DNA of 64,000 bases from Ascidiella aspersa (lineage: Eukaryota): positions 20,646,001 through 20,710,000 of the forward strand of contig OZ004609.1 of the NCBI GenBank assembly GCA_963924565.1, in the 5' to 3' direction. The notes below the pieces were generated by a model that saw nothing but the letters and a program-made list of their open reading frames with translations, did not search any database and had not been told where the DNA came from. The translations under genes were made by a program, and so were the position numbers. Position 1 is the stretch's first letter, and the number at the start of each line of letters is the position of its first letter. Shown in pieces: positions 1-64,000 of the stretch.

Positions 1-3000
1 TAGCCCTAACTAAATGGCTGCACACATTTCCAGTTCGTTGTGCAGTGTTCGTGTCACAAATTAGTGTCTTAACTGTTGTATTTAAGACTATTTTCTGTGG
101 GCGTTAAACTTATTATTTACGACTTCACAATGCCCCAAAAGTAGCAAAATGTTTACTGCTTTGAAGTAGGGCATTCTACATGAAAAGTAACCACGAGGTT
201 TTTTGTGCGACTGAGGAACTAAGCTAACTAGGTATCTGCTGAAAAGCGTCGAACTAAATTCCAAAATAGCGGGCACAGTAATGTGCTCGTGACATTTCGT
301 TGTATCTTCCATGAGCTCCATAAGTGGGTTGGTGAATATCCATCTTATTTTAGTTACGTAAATATGAGGGCTGTAGAATCGGACCCAGATTAGGGCACAA
401 TGAAATGTCGCACATTTGGCCACACTCGGGCTCGGGTGTTTTAACCGGCTTCACAGCCCTGGTTGACAGTGCAAAACCAAATATAGAAAAATGTTTGGCA
501 CGCGAGTCGTTGTTGTTTTGATATTATTAATACACTGGCAGACTGCATATACGAAAGGTTGCCGACCCCTGGTTTAGTCTTTGATATGGTTTGACACTTT
601 TGAGAACCAATAGTGGAATCGTTGTCCGCATGCCCGAAAAAATTAAATCAACCAAAGGTTATTTTAAATTATAAAAAAGGGTAACGTTAAAATATAAGTT
701 TAGAACAAAAATTCCAATTACATAAAACTACAGTTGTTCAGGAAACAGGGATTTGCCTTCTGGCAACTTGTGGTCTTAACATTAGTCGTGAGGTGACCAC
801 CCTCTACAAACCTTCTTAATGAAAACGACTTTTCGTGATAATAAAACCTATTTCGAAGAAAATAACGGTCGTAAGTTTCGTTTCGGCCAATCCTCCCAAA
901 GTTATACTGTCGTAAAATTTTCCGTCACACAAAAGTTCGTCATTCATGATGATTTTATGCTAAGATCATCTTAAGGTGTCATTAACTCCAAGAAAACCAG
1001 GTATAAATTAATTGGGCAGGTTAGATTCGACTAACAATTAAAAATCGCATCTCAACAAGCAAGCTCTGATGAATGTGTTTATGTACGCGACAAAAGCAAA
1101 ACAATCCACATTTCGCCATATGGATACAGGACCATGCCGATCGCAGCTATTAACGCGACTCCATAGTTATCGCTGTTTCTGCTGCCGAGCCACTTAGCAC
1201 CAGTTGCAGGCTAATGATAAAACTTCATAAACAAACTTCCGACGAGGAATGTCCTGTGACATTGCCGTCATGTCAGTTGTGCAAGACCTCGAGGAGAACG
1301 ACCATTTTGAATGGCAACTAGTGGACAAGTGTTTCGATAGTGCAGTACGCTATTATTCCGTGATTAGGTCAGGTTTGGCACATTTTAGCTAAACCACTTG
1401 GATTACAAGTATTGAATAAATTACACATATTTTCGGTAAAATTAGAAAACTAATTTTACTCTATGCTTAAAACAATTTGCTTACTATTTGTTTTGTTTTT
1501 AGTGGTTGTATTTGAAATGTATCTCAAAGTACAACAAGTATGTCAATCTAATTATATTCGTTTATTTGATGAGACTTGGTATAGCAATGACTTGCGCTAG
1601 GACTTGAATTGGTGTTTCTGGCCGATGATTTAACTTAGACTCAAGTCTTACTTAAACACTTGCTTGCAGCATTTATATACAAGCTCACCGTATAGTCGTG
1701 ATCACATCGTCATTCACTGTATATTATGGTACACAGGCAAGGCAATTTTTAACAATTTGAAGGACACAGCTATATAAATAGATCCTGCAATCATTGGATT
1801 ATTTTGGTATGTTTTTGCACGCGTTTGTCTTTGTTCTGGAGTGTTAATTCAAGAAAGTTTTTTATAAAAGCACAATTGCCAAATAAATATGTCGGCAGAG
1901 AAACGCGGCCATGGCCGCTATAGTTACCGCTCGGTGTAACGCTTTATATACATCACACTCTGCTATGCGATGGTCCCGCTTGAAAAATTTCTTAAGTAAT
2001 TTTGCTAATTTATTGCTGCCCACAAACCCGCTTGATACATTTAGCTAACTATTAAAACGTGTTTTCAACCAGGTTCGTAACGGAGTTTCAACTTAAATAT
2101 CCTACAGACTGCTGTGCGAACTGAAATGGATTTATAGCCAAGGCTGATGTCTATACGAGAAGTGGTGGTGCAACATATTTGTAAAGATTTAAGGAATTTT
2201 TGTTCCAACAATTTGCTGGCTTTTGGATTACCTTACATAGGAGTTGGATTTAGTGTAGGAAGAAAACTGAAGCCACCAAGGATACAAAATTTACTTCCCA
2301 AGTAAGTCAGTAAATACCATTTCTATTGTATATAGCTATGTTGCGGTGATCACTAATCAGGGTTACTTTAGTTTATATGTTTTAATGAAGTGCTGCGAGC
2401 ACCTAAAACGTTTGGATCTAGACTTCATGGCATCCCCCCGTCATTTAAAACAATATTATAAATTCCAACACCGTGCAAGCGGTGCATTAGGGAGGCGGCT
2501 TGGAGTCACTGGAGTGGAAAATATATTCGTCATTTGCTGCTACAAAATTGCGCCAGATTTTAACGACACGTAGGCCATGTCTTATTTTGTTGAATCCTTT
2601 ACGAGTAGTTTTTGTCAAAGACAAATATAAGATTCACCTCGCATGACGTATGACAATGTCATTGACGTCGTAACACAGCTATATTTAGATGACATATACC
2701 TCATCCAACGACGTTATCGAACATCAAACTGCATTTATTTGCCACTAAAAATGTACTCCCTTTAAATATTTTCGAGAAAGAAATGTTACTAGATGGTTTC
2801 AAGGATTGACGCACATCGTGATGTTTATCAGGACACAAGGCCTATAATTTTGAAATTTGTTTCACGACACGGGTGTCACACATGAACGTTTTATATACTT
2901 TGATGTTTGATCCCTACTGATGTAGTTTAAGTTACACTATCATCCATAACGTTTACTTTCGTGAGTTTCATGCGAACAACAAAATCTTTGTTTTACTAGA

Positions 3001-3447
3001 AGCAACGTACTGGTACTAAACTAGACAGCTTAGCCGAGATGTCAGCAAAGTTTTTCTCGCGGCCCAAAATCGTTTTTCAAAAGCTATTGAATAGGATTTT
3101 TTGTTTAGGGGTATGAAAAACTTAAAAATGACGTCACAAAGTCACGCCAAAAAAACAATAAATCTTTAGGCCTAAATCGCATGTTGTTTTTCAGCGAACG
3201 CTTGCAGATAAAATGCAGTCTAATTGCGCGAAGCGCGAAACTGTTTTATTTGTTTTAATTTAGCATAACTATTATTAAATGGATTCGTAACGCCTATATG
3301 GCCTATACTTAAATAGGTATCGCATGTTGCTTGTAATTGCTCTTTTATATTCTAATTTAACAATAATTATGGGACTTCGCAAAGTTTATCAGTCATGCGA
3401 TGCAGCATGCTATACGCATTGCGGCCTTAAGCTGCTGAACATATATA

Positions 3448-4305
3448 GGGGAAGGTTGCCCTAGATGGGATGTTGCCTGAGTCGGGACTTCGCGATTATG
3501 TCGACGTGCCATTAGGTAGTACCAATTCTTAATTATCATTTGAAGCACCCCATGGTAGCCATCATTTAGCACAGCATCATTTCAGTAGGCGTTTGGTGTT
3601 TTCACAATATATCAATCTAAGGAAAATAGTGGTGTTTTCTTGCTAATTTTATTATTTTTTTATCTATGTTATTTCATATTTGTTGAAGTTGTTTAAAATA
3701 CATTTTTTACTAATATATGGGTAAGGTAGCAGGCTCACATATTATCTTGAACCTACAGCCAGTATATCTTTTTTATAGTGAAGTATAGGCTGTGTAAGAT
3801 GGGACAAGTCGAACCATCTGAGGAACTATTTGTTGTAACCCTCATTTTGGGTTGTTGTGACCAAAAAATGGAGACCAGTCATTACCTTTTTTAAGCTACC
3901 ATTTTATTATAGTTTAAATTCGTTGTAGGATTCTGTGAAATTGCTTTACACAGGTTAGTTTTAAACTTATGTATGTGTAGCAGATGGAGTTTAAGTTGTT
4001 TTTAATGTTTGCAATACAAATTGAATGTAATACAGCTTGACTTAAAATAACCAATTCTTCCTGTCCCATCTTGCGAATTATACTATCCCATCATTCAAAA
4101 CTCTGCTGGTTTTTAAAGACGGGACACAACAACGTTTTTTCTAGGATGATTTTATAAAAAAGTTAAAAGGCTAAAGGCAAAGAAGTGTTTTTTAAGCGTG
4201 AATGTCAGAGGTATCAAGTTGGCAGGATATTATTTAAAATCATAGTTTTTATTGAGAATTACAATCATTTAAAAAAAAAGTGTCCCATCACCGCCAACCT
4301 TCCCC
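3448..4305. mobile_element. Non-autonomous DNA transposon (Tc1/mariner-type MITE, TA-flanked)
   Basis: TA|GGGGAAGGTTG...CAACCTTCCCC|TA terminal inverted repeats, internal GATGGGAC/GTCCCATC sub-repeats, no ORF. Confidence 0.75.
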
Positions 4306-7300
4306 TAAACAGACAAAACTTTGCACGAAGCGCGAAGCAAAAGTTGTATCCATATAGTTCAACTTGGCTAAAAGCATAGTTTGTGGGGCTATGAAGTAGT
4401 GGCAGTTATGTAATAATGAGCACTGAGCAGTAATGAAAACTTCTAACCACATCAACTTTCAGAAAAAATTTAATGAATATATACGGCTGCCACGCGGCCC
4501 ACAGCAACTTTGAAAACTGAAATGATAGTAATTAGCTTGCGGTCCAATAAAAATGATAAAAGGCCCACCACTGGCCTAACCGATGATACGATTTTAACCT
4601 ATGTTACATAAAAGCTAATTAAACAGTGCTATAAGTTTAGATTTGAGAAGAACCTTGGTATGGCCCTACGACTGCCACTCGAACAGCGGTGGTGAATTGG
4701 CATATTTTAATCTAACAAACATTTGTCACTGTCAGTAGCGCGAAGATTTGTCATTGTCAAGTCATTCTATACTGTCTTGCAAATTTTTTTCAATGCCTCT
4801 AGACCAAATGCTATAACGACGTTCTTCTAGACTTGAGGTGTTTTGCCGCAAAACCCTGAGCATTTTTTATGTCGGTATGATAAGCAGAGTAACTTTTTTA
4901 GTATTATAAGTGCAAAAATAATAAGATATATTGATGGCAGCGCCTATGAAAAACAAACACAAATCCTTTATGTCCTTGTTTTGTTTAGAAATGTGTTTTG
5001 GACCGGTATATAGCGAAATTGACAATTTAATGCCAAATCTAAAGTTTTTCCCTATCTAAAGCATTAAAACATATAAATATCTAGTGATGATTTCAATGCC
5101 TATACTCATTTTCTCGTTTTTTTCATCATTAAATAATCGCAAAATAAAAAAATAGATACAATAAACTTGAAAGCACAATTATAGTAAACTTGATTACCAC
5201 GATTTTTATCCGTGTTTATAATTTGTCTCCCAGTCCCAATGTGTTGTCAATGGTGGTAATTAAACGCAATTGCATACTAATATTGAGGGCGCTGCGGAAC
5301 CAGCGGAAACGCCCAATACACCCATTATTTTAGACATTTTAAGCTTTTACGATAACTTGTAAATAAAATTAAACCAAGTAGGCTAAATAATCAACTATAA
5401 ACTGCATTTTACTTTACTTAAAAGTTAATGTTATACATTTAAAAAAAAAAGTTTTTGTAATATTTCCCCGGCAAACTTGTGAGTCGTTGGACACAGTATG
5501 AGATTCAGTGCTTTGCGGTACTCGCAATAAGGACGAGAAATATTTTCTTTCTTTTAATAGATTAGTTCTCTAAAAACAATTATTTCGAACTTTTACCTTG
5601 AGTCAATGTTATAGCTACGGCTGCTTGCTGTCATTGTTATAATTTGGAAAAAATATTAGAGGGTTTTATTATGGTCTATAGAGAATTACAATAATAGGCC
5701 ATATAGCAAGGAAATATTCGCAGTAGCCATCAAAGCACTTACATATTTTATTTATTTAGTTAATTGTAACTAGAACAGTGTTTTTTAACTTTATTGAGCC
5801 ACGGAACACTTAATGTATCAAAAAACTTTGCGAAACACTAAACAAAATATTATACAAATTATTGCATTAAAATATAAAACAACAATTTAACACTTTGGGT
5901 TTTTATTAGTTCGATATCCTTTGAATGAGCGCCAAAAGGATATTCGTGCTGTAGCCTACTGTTCTTACAGCAGCAATAGGCACACGCAATTACAATCTTA
6001 TTATTACGCGGGTTTTATTATTATACACAACAATAAATGAATCACAATGGAACATTCAAACAGGCGTTACCTTTCATAAAACAGAAGTTACTCACGTTCA
6101 TTGTTTAAACCAGTGATTTTGGACCGGTGTTACATGGTACATTAGTCAAATTAACAAATTTATTGTGGTACACATGACATTCGTTCACGAAAAACTATAT
6201 TAAAACAATCACTGGACTGACACCAATAAGTCGGTTCAGAAGGCCATCGTCGTTGATAGGTCCGTCCACAGTTCGTCTTCCCTGACTCGTGCGTACATGC
6301 AAACACACATTTATCTTATACATAAAAAATAAACCAAGAACAAGGCAAAACTATATTTCACATTAAAATAGTATTTAGTATACGAATATTTGTCAAAGTT
6401 TTAACCATATCAGCAAAATTGAAGCGTATACAATATACATAACAACAAATGCAGCCCGATTGTAGGCTACCTCACTCAAAACTATCCAAGTCTTTGGCAC
6501 TTCACAATTTAAATTGGCCAGGGTCTTTAGTTTTTTTTTTTATTCTAATGCTGTGCTATAGGACCGTTTCTTTTTTGTAGGTGATCATATTTAGGAAAAC
6601 CACTTGCCATTTAAGATCCGCGGAAGGTCTTTTTTAGACATTTTGCTCAACGCAGAGCAACAGAAATACTTAAGTGCCTAGAAAATCTCAATCATGTGCT
6701 ACCCGCAGGCAATTTGGAATCAATTTGTTGTAGGCACAGCGCAACGAAAAACTAAAAGTGTTAAAAATTAAGACTGAAAAGTTAGAGCTTTGACATGCAA
6801 AAACAGCATAGGCCTGTCGTTGTACTTTTTATATGTGTATTGTGTTAGGTTTTCCTATGACATAGCGTTATGATTTAAATATTTTTTTAGAACTTACTGC
6901 AGCAAAACATGGTCAAGGTTCTCATTGAAGCAAAGTTGTAATAAATTTCCATAATTTAACATTGTTTTGTTGTTATTTGAAGGCCGGTCCGTGATCAGTT
7001 TTATTAATTATAAACCGGTCCGCAGTGCAAAAAAGGTTGCCGACCCCTGCATTATAACATGTTTTTTTCAACGCCGACGTTGGTTGAAATTTCGCTCCTT
7101 TAACAATTGGATGTCGTCCAAAAAGTAGCGCTTTCGAAACAGCGGAATAGTAATTGGTTTATGGGTCGGCGTTTACCGAAGCAGTCGAGCAATCAGAACA
7201 CAGTCCCAACATCGGGAAAGCCAGTAGGTTAAAATAGCCAGCTTAAACAATATATTAACTGCCGCGATGTTTTTATTGTTCACAAAACAGGTTTTAATCA

Positions 7301-7846
7301 TTCCGAGAAGCAACACAATAGGCTAGAGTTTCTAAGCCTTTTTTCGCGACAATCCAAATATTAAGCATGTGAATATAACAGCGAAACTTTTGCAACCCAA
7401 TTTTATTCGGGGTAGGGTTGGTGAAATTGGAATAAATCTTTTTTGCATTGTTTTTACGAGAAGACCAACACAGAAAATGTTTCCCTTGGCAAACTATCAA
7501 GGCGTGAAATGTTCGGCATATATCTGTTTTTACTTGCAGAAACAAGTTACGGTAGAACACGCAATATATGACCTAAACCAAAGTGAAAGATTGAACTATA
7601 ATATTTTAAAATAACCCTGTTAAATAAGCTACTTATAGCGGCCCAATGACACTGACACAGCACCCATTGAAAACTAACCCCGAAAAATTTACCCATATCA
7701 CAAAATAAACAACAACTGCAATCCCGATTATATATGTGGTTATATATATATATAAATCTATCAAAATAAAAATAAAATTAAGCGAAGTCACTTGTAAGAT
7801 GTGGATTGTGGATGTATCTATCTGTCCGGTTATTTTTACCAGATTC

Positions 7847-8329
7847 CAGTGTTGTAAACAAGTCATTTTGAAATGACTTAAGTCCAAGTTAAGTCATTTG
7901 AAAATTAACTTAAGTCCAAGTCAAGTCTTTTGCAAAAATAACAAGTCAAGTCCCAGTCCAAGTCAACGGTTGCCTAAGTCAAGTCCCAGTCAGGTCATTA
8001 TGAGATCAAGTCAATTTCAAGTCATGTCATTGACATAAAAGTAAATTATTAAACTATTAAAATTGGTAAACTCGTCCGATTATAAGCAACAATTGGCGCA
8101 ATTAAAGTGTTTAATGTGCAAAACTTGAGATAAATTTTAATGAAAAACACTTAATTTACTCCCAAGTTATTTGCCAAAATGACTTAAGTTCAAGTACAGT
8201 CATTTGGCCAAAAGACTTAAGTCAAGTCAAGTCATTTTGGTCAAAGGACTTAAGTCAAGTCAAGTCATTTAAAAACAGTGACTTAAGTGCACTTAAGTCA
8301 AGTCAATGACTTAAGTCATTACAACACTG
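7847..8329. mobile_element. hAT-type MITE with AAGTC/GACTT pentamer arrays
   Basis: TIR CAGTGTTGTAA/TTACAACACTG; perfect 8-bp TSD CCAGATTC (7839-7846, 8330-8337). Confidence 0.9.
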
Positions 8330-9414
8330 CCAGATTCCACACCCGATAGCCCACTCTATATTGGTTGTGTGGTATGCGATCCAACGCCCAGCTTGTTACT
8401 TGAAAGTTTGAAACTTCAGTTGAGCATTCGTGAATACGAATACGACCGCGCACAGAAAAGATCTAAAGTGACGTCTGCCTTTTCATTTTTCACCTTTTTT
8501 TCTCAAAAGAAAACCTGAATGCCCCTCGGTTCTAACATAAGCAAACACCCTAAGCTAAACTATGGCCGACTGTCGCTGTTGGTAATAAATCTTCAGACCT
8601 CGCTTTGCAATCATGCCCACCTACGACGTCGAATTCCTTATGGGTAAGGGAAAACGTAGCGTGACTCCAGGGTCTTGAGTGTTCCTATGTTTATAAATGT
8701 TCGTCGATTATTATAACCTTTCTGCGATGCTAATAATGGTCGACCTGATGTTCAACACTTGCGCATATACCTTATTGAGTTGAATTTAAATTGAGAAATT
8801 CAGCACTGTAAACTGAACAAAAAGTTTGTTCTATCTCTGCTTTGTCGTTCTATAAATTGTATCATATGCATTAGAATTATTTTGTTGTCTAAGGTGAAAA
8901 CTATATGGACAGCTGAGGCAGTTCGTAGAACAACTAATAGGATTGTAGGTGTAAACAGAAAAGGAGGGCGAATTGCATTGGCAGCAAACAAATAGTACGT
9001 CATCCAACGTGATGTCACCTTACACCGTCTCCGCTTGAAGGCCGATGAAAATTCAATTAGCCGTCTTAGAGCTGAAGGTGGTACATGAGTACACTACACG
9101 CGCACCGTCCAGACTTTGCCAAGTCAGACTTGTGACAGCGTTCCCCTGGGTTTCTTAAACGAAAGTTGCATTCTGCTGCGGGTATTCACACAGCTTGTCG
9201 CTAGCACATGCATATTTATATACCAGCAATTAAGCGATTTGAATAGCTACATGTTGACGAAGGGAATACCATTTTTTGCACGGACAAAACGCTTGGTGAG
9301 AATTGATAGTAATGTGTCATTTAGAATTAGCGTCGCAGCAGGATGCATAATATGAAAGGATTGAAAAACTTTTGAGAAATATCGAAAGAGACCGGAATTA
9401 TGTTGGTTGCAGTG

Positions 9415-9612
9415 ATAGAGCAGGTTATGCGGTAAATACGATTGGTAGAACTTTGTTAGTTAGATGAATTGGGTACAGTTATGACTTATGAGACTTTACG
9501 TATTGTATATTGTTTTATGTTTGTTCCAGTCATAGAGCAGGTTATGACATAAATTAGATTGGTCGAACTTTTGTAATTAAGTGAATCGGGGTACAGTTAA
9601 GAGACTTTAAAT
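9415..9612. repeat. Diverged tandem duplication, 2 units of about 117 bp
   Basis: ATAGAGCAGGTTATG...ATTGGT.GAACTTT...GGGTACAGTTA...GAGACTTTA occurs twice. Confidence 0.7.
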
Positions 9613-9859
9613 GCTTCTATATAACCAAGTCATACTCGTTGTCCAAACAAAGTCACGCACGCTGACGATAAAAATGAATTGGCACTAAAAATCGTTTTTC
9701 TGTGTCAGTAACCAAATCAATTCGGTGGTATGAAACAAGCAACTATACAAATTACTTAAAGTGCTGCGCAAAAGCATTTTTCCTAAATTAACAGTATGTA
9801 TAACTGGGAAGAAAACAAACTTACGTGTAATTTTTTTAGTACGCCTTATTGCTCTAATA

Positions 9860-10196
9860 CAGGGGTTCTTAAACTTTTTTTACCGCGGACCCCTAAATAT
9901 TTTTTTTGCTTCGCGTGGACCACGGTAGGCAAAAATGTCAAAAATGACGTGAATTGACGTCACAAAACAAATAGACTTCATAAATCTGTTAGTTTCGCTT
10001 CAAAAAATCTAAATGTGTAATGGAGTCTAAATACAGTGTCAGTGCAAAACCGTTTAATTTTTAATTAAACTGTTTTCTTTGAAAATTTGATTACTTCTTA
10101 AATTTACACTAGTGTTTCAATTAAGTCTTCGTAGACCCCCTAAAACTAGTTCACGGACCCCCAAGGGGTCCATGGACCCCAGTTTAAGAACCCCTG
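9860..10196. mobile_element. hAT-type MITE
   Basis: TIR CAGGGGTTCTTAAACT/AGTTTAAGAACCCCTG; TSD CTCTAATA on both sides. Confidence 0.9.
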
Positions 10197-13100
10197 CTCT
10201 AATAACTGGCAAAAAAGCAAGACAGAATGCACAATCCATCAAACAAACATAAATTTGAAACCATCATCGCCCTTTAAAATTGAAAAATGCCAACTTATAT
10301 AGTTAGACTTGTTGATTAGACAAAATTGTAAGAAAGCAAAAGAGTAATACATCTAACATTATAAACAAGCGTCTAATGATACGCAAATAAGCAGGGGTAG
10401 ACATCGCGCATAATGTTAAGAACGGCTCTAGATAGACTAATGAATGTGTGTAAATAAGGCGCCTAAAAGAATTATTCAGAATCCATTCCCAGAGCACAGA
10501 ACTGGAATTTTCTCCTATGGGGATTTGGGCATGTCAGAGGCGATTAGGCAATTAAATATTTACGTCACGATTGTGGGGAACACAAAAATGTATCTGCTCT
10601 CGCGTGACAAGGTGACATAGTTCTCTAGCATAAGGTGTGAAAATGTATTATAACCCCGGGATATGTATCTATTTAAAGGATTTACAACGCTAATGTATAA
10701 CCAAGTGTTGTTCTTGCCTAGTGGATTTTCCGCGTGAGTTTTAAACAAATATTTTTTTTAAACGCGTGACTAGTTTAAGGCAAAACCAGATTGTAGCATT
10801 TGTTTACGTGCAAGCTATATCTTTGAATTCTAGTTCTTGCAAGACGTTGTATTTCTAAGGACTCTAGCTCAAATGCATTTTTATGTGGTGTTAGATTGCG
10901 TAACAATTGTTAACAACACAATAATATTTACTCACGTTTTTGTTGATTCTATAGGCCATACGTTCATAGAAATCCAAACTTCGTCCAATTAATAAAATAG
11001 AGTACCCGTTAGTGTTTAAATAAGCGTAGCTATTTCTGTTGTTTCGTCCGCTATTTTAGTATTCTAACCCAACTTTTGCCATTGGTTATGTTCACAATGA
11101 ACGAACATATTTTTCCTGGTGAACATAAAACATTGCAGCAATACAGAAACGGCCCTTTAAGCGTTTTTCGTTTTGGGCAACCAAAATCTGTCTTGAGGTT
11201 GCAAATAATTGTCTTCAAAAATTATTTGGAAAAAGTTAACCTGTTATAATTTTTTATAAGAAGGAAAAAACATGTTTTTTCGGTTTAGAATGCGGGCGCA
11301 GCATGATTAGAAGTTGGGCGCACCACTCGCTTTAAGTATAGGATAACGATCGCCATTCCGCTGTATTCTGGTTGTTGATAAGGTGTAGATAGACTGTCCT
11401 TTGTGTTAAAGTTGCCACCTAGATATTTGTCATGGATTTCTAAGCCTAAAGCGTTTGAAAGACCGTCCCGATACAAAGACAAGTAGACCGACACCTATGA
11501 AAGCGAATCTTTATTAAGGCTTTTTCAGTGCTTGTTACCCAGCAAAACGTTGAGTAGAGACGTAATACGGTCAATATTGAGACTCTAAAATTGGAAATGT
11601 CTCTTGGATGCTTGGCGCATGTTTCTTATTGGGTAAGCGACGTGAGCATTACGCGGATTTTTTTTGTTCATCAATGGCAAGGGAAAGTAAGAAAAGGTAG
11701 ATTTAGGTTGCAATTCTTTTCATTGGCCAAGAAGAGACCGGGAATTTCTGACCAAGTCAGTAGTGGTCTGAGCCCAGTCTTCTGATGACAACCTGTCCCT
11801 TTTTAGTTATGCTGCCATAAAAAAACAGGTTTCCCTAGAAAAAAGGCAGGATTCTACTGAATTAAATGAGACTCAGTTATCTTATTCAAATAGTACGATG
11901 AGACAATAAAGAGGTCCCTGGTAAAATTTACCACACGGATTGCAGTCGGGTAAGATACCAATAATGTAGTACGCGTGTTACAGGTTACATATGGATGAGC
12001 GATGTTTTTTGTGTGTTTTCCTGCGGTAGGTGTCGCTGTAGTCACACTCGATTGTCTATGAAAGCTTCGAGGCAATTTATACGGAATTGAAATGAATTTT
12101 AGTCTTTGTTATCAGCTATGAGCTTTCGGGTCATTGGTCCCGGGTACATTATTATCCCCATGACCACACCCTGATAAGTTTTGTAGAGCACCGTAGGTGG
12201 TCGATCCAAGGCATACTTTCTGGCTGGTGATGATTGTGAATGAAATACTATTTTGTACATTGTCTAACCTCGGAATGGGGTTAACCAAGTTGCACTAAGA
12301 AAATGCGGAATTTTACCCAGAATGTCGGTATTGGTGTGATGTATAAGGAACAGTGTGTAATTTTTTTATGAATTTTATGAAAAAGCAAGAAAAGCTGCTT
12401 TAAATATTTGACGTTGTTTTTTCTAAATAAAACGTAGCCTTGTCCTTTGTCATTGTTTTGAAGCAGAAAGTTATCAAATCAGTTGAGAAACAAATGTTGC
12501 CGCCTTTCAGTTGTTTGCAAGGAATTCAGCATACTTTATCTTAAAATATTACTCTCAAAAACTATTGCTTTAAAATCCGTTTCTGTAACTCTTCTCTGCC
12601 GCGATGATGCGGTTAATGGCAAAAAGCGCTCCAAATCGAATAATCCAAAATCCAACCGAATCGCAATAGATTCGATTAGTCTGTTAAAATTACTCGCCCG
12701 CACAATCGATGCGCGACACTTAAGCAGCGTTAACGCGGACATGGAGCGCCGTTTATCCGCTACGCCCGTTGGTTTTATGGACTTTTAAATATCGTTTACG
12801 TTTTTATGTGGTCGCATGATACGCTTATGTTGCAGGACACTCCCATGTGTCTTGTATAGATTAACGAATGTGTCTCACCGAAGTCCGCTGTAGATGCGAA
12901 ATATGTTAGCGTTACAGGTCAAAAAGCGTGTTTTTTGTTTTATTTAACACTAACACCAAAATAACGTTAATTAAATTAAAATGCGAAACGACTGTTGTTG
13001 TAATGGGCCACTTTTGTCTTTTGTTTGGCGGCTAACTTAGTGGAAGCTGTAAAACGGCCAAAATATAGAAATCGCCAAAATGTGTTTTCTCGTTATCTCG

Positions 13101-14093
13101 TCACAAGGCTGTCGTTTTCGTGAAATGTTTAGTACCGTTAGATATCGGCATGTTGCGCCGTGTGTAAAGCACTGTACAGCCGGTAATCGATTGGCTATCT
13201 TTGACGTTAGCTGCCTTCCAGTATGACGCGTGTGTGGTTGCCGAAACCAGCATGTGTGCGACCTGTTTTCACCTAACCTAATTATCTCGCAATTTGCCCA
13301 CATATTCCACGTATTTTTGCAGTTTTGTCGTTACTTTGAGTTGCATTGTGTGCCTCAGTCGGTAAGCTGCGTTTCGCCTATAAACATGCGTGCCAAATGA
13401 ACGCTGAATAAGCTATGAAACTCTGCCACGAGCCAATGAAGCAAAAAGTTTACATCAGGTCTAAAATGGCCAGAAAGGATAATGCTCTTGTTGACATTAC
13501 CAGCAAAAATGTGATGACTATGTCAATTTTGGATCGAAACGGTCAGAACCTATCAATCCTTTTTACATGGAGTAACAAAGACATCTTCCGGTGTTTTTTG
13601 TGGTGTTCAAAATTTTAGATTTTTTTATAGGATGATCGTTTGTAATGTTACATAGACGAGAAACGAAATATAAAGCAGAACCAGGTTAAATAAGCAGTGT
13701 ATTTCTTAATAAATTTGATGATTGACGTGCTTTTTTTGAAAGGTCTGTACTTAAGTGTTACATCTCAGTTTATATAGCGATACTTAGAATTAGTTCGAAA
13801 ATTCCCCGCGACAAGCTTCATTAATTATTTGTCGCCCACACACGCTTCGGCTGCAAATTGAAACAGACTTTTTCTGGTGCTCAGGGATCTAGCTAAAAAA
13901 AAAACGTGTGAAACAAAAGCGCCGCTTTGCGAAAAGCGTCCGAGAAGGCGCTGAAATGTTTACCGTACGTTTGAACCGAGCTATGAACAATGCTGAACAA
14001 AAAGGCGGCCCGTAACTCGGCCCTTCGTCTTCGACGTTGTTGTGTCTTTGTGTTTTGAAGTCTCGCAAAAAGAAGTCTCGCAAACCTGTCACT

Positions 14094-14117
14094 ATGGATT
14101 GGAAAAAGCTGGCAAGG
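14094..14117 (+). CDS. Candidate alternative first coding exon A1 (MDWKKLAR) of the Nav gene
   Basis: ATG followed by 8 codons and a strong donor AGG|gtgagt, phase 0, in a CpG-rich block; phase-compatible with 16376-16474. Confidence 0.5.
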
Positions 14118-16375
14118 GTGAGTGGCTGGTTGGTGACTAGTTGTTTGCTTACACGTTGACCACTCTTTGATTTTAGATAGCTAAAAAACCTTGTGGCGTT
14201 ATGTTTTTAGTCAGTAATGTAGCATTTCTGCACGAGTGGGTTACTTTATTTGTAAGTAAAAAACATTTATTAAATGATGTTAGCATTCCTAAAATGTATA
14301 AAATGTTTTTTAACTTAGAAAATTTCCTAAACGAAAAAAACATTTGTGTTACGTAACTATACAGAGGAATATCTTCTGATATGCTTCATTTCGGTCGCTG
14401 TCTAAAGATGCTTTGCGATGTGTTTATGGATTCTAACCCCAAAAAGCATATTTGCCCGCAAAATCAAATAGAGCTTATTCATTCGCATTTTACACATGGC
14501 TATGTACTTATATAGTCAGCTCAAACCAGCCCCGCAAAGTGTTTTGTAGATTTTTGTCGATTTAAGTAGCAAATTATCTATCTAAAACTTCACTTTGTAA
14601 ACCAAATTATAAATGGAATATCAATATAGCCCATATGATCGGGTAAACCAACATCATCTTTTGTAAGACGTTTCGCTTTGTACTATTATGATCATCTTAG
14701 GCGTCTTCCTAAAGGTGATGTCGATTTACTGGACCTAGTTGGCTTTTCTATTCATATTTGAGGTATATTACAAATTTGTGCATGTGCGCAAGTTATAAAT
14801 TGCTTGTAAAAATCAGTTTTATGCAAAGTATGCGTTGCACGGTTTTTATTGCACTTTTATCCTACTAAACAACGCGAAGCAATCAAACAAAATTACTGCA
14901 AATTTAGTAAAAAAACTTTTTTTACGTCTCTAAAAAAGACGCGCAACATCACAGCCGTATCACATTTATAATGTTATAGACAAATTGTAAAAAACGCACG
15001 AAAGACACCTTTTAAGAATAGGTGTTATTAGTCACACTTTTAAGAGTTCAAAAAACAGCCTGCAAAAAATAACTTGTTATTTTGGTCGCAAAACCTCCAA
15101 AAATGCTGAAAAGCATTAAAGATTTATTTTCAAGCATTTCCTCAATCGACAAGCAAGAGCGGCGGATAAAGTTAATAGGCTATAAACTGTTTTGCAGGAA
15201 GAAGCCAGTTTAAAAGCCCAAAAAATTGACAATAAAAAACACATCCTAGTGTGAACCTATTACATTAAAGCGGATTTAATTCCAATTTTATTTTCAGTCT
15301 CAGCGCCTGCTTTGTTGTTAAAGTGGCCATCGTTTTTCGTTTCGTTTAGCTGTTGTTGTCATAAACCAAATCAAAACCATCACTCGGGTTGTTTGTTCAT
15401 GTGTGGCAGCAATTCGCCCAATTCAAAACAAAACCTTTAAATAAGGTGCGCAAGTGGACACTTTAGCGATCTGAACTTTCTTTTTTTTTAATTTTATTCT
15501 AGGCATTGCTGCCTAATTTCCATAAATTGTTAGGATATTTCTCAATGGCTTTATTAGCCATATGTTTGTCAAAAAGTAGTTTTATTTTGGTATTGAAATA
15601 GGGTTTTACATATTTTGACATAACTTTTCCAGTTAGTTTTAGTGGGTGGACCTTGTAAATGGGCTTAAGTGCCGACGAAGATGTTTTTTTCCTGTATTTC
15701 CTCAGCTCAGGTAGGTGATGTCAATGGTGCTATAATGTCAACAGTCAGACCATTTCAATGTAGTTTTACCTCCGTGCGTTACCGATAGCAGGTCCCATTT
15801 ATGTTTAATGAACAGGGGCACTAATTTGTACCTTTGTGCGCATTGAAATGCACTAAGTAGTCTCATTACGGCCATGAACTAATATACAGCATATTACGTT
15901 TAATGCATTTTGAGCGCTCTACGTAGTAAAGGTACATAGCCAACGGCTTATACACCACGGCAATGTATTTATTTATCGTTAGAATAACTTGATGGTTAAA
16001 TACAATGCAGCTTACAAGGAGAATCTAGGAGAAATTGGTAATAAAGGATTATAATCGTTGCTTAAACTGATTTTATAATAAGCAAGGAATTAAAAAAGTG
16101 TGTAAAATTGAAAAAAACTTGCGTTTAGATTAATATTTTAGATGTTTTCAGTTTAAGAGATATTTTGAAGAAAAATAAATTGAAAAACACACTGTTTTTG
16201 TCTTTTTGAGATAATCATTTTAGGATTACGTTGTGTCCTTCAGCGTCAAATATAAACTAAAAGCTGTAAATTTAATTAAATACCGTTTCTTAACTGAGTT
16301 TATATATGTTTGCACATTTCAGTAACGAATCTAAAACCCATGTTCGTGTTCAAACAATGCGTTAATTGTTTCTAG

Positions 16376-16474
16376 TCACAGAAAAGCAGCCAGCGGGCAG
16401 AGCAAGAGTTTTACCTGAGGGAACGTCAGCGTCTTTCCAACTTACCCAGGACGCCGACACTCTTCGAGGATCCA
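16376..16474 (+). CDS. Candidate alternative N-terminal exon A2 (SQKSSQRAEQEFYLRERQRLSNLPRTPTLFEDP)
   Basis: ttgtttctag| acceptor, |gtacgt donor, 99 nt, open in phase 0/0, GC-richer than its flanks. Confidence 0.55.
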
Positions 16475-18748
16475 GTACGTATAATCTAATACACATGGTG
16501 TCAATTCTAGAGTACTTAGTTTGATAGATGTGACTTAAATGCAATTTTGTAGTGTATAAGTTGTTTGAAAACAATGTTGATTTTGTCAACGCTGCTACTG
16601 GGTAATGCCAAAAGTTTAACGTTAGCAAAACTAAACTTGCCATAGAAGAGGTTATAACTGCAGGTTATGCGTCGCAACATTAATATTCCTGGGGCTAGAG
16701 TGCGGATTTAAAGTTAAAAATTGTATTCAAACCAGATCAAGTCAAGAGTTTATCAGCAGTTGTAGGCTATTCAACGTTAAATTTTTTTAAAACCCTTCAA
16801 AGGTTGGATGGTGACAATCATATTACTATATTCTTAAAAATATATTCTTGAAAAAAGAGTGCGCGAGCTCTACTATTAAGTTTCTATAGTAATTCTAATG
16901 GTCTTATGCTCCGCTTGCTTTAAATATTCATTTATCCTATTTTATGTTTGACATAAAAATACGCATATAGCAAAGTAACTAAAATGAATGATTAATGGCA
17001 AATTTGTGAGTTTCTGGGCTCTAATGAAAGGTGTTTTGATGCTCGGACCACTATTGATTTATATTTGCTCCGTTTGCGACCCATGAGTGTCACGTTTAGT
17101 CAAACTGACTCAGTTGATCGGTACCTACATTATGCACAAAGGGGTTAACTGAGTATATGCGACCAAGGTATATGTGACTTTTCCATGCGACAATATAGGC
17201 TAGCGCCAACGAGACTCAGACGTTTTTACCATTTTTGCGAGTGTAATGTTTTTGCAACATGTCCATTGTATTGCAAGTAACATATTTTGAAACAAGATAA
17301 ACACAAGAAATGCTTTACTGCATTATGCAACTTTACGTGGATCCTGTGAAGCCTATAACAGCTGAAGAGTCAATGGCACACAAAACATGTTTATCATAAC
17401 CATCTTAATAAATACCATAATACCGAGCAATGTGCAACTTTTTGTGTGTGCACAATGCGCGTCAGGTCTCCTTAACTTTTAAGTTTTAGCAATTTGATTA
17501 AAATAAAGGTTTTTCATTAGGTCGCTCGAGAAAAGCAAATATCTTACAAAATACTTGTATTTAAAACAATCTAGTTTGCTGATCATGTAATAAGGATCTC
17601 ACTAACATGCTTGCTTTGTGTAAGCCGAACTGTGTTTGGTTTCACCAACATAAATTTATACTTATTTTTTCATATTTAATATCTGATGGGGGAAAACTGT
17701 TAAAAGCCCATAGATCACAAGATAAAATAACCACTGCACTAGCCTAAATATGCGAAATGGGTTTCGTCTGTCTTGCAAGACACGCAGTGTACGCCAGTTA
17801 TTCCTCAGGGCAATGCGGGTACATTTATTGTGTCATGTCCTGGTTTTGGTTTCTGCGGAAAATCGTACAGAGATTCTTAACCTGTCTATACATCTTTCTT
17901 TACTTCCTGAAATTCATTTAAAAAACTTTTTAATCTCGTAAGATCACATACCACTGGTACTGCGTGGTAACACTACTTTTCCATAAATCCCATAACTATA
18001 AAAACACTTTCGCAACTATAAACACTTACGACTTTAACTATAAGGTTTCTCAACCTTGAGTTTACCAAACCGGTTTTACGAGTATATTTCCATGGAGATT
18101 TGGATGCAGTTTTAGTGTATTGCTTTATCCGTTGCAATATTTAGTATTGGTTGGGATATCTAAAAAAAAATTGAAAACCTTCGAATAAAAAACATTATAT
18201 CTATTAGGATAAAACCATTATTAGGATATACCGACGAGCCTGCTCTATTACTACTGCTTTGATTTGGAATTTTATATTGAATCCTTAAATATTATGTTGA
18301 AAGCTACTTTTTTTGCTCTTTTTATCAAACAAACTAGTTGCCGCTTATTTTGACCTATATATGTGAAAAAATATTACGAACTTGTTACGCAAAACAAAGT
18401 TCGTTAAAGAGGACTGAAAAACTCACGTATGGTTGAAAAACACTGGATGCTTGACCAACGTTTTTAGGAAATAGATACCTTTTTACTATGTGTAAACAAG
18501 GCAATTGTGGGTGGAATGACTTGTATTTTTAGTGACTGATAAAAACATAAATAATTGGTTTCGTTTCCGAAACTGTCGAAATGGATACTACAGTCTACCA
18601 ACAATTTCCTATGACGGAAAAAAATCAGTAAATAATTATTATTGTGCCGAGTAAAGGACAAATATTTGTATTATACATACTAGGCGGAGCCGTAAAAGAG
18701 ATAACAGGACATGAATGTGCCAGCAAATTTATTGTTTGCATTTCCCAG

Positions 18749-18890
18749 AACGAGGATCGATGGAGTGACGCGTTGTCGGAAAACGAGGCACCTAAGCGGC
18801 GATTTTTCAATCACAAGTGGTCGCCAGTGGGGAGTAGAGAACGAATATACTCGGACGACAGCATGCCATTTCGAATAGCCAGCAAGCGCA
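18749..18890 (+). CDS. Candidate alternative N-terminal exon A3 (NEDRWSDALSENEAPKRRFF...PFRIASKR)
   Basis: ttgcatttcccag| acceptor, |gtaagt donor, 142 nt, phase 0 in and phase 1 out, matching the phase-1 acceptor at 25092. Confidence 0.6.
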
Positions 18891-21800
18891 GTAAGTCAGT
18901 TCTCCTTCATTTCGATTTATTTCCATTAAAAGTTAATAATCTTGAAGATGGGCCTGGAATTACGAAGTTGGGAAAATGTGCACGGTCGAGCACTGAGATC
19001 CTTAATATACTCCCATCAGTGAAACCGAATGCATAGTGCTGTATTGTCACCGTTGTTTGCCATAGTGTATGTTTTGGCTTTCGAAACAGTATACCAACTA
19101 ACTAAAAACACGCTCGGGGATTACATATATTAATCAAACCAAACATACTATTGGTTTCTGTTATAGAAACGTTTGTTTGATTGGTTGTAAAGATGACCAC
19201 CATCTGATAAACAACGTAGTATAAACTATAGTACAAAGTTTAAGAACTGGGATACTTGTGTGTGTAGGTCGATAGGCCAATGAAAATGGAAGGATAATTC
19301 TTTCTCTCCTATTAATGTTTAAACTGTCCAAACAAACGATGGCGATTATATTAAGATAGTTGTAAAGATCACCGCTCAACTGAACATTGCACTTTTTCCT
19401 GAGCTGGGTCGAACACCTCAGCGTCGGTTTGCTGGCGGTTTCTAAACAAAGCAAAGCAGTTTACGGATCACTTAAGAGCGGTTTGTTGTGGAAATTTTCA
19501 CGTGTCAAGGAAGGTCGGGTGAGCGAATTCCGAGGCCCTCGTTGTCCTACAAAAAATTAATCAAGGATAACGGAAATGTTTAAAACTAATAAAGGGTAAA
19601 CCTGAATATGAAAATTACCTTTTTAAGCTGTAGTTGTTATCACAAAATCGTAGACCTTTAAAGACCATTTAGCGAACAATCGTCCTTTGTTATAACAAAA
19701 ATGATGACTATATGACTCTTAAACTGTTGAATACCGAAGCACCCTTAGTAGCCGCGAGTTGGGCGGCCCTATATAAACGATACGTGGTATTACCTGACAT
19801 TGGGCTATGCGAAAATCCACTTTGTCACATGAAAAGTGCTTTTCCATGCAAACTAAACGACTAGGGTCGTGTCAGGGTCCAGAACGCCATTATCACACTT
19901 AGCTCCGTAATAAGCAACGGCGCTCAAACAAAAGGAAAAAGCGTCCTGAATCAACATCGGGCAAGTTGGGAAATTGCTTAATTTCGCGCGCCGCTTCCCA
20001 TGGGCGCTAAGGTATCGATCTCAACGCGCGGCGATAGCCGATCCCCTCGATCAGGTTATTAGCGAAAAATGCAAGGCGATTAGCACGTCCGTGACAGCAC
20101 GAGTGCTCCCATCTCGTCTAGTTCGTGAGTGCATCTGCAGTTTGCACCGCGAGGGCCAACCTCAAATCGGGCTTGCCGAATGCAACGAAGCGTAAACTTG
20201 GATAAGCCAGAGGCTGGTGAGGCGTGCCCCGGGTGATATGTTGCACCCGGTGCCGACCCACAGAGGAGCCTTGTTAGAAAATAATCAACAAGAAGCATAC
20301 CTTGCGTATTTTAGCATTAGAAATATGAGACAGATTTCTATCCAAAGTTATCGATTGTAAGTGGTGTGCTTGCTGGTCACAGAAATATATCAAACGGCGT
20401 AATACAACGAGTCTGTGTATAGTCACGTTTAAAGCCGGTTGCGCCATATATGAATCGGAACGAGTAATAATTTATCTGCCACCGACGTATTTGCAGATTT
20501 TAGTCGAGGAATTTACTTCTCCGGTTGTTTAATCGCTTGTGTGCAACAGCTACCTTGGGATTTTCCAGGCGGAAATTAGCGGAAATAATTGAGTTTCACC
20601 CGGATAAATCCTTTAGAGTTTAGACAAAGTCAATGTTAACCTTGTTTCAGTAGCAATTAAGCGCCAGTTGAGCAAAGGTAACATCGACATGTTCTCGTTT
20701 ATGTGATAGGTAACTGTATATTTTGTGTTAAAGGGAATTTGTATTTAACTAGCTTAAAAAATATTTATGTTAAACTAAAAAGGTATATACCGTAGGGTTA
20801 AGACTAAAAAACACGAAAAACGTGTCTCGAAAAGTACAAGCGCGGTTTTAATTTTTTAAGGGGCGCGGGCCCTAAAAATATATTTTTGGTATGCGCTTGG
20901 ACTAGGGTCGGCATAAAATATGTCAGATAAAATAAGAAGACCTAGGAAACCCGCTGTGCTCGGTTAAACAAATGTGGAATTGAAATAGTCTAAATAAATA
21001 AAAGGACTAGGCGAAAAAGCGTTTTTTTTTCTATTAACTCTACATATTATTTAAAAATGTATTTCCGTTTCAAATATTAGACTAATCGTTTACATAGGCC
21101 TTGTTGGACCCTCTAACCCAGTTTAAGAACCCATGATATAGATAGAGTCTTACCCATGATATAGAGTCTAAACCCGAACAAGTGAAGGGTATACTGTTTT
21201 AATTTTAGTTACAGTCGTAATGGCCAGTGCATTTTGTTTTGCATAGATATGTATAGAATGGAACGAAAACAGCTACTTTTAGCAGTTTTTTATTGCCTAT
21301 ATGTGCTAGTAGCAAAGTTCGGGATTGTAACTTGCGTCGTTTATATTCCAAATCGAAGTACGCGTATACATATAATATATGTGTTAACATACGGCAACTT
21401 TTGTTTTGCAATAGAATTTATGTGGGATTTATTCTGTCCTGATTCAAGGGGTGTCCGTTCTTTACCGTGACCCCTTTTTCAACGCTATTCACCCCGAAAT
21501 TCACCCACGCTTAATCTTGGCTCGCCGTGTCAGTATAGAATGAGACCGAGGGTGTCGAAAACTGCCGTCGAAAGTTACTCGGGTGTGATTTTTCCTTCCG
21601 TTGCTTCTTCTCACATACTTAGCTATGTCGAGCGTGAAGCTTTTCGCCAATACTAGACAAGAAGTTTTTTTGTTATTTTGCGGTAAACTAGCGCCATGTT
21701 GCCGTGTCTAATTAATAAGACTATAATCTTTAACAGTCAAAGCAACACTAAAAAATAAAAAAATAAAACATGAAAAAGGTTGGGGTAAACACCTTTAAGG

Positions 21801-21934
21801 TCTTTATGACTAAAATGCCCTCACCATGTTACATTTTTGTAAAATTGTGGTTAACATTGTTATTCCAACAAACAGTCAAACAGCCGTAATAAATGTATCG
21901 TCGTATAAGTAAAGTAACTTTGTTCTACGTTCAA

Positions 21935-22288
21935 TAGTGATGTAATGACTTAAGTCAATGACTTGACTTGGCTTATGTCTTATAGACAAATGCCTTCGGT
22001 TAAATTATGTGTTTTCATTGGTTTATTAATTCTAATTTTGGACATAAAACAATTTGCTTGCCCTCTATTGCCTTTTCGGTATTTTTTAGTTAAGCTATTG
22101 CTCATAATCGGACAAGTTTAGCCAATTTTAATAGCTTAACGTGTAATTTTTATGACAAAAACTTTACTTTGAATTGACTTGCTTTAATTATGACTTCACT
22201 GGGTCTTGACGTGTTATTTATTCTTTACTTGGACTTATATTTTACAAATGACTTGACTGGGATTCAAAATGACTTGTTTACAACACCA
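21935..22288. mobile_element. Degenerate copy of the AAGTC/GACTT MITE (opposite orientation to the 7847 copy)
   Basis: TAGTGATGTAATGACTT...TTTACAACACCA; TSD ACGTTCAA on both sides. Confidence 0.8.
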
Positions 22289-23647
22289 ACGTTCAATAAC
22301 CAATTTTTTGTTTCTAATACACAAATATACGCCAGAATACATTGTGACAGTATATGCATACCAATGGCTTGCAAGAATAAACATTACTTTTCCGGCTTTA
22401 ATCGACGAAAACAATTACGATGCAAATTTAAGAGGCTTATGTTTTTTTACATGAAAGTTTGATTAACTAAGAATTATGCATTCCACTTTCAAACGAGTAA
22501 TCTAAACGCATTATTATAACATATGGCTTTGTATAGTACATCTGTAGCCCAGGCCTGTATTTAGCTATAGGCTACTCAGATTAACGTTGTATAGATGTTC
22601 TTCATCCCACTCGAGCAATCGAACATGCTTTCGTTTTACAGCAGAATCACTCAGCCTGATGAAATAGCGACAATAATAATAGATTGATTTTACAACTATA
22701 TCGGTTGATACTGTGAGCAATACCGCTTATATCAACGTACAACTATACTTTTTGTGTTCCACAAGGCAACTCTAGGTCAAAATGTCAATGGCAGTAAAGT
22801 CTAGGACAAACTATCATACAGCTCGTCTGTGTGTACTGAGTTAACGTCTAATCCGACATCAAACGAACGTTGCTGAAAAAGCGTCAAAGCACACCAAAAT
22901 TGTTTATTATTATGTCCTTCTACGAGGTTCGGCGCGAATATCCTCTTTGGAAATTGGACCTTCTCATTAACTATGTGTTCGGTACGTATGTAGCTGCATG
23001 CAGGTAACTCCGCTTCAAACAAGTCGAGGCACTCAAGAGGAGGTTATGTCATTTTTTAATCACACTCGTTGTAAAGATTAAACATATTTTGTAGTACCTT
23101 AGACAAGATACATTATACTTATAAGGCAACAATGAAACCCCTAATACTGACTTTAATATGATGGGGTCATCTTTGATTTTAACGAAGTGTAAACAGTGAA
23201 CATCAACAGTTTTGTGGTCATCGCAGATAAAGCCAACTCTGTCATTATAAACAATGTCCTTTCCAGTGCAGCATTTTGTTGTTTTTTTCGGAGCCGAGGC
23301 AATATTTTGATTGACTAATATATTGCATCTCTTAAGCGTGTTGCCAATCAGACTTACATATCGCGCTAAATGATAGACACATTGTGCGCACCGTTTAGAT
23401 CCCGTCATGGCGATACTCGATATCGAGAGGATTGCAGTGGCGCTAATTTCCCTGCGGGCATCAAACTTCGCAAACATAATATCACACATTTCATCTATAA
23501 CCTTACTACAGCGACTGGTGTTCGAGCGGCAGTAACGGCTCTTCGTTGGCCAGGCGGCTTAGTTTCGTTTTGTATACAAAAAAAATGCCTTTTGAGGACG
23601 TAGGATAGCAAGTGCATGTAGGTGAGCGTAACTGACACTGTTGCAAA

Positions 23648-23753
23648 ATGTCGTCGACGCCCGACATGTTAGACAAGCGGAATTTTAGGTTCTATATCGA
23701 GAAGCTTAACGAGGAATACCGAACGAAATGCAGGGAGAAGGCACAATCAGAGT
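23648..23753 (+). CDS. Nav exon 1 ([35 protein letters not shown])
   Basis: aaaATG start; NFRFY..L resembles the Nav N-terminal FRxFT.ESL helix; t|gtaagt donor, phase 1. Confidence 0.75.
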
Positions 23754-26700
23754 GTAAGTTCACGACAAGAGCCGTACAAGTCACTCGGCGTGCCGTGCGT
23801 ATTTCACACCCTTTACAGTTTCACGTTAGTGTTGTTATGTCCCCCTTTTTGCCGCAAAGCACGAAATTTGTGGCAGCCACGCATTCCACGCATGCTGTTA
23901 AATGAGCGTCGCTCGAGTGAGGTCCTTGTTATGTGCATACAAGATTATACGTTGATCGTGCGGATCACATGGCCGCAAGTGCACTTACTGTTGTTCGCTC
24001 TTTTCTTCCGTGAATGCTACTGGTCTATAGACTGCATATTTCGTTAAAACTGCGCGATTTTCCAAATAGTCTTTCACGAATGCAGAAATATGTGTTTGCA
24101 GTCTTTCTTGTTGGATTTAATACTTGAATTTATTATATTAAAGTAATTACGGTAGGCTACGAACCAAGCTATATTTAGCAAGCAACGTTTAAATAATGTA
24201 TTTCCTTAACCTATTACAACACCGTTAGAAACACTTTTAGCCTAAAATTTTGACAAAACTCTTTTGCAGCAAACAATGGTTCCTTACTCTTCGTTTTTAT
24301 TTCGCTGAAATTATACCTTTCACTCTTTCTGTGGTGTGCTATAGCTTTGACATATGTTTGTTGTTTTTTATTATTTCGTTGACAGTAACGATTTTAGAGA
24401 TATATTTATCTAGGAGTATATTGTAACGTTTCTTGTGTGCACAACCGCTTTAAACTTGCAAGCAATTGCATAATGTTATGCATATTATTATTAACTGTGT
24501 TTTGCTGTGTTACACCCCCAAACATTTTATCGCCGCGCAAGAGGTTTTAATAATTATATTCACACAAATAAACTTGAGGCGTAATGCTTTACATTTGTAT
24601 ACATCGAAAAAAACACGATGATTTAATATATATCCACGTGGTGGAGCTAATAAGTTGTGGAATTTAGGAAACCTCGCAAAACGGCGCATGACATGTGGTG
24701 AACATCCCTTATCTAAGTACTTGAAAACAGAGTTGTTTCAAATGTTTAGCTGTAATAAAAATACATATCCTTCTAGCCTTTGAATGTTTAACGCTTTGTT
24801 CTTTACTTGAACCACCACCTATTAATATTATGTGCATAGTACTTCTATTTTTCTTATTCATATTCAACCCGTTCGTCATAAAATTGAAGTACACTATTGC
24901 ATGACTGTGGAAAGTCATATACGTGGAACGCAGCAAACCGAAGTGTATATGCAAATGCCGAAATCAGACTTTTGTGTGCTGGGTGGCACGTACAGCACAA
25001 CAGCTTAGGCCTATACGTTTTGAGTTAAAAATGCTTGCTTTGATATAAATATTGGCGTTTCCTTATCCAAGTCTTGTATGTTTTTCGGCAGTGACCGATC
25101 GACGCAATGCCCTGGGACGCGCATCGGAACGAAAGTCCCTCATGCAGGGGATCCTTAGCGTGGCAGGTGGGGGGGAGAAGCCGCCATCGTCCGAACTCAA
25201 GCAGGGAAAGCACCTACCGGAGTATCTGGGGCAGCGGGACCCGGTCTACGAGTTTCCCGAGTGCGCACACAAGCCCTTGAAGGAACCCGACGAGTACTAC
25301 ATGAAAAAGGTGTGTGTATATGCTATAGTTTAATTTAAAAGCTTAACGTAAAGTTTGCAAATCAACAGGCGGGGTATTGAAACAATTTTGATAAATATTT
25401 AAAAGCCATGAACGTTCTGTACATCAAAATATTGTTCTGTTTCAAACTTTATTTTAAACTGATTAAAGTATGAGTTATTGACAAAAACGTTTTTTATATC
25501 GTTATGTAAAGTATAGTATAACATATGCGCAAGTGGTTAACATTTTCCAAAATGTAAAACAGCCCAGACCTGATGTTGTATAACAACAAGCTAACAAATA
25601 CCGAGTTTAATCTGCTAGTAAACTCAATGGATTCGCATCTTTGCGGGCCACCAAGTCAGCAACTCTTATCATTGTCAGAGAATTTCTTACTTCAAGGCAA
25701 CAAGTCTATTTGTAAGGGTAGCGCAAAACTGTTCTGCGTACTTCAAATCTGCCTGGCTGTAGAGGTTTCCATCACAAAGAAAGTTACTATAGTATTTTAT
25801 AAAGATCCTCCCCGAAAAATCTAAAAACCGCAAAACGGTCCGCAGTGTTGTAATGACTTGAGTCAATGATTTGACTTAAGTGCACTTAAGTCAGTGTTCT
25901 CAAATGAAATGACATGACTTTGGTCTTTTGGACAAATGGCTTGACTTGGACTTAAGTCTTTTTGCCAAAAACTTAAGTTCAAATCAAGTGTTTTATTTAA
26001 ATGTTTTTTATTAAAATAATAAAAAATTGAGCTATTTATCTAGTAATTTGCTTGCTTGTTATTTCGATTTTGTTATTTTTACTTTTAGTGAATTTGACTT
26101 GCTCGCTTAATGACTTGACAGGGACTTGACTTGTTGTTTTTGCTTGTATTGGACTTAAGTTAATTTACAAATGACTTGACTTTAGACCTATAATGACTTG
26201 TTTACAACACTGAGCGATTTGCCATCTTTCATTGGCGACAAAATAAAACTTGTTAGAATTTTTTACTTGTGGACCTGTCTTAAAATTGTAAAGAAAACAC
26301 TAACGCATAATATAGTTTCGAGTCGACTGCAGTACACTATACAACACCGATCCGATCTACACACAGGGCGCGAGAAATACAAAACCGTCCAACACTAAAA
26401 TGATATAGTAATAGCTGACTGGCAATGACGCATTAAACATTGAAAACACGCTATGTTTTAAAAGCAGATTAAACGTGGAATCCAATGTAAAAAAAGACAA
26501 AAGGAAGTGTCAACATAACGAATAAACGAAAATCAGTGATGCTGCGATAAAAGGCTAAGTTGGCGTCACCAGTGTTTGATTGAGACACGCTAAAGACCAA
26601 ACCACAATTGCTGACCCGGAAATTGAAAGGAAATTTAAAAATCTCGCAGACGGAATTTACAGTCGCTTTCCCACACTTTGTCTCCAGCCTGAATTCGATT

Positions 26701-29700
26701 TACATTTTTTGATCTCTCCGAAAGGAGTTTCTGCATAATTTATACTATAAATTGTAACCCACGATTTTGATTTTATTTTCGTTTTTATGATATTTGAACT
26801 GGTGCCTATAGCTCACGTAAATTGAACTAAACTCAATAGAGGTTTTACGACACGTTTTACGTGTCTGATTGCGTCTAGATATCGATTTGTTTCAAATAGT
26901 TTTGGAAATCCGGTTCGACTCTGCATTTCGTTGAAGAACTCATCTGAATAACCGCTGTTAATGCAAAGTTGTTAGCACTTGTTCTGTGTTTTATGTTGGA
27001 AGTCTTGTTTAATTATTTTTTCAGCAACCAGCAACCTCGCACTTGCGCTGTTGATTTTATCGATCAAGGAAAATTTTTTTGTTCTAAAATAGAGAACGTA
27101 CGTGTAAGAGATGAACCCATTATTAAAATCATTTAGGGAACTAATTCACTGTAAATCCCGCATTGCAAATGATGTTTATCCGTAAGTCGCCGTTTTTCTT
27201 GTCTATGCAGTAAGTTAAGGTTCGTTCACGCAGCAAGCTCACATGCTTGCTTGTATGTTGGTTGCGCATATAGGTACTTTTGGTTTTTATTTGGTATCTG
27301 TGCTGTACATTGATATCGACACAGGACATCGGTCATCAAAATGCCACATGTTGACAGGTAATTTAAACGCGCAATCTTCCAGGTTGGATATGCTGATTGC
27401 CATACTATTTGGACTTTTTTGATTTCGTTAAGGTATTTTAGAATTTTTTATCCGTTAAGGTTAAACTGAAAGTCTTCATATTTCGGTATACAGCACACCT
27501 AACTAGACGAACGCATATAGGCAATTTGGGACTTGTATCCCGTAAAAGGTCTAATTATTTTGATGCAATGTTTACTATAAAACGATCTTGTGTCTGTTAT
27601 GCTAATGATGTCAGTGAAACATATTCGCTATATCCACAATGCCCTTTTGCAAAATTGTGACACTGTTGTTAGGGTAAAAGAATGTCCGTTTCAGTTTGCA
27701 CTAAAATTTTATATGTGATTTAAGTTTCACGTTGGGCGGTTTAAAAGAAAAAATCTTCAAATACAGCGGTCGAGTAATCTGATTAAGAATGCTTTGTATC
27801 ACAATTCAGTGAACGCGCTATCTTTTAACCTCAGTAGTTTGCATATCAGGGTTTAAGTTCCCTTTCTCCTATCCGGGGAAAATATACTTTCGGACTAAAT
27901 TCTTTGAAAGGCTATTTTTTCACGAAACTGTCCACGGCTAGTTATCTTGCTTTGCGTCCAACAAATAAGGAGAATTGTCATGTTGTCACGCAAGTGTGTC
28001 TTCAGGCACTTTTGTTTATCCAAGCTCAACTTACGTCGAATTCGACATTTGACTTTGTCCTATTTCTGTCTGTGTTCATGAAACGTGATTCCCGAGTCCA
28101 AATCCGACGTTTCTCGGATTTCTGTTACCCGTTGGCCGCGACGCTTCACGAGCCATTTAAGAAGCATGATTAATGGCGCACTTACATTCTCAAAATCCGA
28201 ATCTGACAGAATTGCGCTAAAATATGACATTGGCAATATGTCACTTGAAGACTCTGTTGTTTTATTGCATTACTATGGTAAACGGTTTGTTTTATTCTTT
28301 ACAACTAATTTTACAACACATGCAGCTTTTATGAACCCAAGTACAGTATTTAACGACCTTTATAAATGTAGAAGATAAATTATATTAAAATGCACTAGGG
28401 CGTTTACTCTTTCTCGACATACTGAGTAAACTTAATGGCTCCCCTGTGTTGTAACTTACCAAGCAAACTCGATATACTTTACCAAGCAAACTCGAATGTT
28501 AAAAAACCCAAGACAAATGCAGGATCAAAGTTTGTTTATACCTGCTTTCAAAGGTTTATGCTTTCATCTAACACGCCCTTTCAATCTATAATAAAGATGT
28601 CTATACGCAAGTGACTAAAAATGGCGCCTGCGCCAGAGTTGTGAAGATCAAAATAAACACAAGAAAAAAAGCCGAAGTTTGCGTAAGAAACTGGCAACTT
28701 GTGTCGTAGATCCACGCCCGGCACCGCAGCACTTAAGTTTCGGTGATGACAAAGCGCGCCGCTTGTTAGACGTTAAAGGGTCCCAGTTGCGGGAGTGGTT
28801 CAAGGTCAAGCGACACGCCTTAGCGTATAAAAGTGTGGTTAAATATACCACCAGTCACACTCGGTTGGTTGCCGGTGGCAACTCTGTTGTTTCGGGGCTC
28901 GGTTGCTGGCTACTCTGTCCCTGTTGTACTGCGGCGTGGCATTAGGTTATTCGGGTTCATATACCCTTTCCCAAGTGGAATAGTTGGCCGGTGACAGAAT
29001 GCCCTCCTTATTGTTTCCTATTGAAATATTTTTTTAATTATTTACACATTTATAACTTATCTGATTTGTAGATTGTCTGTGGTTGGAAGAATATTTTTTT
29101 TTAAACATGGTTATTTTTGTTTGTGCTCCAATTTTGCGGTTGACTCAGCAAGCTAAAATTATAGGATTTATAGAAGCACTGGATTGGAATTAACTCGTTA
29201 AGTTTAATTTTTTGAAAATCGAATTATTTATATTTTTTTAGTTTGACAAATTCCTTTAAAGACGCGTGGTGCTTATCCCTGTTTCGCAGGATTTTTTAAA
29301 AATTTAAAGTTGTTTGCAAATATAAACCTAATTTAAATTTCATTTAAATGTTTTAAAAGCAGGCAAACTTTTTATTGGTAATAGCAAAGTAATAAGTCCA
29401 TCCTAAGAACAAAAATCGCAACATTCGACGCTGAAGATCAAAATTGAGACCTGAACACTGAGGTTAAAGAAATCCGTGAGCTAAAAATAATAGGCAATCG
29501 AAATAACATAGATTGAGACAGAAGGCGCAGTTGATAACTGACCAGCACTTAAATTTCCGCTTTCTCCGCAAAACGAAAATCGATTTCGGTTTAGATAACA
29601 TTCGATTTTAGTGGTGGCGGCATTCCTCTCGTCGAAAGCAAAATGCCGCGGTGACAACAGCCACTGTAAAAACTGAGTTTTGTTATTATTCTAGACCAGT

Positions 29701-32700
29701 GATTCTCAACCTTTTATGGCTTACGGCACCCCTTAAAAATAATAAATATATTTTTGGCACCCCGACTGGAATTTTTGTTGAGTATTTTATTGAAATGTCA
29801 TTATAAATGGAACATGGAACAAACACAACAAATTAAAACATATAGGAAAATGTCATTTGATATATGGTCTTTAATCGTACACAAATAATTGTATCAAGAA
29901 GCTTACCAATTGAGCAAAAATCCGATTCTTAAAAATGATTAAATACCTATTGGCACCCTTGAGCATTGAAAATAGCACACCAGGACGCCGCGGCACCCCA
30001 GTTAAGAATCACTGTTCTAGACGTTTTAATATAATCGATAATTGGTGTGTTTCTGAGTCAGTTTGTTTATAGTCATGTCTGTTTAAAAAAATAAAATAAT
30101 GCATCACGGTAAAGGAAACTCTGAGTCAATGCATTTAGAGGGGTTAATGTATATCAATGCATTTAGAGGGGTTAATGGCAAAATATCGTTGGAATTTAAA
30201 CGAATGGCGCCAAACAACCCGCACCAAACGAGCGAAGTAAACACAACAAACCAGCAGCGGGATATCCCAAGCTTACGTCATCGAGTCTCTATTGAAGCTG
30301 TATCGGATACCCGGCGAAAGATTACATCTTCGGGTGCGCTGAGGGGCAGCGGGGTCACAAAGGCCCACAAACGCGAAATGCCCATTAGGGAATCGTTTAA
30401 TGCTCCCACGGTGGGTGGGGCTGGTTGTGGAAAGCGCTGATGATGTGGCCACGCTAACAAGTCAACTCGTGCGTGATCGGCTTCATATCAACACGGGATT
30501 CATTTGCGGTTGTGGTCGGCCCGCATATTTTGCCTCTTCCTAAACGACTAAACAAGCGTCACTGTTTTCAAACGCGCCCTATGTATCGGATTCAACAGAC
30601 TGCTATGCGGTAAACCTTCCGGTATAAATTTCCTGTATAGGGTCGTTTGCGGTCGATTTCATTAGGCTTCGCTAGCAAAATGATGCGTGTGCAAGCCGAT
30701 GCACCGACGGTCAGACACTGGCAAACTTGACAATGCCAACGGCAGCGACGCTTCAAACTTCTTGAGTCAGCCAGACGATGACTGTCATCTGTGACGTCAC
30801 AGCCGTGTGTCGTCGTCGGGGCGACGATGGATCGGCGATAAATGCCCGAACTCTGAATGCTGTGAACTCGTGACGCGTCGTCTTCGGCCACCATGGAATA
30901 TGCAAGCAACGTGGGGAAAGGTTGCGCGTGCCAGTCGCAAGAGCGAGCTTGCTGGGCGTTTTAGTCATGGCGATAAGGGCCCGAGAATCATCGGCCTTAT
31001 CGCACCCAGCCTTGTTCTTGCGAATCCTAATGGAATTTTTTCCACTCTTTGTCTTCATGAAAACTGCTCGAGCATTACCATTTGTTGCTGAGTGGTCTTG
31101 TTATGTCGTATTATACCAATCTCGTGTTGACACTAACAGTTTGTAGTGCCAGGACAGTTTGCTAATGGTTATATTGTTATAAATTTAGTAAGGTGATTTA
31201 CCTCTTATTGCTTTTAAAGCGTTAACAGTTTGGAACAATATCTGCTTAGATTGTGTGCTTTTAGCCTGCTGTAAAATGTAATGTCGAAGTAGGTAGAAAT
31301 GTGTCATGTTAAACACAACACATTCCAATTGAAAAGTGTCGTTCTTGCTTTTGGTAATTTGCAATCCACACAAAATGCGTTAACAACAAGCAACCTTTAC
31401 ATTCGTTACAAAGGCTTGCTACCTGATCGAGTTGTATTTTTGTTGTTGAGGCAATTCTATGTATTGTATTGCGGACCTCTGAGAATTTTTATTATGGGAT
31501 ATATAACCTGGTATAAGACAGCTACATCCGCTGCCTTTCTATCACGTCTATCTACCCTTAGTTCGCCAAGAGCCATACATTTTTCGAAGCATAAGGGTGA
31601 TAATAGTTGCACAAAAAACATATAGGTTCATACATAAAATAAAATCAATTATAGATTTAGTTTTTTGAAAGACATTTGTTTATTATTAAGATAATGCTGT
31701 AAATTATGTTTTTGTTCTTACTAAGTTTGGGCGTTTGATGGTTTAGTTGCGTGTATAGGACAACCAGAAGCAGCCAATTAACCAGAGGTGCATTGTCAGC
31801 GTTCGACCCAAGTTAAACATCGTGCTTCAACAGAAACCCAGTTCAGGGATTGCTTGCTGACTTTTAATGACCCATGCAGTGGTTAGCGGGAGTTTCTCGT
31901 ATGTTTGTTTGTTGAAAGTCGTCTTAGTGATTCACCAAGTCCACAAATCCCTTAAATTAGAGTTTGACTAAGATAAATTGACACGAGAATACTCTCTTTA
32001 AAAAATTTAGTTAATTAAAAATTAATTTAGCCTTCCTATTAATTTCATGTTGAAACTGTTTGGATTGCCAGACATTTGGTAGAAGATATCTTCAATTAAT
32101 CGTATATCTCCGTGTTTAGACTCTGGGGCACTTAATATAAAATAAAACGAGATCACTTACTGGTTTAAGTTAGCGGATTTATGGCAAAGTTAAAAATAAG
32201 AGAGAAAGCGGCATTCGATCGAACTTGAAAGTTACACGATCCCTCATTAGCCTTGTGCTACCTTGCAGTCTTGTAACGGTTGACTGCCATATCTAAAAAA
32301 GGAAAAGCTTGTTTTCTTCATATTTCATAGAACGGCACCTACGTCACCTATCAACTTGCGTATTGTTCATAATATTCGTTGTCCAAAGTGGTGATGTCAC
32401 TGTTCTGTTTGGGGTGTAGTAAAGTGGCTACCGACGCGTAGAGAAAAACGATTACACGTGTCGTTGCATTCGCCTGACAGATAGGTTCCCCAGGAAGAGA
32501 TCTTACATTTGTGCAGAAGTAATTCGATCGGCTTTTGCCTGAAGTTGGTTTTACGAACTAATAAGCTTGTACTTGAAAGAATTTACTTCGAAGTAGGTGC
32601 AATGTGTTAAAACAGAAGGAAAAGTAAAGCCCAGATTGTTGTCTATTTGTCTGCACTATTTTCTTTACGCCAAACTCGGTAATGCATACTGTCGTAGAGT

Positions 32701-35700
32701 CTACAGAAGGGAAAGAATTTGAATATGTTTATATTAAACTCCACTTTCGCAAAGAAACCAATTAATACGCAATACGCTACAGTGTTTTGTTGCACTATTC
32801 GGCAACCATCTTTTTTAATGCAGCAGAGTTAGAAAAATGCTCAGTGCATTACGAAAAACCGATAGTATGTTGCAGTTTGCCACTGAAACTGTCGGGATTT
32901 TATTTCAGGAGCAGCGACTGTAAGAATCATATTGCCGTGCAACTTTTCCGAATGCGGTTTGCTCAACAACTGAAGTCACGAAATGTTATCTGGGTCTCCT
33001 TGAGAGTTTTGCTAATTCGGTCAACTGCGCAGTTATTTGACAATGAGCATATTTTTTTATTGCAGAGTTATTGGCGTAATTAAAATGCAAGTTGCAGTGT
33101 AAACTTAAATATAAATACAAAGGCAGCCATACGAATTATTAAAATAATTCTGTTTATGCAAAGTTTTTGTTTATCAAGAATGTTTAGTTTATTGCTATTC
33201 GGGAAAGGAAAGGATGATGCCAGTTTGTTCTATTCGCATACGATTTTGAGGTTTCATATAATTTTCGCGTACTATACCTATATCGGAAAAAAAAACGCTA
33301 TAATTACCCGCGAAAAATACATGGAGCAAACATTTATATTTTTATTTTGTTTTAGGTCTTGTTAAATATTTTGCTTTAGGTTTTTCAACTATACTTACTT
33401 ATAAAATAATTAATGGGTCACCTTTGCCATGTCCCATTATTTAATGAGTATAACTATTTGATACGTGCTGCAGAATATTTTTTTTAATTTTGGACAACTT
33501 TACATTTCGATGACTATACACATCGATTCTAAGAAAGGAGGATTTTTCACGATCACTGAATTGGTTACTAGACTATTTTTTACAGCAAAATAATTTCAGT
33601 AGATGGGAAAAAGCTCAGTTGATTCTAGTTGAAGAAATATATCCTAAAAGACAAACCAAGGCAAAAATAGTGTCAAGTAGCCTAACAATTTTCTTTCTTA
33701 AAATGTGCAATAGTGAATGTTATATGTTTTGAAAGTTCATTTCAGAGAGATTTAGCAGTCGCTCTTTAGTTTATGCAGCAGTGTTTATCAACCTTTTTGA
33801 GCGACAGAACACTTAATGTAATAATAAATTTTGCGGAACACCAAACAAAAGCTTATAAATAATAATGCATTAAAAACAAACAACACAACAATAAGTTAAG
33901 CAATTTATTTTTTTTACTCAGTACGATATATGGGCGTGTTTGAATGAGCACAAAATTAACATTTGACCGTATTGTATTTAAACAGAAACAGGTCCACGCA
34001 ATTAAATTCTATGCGCAACGAGTCTTATTTATTGCATAACGATAAATTGAAAATTCAAACTGGTGATAGTGGAAACTACTTTTCAGAAAATAAAAGCTAT
34101 TTAAGGTGGTGTGTCCCGTGGAACATTTGTAAAATTAATAAATTTCTTGCGGAACACCTGACGATCTTTCACGGAAACACTAGTATTCCGCAAAACACTG
34201 GTTGAAAATCACTGTATTAGAGAAATAACTATAGCTCCTCTTCCGTTGGGGGCAAACAAGCGATGTCCAATAGGCACAGGACGCAAGTCGCAAGCAAAAC
34301 ACGGTCACGATTCGACGCTGGCGAATCGACAACAAAACGCGCTATAGGCGACGCCAATCGGTAAAAGGCAATATGAGCGGAAAGGGAAAATAGATAAACG
34401 CCCGAATTGAGTAACTCGCCCACCCGGTAGTTGCAAACGGTCACGCCCATTACCAGTCGCCATATATTAAATTCCGTCAATTGAAAGGCAATGCTGGTCC
34501 TACTTTGGCCACGGACCGAACCAATAAAGCTGCACAGGTTGTTCCGCCTGAAGATGTTTTATAAAAAAAACATTTTTGCGTACTGACACTGGCATTGAGC
34601 GGTATGCGACAATGGTTAAGGGCAGAGCTCAGCGACAAAGGGGACAAAGCTAGGTAAAACTAACTGCGAGTTTTGCTGGTTTAAAGTTCCTTTCGGCGAT
34701 GTTGTTTGTGACGCTTAGTACACAGTAATTCGACTCAACGTGTAAGGTTCCCGCTATATACAACAGAATTTAGGCCACCTCTATCTTAGTGCAATCTGTG
34801 CATGTGGGTAAATACAAAAAACATCACGTTGGGGCATAGGGCGTTTAGCGGAGAATGTCAAAGCAAAATCCAGAGTTAAAAATAATTAGCGGTCAAATTG
34901 GGAAAACTATAGGAACGGGCGTGACTGCAACAAACACTGATACGCGCGTTTCTGCTGATTTCGGAATGGTAGCAGAAAATCCGTGACAAATTTCGGTGGC
35001 AACAAATTAAATTTGACGGTAGCTGGCAAAACAGATTAGAAAATACAGCGTTCGGTTTAACAACAAAGAGCTTCGCTCTGGGAGGTTGCGTAAACTGCAA
35101 ACCAAGGATTACTGCAACAAACACACTGCCGTCTTTGGTTTGTCGCCACCTCCGTGACTATTCCTTAATTTTATTGTCAGCGCTCTGTATAGCAATTTAG
35201 ATTCGGGTTTTTTTTGCCGCAATAGTTTTATTTTGCGCAAACGAAATCGGGCGTAAATTGCCGTTGATAAATTTAACAACCAAACGCAAAATGAATTTTT
35301 AAGCATAATAATAAGCTAAGACCCCTTGCAAATTTTTTCAATATAAAGTGAAGGGTTCAAAAATTTCGAATATTTGCTTTACTGTTGGTGAAAAACGCGC
35401 TCATTTTACCGCGAAGTTAAGATTTTGACGCTTTCAATGTGTACATTTTAAAAATTGCAACTTTTCGGTAAACTATCATATTTGAAGGTCACCCTCAACT
35501 GACGATGAAACGAACCTGGGGTCAAGGGTTACGGGCGTGGAACTAAAATCGCCCTATCCCGAATCTAAATATAATGGCTGCCTATCACCACTATCGTCAT
35601 TCTCTGGAGTTTTTAATGTAACAAACATACCACCGTTGGGTACGGGTGTTTTTAAAAGTGAGAAAGTGACTGTTTTGTCGCAGGCCACGTTTGTCAACGC

Positions 35701-38700
35701 ACGGTCGACGCCGCAGATGGGATTTTGTTTTTGCCACTTTTTGCCCGTCTAGTGATAATCAATGACTGTCATATCGATAAGGCAGAACCGGCAATTGGCA
35801 AGCGTGACTTGCCTTAATTTTGAGTATTTCGAAAGGCCCTTTTTTTGTTTTGGAAAGACCTATTTTGGGTTTGGTGAAGTAGTAGGTAAGTTGCTACTGT
35901 TTTTCTTCGACGAAGAACAGGAAACTTCTACCATAGCCAGTATCGCGGCCTAGCATGACGCGAAATCTTGTTTTCGTGTGCCACCAGCTTATTAACAGCG
36001 AAAGCACAGATATCTAAGCAGGACGATAAAAATTGTTTTTCTTTCCAAAGATCGCTATAATTGCTTTGCATAGATTTGGTAGATAGCTGAAAAAGAGTAT
36101 TTAGCCGAAGTTCTTTAAGGCAGTAAATCACCTAATTCTACGTTTTATTAAAAAACATATTTTTTGAGTATCGAGGGCAGAGGCGGATAAGGAAATGGTG
36201 TTTGCTTTCAATCTCAGTTCAGATGCAATATTAAGCACCATCAGCAGTCTTTCGTGCATTTCTTATTTTATACCATTGTTTTTCGATTTTGTATCAGGAG
36301 GCACAGGTCAAAAAATATTTTTGCGGTAGCGCAAGTCGTAAAAGTAATTGTAAAAAAACATTACTTCTCAAACGTGTTTAGATCAGCATTTCCGAGTGGC
36401 TTGGACTAGAGTTCATTTCGTTGTTTGTGGAAAACTGCTTTTTGGCGGTGGTTTCTATTCGAAAGGTAAAGAATTGTTGAAGAAGGAATATATTTGTTTT
36501 CTTCAGTAAAGAAATAAAAGTTTTGCACGTAAAAATAAATCGATTTTATTTACAATCGAGACGCTACAATAAAAATATCTATGCTATGCTATGCTATGGC
36601 TATTTATCGACGACAAACGAAGCGCAATTATCAAACGCGAAAAGGCCAGGTGCTACACGTTTAGTAAGCAGATGTACATCTATTGTTGTTTTAAACCAAA
36701 AATCAAATGTTTCGTTCGAATGTATTAAATTGCGGACGTGAAGAGCAAACATAAGCTGCATAAAAAGTGTAAAAATGTTAGTGTGCTGTCAACATTTAGG
36801 TCTAATATAATTTAAATCAGTAGAACACGTTTGTAAATTAGCTTATTAATACAAAAAAGTAAGCATTATAAAAAATATCAACTTTAAGAAAATATAAAAA
36901 ACGACTTTAGATAAAATGTCATGCTTTGTCTTGACGATTTCTGTGACTTTTGTAAGATAAAACATAATAACCTTACCTTATTAACCTACATATATCTAAA
37001 TTGCGGATTTCGTATTTGTGTAAACAACTAAAGAAAAAATATCTAAAAAATAGGGTTGTATACTGTAGATCTATATACGTAGTCGTATACTGAAAGCAAA
37101 CAGTTCTCATTAGAACGAAAACACGTTATAGGCTTTAGTTTTTCAATTTACGATATTACTTTTGCAGCGTTTTAAAGAAAACATGCAAAATTACAGGATT
37201 ATGTTGTATTTTTAAAAACATATTTTGGTTCCGTAAAAAGGTATTATTAATCCTCATAAGCAAAATAAGAGTAGGGTATACGTATCAAGAATATCAGCCT
37301 CACAGACTTACGTCGTTCTGCTGCCGTATAAACGACAGAGCCTCGTTCATTATCATTTGCAAGTTATTAAACGAATACCATCAATTATTCAAGCGGCATT
37401 GTGCGGCACCTTGAAATAAGCACATAATGCGCTGTAGCATGTAAAGCTCACATTCGTCTGATCGCGATGGGACGGCGTCATTTGCGTGACGCGCGCTGCG
37501 CCCCGTTATCGCTTATCTTCAAAACGACGTGATCCAACTGCAGTGCACTGGTATGCGGTTTATGAAATGGGTTCGTTAGTTTTGTTGGTGCGTCGTCAAT
37601 GCGTTTACAAACTTTTTCGTATACTGTTGCCATTTCTAAGTTCATTAGGAAACACCGCCATTTATTTATTTTTTTCATTACGTTTTTTTCTGTGAAACCT
37701 ATTTACATGCAAGGCAAATGTTTTATCGCATTTTGCCCAGTGCATCTAAAATGGCTGGCCATACATGATTTGTTTCAATCTGGGAGAGTTTTGTCTATTT
37801 AAATGCAATGAAGTAAATACATTCAACAAACATATTTGGTAACAGTTTTTCTCCAAACTAAGTTGACCATGCTGGTTTACCCTTTGTTTTACCACTGAAA
37901 ACAAGTGTAACTAACAAGATTTGTTTCCGTTACATTTTCCTGATGCTGTAAAATAATTAAATCACCTTTTTACACAGTTTAAATCTGACCCTATTAACGA
38001 TCGAAATTGCTCTGGTAACGCAATCCAAAGACCCTGAAACGCCAGTTAGCGCTCTGGAATAACGCTGCCTCGAAAAAAGAGGACTTTCCTAAATGGTTCT
38101 GCTGGAATGATGCAGCTCACAGCCGGTACTAGATCAGTCGTCATTCCCAGCCGCGTTCGCCCCGCTTCTCCAGAATCTAGCCGGGCGCACGAGAGCCTTG
38201 TCACTTCTCCTTCATCGAGTCAGCCCCCGCAGCAAACAAGTCTTGTGCATTTCGCCGACGTCGTAGAAAGTGTGACCAAAAATCGCAGGAGTACTGCTGG
38301 GCATCCGTTGTGCTCAAACGGCACCGGCTCGCTTCAAAATGATCCGACCGGCAGCGGCGTCTCGCCGCAGAGCTTCGGACAGGATTACATCCAGCAGCAC
38401 CGGCGACGGTGGAACGGACGCGAGGCCATGACGAGAACTTTCGAGCTTGTAGGGAACGTTGTTAACATTCTACAAGATCGGTTCGCCGAAGAGGTGCGAA
38501 TTGTTTGTACTGCTGCTGCTGCTGTTGCTGTTGCAGCTGGGACTATTTCGCTTGTTTTAATTTTTCTTTTCTTCGTTAGCAGGATCTAGATGCAATTGAC
38601 AACGCCAAATTAAGTGGCTCAAACATTCATAAATGACGTAGTGATGTAGTAAGGACCCAAATTTTTATTTACTCGTCATTTAGGTGGACACTATTTCGTT

Positions 38701-41700
38701 GGCAGTCGCGGACGATCAATTGTTAACTAGTAATTATTATTACATCTGGACGAAAAATGACAACAAATGGAATATGATATAGTTAACACTTTGCAACAAT
38801 ATAAAAATTTGATTGCTAGTTTGCTCAATGATGGCTGAATCTTATTTTCGATTGGAAAACTAAAATGATCCCTTTAAATCCATTCTTGCCATTTAACTTT
38901 TACATAATTTTTTTCTCTTCGCAGACGTACATCGTGGTGAACAAGCAGGGAAGCATCTTTCGTTTCAGCAAGGCCAAGTCGCTTTTCCTATTCGAGCCTA
39001 CCAGCAAAATCCGATCGGCCGCCACAGACCTCTACATTCGCCCAATGTTTGCCCACTTTATTATGTTCGTTATTATATGCAACTGTGCCTGTATGATCCC
39101 GGCTGAGCCTGTCAGTTGGATTGAAGATTATTTAGAGTAAGTATGTTTTAATTTACAATTGTAGTTTTATGACAAACACCGAACCCTTTTATTAGCATTG
39201 TTTTTAAAGTGTTTAGTAGGACGGTAACGGTCTCGAATTTATCCGACGGTGTCTCTAAGTAGCCTATTTCTCTGACTTGAACGGAGTATTAACAGTTAGT
39301 CAAGCGGTTCCAAAAGTGAAGTATGTGGACCCCTTAGGGAGAACATGGACGTTTTAGGGATTCCATAAAGGTATAAATAAAATCTTAGTACATCAATTGA
39401 AAAATTATTTTAATTAAAATACACGACGTGGCGCATTCCCTTCCAATGTATTTACACCACTTTTTTGTTTCACATTTTTTGGACTGAAAACAGCAGTTTT
39501 AAGTGGACTTGTTATATGACCTCAATTTATGACGTCATCTCGAATAATTTTATGCCGACCTGTGGACCAGCCATAGGAACCAAAATGTTTAAATAGGGGC
39601 CCGCGTTAAAAAAGCTTAAGAATCGAGTTAGGCTTTGGAATCGAGTCCTGTAACATTTTAGCTTCTGCGCATGTTTTCTAAAATGCGCTATGCCAATAAT
39701 AATTATTATTTCGTTTTAGCTACTTTTTTTACATACTTAGGTGAAACATTTGCAGGCCCTTAACGGCGGTGAAAAATATATAAAGTTTTGTGTAGGGACA
39801 TTTGGCGCTGAAAACAAGGTCAATTAACAACTCGATATGGCTTAAAAATTGACCGAATATTTTAAAACATTTCATTGTTCTTCTAATTATTATCAGAAAT
39901 GTAAGCTTTGCCCAAAAAAGTTGTTTTTGTATGTTTAGAAAATTTTGGATTTTTCAACCAGCTCTAACAAAACGATTGGATAAGAGTTTAATGTGTGAAT
40001 ACAACTATAACTGCTGTTGAATTTTAAAAGCTAATACGATTAATCAGTGGGTATGAGTGCACAATTTCAAGTGCACAGCAAATCGTGAATGGTTAAAAAA
40101 CGCACAAGTATAGGTTTAAGTTTTCCAAAAGTAAGTATCGGAAAAGATGCCATCGAATTATTTGGCGCTTTCTGTTACAGAGTTTTGGGACTATCCGTTA
40201 CAGAGCCGGTCAACCATATCGTTGTTAGCGTCAGACTGACTGATCTTGTTTTCGCTTGTCTTGCAGATATGTGTTTACGTTCATCTATATTGTGGAAGCG
40301 ATGATCAAGATTATCACCAGGGGCTTTGTCCTGCATCAATTCTCGTATTTGCGCGATCCATGGAATTGGCTCGACTTTACTGTCATCATGTCGGAGTAAG
40401 TCTTACATGGCAAGACGGTTCACTTTATTGCAAAGAATCATTGTTCTTTCGATTAGTTAGGAATGTAAAAACGATAATACGCATATATGGTGTTAAAAAT
40501 CAAATAACTTTTAGTATTACTTTATGTTGTAGCTGGTCTATGAGTTATATTATGTTGTAAGGCATATCTTAAAGTACAAACAAACATTAGAGCCTTAAAA
40601 CAATATATAATGATAGTCTATTGGGCGCAGAATGGATTCACACTATACGATATTTCAGTGTCGTTGATTAAAAGATTTTACATTTAACGAAATAAAGACA
40701 ATATTGTCCTCCAGAAATTTTAACGACGTTTTGCTGCCAAACTGAACTGTAAATATGCGCCGGTATGAATGTCCTCCCCAAATCTTTTTATGGATTTAGC
40801 CTCATCTAGATCTGTCAATGTATATCTGTGGTTTGTGAACTTCGACCGATATTTAACTTTATTCTGCTGACAACTGTTGGTATAGTTCAGAATGCTTCCA
40901 TTTTAGGGTTATATGGATTTTATCTGTCAATAAAGGTCTTATTTATCATAACACTAAAGGTACCGTAGTTCGATACCTTCTAATCTGCTGCGTAAATTTA
41001 GCGGGCGTTTTTAACTGTTCCAAGCGTTCAGGGCACCTAATTTATTCAGTACAAAAGTTCTTTGTCACAAAAACCACAAATTTTTTAGGTGTATATAATA
41101 TAAGCGAGTATAATTACTTAGGAATCGAAGTCATTTTTTTAAAACTATATTATCGTAGGCTTAATTTTTTGTAGGCTATTTTGTTGATTAGGTATTACCC
41201 AAGGAAAATCGATTTTATTTCCAGTTTCACAAAACAAAACCTGGTAATATAGTATATGTTATGGCACATTCTTCGTTTGATAGTAGTGGTGAATTTTTTT
41301 TTTTCAACACTGCCACTTCTTTAAACAGAATCATAACAAGTTCACTGAAGGCGATCCTCTCCAAAAAGGAAGTGGGAGGGGGACAGCAAGTGGCGATATT
41401 GAGGGCGTTTCGCGTCCTACGCGCTTTAAAGACAATGTCCGTCATACCGGGTAAGTTGTACGATTAAAACAGTGTTTTTCCGCGGAACGCTAGTGTTCCG
41501 CATTAATTTTTTTTCATTTGACAAATGTTATGTGGAACACCGATCGAATTGCTGTTTTTATACAAAGTGGTTTAGTAGTTTTTATTTTCTGAAAAGTAAA
41601 TATCCACCATCACCAGATTATTTTTTTTATTGTAATTTGCTTCATTTATTGTAATGTTATAATAAGACTCGTTGCGTAATAATGGCATTTATATTGCTTG

Positions 41701-44700
41701 GGCCTGTTGCTGCTTATGACTACAATAATGCAGCCCTATAATTTCAATTTTGTGGTTATCCAAACAGGCTCCGATAACGCACTAAGAAAAACTAAAAAGT
41801 GAATACATTTTTGTTATGTAATTTGTTTTAAAGTATTATTATTCAAAAACTTTTGTTTGGTGTTCCGCGAAATTATTTTAATGCATAAAGTGTTCCGTAG
41901 CTCAACAAAGGTTAAAAAAGACTTGAACGACACTCATTCAGGTACATTATTTTGACCTTCCGACAACCCTCTCTTTTTTAGATTGGATTATTGACAGCAC
42001 AATCGGCCTAAAAACTCTTCGTGGCTTAAAAAAAGGCAATACATCGTTAACAAAAGCTACAACTTGGTCATGTATTTTGCAGCTTTGCAGAATTTTGCGA
42101 TGCTTAACCCCCTAAAAAAATTAATTTAATTGTTTTACTGAAAAGAGACAGTCCGCGATTTTAACATGAACACATTTCACAGCAAATGTTAGTAAAGCGA
42201 AATTATCTAACTTGTTCTTTGCTTGCTTCAATTTGTAGGCAATATACCTAAATTGCTAGTGCTAAAATCGACCAAACCAATTTATTTTGATTCAATGACA
42301 TATTTTTGATTCGATAAGTGTTGCTTTTTGTAAAATTGGTTCCGTTATGGGTAGCTTGTGTTCTCACATCTTGTTATTCGTGCAGATCTAAGGGCGATCG
42401 TAAAGGCTTTGTTGCACTCGATCCGAGCGCTGAAGGACGCCATTCTCCTCACCGTCTTCGTCGTGTCGGTCTTCGCGCTCATCGGATACCAGCTCTTTCA
42501 CGGCACCTTGCGGCAAAAGTGTATGCGCATTCCGGGCACGCTCGAGCTGGCGCCGGACGCCATGTATCTGGCCACATCGGGCCCGAATTTGGGCGCTCCG
42601 GAAACGCCCGAGGCGCTTTTCGCCGGATTCAGGACGCTCGCCGAGTTTGGCTCCAACACAAGCGCCGTTCCGGACACGAATTTTGTACCTATTTACGCTA
42701 CCGCGAGTGCCTTAGAACGCGACTGGGCCTGCAGCAAGCGATTGCAGTTACCCACCGCCGACAGGTCGGACTGGAGCCAGGCTGACGCCACCTTCATGGC
42801 TGATCTGACGAACGCTGCTAACACAACGTACTTTAACGGCAGTGGGTGGACGGCCAGCGATAACGCGTCTGCCGTTTTAAATTACAGCCAGTGCTTTGCC
42901 ACTGGTGAAACACAGCTCGCCCTTTTGCCGCTCGCGTCACTGCTGTGGATCTCAGGTATTGCGCAAGCAAATCGTAACGCCAGCGACATGATCAACGTTA
43001 CCGTGACGTATCAAGTGGCTGCTGTACCTTGCCTGGCCGAAGCAGCTTACTACAGCAACATTAGCTTGGGCCTGGGCGATCGGGTATACAATAGCTCGAA
43101 ACTGGATTTTAATTCGACCAGCTCGGACTTGGATTACGTGCAGTCGACTCTGCTGTACTGGGATCGGCACTTGCGCATGTTTGCTTTTCGGCGTTACGTC
43201 ATACTTTTTCGGATCGTGACGTCACGAGGCGCCAAGAGCTCCGATTTTGTGTATCTATCGGAAAAGAGTGAAGACTCGCTGAGCAACGAAGAACGAAGGG
43301 ACTGGTGCGAGGACAACGCCACTTACTGTCTGTCAGAACCAGCCACCGGGAATTTTTACTACCCAGGATCACCGAACCGTCCAAATCCCGAACCTGTTTA
43401 TTGTGCCATCGAAGAAAAGTAAGACAACTCGTAGAGTTTCGTCATTATTTAATACGTGCGTCAAGCGCCTTGTTTACTTTTCAATAATGTTTTATCGTAA
43501 AAGTTTTTTCATACATTTGTTATTTGATGGTATAATTTATTTTTTTAGTTAAAAATATTTTCGAAAATTTATGTAACTTTTGTTCAAACTAAGTGGTTAA
43601 GCCGCAATGCGAGTTTTTGATCAAATATTTCTCAATACTCACAAAAAAAGAATATATTTATGTTCATCAATCCTAGTTTTGTACAATACAATAGAATTGA
43701 AATCAAATATCAATTTTATTTCTTAGCAATATGTTCTCCAATGAAATAACCAACCACGGGGGACGTTGAATTTTTACTACCAATAATTTAATGTAAAAAA
43801 AACTTAAAAAAAACAACTTTGTATTATTATATGCAGCGATATATGTCCGCTTGGTTACAAGTGCATGATCGGCGGAGCAAATCCGGACTTCGGTTACACA
43901 AGTTTCGATCATTTTTTCCTTTCCTTTCTAACCTCCTTCCGCTTGGTGGCACTTGATGCTTGGGGCCGACTTTACTATCTGGTAAGATTAAAGTCATAAA
44001 AAAGGTTCAAAATAAAAGTCATCGAAGATAAACTTACAACCCAAATACCTGAGAATATTCTCGTGTATCATTTTGCATTGATAGACTCATTATATTCTTG
44101 CTACTTTACAGTAAGCATATAACATCCGGCATAGACAGAACAACTGTACAAGAGGTGCGCCGTTTAAACAGCCAACCATAAACTTAACTATATAGTTATC
44201 GATGCTCTAAACGTGTGGTTTCAAAACTTAACAACAGTTTGTTGAAAGATTCCTGAAAACGTGATTGTTTGGTCCAATCAATTATTAGGTGATTTCCAAA
44301 CAGCGTGTATTTCGTTCAATTATTTCTATAAAAAAACGCCGACGCAATCTTGTGAACTAACCACAATTTACTATGTGCCACTTTACGCAGACACTGCACA
44401 CAATTGGGAAAACTTATGCGATATTTTACGTGGTGGTAGTGCTTCTTGGTTCCTACTATCTTGTAAACCTCATTTTGGCTGTGGTATACATGTCCTACGA
44501 GGAACAGCACGCCGCTGTAGAAGTGGAGGAATTGGTGAGATTAGGTTTTCCGTTTGTGGAGTATATATGTTGTAGGTATAATATTCGTACAAAGGCGAGG
44601 ACAACTCAGTAGTGTAAAGCCTGATTCACTGTAAAATCACGTAAATAAAAATCAATTTTAAAGCTAAGCTTTGAATAAACGTGGCTTTATTTAGAGATAT

Positions 44701-47700
44701 ATTCCACAATATTTAAGCTTAGATATATCGGTAATATATTTCGCTCTATATTGTTAGTTTTTTTTATGAAATTCTTGTAACAAAATTTCGACATTTTTGT
44801 TATACAGGAAGCAAAAGAACGCGAAGAGAATGAAGTAAGTTTCGTTATTAATATGTCAAATATCTATATAATAGTTTGGGCTGTGTATGTTGTATTTGTG
44901 ATATATGTTATGCTAAATTTAAATCAAGTCTTTGGCTCTGCAATAAATGTTTTTGACTTTTACAGAAGTATATAGCATCTCATTTTAAGCATTCTTACAC
45001 ATCACAACAATTTAAAATGAAACAACCAGAAATAACCTGTTTTACGCGTAAAAATTATTACTCCAGTAATTGGGTAAAGTCAAATCATCCTAAAACACCA
45101 AACAAAAGTGCACTCAAGTCAAGTTGGTCTTGATTTTAAAAAAAAACTGTGTTCTGCCGAAAGCTTGAAGATGCGCGCGAAGACGACCTGGTGAGCATCC
45201 ACTGCGACAACGACGATATCGGAAGCAGCGCAAGTGACGTGGAGCGCGGAAGGGGAAGGGTCGGATTGATTACGACATCGCTGACGTCATACGAGACCCG
45301 GGTGTCTGGCGGCGAGACCACCGGGGGGCCGTTCAGCTTCCGGGACTCCCGGCGCCGGCGCTGGCTCGCGTCGCGACGCTCCAGGGCCACCTCGACTAGA
45401 AGCTCGGTTTTCGAAGAAGACGACGGAGCATGGGAGCGGAGGACTACGGCGGGATCGATTCGATACAAGGGATCGGTCAGGAGGAACCGGAATATGTCAA
45501 CGCTTGATCCGAGGTCAAATAAAAGTTGATATTTTAAGCCAGTGCTTTTCAACTGGGTGTATTGTACACCGCGTACCACATTGGTGGGGTGTACTGGGAT
45601 GTACAATATACCACATTACAATAAGCCTATATGATCACACTGTTTTAAGCGACGTATACAATACGTATAACCGCCGATACAAGGGTAATAATTTTAGATC
45701 CGATAAGATACCAAACTCACACAGACATAGCAGCCATGGCGTGGTTTGCCAATTTTTCCGAGTTTGGTAAAATAGCTAGTAGGCCAAGTTTTCAAAAGCC
45801 AGATCACATTTAAGCATATTAACCTGAAAACGTTACGTTTGCTATTTGGTATCGGATACATAAGCCTACTTTTTGCCCAAAATATGGGTATAGTTTACAA
45901 CATAAAATACTGGGTATTAGACGGTACTTAGACATTCCTATTTGCAAATCAATCATTTCAATAAAACATTTATGCAGTTCTGCTCAACCGAGTTCGGACT
46001 GCTGTTCCGACGACTGCCACGACAGAACGCCCAACACCAAGCGTAAAAGAAAGAGGAGATCGCGCGCGTGGAAGAAGCGAGAGCATCACACGAGCGTGAA
46101 CTCGAAGAACTCGAGCCTTACCAGGCTCTCGACAGAGGCTCTGGAGAGCGATCGAACAAAGCTCACAGAGGTCCGTTCGAGCTCGCCCACCATCCAACTT
46201 GTGGTAACGGCCGCTGACAATGAGACACCAGAGAAGCTGCCTCAAGTTGTGGGCGACCTAGTCCCAAACTGCTCCAACAATTTTCTCAGCATCGAGCAGG
46301 CATTATGGAATTCCCCCGGTGTCGCTTCGATGTCAGCCGACTCATTCTCGGACTACTCGTGTCGGCTTTGTGACTCACAGGCAACGTCGTTCAGCAATGG
46401 GAGATGCAGCTGTGCAGGACTGACAGGTTGCTGTTGTGCTTTTTTATTTGCTCAAAACGATGTGCAAATCGGTAACTATATTTAACAGAGGCGGCATGGT
46501 CATACAAACACACTCATAAACTCCTATTAAAAAGACACTAGCTATAAACAGGGTCATGTTCACAATTAGTACACTTTAAGAGTACTGAAAAACGTTTTTA
46601 AATATTCATTTAATTATTTTACTTTTTACCGGATTATAAACTAATGTTTTAGACTTAGTAATCTTGGATTAATTGTTCTCTCCAAACACGTAAACTGTAT
46701 CTGTTAGAATTAAATAGTTGCGAGTGGTAAACTACTCAACCGATGGTAACCCTGGCTATAAGTATTAATATAAAGGATTATACAAATATATATTGTCTTA
46801 ACAAAATAGTGACAATTCAAAGATAATATATATTCCTGCCAGAACGATTTGTATAAAACGTGACCAATGCATTTGCCAGTGCTTCCTCGCTTACTTATTC
46901 AATCGTAGTTCTTTGCGCATACACCGCCATATCTACAACTTACCTTTCAGGTTCCCGCAACAGCAGTAATCTTCAAGTGCCAATTTTCTTCGAAGAACGC
47001 CGCCTCAGTGAAACTTCGTCGCTGGATGAGGGCCAACAAGTTTCTCATCAAGTAAGAGCTCGTATAGCGGTCATCGTCTGTAAATTGTCGTTTGTCCTCT
47101 GAATATACTTCTTTTGTTATAAACACAGGTGGTCGAAGCAGAGGTAAACCATTTGGCCCCCAGCGAGGTGGACGTATTTGCCTCACCTACACCAGACAAA
47201 GGTTTAACAATACCAGCTGGCACAAACTGTTCGCCTAACCTTCTTCTTCCTCCTTCTTGCTGTAACGAAATCAGAGGAAGAGGAGGAGATGAACTCTCTA
47301 TTCCCAACTCACCCATCTTTCTTCCTAACAATAAGTACAACGGTGAGTAGGTGATTTCCAAACATTATACAGTTGGTTAAACGAGTGACAAAACTGATAA
47401 CCAAAATTTTTATTCAAAATCTGATCTTCTAACTGGTATCTCGCATCGGATCAAACGTGGTCAGTATTTTTGCAAACCGTTCCAGGTCGTCAAACCAAGC
47501 GGCGTATATCGTAATACGAAAAATATTTTCAATAAAAAAATGACGTGAAATTTAACACTGTTACTTGATAATCAACGCTGTCGCATCACAGACATATACA
47601 GAAAAAGGCCAAATGTTTACTAAAAACACCAAACGTAGCAAATAATTTTTTAAATCAGAAAACGCAACGACGCCACTACTCTCTCCCCTTCCGAGTCCTG

Positions 47701-50700
47701 CGTTAACAGGGTCAGTTGTGTCTAGTCCTCGCAGTCGCCTCTACAAGCGAAAATCGTCGCTCTCCAAGGAAAGGATACGCATCATCCAACTACAGGTATA
47801 AAGTGTTATTTCAAAGTTCTGTTGGTGTATTAATGACACCAATCAGGTCCTCCACACACATTGCGGTTTTAAGTAGCAACATTCTATGGCTGATCTTATA
47901 AAGGCAATTTCAATTTATTTTCAGGAAAGTGATGACCAGTTTTGCGACGAAGATGACGAAATTACACCCGTACCGAGTGAGCAAACCGTTTTAATGTGTC
48001 GTTTAAAAAGTTAAACTTGTAAAACCTTTTGAAAATTGTTACCTTAAAAAGCATGTTATTTATTAATCAGTTAGATATAGTTGTTCGTAACTTTTTTTCA
48101 AATTATTTAATAATCGAAGGGTTGTGTTATTTTCTTTGCTTAAAAACTCGTATCGGGGTTATCCTTTTGTCATCGCCGTATTGCGCCCGATTTTGCTTTT
48201 AAAATACATTGAGTAAAAAAATCATTTTCTAATGCGACGTGCCATTTCTGAAAAGCCACCGAGAAGACAAGGAAGAAAAAAGTTGTGCGAAAGCAAACGG
48301 CGCAGAGAGTTCGACATTTCTGCGATATTTTCCTTGACTACTTTGCTTTATGGTCTTGCTGTCCACCACGATGGAAGGTAGAAAACGAAAAATATATCGC
48401 AGTGTGTTTACATTATTTCTATAACACTGTAAAAGGTTGCATTGTGTAAGCTTCTGAGGCGAATGTATATCGTACGGCTATAACAGTGGTTCTTACCTGG
48501 GATGCCGCGGCACTCTATAGGGTGCTTCTTAAAACAATTTTTTTGTGTACGATAAGCTTCTTGTTATAATCTTTGTGTACGATTAAAGTGCCAAAAATTA
48601 AAAATGTTGTTTAGCTATTCTGCACATTTAATGTGCTGTTCCAATCTCGTTTATTGTAACGTTACATTTAAAGTTAACTTTAGCAAAAATACGAGCAAGT
48701 GCGCCGCTAGGTATTTATAATTTCCGTAGGGTGTCGCAAGCTAAAAAAGGTTGCGAAACACTGGGCCATAACCACGTTTCTTTGTACAGTTATTTACGTG
48801 TCTTACATTTCTCTCAAACAGGGCTTCCAACGAATGGTGGAGAACATTGTACTGAATCCCTTCACCGATCTTTTTATCACCCTCTGCATCGCGCTCAACA
48901 CTCTCTTCATGTGCCTCGAGCGGCATCCAATGGAGATAGGGTTCGAACTTATGCTGGAACGAGCGAATTTGGTAGGTGGGCTTTCTCTCACTCCATCGTC
49001 GAATGTTTTCCCAGTTTAACCTGAAAAACAAGCCTAGTTGTAATGTGAAATTATCTTTATATAAAAAAGTATCATTAAAAACTTCAATTAAACTTTTTTG
49101 CAAGACGTGACTTTGCTCTTTTTTACCGAAACTCCAAACAGGTTTCAAAACAACTTTCCTAAGCTATTTATTTCCAAAAAAAAATTTATCATAGGCTGCT
49201 GGAATGTACAAATTGTCTTATTCACTTGGACAAAAGATTATTGCTCTGCTATTAATTTACATCTCCGCTCTATTAAACCATCACCAAACCACTTCAACAA
49301 AGGACTGAAATCTCTCTATACTTAGTGTTAATAAAACGCACCAGTTACCGTAGCTTTGCAGTTCACCCTACTTCTATATTGTGAGGCTACGTATAAGACA
49401 TCTCAATATTTTCTGCAGTTTTTCACCATTGTCTTCACGGTGGAGATGGTGTTAAAGATTGTCGGTCTGACTCCTTTTCATTACTTGGCGGAGCGTTGGA
49501 ATGTCTTCGACGCAGTAGTGGTCTTCTTCAGTTGCCTTGAACTACTTCTTAAATCCATGAACGGACTTTCTGTGCTGCGCGCATTTCGATTAGTGAGTAC
49601 AAATTTCCAAAAGATAAAACGTACTGATTAACGTACAATTGTTTTTTTGGTTTCATAGCCTTTAATGTTGAATATGTATGTTTAAAAAGCAAAATTACAA
49701 AGCGTTTGACAGCATACCACAGTTTTAATAAATTTCTGTTGCTCTGTATCCTTTCTGCCAACACAAAGCAGCCCTGCGCACTTTAATGGTAAAAAGTTTT
49801 TGGACCCACATTGCCTTGAAGTGCATTAACATCATCACACCTTTTCAGATGCGAATTCTAAAGTTAGCCAAACAGTGGCCTGTTTTAAACAAGCTGCTGA
49901 GAACCATCGGCAAAACGATTGGCAAGCTTTGGCATCTGACAATCGTCTTCATGCTTGTGCTCTTTATTTTCGCTCTTATCGGGATGCAGCTGCTGCGACA
50001 GAGCTACATAAATCATTACGGGGTAGGTCTTGTAGCTTGTGTAGTGTTTCTATAAACATTTATAAGAGTAATATTATTGAGTCCTGTATGTCGCGGCTAC
50101 TATTAGAATCATATAAATTGTTTCTTAACACCGTTAAATCAGCCAGTAATTAAGCTTAATAGCATTTGGCTTAAAATAAATTATCACTTACCTGCAAGTC
50201 AAATTGCATAATTTTATAGAATACATGTAGGCTATGCAAAACTAACAAACTGCAACCATTACAGAGCAACCAGCCTCGTTGGAATTTTACTGACTTTCCA
50301 CACGCAGTCATGGTTGTGTTTCGAATTCAGTGTGGGGAGTGGGTCGAGAACATGTTCAACTGCCTTAACGTGGCCGAACCTGGCATCTGCATTCCGCTCT
50401 TTATTCTCGTCTATGTCATCGGAAATCTTGTGGTAAGAAGAATATAGTTTAAAGTTATTAGAAGCACTTGGGACAATACATATTCTATGCTTATAAATTG
50501 GTTGGGGATACAGTAGATAAGTTTATATAACTTCATTAGTTCTGCTTTACAGTTTTAAAAAGTTTGTCAAAAATATATGAGCAAAACATGAAATCACGAT
50601 GCTCATTTTTTTTTAACAAAAGATCAAATTAAAAAAATCAATTCTATTTTCAGATTTTAAACCTGTTTCTGGCCCTTCTTTTGAACTCCTTTAGTGGAGA

Positions 50701-53700
50701 CGCACTGCAAACCACGGAAATCGAAGGAAACAGTATTTCGGAGGCATTCAACTACTTTGTTATTTGGGGAAGAAAACGAAGAAAACAAATATCCAACATG
50801 ACGACAAACGTATGCCAGGTTGCTGCTGTTGTGATGACGTTTTGATATACTAATATGCACGCTTATTGAGTGACATAGATTTTAATTAAAAAAAAAGTAT
50901 AAATATAAGAAGGATTACGAATTGGACTAAACAAGGGGTTCTACATTGGGGTCCGTGGACTTCTTGAGGCCACGTGAACTAGTTTTATGGGTACATTGAT
51001 GACTAAATGAAATCTTGGTGTATAATTAAATAATAAATGTGTTTTTTAACAAAAAAACGATTATTTAAAGAAATGACAATAGTTCTGCTTCGCTAAAAAA
51101 AGTGTAGAACCCATGCACTAAGCCAATAGTTTCTTTTTTTTCAGTTTGGAGGTGTCGAAATACTTTTCATCCTTGTACCAATTAGTATCAATCTTTAAAA
51201 ACTCCACAGTTAATCAAAAATAACTAACATGATTTTGAATTAAATTAATAAAAGCTTTGTGTTTTTTTTGCACCTACAGTTCTAGATAATTTTGTTATTG
51301 TTTTTGTACCACTAATAGCAATTTGACTAATTGATCAAGAGAAAAACTAGACGGTTGTTGATTTTGCAATTTGTTTTAAGTAAAAAAGATGACTTCAAAG
51401 TAAGTCAAATTTGTCCCAAAGATTGAATTTGTTTCGGTGGAGAACCGTGGTCTAAAGCAGGGTGGTCTAAAGCCAGGCCCGCGGGCCACATGTGGCCCGC
51501 GAAGCACTGTTGAATTATTGTAATGCGAACAATTTGAGTTTGTATTCAAATAAACATAAGTGACCAAAGAACAGCAAGCATGTTCGGATCCAGAGGGCGA
51601 TGAGAACGCCTAATTTTTGGTATGTGTTGGGCCGGTTAGAACAGGGGTCGGCAACCTAAGGCCCGCGGGCCGGATCCGGTCCGCCAAAGTAATTCATCCG
51701 GCCCGCCGCCTCTTTGACGAATTATAGACACGAGTCCATTTTATATACTTTTTTACTTTTTAACGACGTAAGTGCAAATTTCGCGTTTGGCGCCAATGAT
51801 CTTTATACATCCGGTTCATTTACATTTTGATGCTGTCCTTTGAAAAAGATTAGTGCTTCTTTACCGTTGCATCGTGAAAGGCTGACAATTTCGTCGCGGC
51901 CAAACGGAAAACGTATTTAAAAATTTTTATTTTCGGCAATGTAATAAAACTTGCAAGAAATTTAAAAAAAATACCGGTATACCAAAAGAAACGCCACGAC
52001 TTAAGAACTTAACAAATACTGAACTACATTAACCAATAAAGTTATCGCGTTTCTTCAAAGTAGTTTTATTAAACTGTTTATTAGTAGTAACACTTTACTG
52101 CCTCCTTAAATGTAATTAAACACGATCCGAGACCCGCCTGATTCACACCATATTAATAAATTAACTGGTTTTGGCCCGCGACAAGAAAAAGGTTGTCGAC
52201 CCCTGGGTTAGAAAGTCGCAGTACGTATATAGAACTTTATAAAATGGCTGTTTTGCAAACTTATAACTTATATTTGCGTTTTGTTTTCCGTCTTTTTAAT
52301 ATGAACATAATATAAAAGTAACGACCCTAAATAAATTACTATTTTTTGTCACTTTAAAGTAAATGCACAATATACATAATTCGACTATCAGCAGCGCAGT
52401 TTTCAAGTTCCATGAACGGAACGAGCGCTTAATTACAAGCACGTCTTTCACCACCTGCAATACTAAAGGAAGATCATTTTTTCCGGGTGTTATTATGCCA
52501 CGATTAGCGCAACATCTGCGCCGAGTTGTGTGAAAGTCAGCTAAATTACAAGCTGCGGTTGAGGGGAAATAAGTTGTGTCCATTGCACACTTAGCACGTG
52601 GTCTTAGAGTATGCTTAAAGAGCATAATTTTGCGTTAACCATCATTACTTAAAAATGTAGATTTTGAAACGCGCAAGACAGTCGTCACCATTATACCTCC
52701 TTTTAAGAATCTGCTTCAGTTAAACAAATGTCGATGTTACACGAACATCGAATATTAGCGCAGAGACCGAATGGCGAGGAACATACTGCGTATAACTCGA
52801 CGTTTTTTAGAGAGAAAAAAAGAAAGAAGGTTTGACTTAGCGTTGTCAATTGTCGAATACACACTTGCTAATCAGTCAACCTAAACAAATAACGAAAGAG
52901 AAAAACTTTCAGCGTTTACGGTCGACCAAACAAAAGACGAAAAACGGCGTTTTGCGCTCGATTTTGGTTTCGCATTAAACTAAGACGCGTGACCCAATTA
53001 CTTAAAAAGCACGCCGCTTCGAACAATTTGTTACGATGACAACGAACAAAAAACGATAATATCACTTCCAAAAAGGGGGTAAGAACTCCCGCCCCCCTGG
53101 ATACGCCACTGGGGGCAATGGATAATGTATAATATTTTTAAACTTCTTAAGTAATACATATTACACTTATAAATAATACTAATAATCGCATTTTGCAATT
53201 CCAGGGGTGGGCAATTGGCCCCCCTTGCCCCCCCGTGCGGGCGCCCATGGGTCTGACCCTTTCCATTATACAATTTAATCGAGTCAAAAAACATTCTACG
53301 CTTATAACTGCGGTCTTCTTCAAAATTGAACGTTTTGTGAAATACGCAATTTTTTCGCGCTTCGCGCGAACATTTTCGCCACAACACACTTGCACTGCAC
53401 ATTTGCACATTTCGACGTTCCTAACTTTAAGAGATTGCCTTTATTTAACTCTACCGTGTCGAAAAATATGCAGTTGGGAAAATGTACGCTCATTACTTGT
53501 TCAGCCGTTCTGCTGCCGCTTGCTGATAGGAGTCCGGGGTTCTCCCAAAAAGATTATCGACAGTTTGCCGACGATGGTTGAAATGAGAAATCTAGAAAAT
53601 GCGAGCAAAAACAAGCCAAAGACCGCCGACGAAGAAGTTGCCAATGAACCCACGGGTAAAAAAAAACTTTACAGTCAAGTTTAACTGATTTTTCTTTACG

Positions 53701-56700
53701 GCACGTGTATTATTGTTAAACAATTATTATTTTTTGAATTTTAATATAGTAGCAAAATATTTTTTTTCACGCGTTGATTTTTAAATTAGAAACGCAAAAA
53801 AAATACAAGATTAAATAATTATTCTGTTAGTAAAATATACTTCATATTATCCAATCCTGGAAATATTATTTTATTTGCACGTCTTAACAACTCATTGCTG
53901 CTTGTATGTCGAATGTTGTGTCTATATACATGTTTCTGCAGAGAATCAGCCAATGTTGCTGAGTGACAAAACGGTGGCTATCACCAACGGTGATGCGGCA
54001 CCTGACAACAACAATGACATCCCTTCGAAAGAGCACCACCATCGACATCGCAGCAGACGACACCACAGACACAGGCACCACCATCGCCATCATCATCACC
54101 ACCATCACAACAGCAACCATCACAATGAGAAGCAACCGGAAGTAAACCAGAAGCAGTTGTCCAACGGAGCGGCATGCAAAGAACTGTCTTCGAAGACCAA
54201 CGGAGTTTGTCCAAAAGTTGAGACTGTTGACAGTTTTCTGAAAGTTCCAACACTTGACGTGGAAAGCAGGAAAGAAGATTGCAATAGACCCACCGTCAGA
54301 TGGGAGCGTTCCAACTCCGAAAGCGAGGTTGTGGCGCAAGTAAAGCGACAAGCGGTCTCTCGAAAGACGAGCGCGCCAGCGACGCACAGTGAACGCCAAT
54401 TGGCAGAGAACGGCATTGCAGAAGACACCGGAGCGAAACGACTTCAAGGAAAAAGGGGATGGCAAAAACTCCGCACCGCAATCTTAAATAACCCTGAGAA
54501 GGTGAGCTTGTAATAAAAATAATCACACCAAGTAATTAATGAAATCACATGTAAGTTGGTCCAAAAAACCTGTTAAAAAGGTACCTTATGTTGAGCGCTA
54601 GAATAGCACAAAACTGGTTGTTTTATCTTGTCAATAGATGCAGCAAATGAAGAACGAAATCATCGAACCGAAGGAAGAGGAAAAAGATCCCGAAGAAACG
54701 GAAGAATTAAAAGTACCGTAGTTACAGTGGCTTTTTTGTATAACTTTTGTGCACCGATACATTTGATTTTATTTGACAAACATCATACACAACAACTTGT
54801 AGAACTACACGCTCAGAATGTCGTGTTTAATTTGCTGTACAGTTATTATATTTTTGATTTTTACTACATGCCTGTAATTATGTTAAATATAGGGTTATTT
54901 TTGTCACCGGTCCTGCATACCCAACCTTTAATTATTGTCCTATACGTATAAAATCTTTGAACGACATGTTTACTTTCCACAGACAAAGAAAATGGAGATT
55001 TGCCTTTCCTGTTTTCCCAACGAACCTTTGACAACCGGGTATTGGGCAACATTCCGCGGAACCGCCCATAAAATTGTCGTTCATCGCCACTTCGACAATC
55101 TTGTCATATTTTGCATTCTTCTCAGCAGTGCCACACTGGTATGCTGAACTGTAAAATCCTATAGTTAAACGAATCATGCTCACAGTGTTGGTTTTAAGTG
55201 TTGTTTTATGATATATATATATGTATATTGGATCTTATACGGCAAGTTAATGTATGGTTTGGCCACCCGATAGTAACTTTGTATAGCGACGTATTAACTA
55301 CAGGGAATAATAACCGTGAATTCACTACATGATTAAATAACATAATTGTTGACGGCGTAAAGGGCGATTATACCTCCGATACTTCGGTTGTATTGTAAAG
55401 TAGTGCAATGAAAATAGTTTACGAAAAGTGCTATCCGGTCTTCGTCCATTTTTTGCTATATTCGAAATGAAACGTCTTCGTTAACCGGTGATAGGCATTG
55501 GAGGACGTCTACCTTCATACGCGACCAACTATGCAACGAGTTGTACAAGCTATCGACATTTTCTGCTGCGTGTTCTTCACTCTCGAAATGCTCATTAAGT
55601 GGGCTGGATATGGCTTCAAATTTTACTTCACTAACGCCTGGTGCTGCCTTGACTTTGTCATCGTGTTGGTGAGTAACACTTCGCTGTTAGTAAAACTAAA
55701 TGGTGGTTGCAATATAATTAGTTTGAAGAACTTTTGCTAGTAACACCTAATCTTTATATTAAGAGATACATTTTTGCACGCGGACATGTTTGTTACAATT
55801 GTGTATGTGAGTGAATTATTTTGTTTGTAAATGATTCTACTGTATTTGTACCACAGAAAAATAGTTTTTAAAATAGGTGTGTTTTGATGTTATACTGAGA
55901 CATATAAGACCTTGGCTCGCCTAGGAGAATAACATATATATTACTGTATTCATAGGCACCAAACTTTCAAAATTCCAAGGCGCTATCTTCTAACCAGTGC
56001 AAAATATTTTAATAATTACATAAAAAATGTGAGCGCTTAAACAACAGCTTTGCGCTGTTGCATGTTGTCACTGAAACAAACTATTTCATCTTATATAACT
56101 TTTTTATAGCGACTTGTTCCATGGCCTCGTGCCTATACGGGAAGTCAGGAAACTTTTAAACACTTATGCTGAACTAAAACTGTGCTACAGGAATTAATTT
56201 TGTACACTTATTGATAACTTTGTCGAATTCCAGGGCATTTTGAAGCCCTGTCAGAAATCCGGGGTCCAACGCTCTGCACACCACCGTTTGGCGCCTATGA
56301 CTGTATCATCTTTATCTATAGAAACATTTATTTCCCTCAGATTTCTATACTCAACCAAGCACTGGGTTCGAATAAAGATGTCGATCTAAGTGCATTGCGA
56401 GTTTTGCGCACGTTTCGCGCTTTAAGGCCGCTTCGGGCCCTCTCGAGATTCGAGGGAATGAAGGTGAGATTATATGTTAAATGCACATTATACACTTAAA
56501 TATACATATACCAGAATATACAGAAAAAATATTATTTTAATTACCATGTTAACACTCCTGATGCACAGTTTGCATATCTTTTAGTGTAGAACTTTCTAAT
56601 TCGATTCGTTCTAGATCGTTGTCGACGCGTTAATTCGAGCTGTACCGTCCATCGGTCACGTGTTCATGGTGTGTGTGATGTTCTGGTTGATATTTAGGTA

Positions 56701-59700
56701 AGACAGAGACAATATATCTGTGTACGAGTATAAGTTTCATGTACAGCAATACCTAAAATCATTAAAAAACGTACTAGAAATTTTGTGTTTAGAACCATTT
56801 GACTTCTGAGCAACTGTGTAATTTTCCTATTCTGTCTTGCTTTGCAGCATCTTGGGCGTCAACCTGTTCGCCGGCCGCTTTGGCCGGTGCGTATCCCTTC
56901 CCACCGGGGACATTTTGCCCAGGCGTTGGCCCGACGACACGAACAACACGCTGCCCAGCCTGGCCCAGCAGTGTTCACCCAACAACACTGAGCTGCTGCG
57001 ATATTTAGGCGGCGAAATAACCTCAGTAATGGTGAACCCGGCTGTCGTACTTCCGTCGGTAAGCAACCGGACGGAATGTGACAACTGCGCCCGATGGTAA
57101 GATCCTATTCGTTTTATACGGTCCTTACACAATAAACAGCCATAATACTTTCAAAGAGACAACTCTAAAATCATTCAGTTGCAGAACAAAATAGGGATGT
57201 CTGATACTTGCGATACCTACACTCTTTTTGACAAAAAATATCGCGAAACGATACCAAATGACGTCATTAATAAACTCAAACAAGCAGGGCAGTTAAAATA
57301 GTTGTTTGTGGTGGTAATGTTTTCCAGGTTATTTGGCAAAAAAATGATAAGGGTTAAGAAATCTAGTTACTTCCAGTTGTTGACCTATAGTTTTTGATTA
57401 ATTTACCTTGCAAAATCGCTACGTTGGATTGCAAGTCATGGCTCAAATGCATATTAATTCGGTACCTAGCCCACTTTATGAAGTCTAAAAACACTGTCTA
57501 ATGTTATGTTGTAAGTTTTAATTTATTTAGAAACAATAAACATTAAGGCGACCATGCTAACAAAATACTATTATTTTTAATATGCAAACAAGAGTGAATT
57601 GTGCACGATACCTGATCTTTTTTCCAGGTTAAATTCGACAGCAATTGACTGGCAGGTTCCTAGCGTGAACTTCGACAGCGTCATGCGAGGTTACCTTGTT
57701 CTCATGCAAGTACGTGGAATACCAGAGTTTTACTATTTTAATATAGTATAAGAATGTAGAACGAAAGACCGGTGACTGTGATATTCTATTGTTTAATCTC
57801 AATACATATATGGTTGGTATACATAAAACAAGTCTCTTTCCATAGGTTTGCTTCTGAATAACTATATAGCATTCTAACAGTGTTGTACAAATAGAAAAGA
57901 AGCCAATGGTTTTAAAAGACACTGTACGATTGAAATACAAATCAGCAAAAGAAAACTTGGGTTTTGCAGGTTGCCACATTTAACGGTTGGCTCGAAATCA
58001 TGGAAAGTGCAATCGATATTACTGGAAAGGAGCAGCAACCTTCCTACGAGCATTCTTTCTTTAATTACGCTTACTTCTGCGTTTTTATCGTGTTTGGAGC
58101 CTTTTTCTCGCTCAATCTGTTCATCGGAGTAATTATCGACAACTTTAATCAGCAGAAAATCAAGTCACAAGGTAGCGCAAGTCTGTCATGTCTCTTGAAA
58201 AAAAAAATCAAATTGCTTATCATGCTGTTAAACGAATAACACAAAGATCAACTGGGTCATTTCTGTAAAAAAAAAGAGAAAATAATATTCAATTTAAAAG
58301 TTAACTTACAATGCTAAACACATTAAAATCTTGTATAACGTAAAACGTAGTATTCACAGTTTTGTCTCTTGTGATACTTTGTTTGCAACTCCGCTTTTAA
58401 TATGTAAGTGCAGTTGTACACTTCTCTATGCTTTTTGTTAACTCTTATTAAGCAGTCCTAACTACGAAGCATCGGCGTGTAACATCAATCAGCAAAGTGC
58501 ACTAGTGCGTAAAACGCTAATTTGTAAGTTTGGAGCTACACTAAAAGAGGAGGTTAAAAATTCTATTCAAGGTATATAACGATTTTGACTCAGGAATAAA
58601 ACACTTTTTTTTGGTTTGTGTTTGAAAGGAAGTAGTTGGCACAATAACTTTTTACTTTTTTTCAGTGGAACTATCAACAGAATCAGTTGTAGAAAACGGT
58701 TGGTCGTATTAAACTTAAGTTTTCACAGGTGCTTTTGGTGGTAGTGGTATCTGGTGCTTTGTTGTCAAAATTTCGCTCAAAAAATAATTTAATTATTCTT
58801 GCGAAAATCGAAAATCCACAAAGCAATGTTTTTGTTGATTTTGGTGATCTTTTTCTGTAGAATTTAAATATTCGTTGAACATGTTTTCTTAATTTAGAAT
58901 CATAATTAGGTTTTGTAGAGATATATTACAGTATGTTGCTATATGCGTGATACATTAAATATAATTACAGCTGAAAATGTATTGAAATATATATCCATTT
59001 TAATGACAGCTATGTTTATTACATAGGAAATGCAGACGGCGTTTTTCTTACTGAGGAACAGCGTCGATATTACAACGCCATGAAACGTATGACGTCAAAA
59101 ACGCCCAAGAAACCAATTCCCAGACCCCAAAGTCGAATCGCGAACAAGGTAAATTATTGTTTGGTTGCAAACAAAGGTTATCGGAAACAACCCCAAGGTT
59201 TTTTAAACACGATCACTTGCGCTGTCGTCAGCTAATTAGACTGGGTATGACGTAAAGCTATGAGACGTTATTATTATTAATATTATTTTGCTTCCAAACA
59301 ATCCAGGGTCATTTTTTTCTAGGTTTAAATAAATTACTTATAAAGTATTATTTGTAAGTAGAAAAATTCAATTAAAAATGTTATTTTTGTTTTAAAATGT
59401 ATTTTTATTGCTTTCTTATCGTTTTATTGAATCTTTAAACAATAACACTGTGTATTCCTTGCTTATTGTTAGATTTGAAAACCATACTCAACCGCTGCAA
59501 TGTGTTATTCGTGTGATTCCATGTTATTGTACACTACAGCTTTATGACGTGGTGACATCACGAAAGTTCGAGATCGGCGTGATGGCAGTGATAATGTTAA
59601 ATCTGGTTGTGATGGCGGTAGAGCACCACACCATGTCCAAAGAAATGGCGCAGTTGTTGCAATACTTCAATTTGGGCTTTATAAGTAAGATATACACCAT

Positions 59701-62700
59701 CCGAATAGGCAATATGCTTGGCGTTACATTACCGGTAAACCACAAACAAAAACACGTCAAATAGCGGCAAAATGTGTCACCATCAAATGGTGGCCTACAA
59801 CTAAGCCTAAAGCGTACTACGTTACGTGACGATAAATCTAAACTAAAACAAATATATCTGAAGTTACAATACTGTAAATTTTCGCTCCTGTTTTATCCAT
59901 ATTTTTTTAATTAAAAAATCGTGCACTTGTTGGTAAAGATTTAATAAAGATTTACTTTTGTTATACGCAGCTTTGTTCGTGATAGAAGCCACGTTAAAGC
60001 TGATTGGCCTGCGCTTCTACTATTTCACGGTGCCCTGGAATGTTTTCGACTTTTTCGTGGTTGTTATTTCTCTAATAGGTAAGATAACATCAAATCTAGC
60101 TTTTTGATTTATTCCTAGCCACTGTCTGGTTATGCTAACAACGAATAGCAACAACATAGTGACCAACTTCTTTCTCTATAAGTTTTGGTTACCTAAATAC
60201 TTCGCATTACTATAATATATGTACGACCAATCGACCATGTCTAATTTATTAAAATGTTGATATCACTGTTGATTGCATGGTATTGCACGTCGTAGCTCTC
60301 GCATGAGATCCGGAAACAAATTTACTCTTCCTACGTGTCGGACGTTTGCAATTCCTGTCATATTTCACGACCAAAAGCACGCAACACAAACCAATTTAAA
60401 AAATATAATATAGAAACACTCAGCACGCATGTATCGATCATTTTTCAATTATTCTTTATTGTTGTATTATTTTTTAACTTTGAAATTACGATGCACCATT
60501 TAATAAACTAAACTTGATAGAACGCTTAGGAAACATTGCACTTTTTTATTAAATATTTAATTATACTTCATACTTGGAATTGTAAGCGTTTCTTGATTTG
60601 CCTGCTGGTAACAATACGCATGGCACCTTGGCGAGAAACAAATCCCTATAGAATCAAAGCACGTTCGAATTGAATAACATAGTCGTGTCAACTTGTGTTT
60701 GTATGTGCTTGTGCGCGCGCGCGCGTGTGTGTAGGCTGTAGTCTCGTCCCAGTCTGTCCGCGCACTTCCTTAAACCTTGCTCGCGCGCACCGCCCAATGC
60801 ACTGGCAGCACACACACAAGCACGCTTCAGGCCACCTGCACCCCTTTGCGTTTTCTCCTTTTTCACTCACCGACTCCTCATCTATCCCTCGTGCTCACTC
60901 TGACACGTCTAGTGAACTGCCTGTCCACAGCGACCGGTCTGAACGACGTCATGTCCCAGTACTTCGTCCAGCCAACGCTCTTCCGCATCATTCGACTCTT
61001 TCGCGTCACGCGCATCCTTCGACTCATCCGCGAGGCAAAGGTTAGTTGCGTATGCGCGTTTTCGCTACCGTTGTACGGTTCTATACTTCGTGTTTATTCC
61101 GATACTGATACCTAATATTTTATGCACAAAAGGGTTGTCCTATCCAATACCATTCGATACGCAAACGTAACTTCTCTGTGTTGTTAATCGCAAAACTGCT
61201 CTGTCGCAAAAAAATCTTTGTAACTTTAATTGTTAATATGCTATTTTATAAATAAAAATATTTTTGAAAGTGGAGAGCGCTTAGTTAGATTGAAAACCAT
61301 GGCTAATAGGTTAGGGTTATTTTGGTATCGGGTCTGTACCGATACCATTGTAGTATCGGATGAAAACCGATCTTAGAACTTGGCATCGAAAATAGCGCAC
61401 TAGTATGATCTTAAAGGGGGGTTATTAAATAAAATTTAATTTAAACGTACCTTGTGTAATCCGTTTGTTAAACATGACAAAATCAAAATTTAACTCTATA
61501 ATTCACCTTAGGAAATATTAAGCAGTATATATATGTTTTATTACTAAAAATGAATTTTAAAACATATGTCTATACTTTCAGTATTTGACAGAAGTGCAGC
61601 GAAATATTATCGGGTTTGGTGCTTTAATAAATTATAGTTTAATGATAGCAAACTTAAATATTTGCTACCGACTGATACTACAGCGTTTTAAAGAAAATAA
61701 ACTAGTTCCCTTCTTATTGTCGCCATAGGGGATTCGAACGCTTTTATTCGCTCTCATGATGTCACTTCCCGCTCTCTTCAACATCGGCTGTCTTCTCTTT
61801 CTCTTCATGTTTATATACGCCATCATTGGGATGTCGCAATTCGCCGACGTGCAGAAGCTTGCCGGTATCGACGACATGCTCAACTTCGAGACATTTCCCA
61901 ACGCGTTCCTCGTGCTGTTTCAGGTGTGCAAAAGAGTGACCCGAGTTACCATATTCGCCATTATACGATGTACAAACATTAACGTCTGCGCGCTTATCCT
62001 ATGAAACTCACTATGTCAGAAGAAGGATTTTGATTTCATAACTGTTTGTAAGCATACAACTTTAATTAGTTTCTTTTTTTGAAATTACCTGTTTTCGTTA
62101 GCTGTACTTTTCATACCATCTCATTAGGGAATCTTTTGGGACCGCCAAACCCTGAAAAGTCCAACAAATTTCTATAGATCTTACAACTTGCATTAACACG
62201 CTTATATAGGTTTCGACCTCGGAAGGATGGGATCGCTTCATCGAACCTATTTTGCGGGACCGACCTCCCTACTGCGACTTACACCCGCCAGATGGGGGTA
62301 GATCTAACTGTGGAAACGCAACCATAGGTGAGCGTAGTACTGGATAGTAATGAGTGATAACGTCTTTAAATGTGTTTGTTAGTTGAAATGTGCGTTCGGG
62401 GTTTTAACAACCTTGAAGTGATAGAACTGAATTTTGTTACTATTTTTCATAATACACATTTTCTAAAAAGTCTTGTTTCACCACTAGAGTACTATAACCA
62501 CCACGGAAAGTATGTTACTATGAATTGTGGCAAAATATTGTATTGAAATTGACATACGTTAGTCACATACTTTGCTGTCATTTTTATTTTAAATAGAATA
62601 ATAATTGAAGTAAATAAGTTTAATAGCCTACCTAGACACAGGAAACCTTACATTGTAGCAGGATAGTGAAATGTCAAATTCTGGCGCCCAAGAAAGTTTG

Positions 62701-63096
62701 GTATAGTTCGACTATTACAAAAACATTCATATACAACAAGGCTTACGTTGCTTTATTGTAATGGGTTGTACAACGGTCAACTATTTAGTTATGTCACTCT
62801 CTTAATGCGATGGCTGTTGTGGCATATTTTACAACATATATTTACGCTACACAACAGAAGGAACATACTAGGTGAATTATTATGAATTCGTTAAAATGTA
62901 GTGCATTCTCAACGTTGCACCTGTCGTAATAGTTTTGTTTTTATTTCTAGGAGTCATCTACTTCGTCACTTACGTAATGATTACCTTCTTGATCGTGGTT
63001 AACATGTACATCGCAATTATACTGGAGAACTTCGTCGTAGCCACGCGGGAAAGCGCCGAGCCTCTAACCGCTGACGACTTCGAACAATTCTTTGAG
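23648..63096 (+). CDS. Voltage-gated sodium channel alpha subunit (Nav1/SCN family, divergent D/E/N/E filter); 38 coding exons in window, 3' end beyond window
   Basis: Manually joined GT-AG exons, all phase-compatible, total 7182 nt: 23648-23753, 25092-25309, 38925-39136, 40267-40395, 41329-41450, 42386-43418, 43837-43981, 44391-44534, 44808-44834, 45164-45513, 45978-46426, 46951-47051, 47129-47342, 47659-47795, 47925-47976, 48256-48377, 48822-48971, 49419-49592, 49849-50022, 50265-50432, 50654-50809, 53505-53655, 53942-54501, 54638-54712, 54983-55138, 55495-55668, 56341-56463, 56615-56697, 56848-57096, 57628-57709, 57970-58171, 59027-59148, 59540-59684, 59971-60078, 60931-61040, 61729-61923, 62210-62327, 62951-63096. 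Four S4 helices, four P-loops and Nav hallmarks ([26 protein letters not shown], TEEQxxYYNAMK, [25 protein letters not shown]). Confidence 0.96.
25092..25309 (+). CDS. Nav exon 2, N-terminal domain ([13 protein letters not shown]...[12 protein letters not shown])
   Basis: Homologous to Nav LEAGKxLP...PLEDLDPYY; ttttcggcag| acceptor, aag|gtgtgt donor. Confidence 0.9.
25843..26212. mobile_element. Copy of the AAGTC/GACTT MITE in Nav intron 2
   Basis: CAGTGTTGTAATGACTT...TTTACAACACTG; TSD not preserved. Confidence 0.8.
29697..30014. mobile_element. hAT-type MITE
   Basis: TIR CAGTGATTCT(C/T)AAC; TSD TTCTAGAC on both sides. Confidence 0.88.
30126..30177. repeat. 24-bp direct repeat
   Basis: TCAATGCATTTAGAGGGGTTAATG twice, separated by TATA. 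Confidence 0.8.
33779..34214. mobile_element. hAT-like MITE (GGAACAC family); related copies at about 5776-6100 and 41470-41925 (reverse)
   Basis: CAGTGTTTATCAACC...GGTTGAAAATCACTG ends; shared GGAACACTTAATG/GCGGAACACCAAAC cores across copies. Confidence 0.7.
38107..38493 (+). CDS. Candidate alternative first coding exon (129 aa, Ser/Pro-rich) splicing in phase 0 to exon 3
   Basis: Long GC-rich ORF with ATGATG start, donor GAG|gtgcga at 38493/38494 in phase 0, and a strong upstream acceptor ccttttTACACAG at 37977. Confidence 0.6.
38925..39136 (+). CDS. Nav exon 3: N-terminus end plus DI S1
   Basis: [15 protein letters not shown]...[13 protein letters not shown]; canonical splice sites. Confidence 0.95.
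40267..40395 (+). CDS. Nav exon 4: DI S2-S3
   Basis: [20 protein letters not shown]...[11 protein letters not shown]. Confidence 0.95.
41329..41450 (+). CDS. Nav exon 5: DI S3-S4
   Basis: [19 protein letters not shown]. Confidence 0.95.
41470..41925. mobile_element. Reverse copy of the GGAACAC MITE family, immediately after Nav exon 5
   Basis: Reverse-complement similarity to 33779-34214 (GTTTGGTGTTCCGCGAAATT, TAGTGTTCCG). Confidence 0.65.
42386..43418 (+). CDS. Nav exon 6: DI S4-S5, S5 and very large extracellular loop
   Basis: [12 protein letters not shown]...[17 protein letters not shown] followed by about 300 aa of open GC-rich frame ending YCAIEE; donor aa|gtaag. Confidence 0.9.
43837..43981 (+). 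CDS. Nav exon 7: DI P-loop
   Basis: [46 protein letters not shown]. Confidence 0.95.
44391..44534 (+). CDS. Nav exon 8: DI S6
   Basis: [34 protein letters not shown]. Confidence 0.95.
44808..44834 (+). CDS. Nav exon 9: 27-nt micro-exon (EAKEREENE)
   Basis: tatacag| acceptor, |gtaagt donor, phase 0/0; matches the post-S6 EAxxKE helix. Confidence 0.8.
45164..48377 (+). CDS. Nav exons 10-16: DI-DII cytoplasmic linker (7 exons)
   Basis: 45164-45513, 45978-46426, 46951-47051, 47129-47342, 47659-47795, 47925-47976 and 48256-48377 are phase-compatible; Ser/Arg-rich; ends in Nav-like WSCCPPRWK. Confidence 0.75.
48822..50809 (+). CDS. Nav exons 17-21: domain II
   Basis: [19 protein letters not shown]; WNVFDAVVV; [20 protein letters not shown]; PRWNFTDF...[12 protein letters not shown]; [18 protein letters not shown]. 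Confidence 0.95.
51642..52205. mobile_element. hAT-type MITE (GGCCCGCGGGCC family), apparently nested in an older related element starting at about 51458
   Basis: TIR CAGGGGTCGGCAACCT/AGGTTGTCGACCCCTG; TSD GGTTAGAA on both sides. Confidence 0.9.
53505..55138 (+). CDS. Nav exons 22-25: DII-DIII linker (includes His-rich tract) and DIII S1
   Basis: 53505-53655, 53942-54501, 54638-54712 and 54983-55138 are in phase; ends [32 protein letters not shown]. Confidence 0.85.
55495..58171 (+). CDS. Nav exons 26-31: domain III
   Basis: ALEDVYL...[11 protein letters not shown]; [20 protein letters not shown]; VNFDS...[14 protein letters not shown]; [18 protein letters not shown]. Confidence 0.95.
59027..59148 (+). 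CDS. Nav exon 32: DIII-DIV inactivation linker (VFLT)
   Basis: [33 protein letters not shown]. Confidence 0.95.
59540..63096 (+). CDS. Nav exons 33-38: domain IV and start of the C-terminus
   Basis: [11 protein letters not shown]; [43 protein letters not shown]; NFETF...[10 protein letters not shown]; [16 protein letters not shown]...[12 protein letters not shown]. Confidence 0.95.
60711..60732. repeat. Alternating purine-pyrimidine tract (GT/GC)n
   Basis: gtgcgcgcgcgcgcgtgtgtgt. Confidence 0.7.
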
Positions 63097-63574
63097 GTAA
63101 GTTTTCTAAAAAAGGCGTATTAGTAATGAGCGTATGTTGAGATTTTTGATATGACTTGTCACAAAGCTTTTATTGTACTAAATGTATTAACAATAAAAAA
63201 GGATGTAAAGTATCAATGTCACAGTTTAGTGCAAACAATTTCTAATTAGGCTTTGGGCAATTATTTTTAACAGGAAAAACTAAAGTTTTTACAGGGGTTA
63301 TTTATTCAATAAAGTATTTTAAAAGCAAGGTAAAATCATAAGGGCTGATTTTTGACTAAATAAGGTTTTATAGAAAATGAGCTGCGTGTCGTCTTATTAA
63401 TTTTCTTGGAGGTCGGACTCGGCCCACGAGCCGTATTGCCCTGGTCTCATAATATCGTTAATGGCTATCTGGCTCATCAACTTGCTTTTCAAGATTAGTA
63501 AGAATACCCACAATCATTTTGATGCTGGAGACAGCTATTTCTTGATATGAGTGTATAGTGTCTACACTCTACAG

Positions 63575-64000
63575 CAGGGGTCGGCAACCTACGGCCCGCG
63601 GGCCGGATCCGGCCCGCCGATGAAATTGATCCGGCCCGCCGCCTCTTTGATAAATTGGAAACGAGTCTATTTCACATACTTTTTGACTATTTTAACTATG
63701 TAAGAGCGAAAATTTTTCGCGCTTCGCGCGAATGACCGTTCTACGTCCGGTTTGTTTACGTTTTGTTGCTGTCTTTTGAACTAGATTAGCTCTTTATTAC
63801 CGTTGCGCCGTGGAAGGTTGCCAAGTGCGTCGCGGAAAAACGGAAAACATACTTATTCTAAAATATTGGACATATATTTTTTAACATTTTATTTATTTTT
63901 CATTTTCGGCAATGTATGAAAACTTGCAAGAAATGCCCGTATACAACAAAAAAAATCGCGCTCGCTTCGCTCGCCAGCTATACTTTGACCCAAAAGGTTA
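63575..64000. mobile_element. Second copy of the CAGGGGTCGGCAACCT MITE, truncated by the window edge
   Basis: Colinear similarity to 51642 onward (GGCCCGCGGGCCGGATCCGG...CCGCCGCCTCTTTGA); isolated right ends of the family also at about 555-571 and 7033-7049. Confidence 0.85.

Follow-up and report, generated by a model that had tools for sequence, protein, structure and literature searches.

A 64,000-nt stretch of the Ascidiella aspersa genome (assembly GCA_963924565.1, contig OZ004609.1, positions 20,646,001 to 20,710,000 of the forward strand; hereafter the window) contains a sodium channel (Nav)-like gene in which the domain I (DI) loop between S5 and the pore is greatly lengthened, raising the question of whether the added sequence belongs to the channel protein and, if so, what it might do there. 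The original prediction had been of a giant loop of about 325 residues derived mainly from one 1033-nt exon, and measurement bore these figures out: the exon lies at 42386-43418, and the loop from GxQLFxG at the end of S5 to NPDFGY spans 326 aa, versus 85-103 aa in four vertebrate Navs. The stretch added beside the DI pore amounts to ~240 residues. Across four-domain channels the DI turret (L5I) ranges from 60 to 105 residues according to the text of PMC6259924; the window loop is ~3 times the upper end of that range (105 aa) and adds a whole inserted domain, here in a Nav1-clade channel.

The surrounding gene was modelled as 25 exons, all with AG/GT ends and joined without a stop; the model covers the membrane domains only, with the cytoplasmic linkers and N-terminus outside it and the C-terminus running past the window (L008). 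It contains four domains, each with an S4-like arginine/lysine repeat. Over the membrane domains, identity was highest to a Ciona savignyi channel (P0010), at 69-71%, falling to 47-51% for the four vertebrate Nav1s and to 43-44% for a DEEA channel from an echinoderm. The selectivity filter reads D/E/N/E (codons beginning at 43955, 50337, 57982 and 62222), compared with D/E/T/E in P0010, so that the lysine of the canonical sodium-selective Nav1 filter, D/E/K/A, is absent and an acidic residue is added in DIV. Membership of the Nav2 (DEEA) group, represented by BSC1 and TuNa2 and likewise devoid of the filter lysine, was rejected on the basis of the D/E/N/E filter and the higher identity to vertebrate Nav1s. 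Sodium selectivity requires the filter lysine, as stated in the text of PMC6259924, and since it is missing from both Nav2 and the window channel neither is likely to be sodium-selective; a D/E/N/E filter without lysine would instead favour calcium or non-selective permeation.

No ankyrin motif turned up when the II-III linker region was searched by pattern, a single unrelated ES-E string being the sole match; a histidine- and arginine-rich tract lies in the II-III linker exon at 54020-54130. PMC8192821 gives a D/E/T/E filter, a weak inactivation latch and no ankyrin-binding motif as marks of CiNav1b. The window channel shares with ascidian Nav1b (C. savignyi H2ZPT9-H2ZPU8) a D/E/x/E filter, the latch GVFLT and the missing ankyrin motif, and differs from it in having Asn rather than Thr at the DIII filter position and in encoding the full DI loop, which nine C. 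savignyi models lack. From pairwise identity (to P0010 and five other Navs), filter, latch and ankyrin absence, the gene is assigned as the ortholog of ascidian Nav1b, which is a known but unstudied paralog. The lysine-less filter, VFL latch and missing ankyrin motif also lend independent support to an earlier suggestion that the channel is specialised, and judging from these sequence features it is probably not a spike generator. The DIII loop is lengthened as well, being about double that of a fish Nav (97 aa versus 50 aa with 2 Cys) with two extra cysteines. In the C. savignyi models examined the DIII loop is 43-54 aa and may also be clipped. Upstream, positions 1-38000 of the window contain only nine open frames of at least 110 codons (110-169) and may represent long 5′ introns or the upstream region of the channel gene.

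Coordinates of the channel gene and its features in the window
Feature	Position	Strand	Basis or remark
Four-domain channel gene, modelled span, 25 exons	38925..63096	+	AG/GT, stop-free; tblastn maps
1033-nt exon: DI S4-S5 linker, S5 and almost entire S5-P loop	42386..43418	+	AG/GT, phases, stop-free
RQKC cysteine to EPVYC cysteine, 295 aa, 11 sequons	42520..43404	+	53-71 aa in four vertebrate Navs
Variable N-terminal arm of insert, low model confidence; includes invariant Cys (42730-42732)	42538..42765	+	pLDDT, alignment
Predicted alpha/beta core with conserved W, C, C, R, W	42766..43332	+	AF2 on window sequence and P0025; conservation
Hydrophobic stretch, unconserved	42916..42963	+	Hydropathy, alignment
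Conserved loop tail, begins at W	43303..43404	+	50% mean pairwise identity among relatives
Exon with last two turret cysteines, P1 helix and DI filter Asp (43955-43957)	43837..43981	+	
DII pore exon, filter Glu (50337-50339)	50265..50432	+	
DIII S5-P loop, two exons, lengthened: 97 aa, 4 Cys, 4 sequons	56848..57709	+	
DIII pore exon, filter Asn (57982-57984)	57970..58171	+	Lys in Nav1
III-IV linker, latch VFL	59027..59148	+	Replaces IFM
DIV pore exon, filter Glu (62222-62224)	62210..62327	+	Ala in Nav1

Coding status and conservation of the loop exon

The 1033-nt exon begins after AG and ends before GT, is entered in phase 1 from the exon at 41329-41450 and is left in phase 2 into that at 43837-43981. 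No stops interrupt the DI reading frame across this exon and its neighbours, versus 10-13 in each of the other five frames. At 249 nt, the next longest of the 25 modelled exons is far shorter. Base composition in the insert (GC 55%, GC3 0.65) is similar to that of the other exons of the gene (GC3 0.57-0.62), and the flanking introns have a GC content of 33% and 26%. All 11 predicted N-glycosylation sequons were found in the order originally listed, where a mean of 3.2 is expected from shuffling and 11 was reached in 0 of 2000 composition-matched shuffles; the extra cysteines anticipated for the loop number five between RQKC and EPVYC.

Searching with the loop alone (phmmer) against 1.84 billion representative sequences gave six matches, the best with an E value of 2.8e-32 over 295 aa, and all six proved to be the same Nav exon, with S5 upstream of the loop and RP..EP.YC downstream. 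A cluster look-up added three near-identical members, and a profile search returned 13 hits, comprising six already in the query, six new sequences with the loop and one snail protein matching in S5 only. The outcome was 15 further open reading frames with a single-exon loop (12 distinct, once three near-duplicates are removed), so the conservation in relatives on which the original prediction had been made to depend is present. Between the two canonical cysteines these 15 span 249-385 residues, with 295 in the window and 53-71 in vertebrates.

Within the loop, numbered from 42502, C77, C177, R230 and W268 are invariant in all 15 aligned rows, and W91 and C131 are kept in at least 90% of them. 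A patch of the form G...RW..R followed by YxE (G258, W265, R268, Y289 and E292 in exon numbering) is conserved in 77-100% of 13 rows, although the window sequence itself deviates from the consensus at G258 and W265. With core limits taken from the P0025 model and alignments of 15-16 rows, occupancy of the core is 98% and identity between its rows 27%, only slightly above the identity of the rest of the loop (88% and 21%), while identity reaches 50% in the tail and 85% in S5; the window sequence and P0001 share 41% identity in the core and 24% in the rest of the loop. The insert thus evolves fast and yet retains a scaffold. Sequons exceed the shuffled expectation in every one of the 16 sequences (p at most 0.018), most of their positions shift among relatives, as expected if glycan density and not position is selected, and acidic residues are more numerous than basic ones in 13 of the 16 loops. 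By eye, the tail at 43303-43404 seems to correspond to the standard Nav turret segment that finishes with DALLC; when the tail was compared with vertebrate turrets by profile, no significant domain resulted. Four relatives (P0005, P0027, P0028 and P0029) carry 9-12 loop cysteines, versus 6-8 in the others, which suggests further disulfide-bonded additions in some lineages.

The main challenge to this interpretation is that most of the stretch might be a retained or cryptic intron, or belong to a minor splice form, with the working channel having an ordinary loop. All nine full-length models retrieved for C. savignyi have loops of only 60-106 aa, and no junction reads for the insert exon appeared in ~6% of one RNA run. 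However, the nine models clip the loop differently, and their retained pieces tile the loop profile one after another (positions 53-109, 118-162, 231-262, 269-309 and 320-330), albeit with some weak matches in this nine-sequence search (domain E 5e-6 to 0.08). This pattern leads us to infer that C. savignyi does encode a long loop and that its models were forced to vertebrate length. The nine (P0010-P0018, UniProt H2ZPT9-H2ZPU8) are models of one gene and probably annotation artefacts worth correcting; constructs or trees built from them miss the loop. Also against an intron are the reading frame, which stays open for 249-385 codons across 16 sequences and encodes conserved protein features, and the exon-like GC and GC3 of the insert. 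Within the exon there is just one donor-like site, which is weak, and both acceptor-like sites are badly placed for excising the insert. A cryptic intron is unlikely because 15 relatives share the single-exon loop with its conserved Cys, Trp and Arg and its excess of sequons, and we regard this alternative as very improbable.

Direct RNA data were sparse. At the very low depth available (~6% of one run), mean depth was 0.53 in the 434-base bin 42708-43141 and 0 in the bins on either side, which amounts to roughly one or two reads within the insert, with no junctions; the first mate lay on the minus strand, corresponding to sense RNA in the usual stranded library. A DNA contig over 42366-44192 differed from the window at three positions and one gap, all intronic and too few to weigh. 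Inclusion of exon 42386-43418 in the mRNA is suggested instead by its conservation, and full translation of the exon is considered highly likely.

The distribution of the insert was also followed within the A. aspersa genome. This genome gave four Nav-like matches; besides the gene described here, the other three were limited to S5, so the insert is present in a single copy. Ciona has four Nav-like genes, equal to the four matches in this genome. In hand-read exons, the Nav1a-like (L005, G000:C9, minus strand) and Nav1c-like (L006, G000:C1) genes appear to have DI loops in which ~115-120 aa separate the first turret cysteine from the second, with additional cysteines in both loops, and the separate Nav2-like gene appears to have a short loop of ~35-40 aa. 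Because the Nav1a-like and Nav1c-like loops also appear lengthened, part of the DI loop expansion would be lineage-wide; in these comparisons the large domain is limited to Nav1b, the paralog with the changed filter.

Predicted fold of the insert

An inserted folded ectodomain had been proposed for the loop, and AlphaFold was applied to the insert alone, apart from the rest of the channel. For the window sequence the prediction was weak (mean pLDDT 55.6, pTM 0.59), with 125 of 305 residues below 50; values under 50 cover residues 13-88 and an alpha/beta core occupies residues ~89-277. A compact relative, P0025, gave a better model (mean pLDDT 70.2, pTM 0.69), in which 10-residue block means reach 80-94 over most core helices and strands. 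Both models place their elements in the same order (helix, strand, strand, helix, helix, strand, strand, helix), although they share input rows and are not independent of each other. Conserved cysteines, an aromatic core and the confident P0025 model are the hallmarks of a folded domain seen in the insert. Together with conservation in the 15 other open reading frames, the agreement of the two models supports the ectodomain proposal, and a core of ~150-190 residues is likely, on these predictions, to be folded.

A reservation applies to the single hydrophobic stretch noted within the loop, which is present but whose best 19-residue hydropathy is 1.45 (2.34 for S5) and which is unconserved in relatives. 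An extra membrane helix at 42916-42963 was rejected on these grounds, and since the stretch is both low-scoring and unconserved, normal topology with an extracellular loop is likely.

No relative of the predicted fold emerged from the databases searched. In Pfam only S5 scored above the cut-off and nothing in the insert came near it, while matches in the PDB sequence search were confined to S5. Foldseek gave no match at E 0.001 or better with either model, and the best VIA alignments (Z 5.0, rmsd 3.2, 63 aligned; Z 3.2, rmsd 5.0, 88 aligned) were not above background. Several candidates were considered and rejected: pAdhesive_6 as a chance match (Pfam E 0.15-0.22, one of 16 members), WWE, colicin-M and hot-dog entries from Foldseek and VIA as tied at noise level, and His_Phos_2 clusters in the ESM Atlas (0.87-0.89, 129-143 shared features), where the P0025 core likewise had no usable match. 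Neither sequence nor fold matches to Ig, VWA or Cache domains were found in Pfam, Foldseek or VIA, and these searches singled out no other described ectodomain family, lectin and SEA folds included. A word search with the loop only, over proteins of 603-2000 aa, scored none of 4641 candidates, and the profile search of longer proteins spanned 784-2235 aa, so longer complete Nav1b models, for example in RefSeq, may hold the loop. The lack of fold matches is no proof of a new fold, though the fold is possibly new.

Comparison with known channels and candidate roles

The closest known case is the DI turret of vertebrate Nav1.4, which is expanded at the same site, between the first two turret cysteines. 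That turret is rich in N-glycans, with seven sequons, as described in the text of PMC11666101 and PMC6259924, and its glycans shift gating (text of PMC11666101). The Nav1.4 addition is ~36 residues and too flexible to resolve, whereas the ascidian loops add ~200-330 residues and, unlike it, contain additional cysteines that are conserved, as well as a core predicted to be alpha/beta. Among four-domain channels, the long cysteine-rich turret of Cav3 (exon 12a/12b) is another case comparable to the window loop; in invertebrate Cav3, selectivity can change with the length of the turret and the pattern of its cysteines (text of PMC4436565 and PMC6259924). No mention of the DI loop of CiNav1b occurs in the text sections of PMC8192821 examined or in its two text supplements. 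More widely, no description of the long DI loop was found in the text of openly available literature, and gene models were covered up to 2235 residues, so a database may already contain the loop without comment or a review may mention it.

One reading of the insert is as a mainly glycan-bearing scaffold, an enlarged Nav1.4-type loop acting through bulk and surface charge (toxin shielding, trafficking or voltage shift) with the fold as carrier. The sequon excess in all 16 sequences at positions that move between lineages, the acidic bias in 13 of the 16 and the exposure of ascidian filter feeders to Nav toxins, as argued for CiNav1a in the text of PMC8192821, are consistent with such a scaffold. 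Invariant non-glycan residues and a gap-poor core nevertheless exceed the needs of a spacer, and the large form occurs only in the paralog with the changed filter, making this reading unlikely.

Toxins, beta subunits and glycans all act on Nav channels at the pore turret, and Nav beta subunits and Cav alpha2-delta offer an analogy, in manner of working only, as glycosylated extracellular domains placed at pore turrets. The alpha2 protein sits on L5I and L5III (text of PMC6259924), the same two loops that are lengthened in the window channel; the known subunits are separate proteins, however, whereas the domain of the window channel is built in. In the favoured reading the insert is likely a built-in extracellular cap or accessory module, with the chances of capping being its main role judged about even. 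It would fold as a glycoprotein domain stabilised by disulfides and joined to the domain I turret through both of its ends, with those disulfides presumably forming among the three conserved extra cysteines and glycans attached to the insert. The domain, possibly in concert with the longer DIII turret, might dock above the outer vestibule, where it would control access to the outer pore and tune the gating of a D/E/N/E channel that may pass calcium or be non-selective, with altered fast inactivation. An accessory-module role could be of use in animals lacking Nav beta subunits, the genes for which are absent from Ciona genomes (text of PMC1971062). A beta substitute is not obviously needed, because CiNav1a gates fast without an auxiliary subunit, as reported in the text of PMC8192821.

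The domain might alternatively act as a sensor or anchor that binds an extracellular ligand, a matrix component or a partner carried by another cell, thereby gating a calcium-permeable channel or fixing its location. In the conserved patch G...RW..R and YxE there could be a candidate binding site, but this patch could equally serve as a surface for docking on the channel, the window sequence is off consensus at G258 and W265, and lineages share ~27% core identity, less than a conserved pocket for a small ligand would lead one to expect. The filter, the latch and the lack of an ankyrin motif speak against a part in conducting spikes, in keeping with a sensory role, and an Scn4-like gene, which may or may not be Nav1b, is enriched in a photoreceptive organ of Ciona (text of bioRxiv 10.1101/2025.07.01.661410). 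No pointer to a ligand was found among the Foldseek and VIA fold matches. Such a role is possible though somewhat doubtful. Its strongest form, in which ascidian Nav1b would be a Nav1-derived calcium-permeable receptor channel whose turret-grafted domain, of undescribed fold, binds a ligand or matrix partner and controls opening, is a quite unlikely reading of the sequence features; were it true, the sister group of vertebrates would have converted a voltage-gated sodium channel to sensory or adhesion-coupled use.

Whichever role applies, a clade with turret domains of 250-385 residues indicates that the Nav1 scaffold is able to carry its own extracellular module, and a large domain on a lysine-less paralog suggests that tunicates use a form of signalling not yet studied. 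With the corrected exon, both what Nav1b does and a fold that may be new become directly testable.

Other features of the window

A high-copy repeat lies in an intron of the gene at 48490-48770, where contig depth reaches ~7000 (57-65 nearby) with many loose ends, and smaller depth peaks occur near 39240-39670, 41840-42270 and 45310-45750. Two similar element copies, at 51660-52210 and 63570-64000, begin with ggggtcggcaacc; the copy at 51660-52210 ends in matching inverted sequence and by eye resembles a non-autonomous DNA transposon.

What the first reader, a model, noticed from the sequence alone, without database searches (positions are those of the whole stretch)
43955..62224. Nav-family channel with a D/E/N/E selectivity filter, probably not Na+-selective
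Seen in sequence: the four inner-ring positions are D (GAT 43955-57, ALDAW), E (GAG 50337-39, CGEW), N (AAC 57982-84, TFNGW) and E (GAA 62222-24, TSEGW). Established: canonical Nav1 uses DEKA, the DIII Lys is the main determinant of Na+ selectivity and Ca2+ exclusion, and K-to-E/A-to-E substitutions make Nav channels Ca2+-permeable. Nav2/BSC1 channels use DEEA, cnidarian Nav2 variants DKEA, Cav EEEE/EEDD and NALCN EEKE/EKEE. From memory, tunicate-specific Nav1 paralogs with D/E/x/E signatures have been described, but I do not recall an Asn at DIII. Inference: a Nav1 scaffold with all four S4 sensors intact has been converted into a Ca2+-permeable or non-selective voltage-gated cation channel, an independent route back towards Cav-like permeation.
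Basis: partly seen in the sequence, partly recalled or inferred. Interest (0 to 1): 0.92.

Follow-up and report, generated by a model that had tools for sequence, protein, structure and literature searches.

The report
Sea-squirt Nav1b channel with DENE filter
This is the intact sea-squirt copy of a known tunicate sodium-channel paralog (Nav1b) whose pore ring reads D/E/N/E instead of D/E/K/A, so it probably no longer selects for sodium; the same ring is already present in public protein models of two other sea squirts, and no member has been tested functionally.

Summary
GAT 43955-57, GAG 50337-39, AAC 57982-84 and GAA 62222-24 are in frame. They align without gaps to the D, E, K and A of the Nav1 DEKA ring.

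The gene is an intact multi-exon, four-domain channel. I checked 27 splice junctions (26 GT, one GC donor, all AG) and found no stops. All four S4 arrays are present.

In an ML tree it pairs with Phallusia mammillata A0A6F9DSM5 (100/100). Both sit in a 100/100 clade with the Ciona paralog published as CiNav1b (D/E/T/E; Kawai 2021). That clade lies inside Nav1, not Nav2.

Filter rings in the clade:
- Styela: DEKE
- Clavelina, Phallusia, this window: DENE
- Ciona (two species): DETE
- marine metagenome relatives: DEM-

The DIV Glu arose once; the DIII site then drifted. Asn shared by three genera makes an assembly error very unlikely.

Asn at DIII has precedents. Human NaX (DENA) is non-selective and blocked by Ca2+. 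Aphid Nav carries DENS, and a DENA mutant of DmNav1 loses Na+ selectivity. Loss of Na+ selectivity is therefore likely, while Ca2+ permeation is open.

Verdict: a new member of a known, uncharacterised paralog group. The scan had not found this on other DNA.

The parts
25067..25309 (+). N-terminal coding exon; aligns to residues 2-85 of the Phallusia Nav1b protein. No ATG at the equivalent start, so the true start is probably further upstream.
   Evidence: tblastn (69% identity, E 2e-38); junction to 38925
38925..39136 (+). Exon: cytoplasmic N-terminus and DI S1
   Evidence: GTAAGT donor
40267..40395 (+). Exon: DI S2-S3
41329..41450 (+). Exon: DI S4 (R-x-x-R-x-x-R-x-x-K array at 41399-41431)
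42386..43418 (+). 1033-nt exon: DI S5 plus a very long extracellular S5-P loop; the loop is shared by Nav1b orthologs
   Evidence: Pfam Ion_trans at its start
43837..43981 (+). Exon: DI P-loop. Ring Asp GAT at 43955-57. The TTX aromatic position is Ala and the outer-ring Glu is Gly (L-D-A-W-G-R, 43952-43969).
44391..44534 (+). Exon: DI S6 (3' end not refined)
   Evidence: 98% identity to Phallusia
45161..48374 (+). I-II linker coding segments, colinear with Phallusia Nav1b. Approximate blocks: 45161-45520, 45976-46413, 46959-47054, 47682-47771, 48270-48374. Splice sites not refined.
48828..48971 (+). Exon: DII S1
49419..49592 (+). Exon: DII S2-S3 and the start of S4
   Evidence: (Ion_trans 3e-14)
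49849..50022 (+). Exon: rest of DII S4, S4-S5 and S5
50265..50432 (+). Exon: DII P-loop and S6. Ring Glu GAG at 50337-39; outer-ring Glu kept (C-G-E-W-V-E-N).
50654..54483 (+). End of DII S6 (50654-50809) and II-III linker blocks (53478-53612; 53974-54483 with a His-rich tract). No ankyrin-binding motif.
54980..55138 (+). Exon: DIII S1 (5' end not refined)
55495..55668 (+). Exon: DIII S2-S3
56341..56463 (+). Exon: DIII S4 (six Arg at every third position, 56395-56448)
56615..57096 (+). Two exons (56615-56697 and 56848-57096): DIII S4-S5, S5 and extracellular loop
57628..57709 (+). Exon: DIII loop before the P-helix
57970..58180 (+). Exon: DIII P-loop and S6. Ring Asn AAC at 57982-84 in place of the Nav1 Lys.
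59027..59148 (+). Exon: III-IV linker. The inactivation latch reads V-F-L (G-V-F-L-T at 59038-59052) instead of I-F-M; flanking T-E-E-Q-x-x-Y-Y-N-A-M-K is kept.
59540..60078 (+). Two exons (59540-59684 and 59971-60078): DIV S1 and S2-S3
60931..61040 (+). Exon: DIV S4 (R array at 60981-61031)
   Evidence: 100% identity to Phallusia
61729..61923 (+). Exon: DIV S5
62210..62327 (+). Exon: DIV P-loop. Ring Glu GAA at 62222-24 in place of the Nav1 Ala; outer-ring Asp kept.
62951..63096 (+). Exon: DIV S6. The gene continues beyond the window: C-terminal exons at L003 460-651, 4492-4659 (IQ-like motif) and about 5044-5172.

Best explanation
The window carries the ortholog, in a phlebobranch ascidian close to Phallusia, of the tunicate-specific Nav1 paralog published as CiNav1b. 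It is an intact, conserved four-domain voltage-gated channel. It has four full S4 sensors and a hydrophobic V-F-L latch in place of I-F-M. It has no ankyrin-binding motif and a very long DI extracellular loop. Its inner pore ring is Asp/Glu/Asn/Glu. Without the DIII Lys, and with three carboxylates in the ring, the most likely behaviour is a depolarisation-activated cation channel that no longer discriminates Na+ from K+. It should interact strongly with Ca2+, either conducting it or being blocked by it. It is probably insensitive to tetrodotoxin. The same genome keeps a canonical DEKA Nav1a with I-F-M for ordinary spikes. Shown here: the sequence, gene structure, orthology, and the distribution of filter states across species. 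Inferred: everything about permeation, gating and toxin sensitivity.
For: Codons and alignment to the DEKA ring. Intact gene: 27 refined splice junctions (26 GT, one GC donor, all AG) with open frames; colinear with the 2483-aa Phallusia protein through both linkers and the C-terminus; Ion_trans hits on single exons. Orthology: ML tree pairs the window with Phallusia Nav1b at 100/100, 84% identity over 1319 columns; the Nav1b clade is 100/100 and nested in tunicate-plus-vertebrate (Olfactores) Nav1 at 100/100, away from Nav2. Filter table: Ciona x2 DETE (as published in PMC8192821), Phallusia and Clavelina DENE, Styela DEKE, P0007 DEM-; one further Nav1b-like fragment with Asn, P0429. DIV A->E counts as one change on the tree. 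S4 arrays intact, latch V-F-L, DI aromatic and DI outer-ring Glu lost. No ankyrin motif in the window or in any Nav1b, but present in Nav1a. The own genome has Nav1a = DEKA with I-F-M at C9, a ?EKA paralog at C1 and a Nav2-type DIII Glu at C2. Functional analogies from papers: DmNav1 with DENA shifts Vrev from 71 to 19 mV and is 38-fold less TTX-sensitive (PMC4332693). NaX-QTT (DENA) does not discriminate Na+, K+, Cs+ or Li+ and is blocked by Ca2+ (PMC8931054). Human Nav1.2 K1422E has PNa:PK:PCa of about 1:0.7:0.8 (PMC9433730). NvNav2.1 (DEEA) conducts Ca2+ (PMC3809514).
Against: No member of the Nav1b group has been expressed or recorded, so permeation is untested. Selectivity can depend on P-loop residues outside the ring: NvNav2.5 needs its whole P-loops (PMC3809514). 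NaX with Asn at DIII does not pass Ca2+. The DIII site varies (K, N, T, M) within the clade. This could mean relaxed constraint there rather than a tuned new selectivity. The tree does not include the third ascidian paralog (Nav1c) and does not resolve Nav1b against Nav1a and the vertebrates.
Confidence: 0.7

Rival explanations
1. The channel is still mainly Na+-selective. Other remodelled P-loop residues (for example the conserved Arg after the DI ring, or the changed outer ring G/E/E/D) compensate for the missing Lys, as in cnidarian Nav2.5, where selectivity depends on the whole P-loops.
For: PMC3809514 shows ring residues alone do not set selectivity in Nav2.5. All Nav1b P-loops are strongly conserved and differ from Nav1a at many sites.
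Against: No Lys or Arg sits at any ring position. Every tested Nav1 background that lost the DIII Lys lost Na+ selectivity (DmNav1 DENA/DENS, hNav1.2 K1422E, NaX-QTT).
Confidence: 0.15
2. It is a NaX-like protein: a channel-derived sensor or leak channel that does not open with voltage on its own and needs unknown partners.
For: It shares Asn at DIII with NaX. The latch is altered and the ankyrin motif is missing. NaX gave no currents until its gate was engineered (PMC8931054).
Against: All four S4 arrays keep their full charge pattern, unlike NaX as described in PMC8931054. It is not in the vertebrate clade.
Confidence: 0.1
3. The Asn codon is an assembly or sequencing error or a rare allele (true state Lys, giving DEKE), or the gene is a decaying pseudogene.
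For: AAC is one base from AAA/AAG. Styela Nav1b has Lys. Reads could not be inspected.
Against: The identical T-F-N-G-W motif occurs in the Phallusia and Clavelina orthologs and in two metagenome fragments. All modelled exons are open with recognisable splice sites (26 GT and one GC donor), and transmembrane exons are up to 100% identical to Phallusia.
Confidence: 0.03

Closest known systems
CiNav1b of Ciona intestinalis (Kawai et al. 2021, J Biol Chem, PMC8192821); C. savignyi H2ZPU3
   Same: Same orthology group (100/100 clade). Glu at DIV, no Lys at DIII, no ankyrin-binding motif, weakly conserved latch (G-V-F-L-T in both), long DI loop, intact S4s.
   Different: DIII residue is Thr in Ciona and Asn here. 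The paper gives one sentence on the filter and no functional data.
Phallusia mammillata A0A6F9DSM5 and the Clavelina lepadiformis RefSeq model ('sodium channel protein type 3 subunit alpha-like')
   Same: Identical D/E/N/E ring. For Phallusia the flanking motifs are also identical in all four P-loops, with 84% identity over conserved columns.
   Different: Different species. These are unannotated database models, and I found no paper that mentions a DENE ring.
Styela clava Nav1b model (DEKE)
   Same: Same clade; same DIV Glu and remodelled DI vestibule.
   Different: Keeps the DIII Lys, so it looks like the intermediate state.
Human NaX / SCN7A (DENA; Noland et al. 2022, PMC8931054)
   Same: Nav1-derived channel with Asn replacing the DIII Lys. 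[quoted passage not shown]
   Different: NaX has Ala at DIV, reduced S4 charges and is voltage-insensitive. It is a vertebrate paralog, so the Asn is convergent. Ca2+ blocks NaX-QTT but does not permeate it.
Aphid Nav1 (DENS; Amey et al. 2015, PMC4332693)
   Same: Asn at DIII and a non-aromatic DI residue. The DENA and DENS mutants of DmNav1 lose Na+ selectivity and TTX sensitivity.
   Different: Ser rather than Glu at DIV; a heterodimeric two-gene channel; an insect lineage.
Nav2 / DSC1 / BSC1 / NvNav2.1 (DEEA) and human Nav1.2 K1422E
   Same: Three carboxylates and no Lys in the ring; these conduct Ca2+ and do not discriminate Na+ from K+ (PMC3809514, PMC9433730).
   Different: The third carboxylate is at DIII, not DIV. 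Nav2 is a separate, older clade.

Membership tests
Four-domain voltage-gated cation channel (4 x Ion_trans, PF00520) | Four homologous repeats, each with S1-S6 and a P-loop | tested here: met
   Exons of all four domains are colinear with 1800-2990-aa Nav proteins. Ion_trans hits on single exons of DI-DIV and five stretches in the ortholog P0198.
Four-domain voltage-gated cation channel (4 x Ion_trans, PF00520) | Positively charged S4 arrays in every domain | tested here: met
   Arrays align residue for residue with Nav1.3 and CiNav1a.
Bilaterian Nav1 | Phylogenetic placement inside Nav1, apart from Nav2 | tested here: met
   Nested in the tunicate-plus-vertebrate (Olfactores) Nav1 clade at 100/100, with Nav2 as outgroup.
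Bilaterian Nav1 | D/E/K/A selectivity ring | tested here: not met
   The ring is D/E/N/E. It is a Nav1 by descent but not by filter.
Bilaterian Nav1 | [quoted passage not shown] | tested here: inconclusive
   V-F-L at the same place with conserved flanks. Whether it supports fast inactivation is unknown.
Chordate neuronal Nav1 (Nav1a / vertebrate type) | Ankyrin-binding motif in the II-III linker | tested here: not met
   The motif was found in CiNav1a, Phallusia Nav1a and Nav1.3. It was absent in three frames of 50401-55000 and in all Nav1b proteins.
Tunicate Nav1b paralog group (CiNav1b) | Clade with CiNav1b | tested here: met
   100/100 support; nearest row is Phallusia Nav1b.
Tunicate Nav1b paralog group (CiNav1b) | Altered ring with Glu at DIV; weak latch; no ankyrin motif (as described in PMC8192821) | tested here: met
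   Searches compared.
Nav2 (DSC1/BSC1/TuNa2, DEEA) | Placement in the Nav2 clade; Glu at DIII and Ala at DIV | tested here: not met
   Tree; ring. The genome's Nav2-type DIII exon is elsewhere, at C2:15.36 Mb.
NaX (SCN7A) | DENA ring, reduced S4 charges, vertebrate Nav1 subclade | tested here: not met
   Only the DIII Asn is shared. S4s are intact and the gene is not within the vertebrates.
Cav (EEEE/EEDD) | Four acidic ring residues; Cav clade | tested here: not met
   DI is Asp and DIII is Asn. PDB hits rank Nav1 above Cav.
Functional class: non-selective or Ca2+-permeable voltage-gated cation channel | Measured PNa/PK/PCa | not testable with these tools
   Inference from mutants and NaX only.

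The most novel reading that the evidence does not exclude
The ascidian Nav1b group is a chordate Nav1 that has gone back, step by step, from Na+ selectivity to a Ca2+-permeable, non-selective voltage-gated cation channel. DIV Ala->Glu came first (DEKE, as in Styela). The DIII Lys was then lost (DENE here, DETE in Ciona, Met in pelagic relatives). Living species would preserve the intermediates of a selectivity-filter transition that has so far been studied only with engineered mutants.
Probability: 0.4. Interest if true: 0.7.

Novelty: new member of a known kind. Interest (0 to 1): 0.45.

Why it matters
The DIII lysine is the textbook determinant of Na+ selectivity. Natural Nav1-lineage channels that dispense with it are few (NaX, aphid Nav, CiNav1b), and none with a native voltage sensor has been characterised. 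The ascidian Nav1b orthologs offer a ready-made natural series (DEKE, DENE, DETE, DEM-) on one conserved scaffold. The oocyte system already established for CiNav1a could be used to ask how much each ring residue contributes. It could also show whether chordates evolved a Nav1-derived Ca2+ entry pathway. For this window specifically the value is modest. It adds one more species with the DENE state and shows the state is real and conserved.

Tried and rejected
- **Alternative P-loop exons that could swap the filter:** none found.
- **Apparent second DIV P-loop in the genome's Nav1a (I-S-T-C-L-G-W):** this is intron read-through at a differently placed splice site, not an alternative exon.
- **Literature:** no DENE sodium channel, no DEKE paper in the searchable library, and no paper other than Kawai 2021 names CiNav1b. 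Favre et al. 1996 (PMC1233800) is not held. It and Heinemann 1992 are cited only through other papers.
- **Independent copy of the window's own exon:** the last protein search with the 74-aa DIII exon found none.
- **Tree method:** the first tree run with the mixture model did not finish, so LG+G4 was used.
- **Nav1c:** no Nav1c protein was obtained, so that paralog is missing from the tree.
- **Spliced model:** it was joined only inside scripts, for alignment and the tree. It was not sent to any search or folding tool; searches were made exon by exon by reference.


Full report
**Observation.** Each lies in an open exon frame on the + strand.
- The assignment to the selectivity ring does not depend on judgement.
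- phmmer against PDB chains aligns the DIII exon without gaps to human Nav1.4. This puts Asn on the Lys of V-A-T-F-K-G-W.
- The DIV exon aligns to Nav1.5, putting Glu on the Ala of T-T-S-A-G-W-D.
- In a 30-sequence alignment read at the DEKA columns of a Nav1.3, the window gives DENE, every Nav1a and vertebrate row gives DEKA where a residue is present, and Nav2 rows give DEEA.

**The gene.** The window is G000:C3:20646001-20710000 of a 308.6-Mb assembly.
- I took the closest protein (P0198) as guide and refined 27 exon junctions. All have AG acceptors and open frames; 26 donors are GT and one chosen donor (64651) is GC.
- Both cytoplasmic linkers and the C-terminus are colinear with that protein.
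- The gene starts no later than 25067 and runs past the window end into L003, which holds the C-terminal exons with an IQ-like motif.
- Single exons from all four domains hit Pfam Ion_trans.
- All four S4 arrays are intact.
- The III-IV latch reads V-F-L where Nav1 has I-F-M, with conserved flanks.
- In DI the TTX aromatic position is Ala and the outer-ring Glu is Gly.
- The II-III linker has no ankyrin-binding motif. The motif is readily found in CiNav1a, Phallusia Nav1a and Nav1.3.
- No P-loop exon has a duplicate that could be spliced in as an alternative.

**Relatives.** A full-library phmmer search with the 74-aa DIII exon and a search with its best full-length hit gave these closest proteins:

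| Species / protein | ID | Ring |
|---|---|---|
| Ciona savignyi H2ZPU3 | P0001 | DETE |
| C. intestinalis | P0195 | DETE |
| Phallusia mammillata A0A6F9DSM5 | P0198 | DENE |
| Clavelina lepadiformis | P0199 | DENE |
| Styela clava | P0200 | DEKE |
| unnamed marine sequence | P0007 | DEM- |
| this window | core exons joined in script | DENE |

- Phallusia is the nearest, at 63% identity over all tblastn blocks and up to 100% in transmembrane exons.
- Kawai et al. 2021 (PMC8192821) describe four Ciona genes: CiNav1a (DEKA), CiNav1b with an altered filter D/E/T/E, CiNav1c and CiNav2. They state that 1b and 1c lack the ankyrin motif and have a weakly conserved latch.
- The Ciona proteins found here carry exactly D/E/T/E, so this is the CiNav1b group.
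- A second search gave the Nav1a set, including CiNav1a and Halocynthia TuNa1.

**Tree.** An ML tree (LG+G4, 30 rows, 1575 columns) gave these placements:
- The window's core exons pair with Phallusia Nav1b at 100/100.
- Both sit in a 100/100 clade of six ascidian Nav1b sequences plus P0007, on a long stem (0.63).
- That clade lies in a 100/100 clade with ascidian Nav1a and vertebrate Nav1, that is, tunicate-plus-vertebrate (Olfactores) Nav1.
- The three-way relation among Nav1b, Nav1a and the vertebrates is unresolved.
- Nav2 is the outgroup.

**Filter states across the clade.**
- On the tree, DIV Ala->Glu counts as a single change at the Nav1b stem.
- The DIII site is Lys in Styela, Asn in three genera, Thr in Ciona and Met in P0007.
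- Fragments from marine metagenomes add two more clusters with Met (P0009, P0016), one Clavelina-like copy with Asn (P0002) and one further Nav1b-like fragment with Asn (P0429).
- The simplest history is DEKA -> DEKE -> DENE -> DETE, with a separate change to Met. Each step is one nucleotide from the previous codon class. This is my inference; only the window's AAC was seen as DNA.
- Asn with identical flanking residues in independent assemblies of other genera makes an AAC miscall here very unlikely. Direct read evidence could not be obtained.

**The rest of the family in this genome.** DIII-type exons occur at four loci:
- C9:19.77-19.80 Mb is a canonical Nav1a: D, E, K, A with I-F-M.
- C1:13.0 Mb has E, K, A; its DI was not located. 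It is probably Nav1c.
- C2:15.36 Mb has Glu at DIII (Nav2 type).
- The window is the fourth.

This matches the four genes of Ciona. The animal therefore has an ordinary Na+ channel alongside this one.

**Likely function.** This part is inference.
- Putting DENA into Drosophila Nav1 moves the reversal potential from 71 to 19 mV. It produces tail currents taken as Ca2+ entry and lowers TTX sensitivity 38-fold (PMC4332693).
- Human NaX has a natural DENA ring. Once its gate is opened it does not discriminate Na+, K+, Cs+ or Li+, and it is blocked but not permeated by Ca2+ (PMC8931054).
- Human Nav1.2 K1422E (DEEA) has PNa:PK:PCa of about 1:0.7:0.8 (PMC9433730).
- Nematostella Nav2.1 (DEEA) conducts Ca2+ (PMC3809514).
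- DENE has no ring lysine and the same net charge as DEEA.
- I therefore put loss of Na+/K+ discrimination at about 0.8 and measurable Ca2+ permeation at about 0.5.
- With intact S4s and a hydrophobic latch, the channel is most likely voltage-gated and inactivating.
- With Ala at the DI aromatic site, Gly at the DI outer ring and no DIII Lys, it is most likely TTX-insensitive.
- The same cnidarian paper shows that residues outside the ring can decide selectivity, so a retained Na+ preference cannot be excluded.

**Novelty.**
- The paralog group and its unusual filter are published for Ciona, in one sentence and without recordings.
- The DENE ring itself is present in public protein models of two other ascidians.
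- I found no paper that mentions DENE.
- What this window adds is a third genus with DENE.
- The comparison made here also adds the pattern of an invariant DIV Glu with a drifting DIII residue across the group.
- This is a new member of a known, functionally uncharacterised kind.

**Limits.**
There is therefore no read, transcript or ortholog-codon evidence.
- The spliced model was joined only inside scripts, for alignment and the tree. It was not sent to any search or folding tool; all searches used single exons by reference or database proteins.
- Linker exon boundaries and the true start codon are not refined.
- Nav1c is not in the tree.

Noticed in passing
window 63567-64000: The last ~430 bases of the window, in the intron after the DIV S6 exon, belong to a dispersed repeat. 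It has at least 40 copies at 85-95% identity on many contigs of the genome.
   Followed up: no
window 42386-43418: The very long DI S5-P extracellular loop encoded by one 1033-nt exon is shared by Nav1b orthologs (aligns to Phallusia residues 236-559 at 46% identity; also Ciona and Clavelina). It is a feature of the paralog group, not of this species.
   Followed up: partly
window 53974-54126: A His-rich tract (runs of H and R) in the II-III linker is conserved in position with a similar tract in the Phallusia ortholog.
   Followed up: no
window 25049-25309: The exon matching the N-terminus of the orthologs has no in-frame ATG where the Phallusia protein starts, so the real start probably lies in an upstream exon.
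   Followed up: partly
proteins P0007, P0009, P0016 (marine metagenome / metatranscriptome): Nav1b-like sequences with Met at the DIII ring position. P0016 carries a G-V-F-L-T latch; P0007's latch is diverged and P0009 ends before it. They may come from pelagic tunicates; their origin could not be looked up.
   Followed up: partly
protein cluster P0088 (Logan/ENA, 16 members): A Nav2 (60E)-like fragment with Asn at the DIII ring position (Q-A-T-F-N-G-W-E-E). This would be another independent loss of the DIII charge, in a non-tunicate lineage.
   Followed up: no
protein P0053 and its cluster (Branchiostoma, three species and one hybrid): An amphioxus Nav paralog with a D/D/Q/A ring, conserved across the Branchiostoma entries in the cluster.
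   Followed up: no
G000:C9:19769996-19804716 (-), loci L009-L011: The genome's canonical Nav1a (DEKA, I-F-M). Its DIV P-loop intron lies after T-S-A-G, not before the P-loop as in Nav1b, so intron positions differ between the paralogs.
   Followed up: partly
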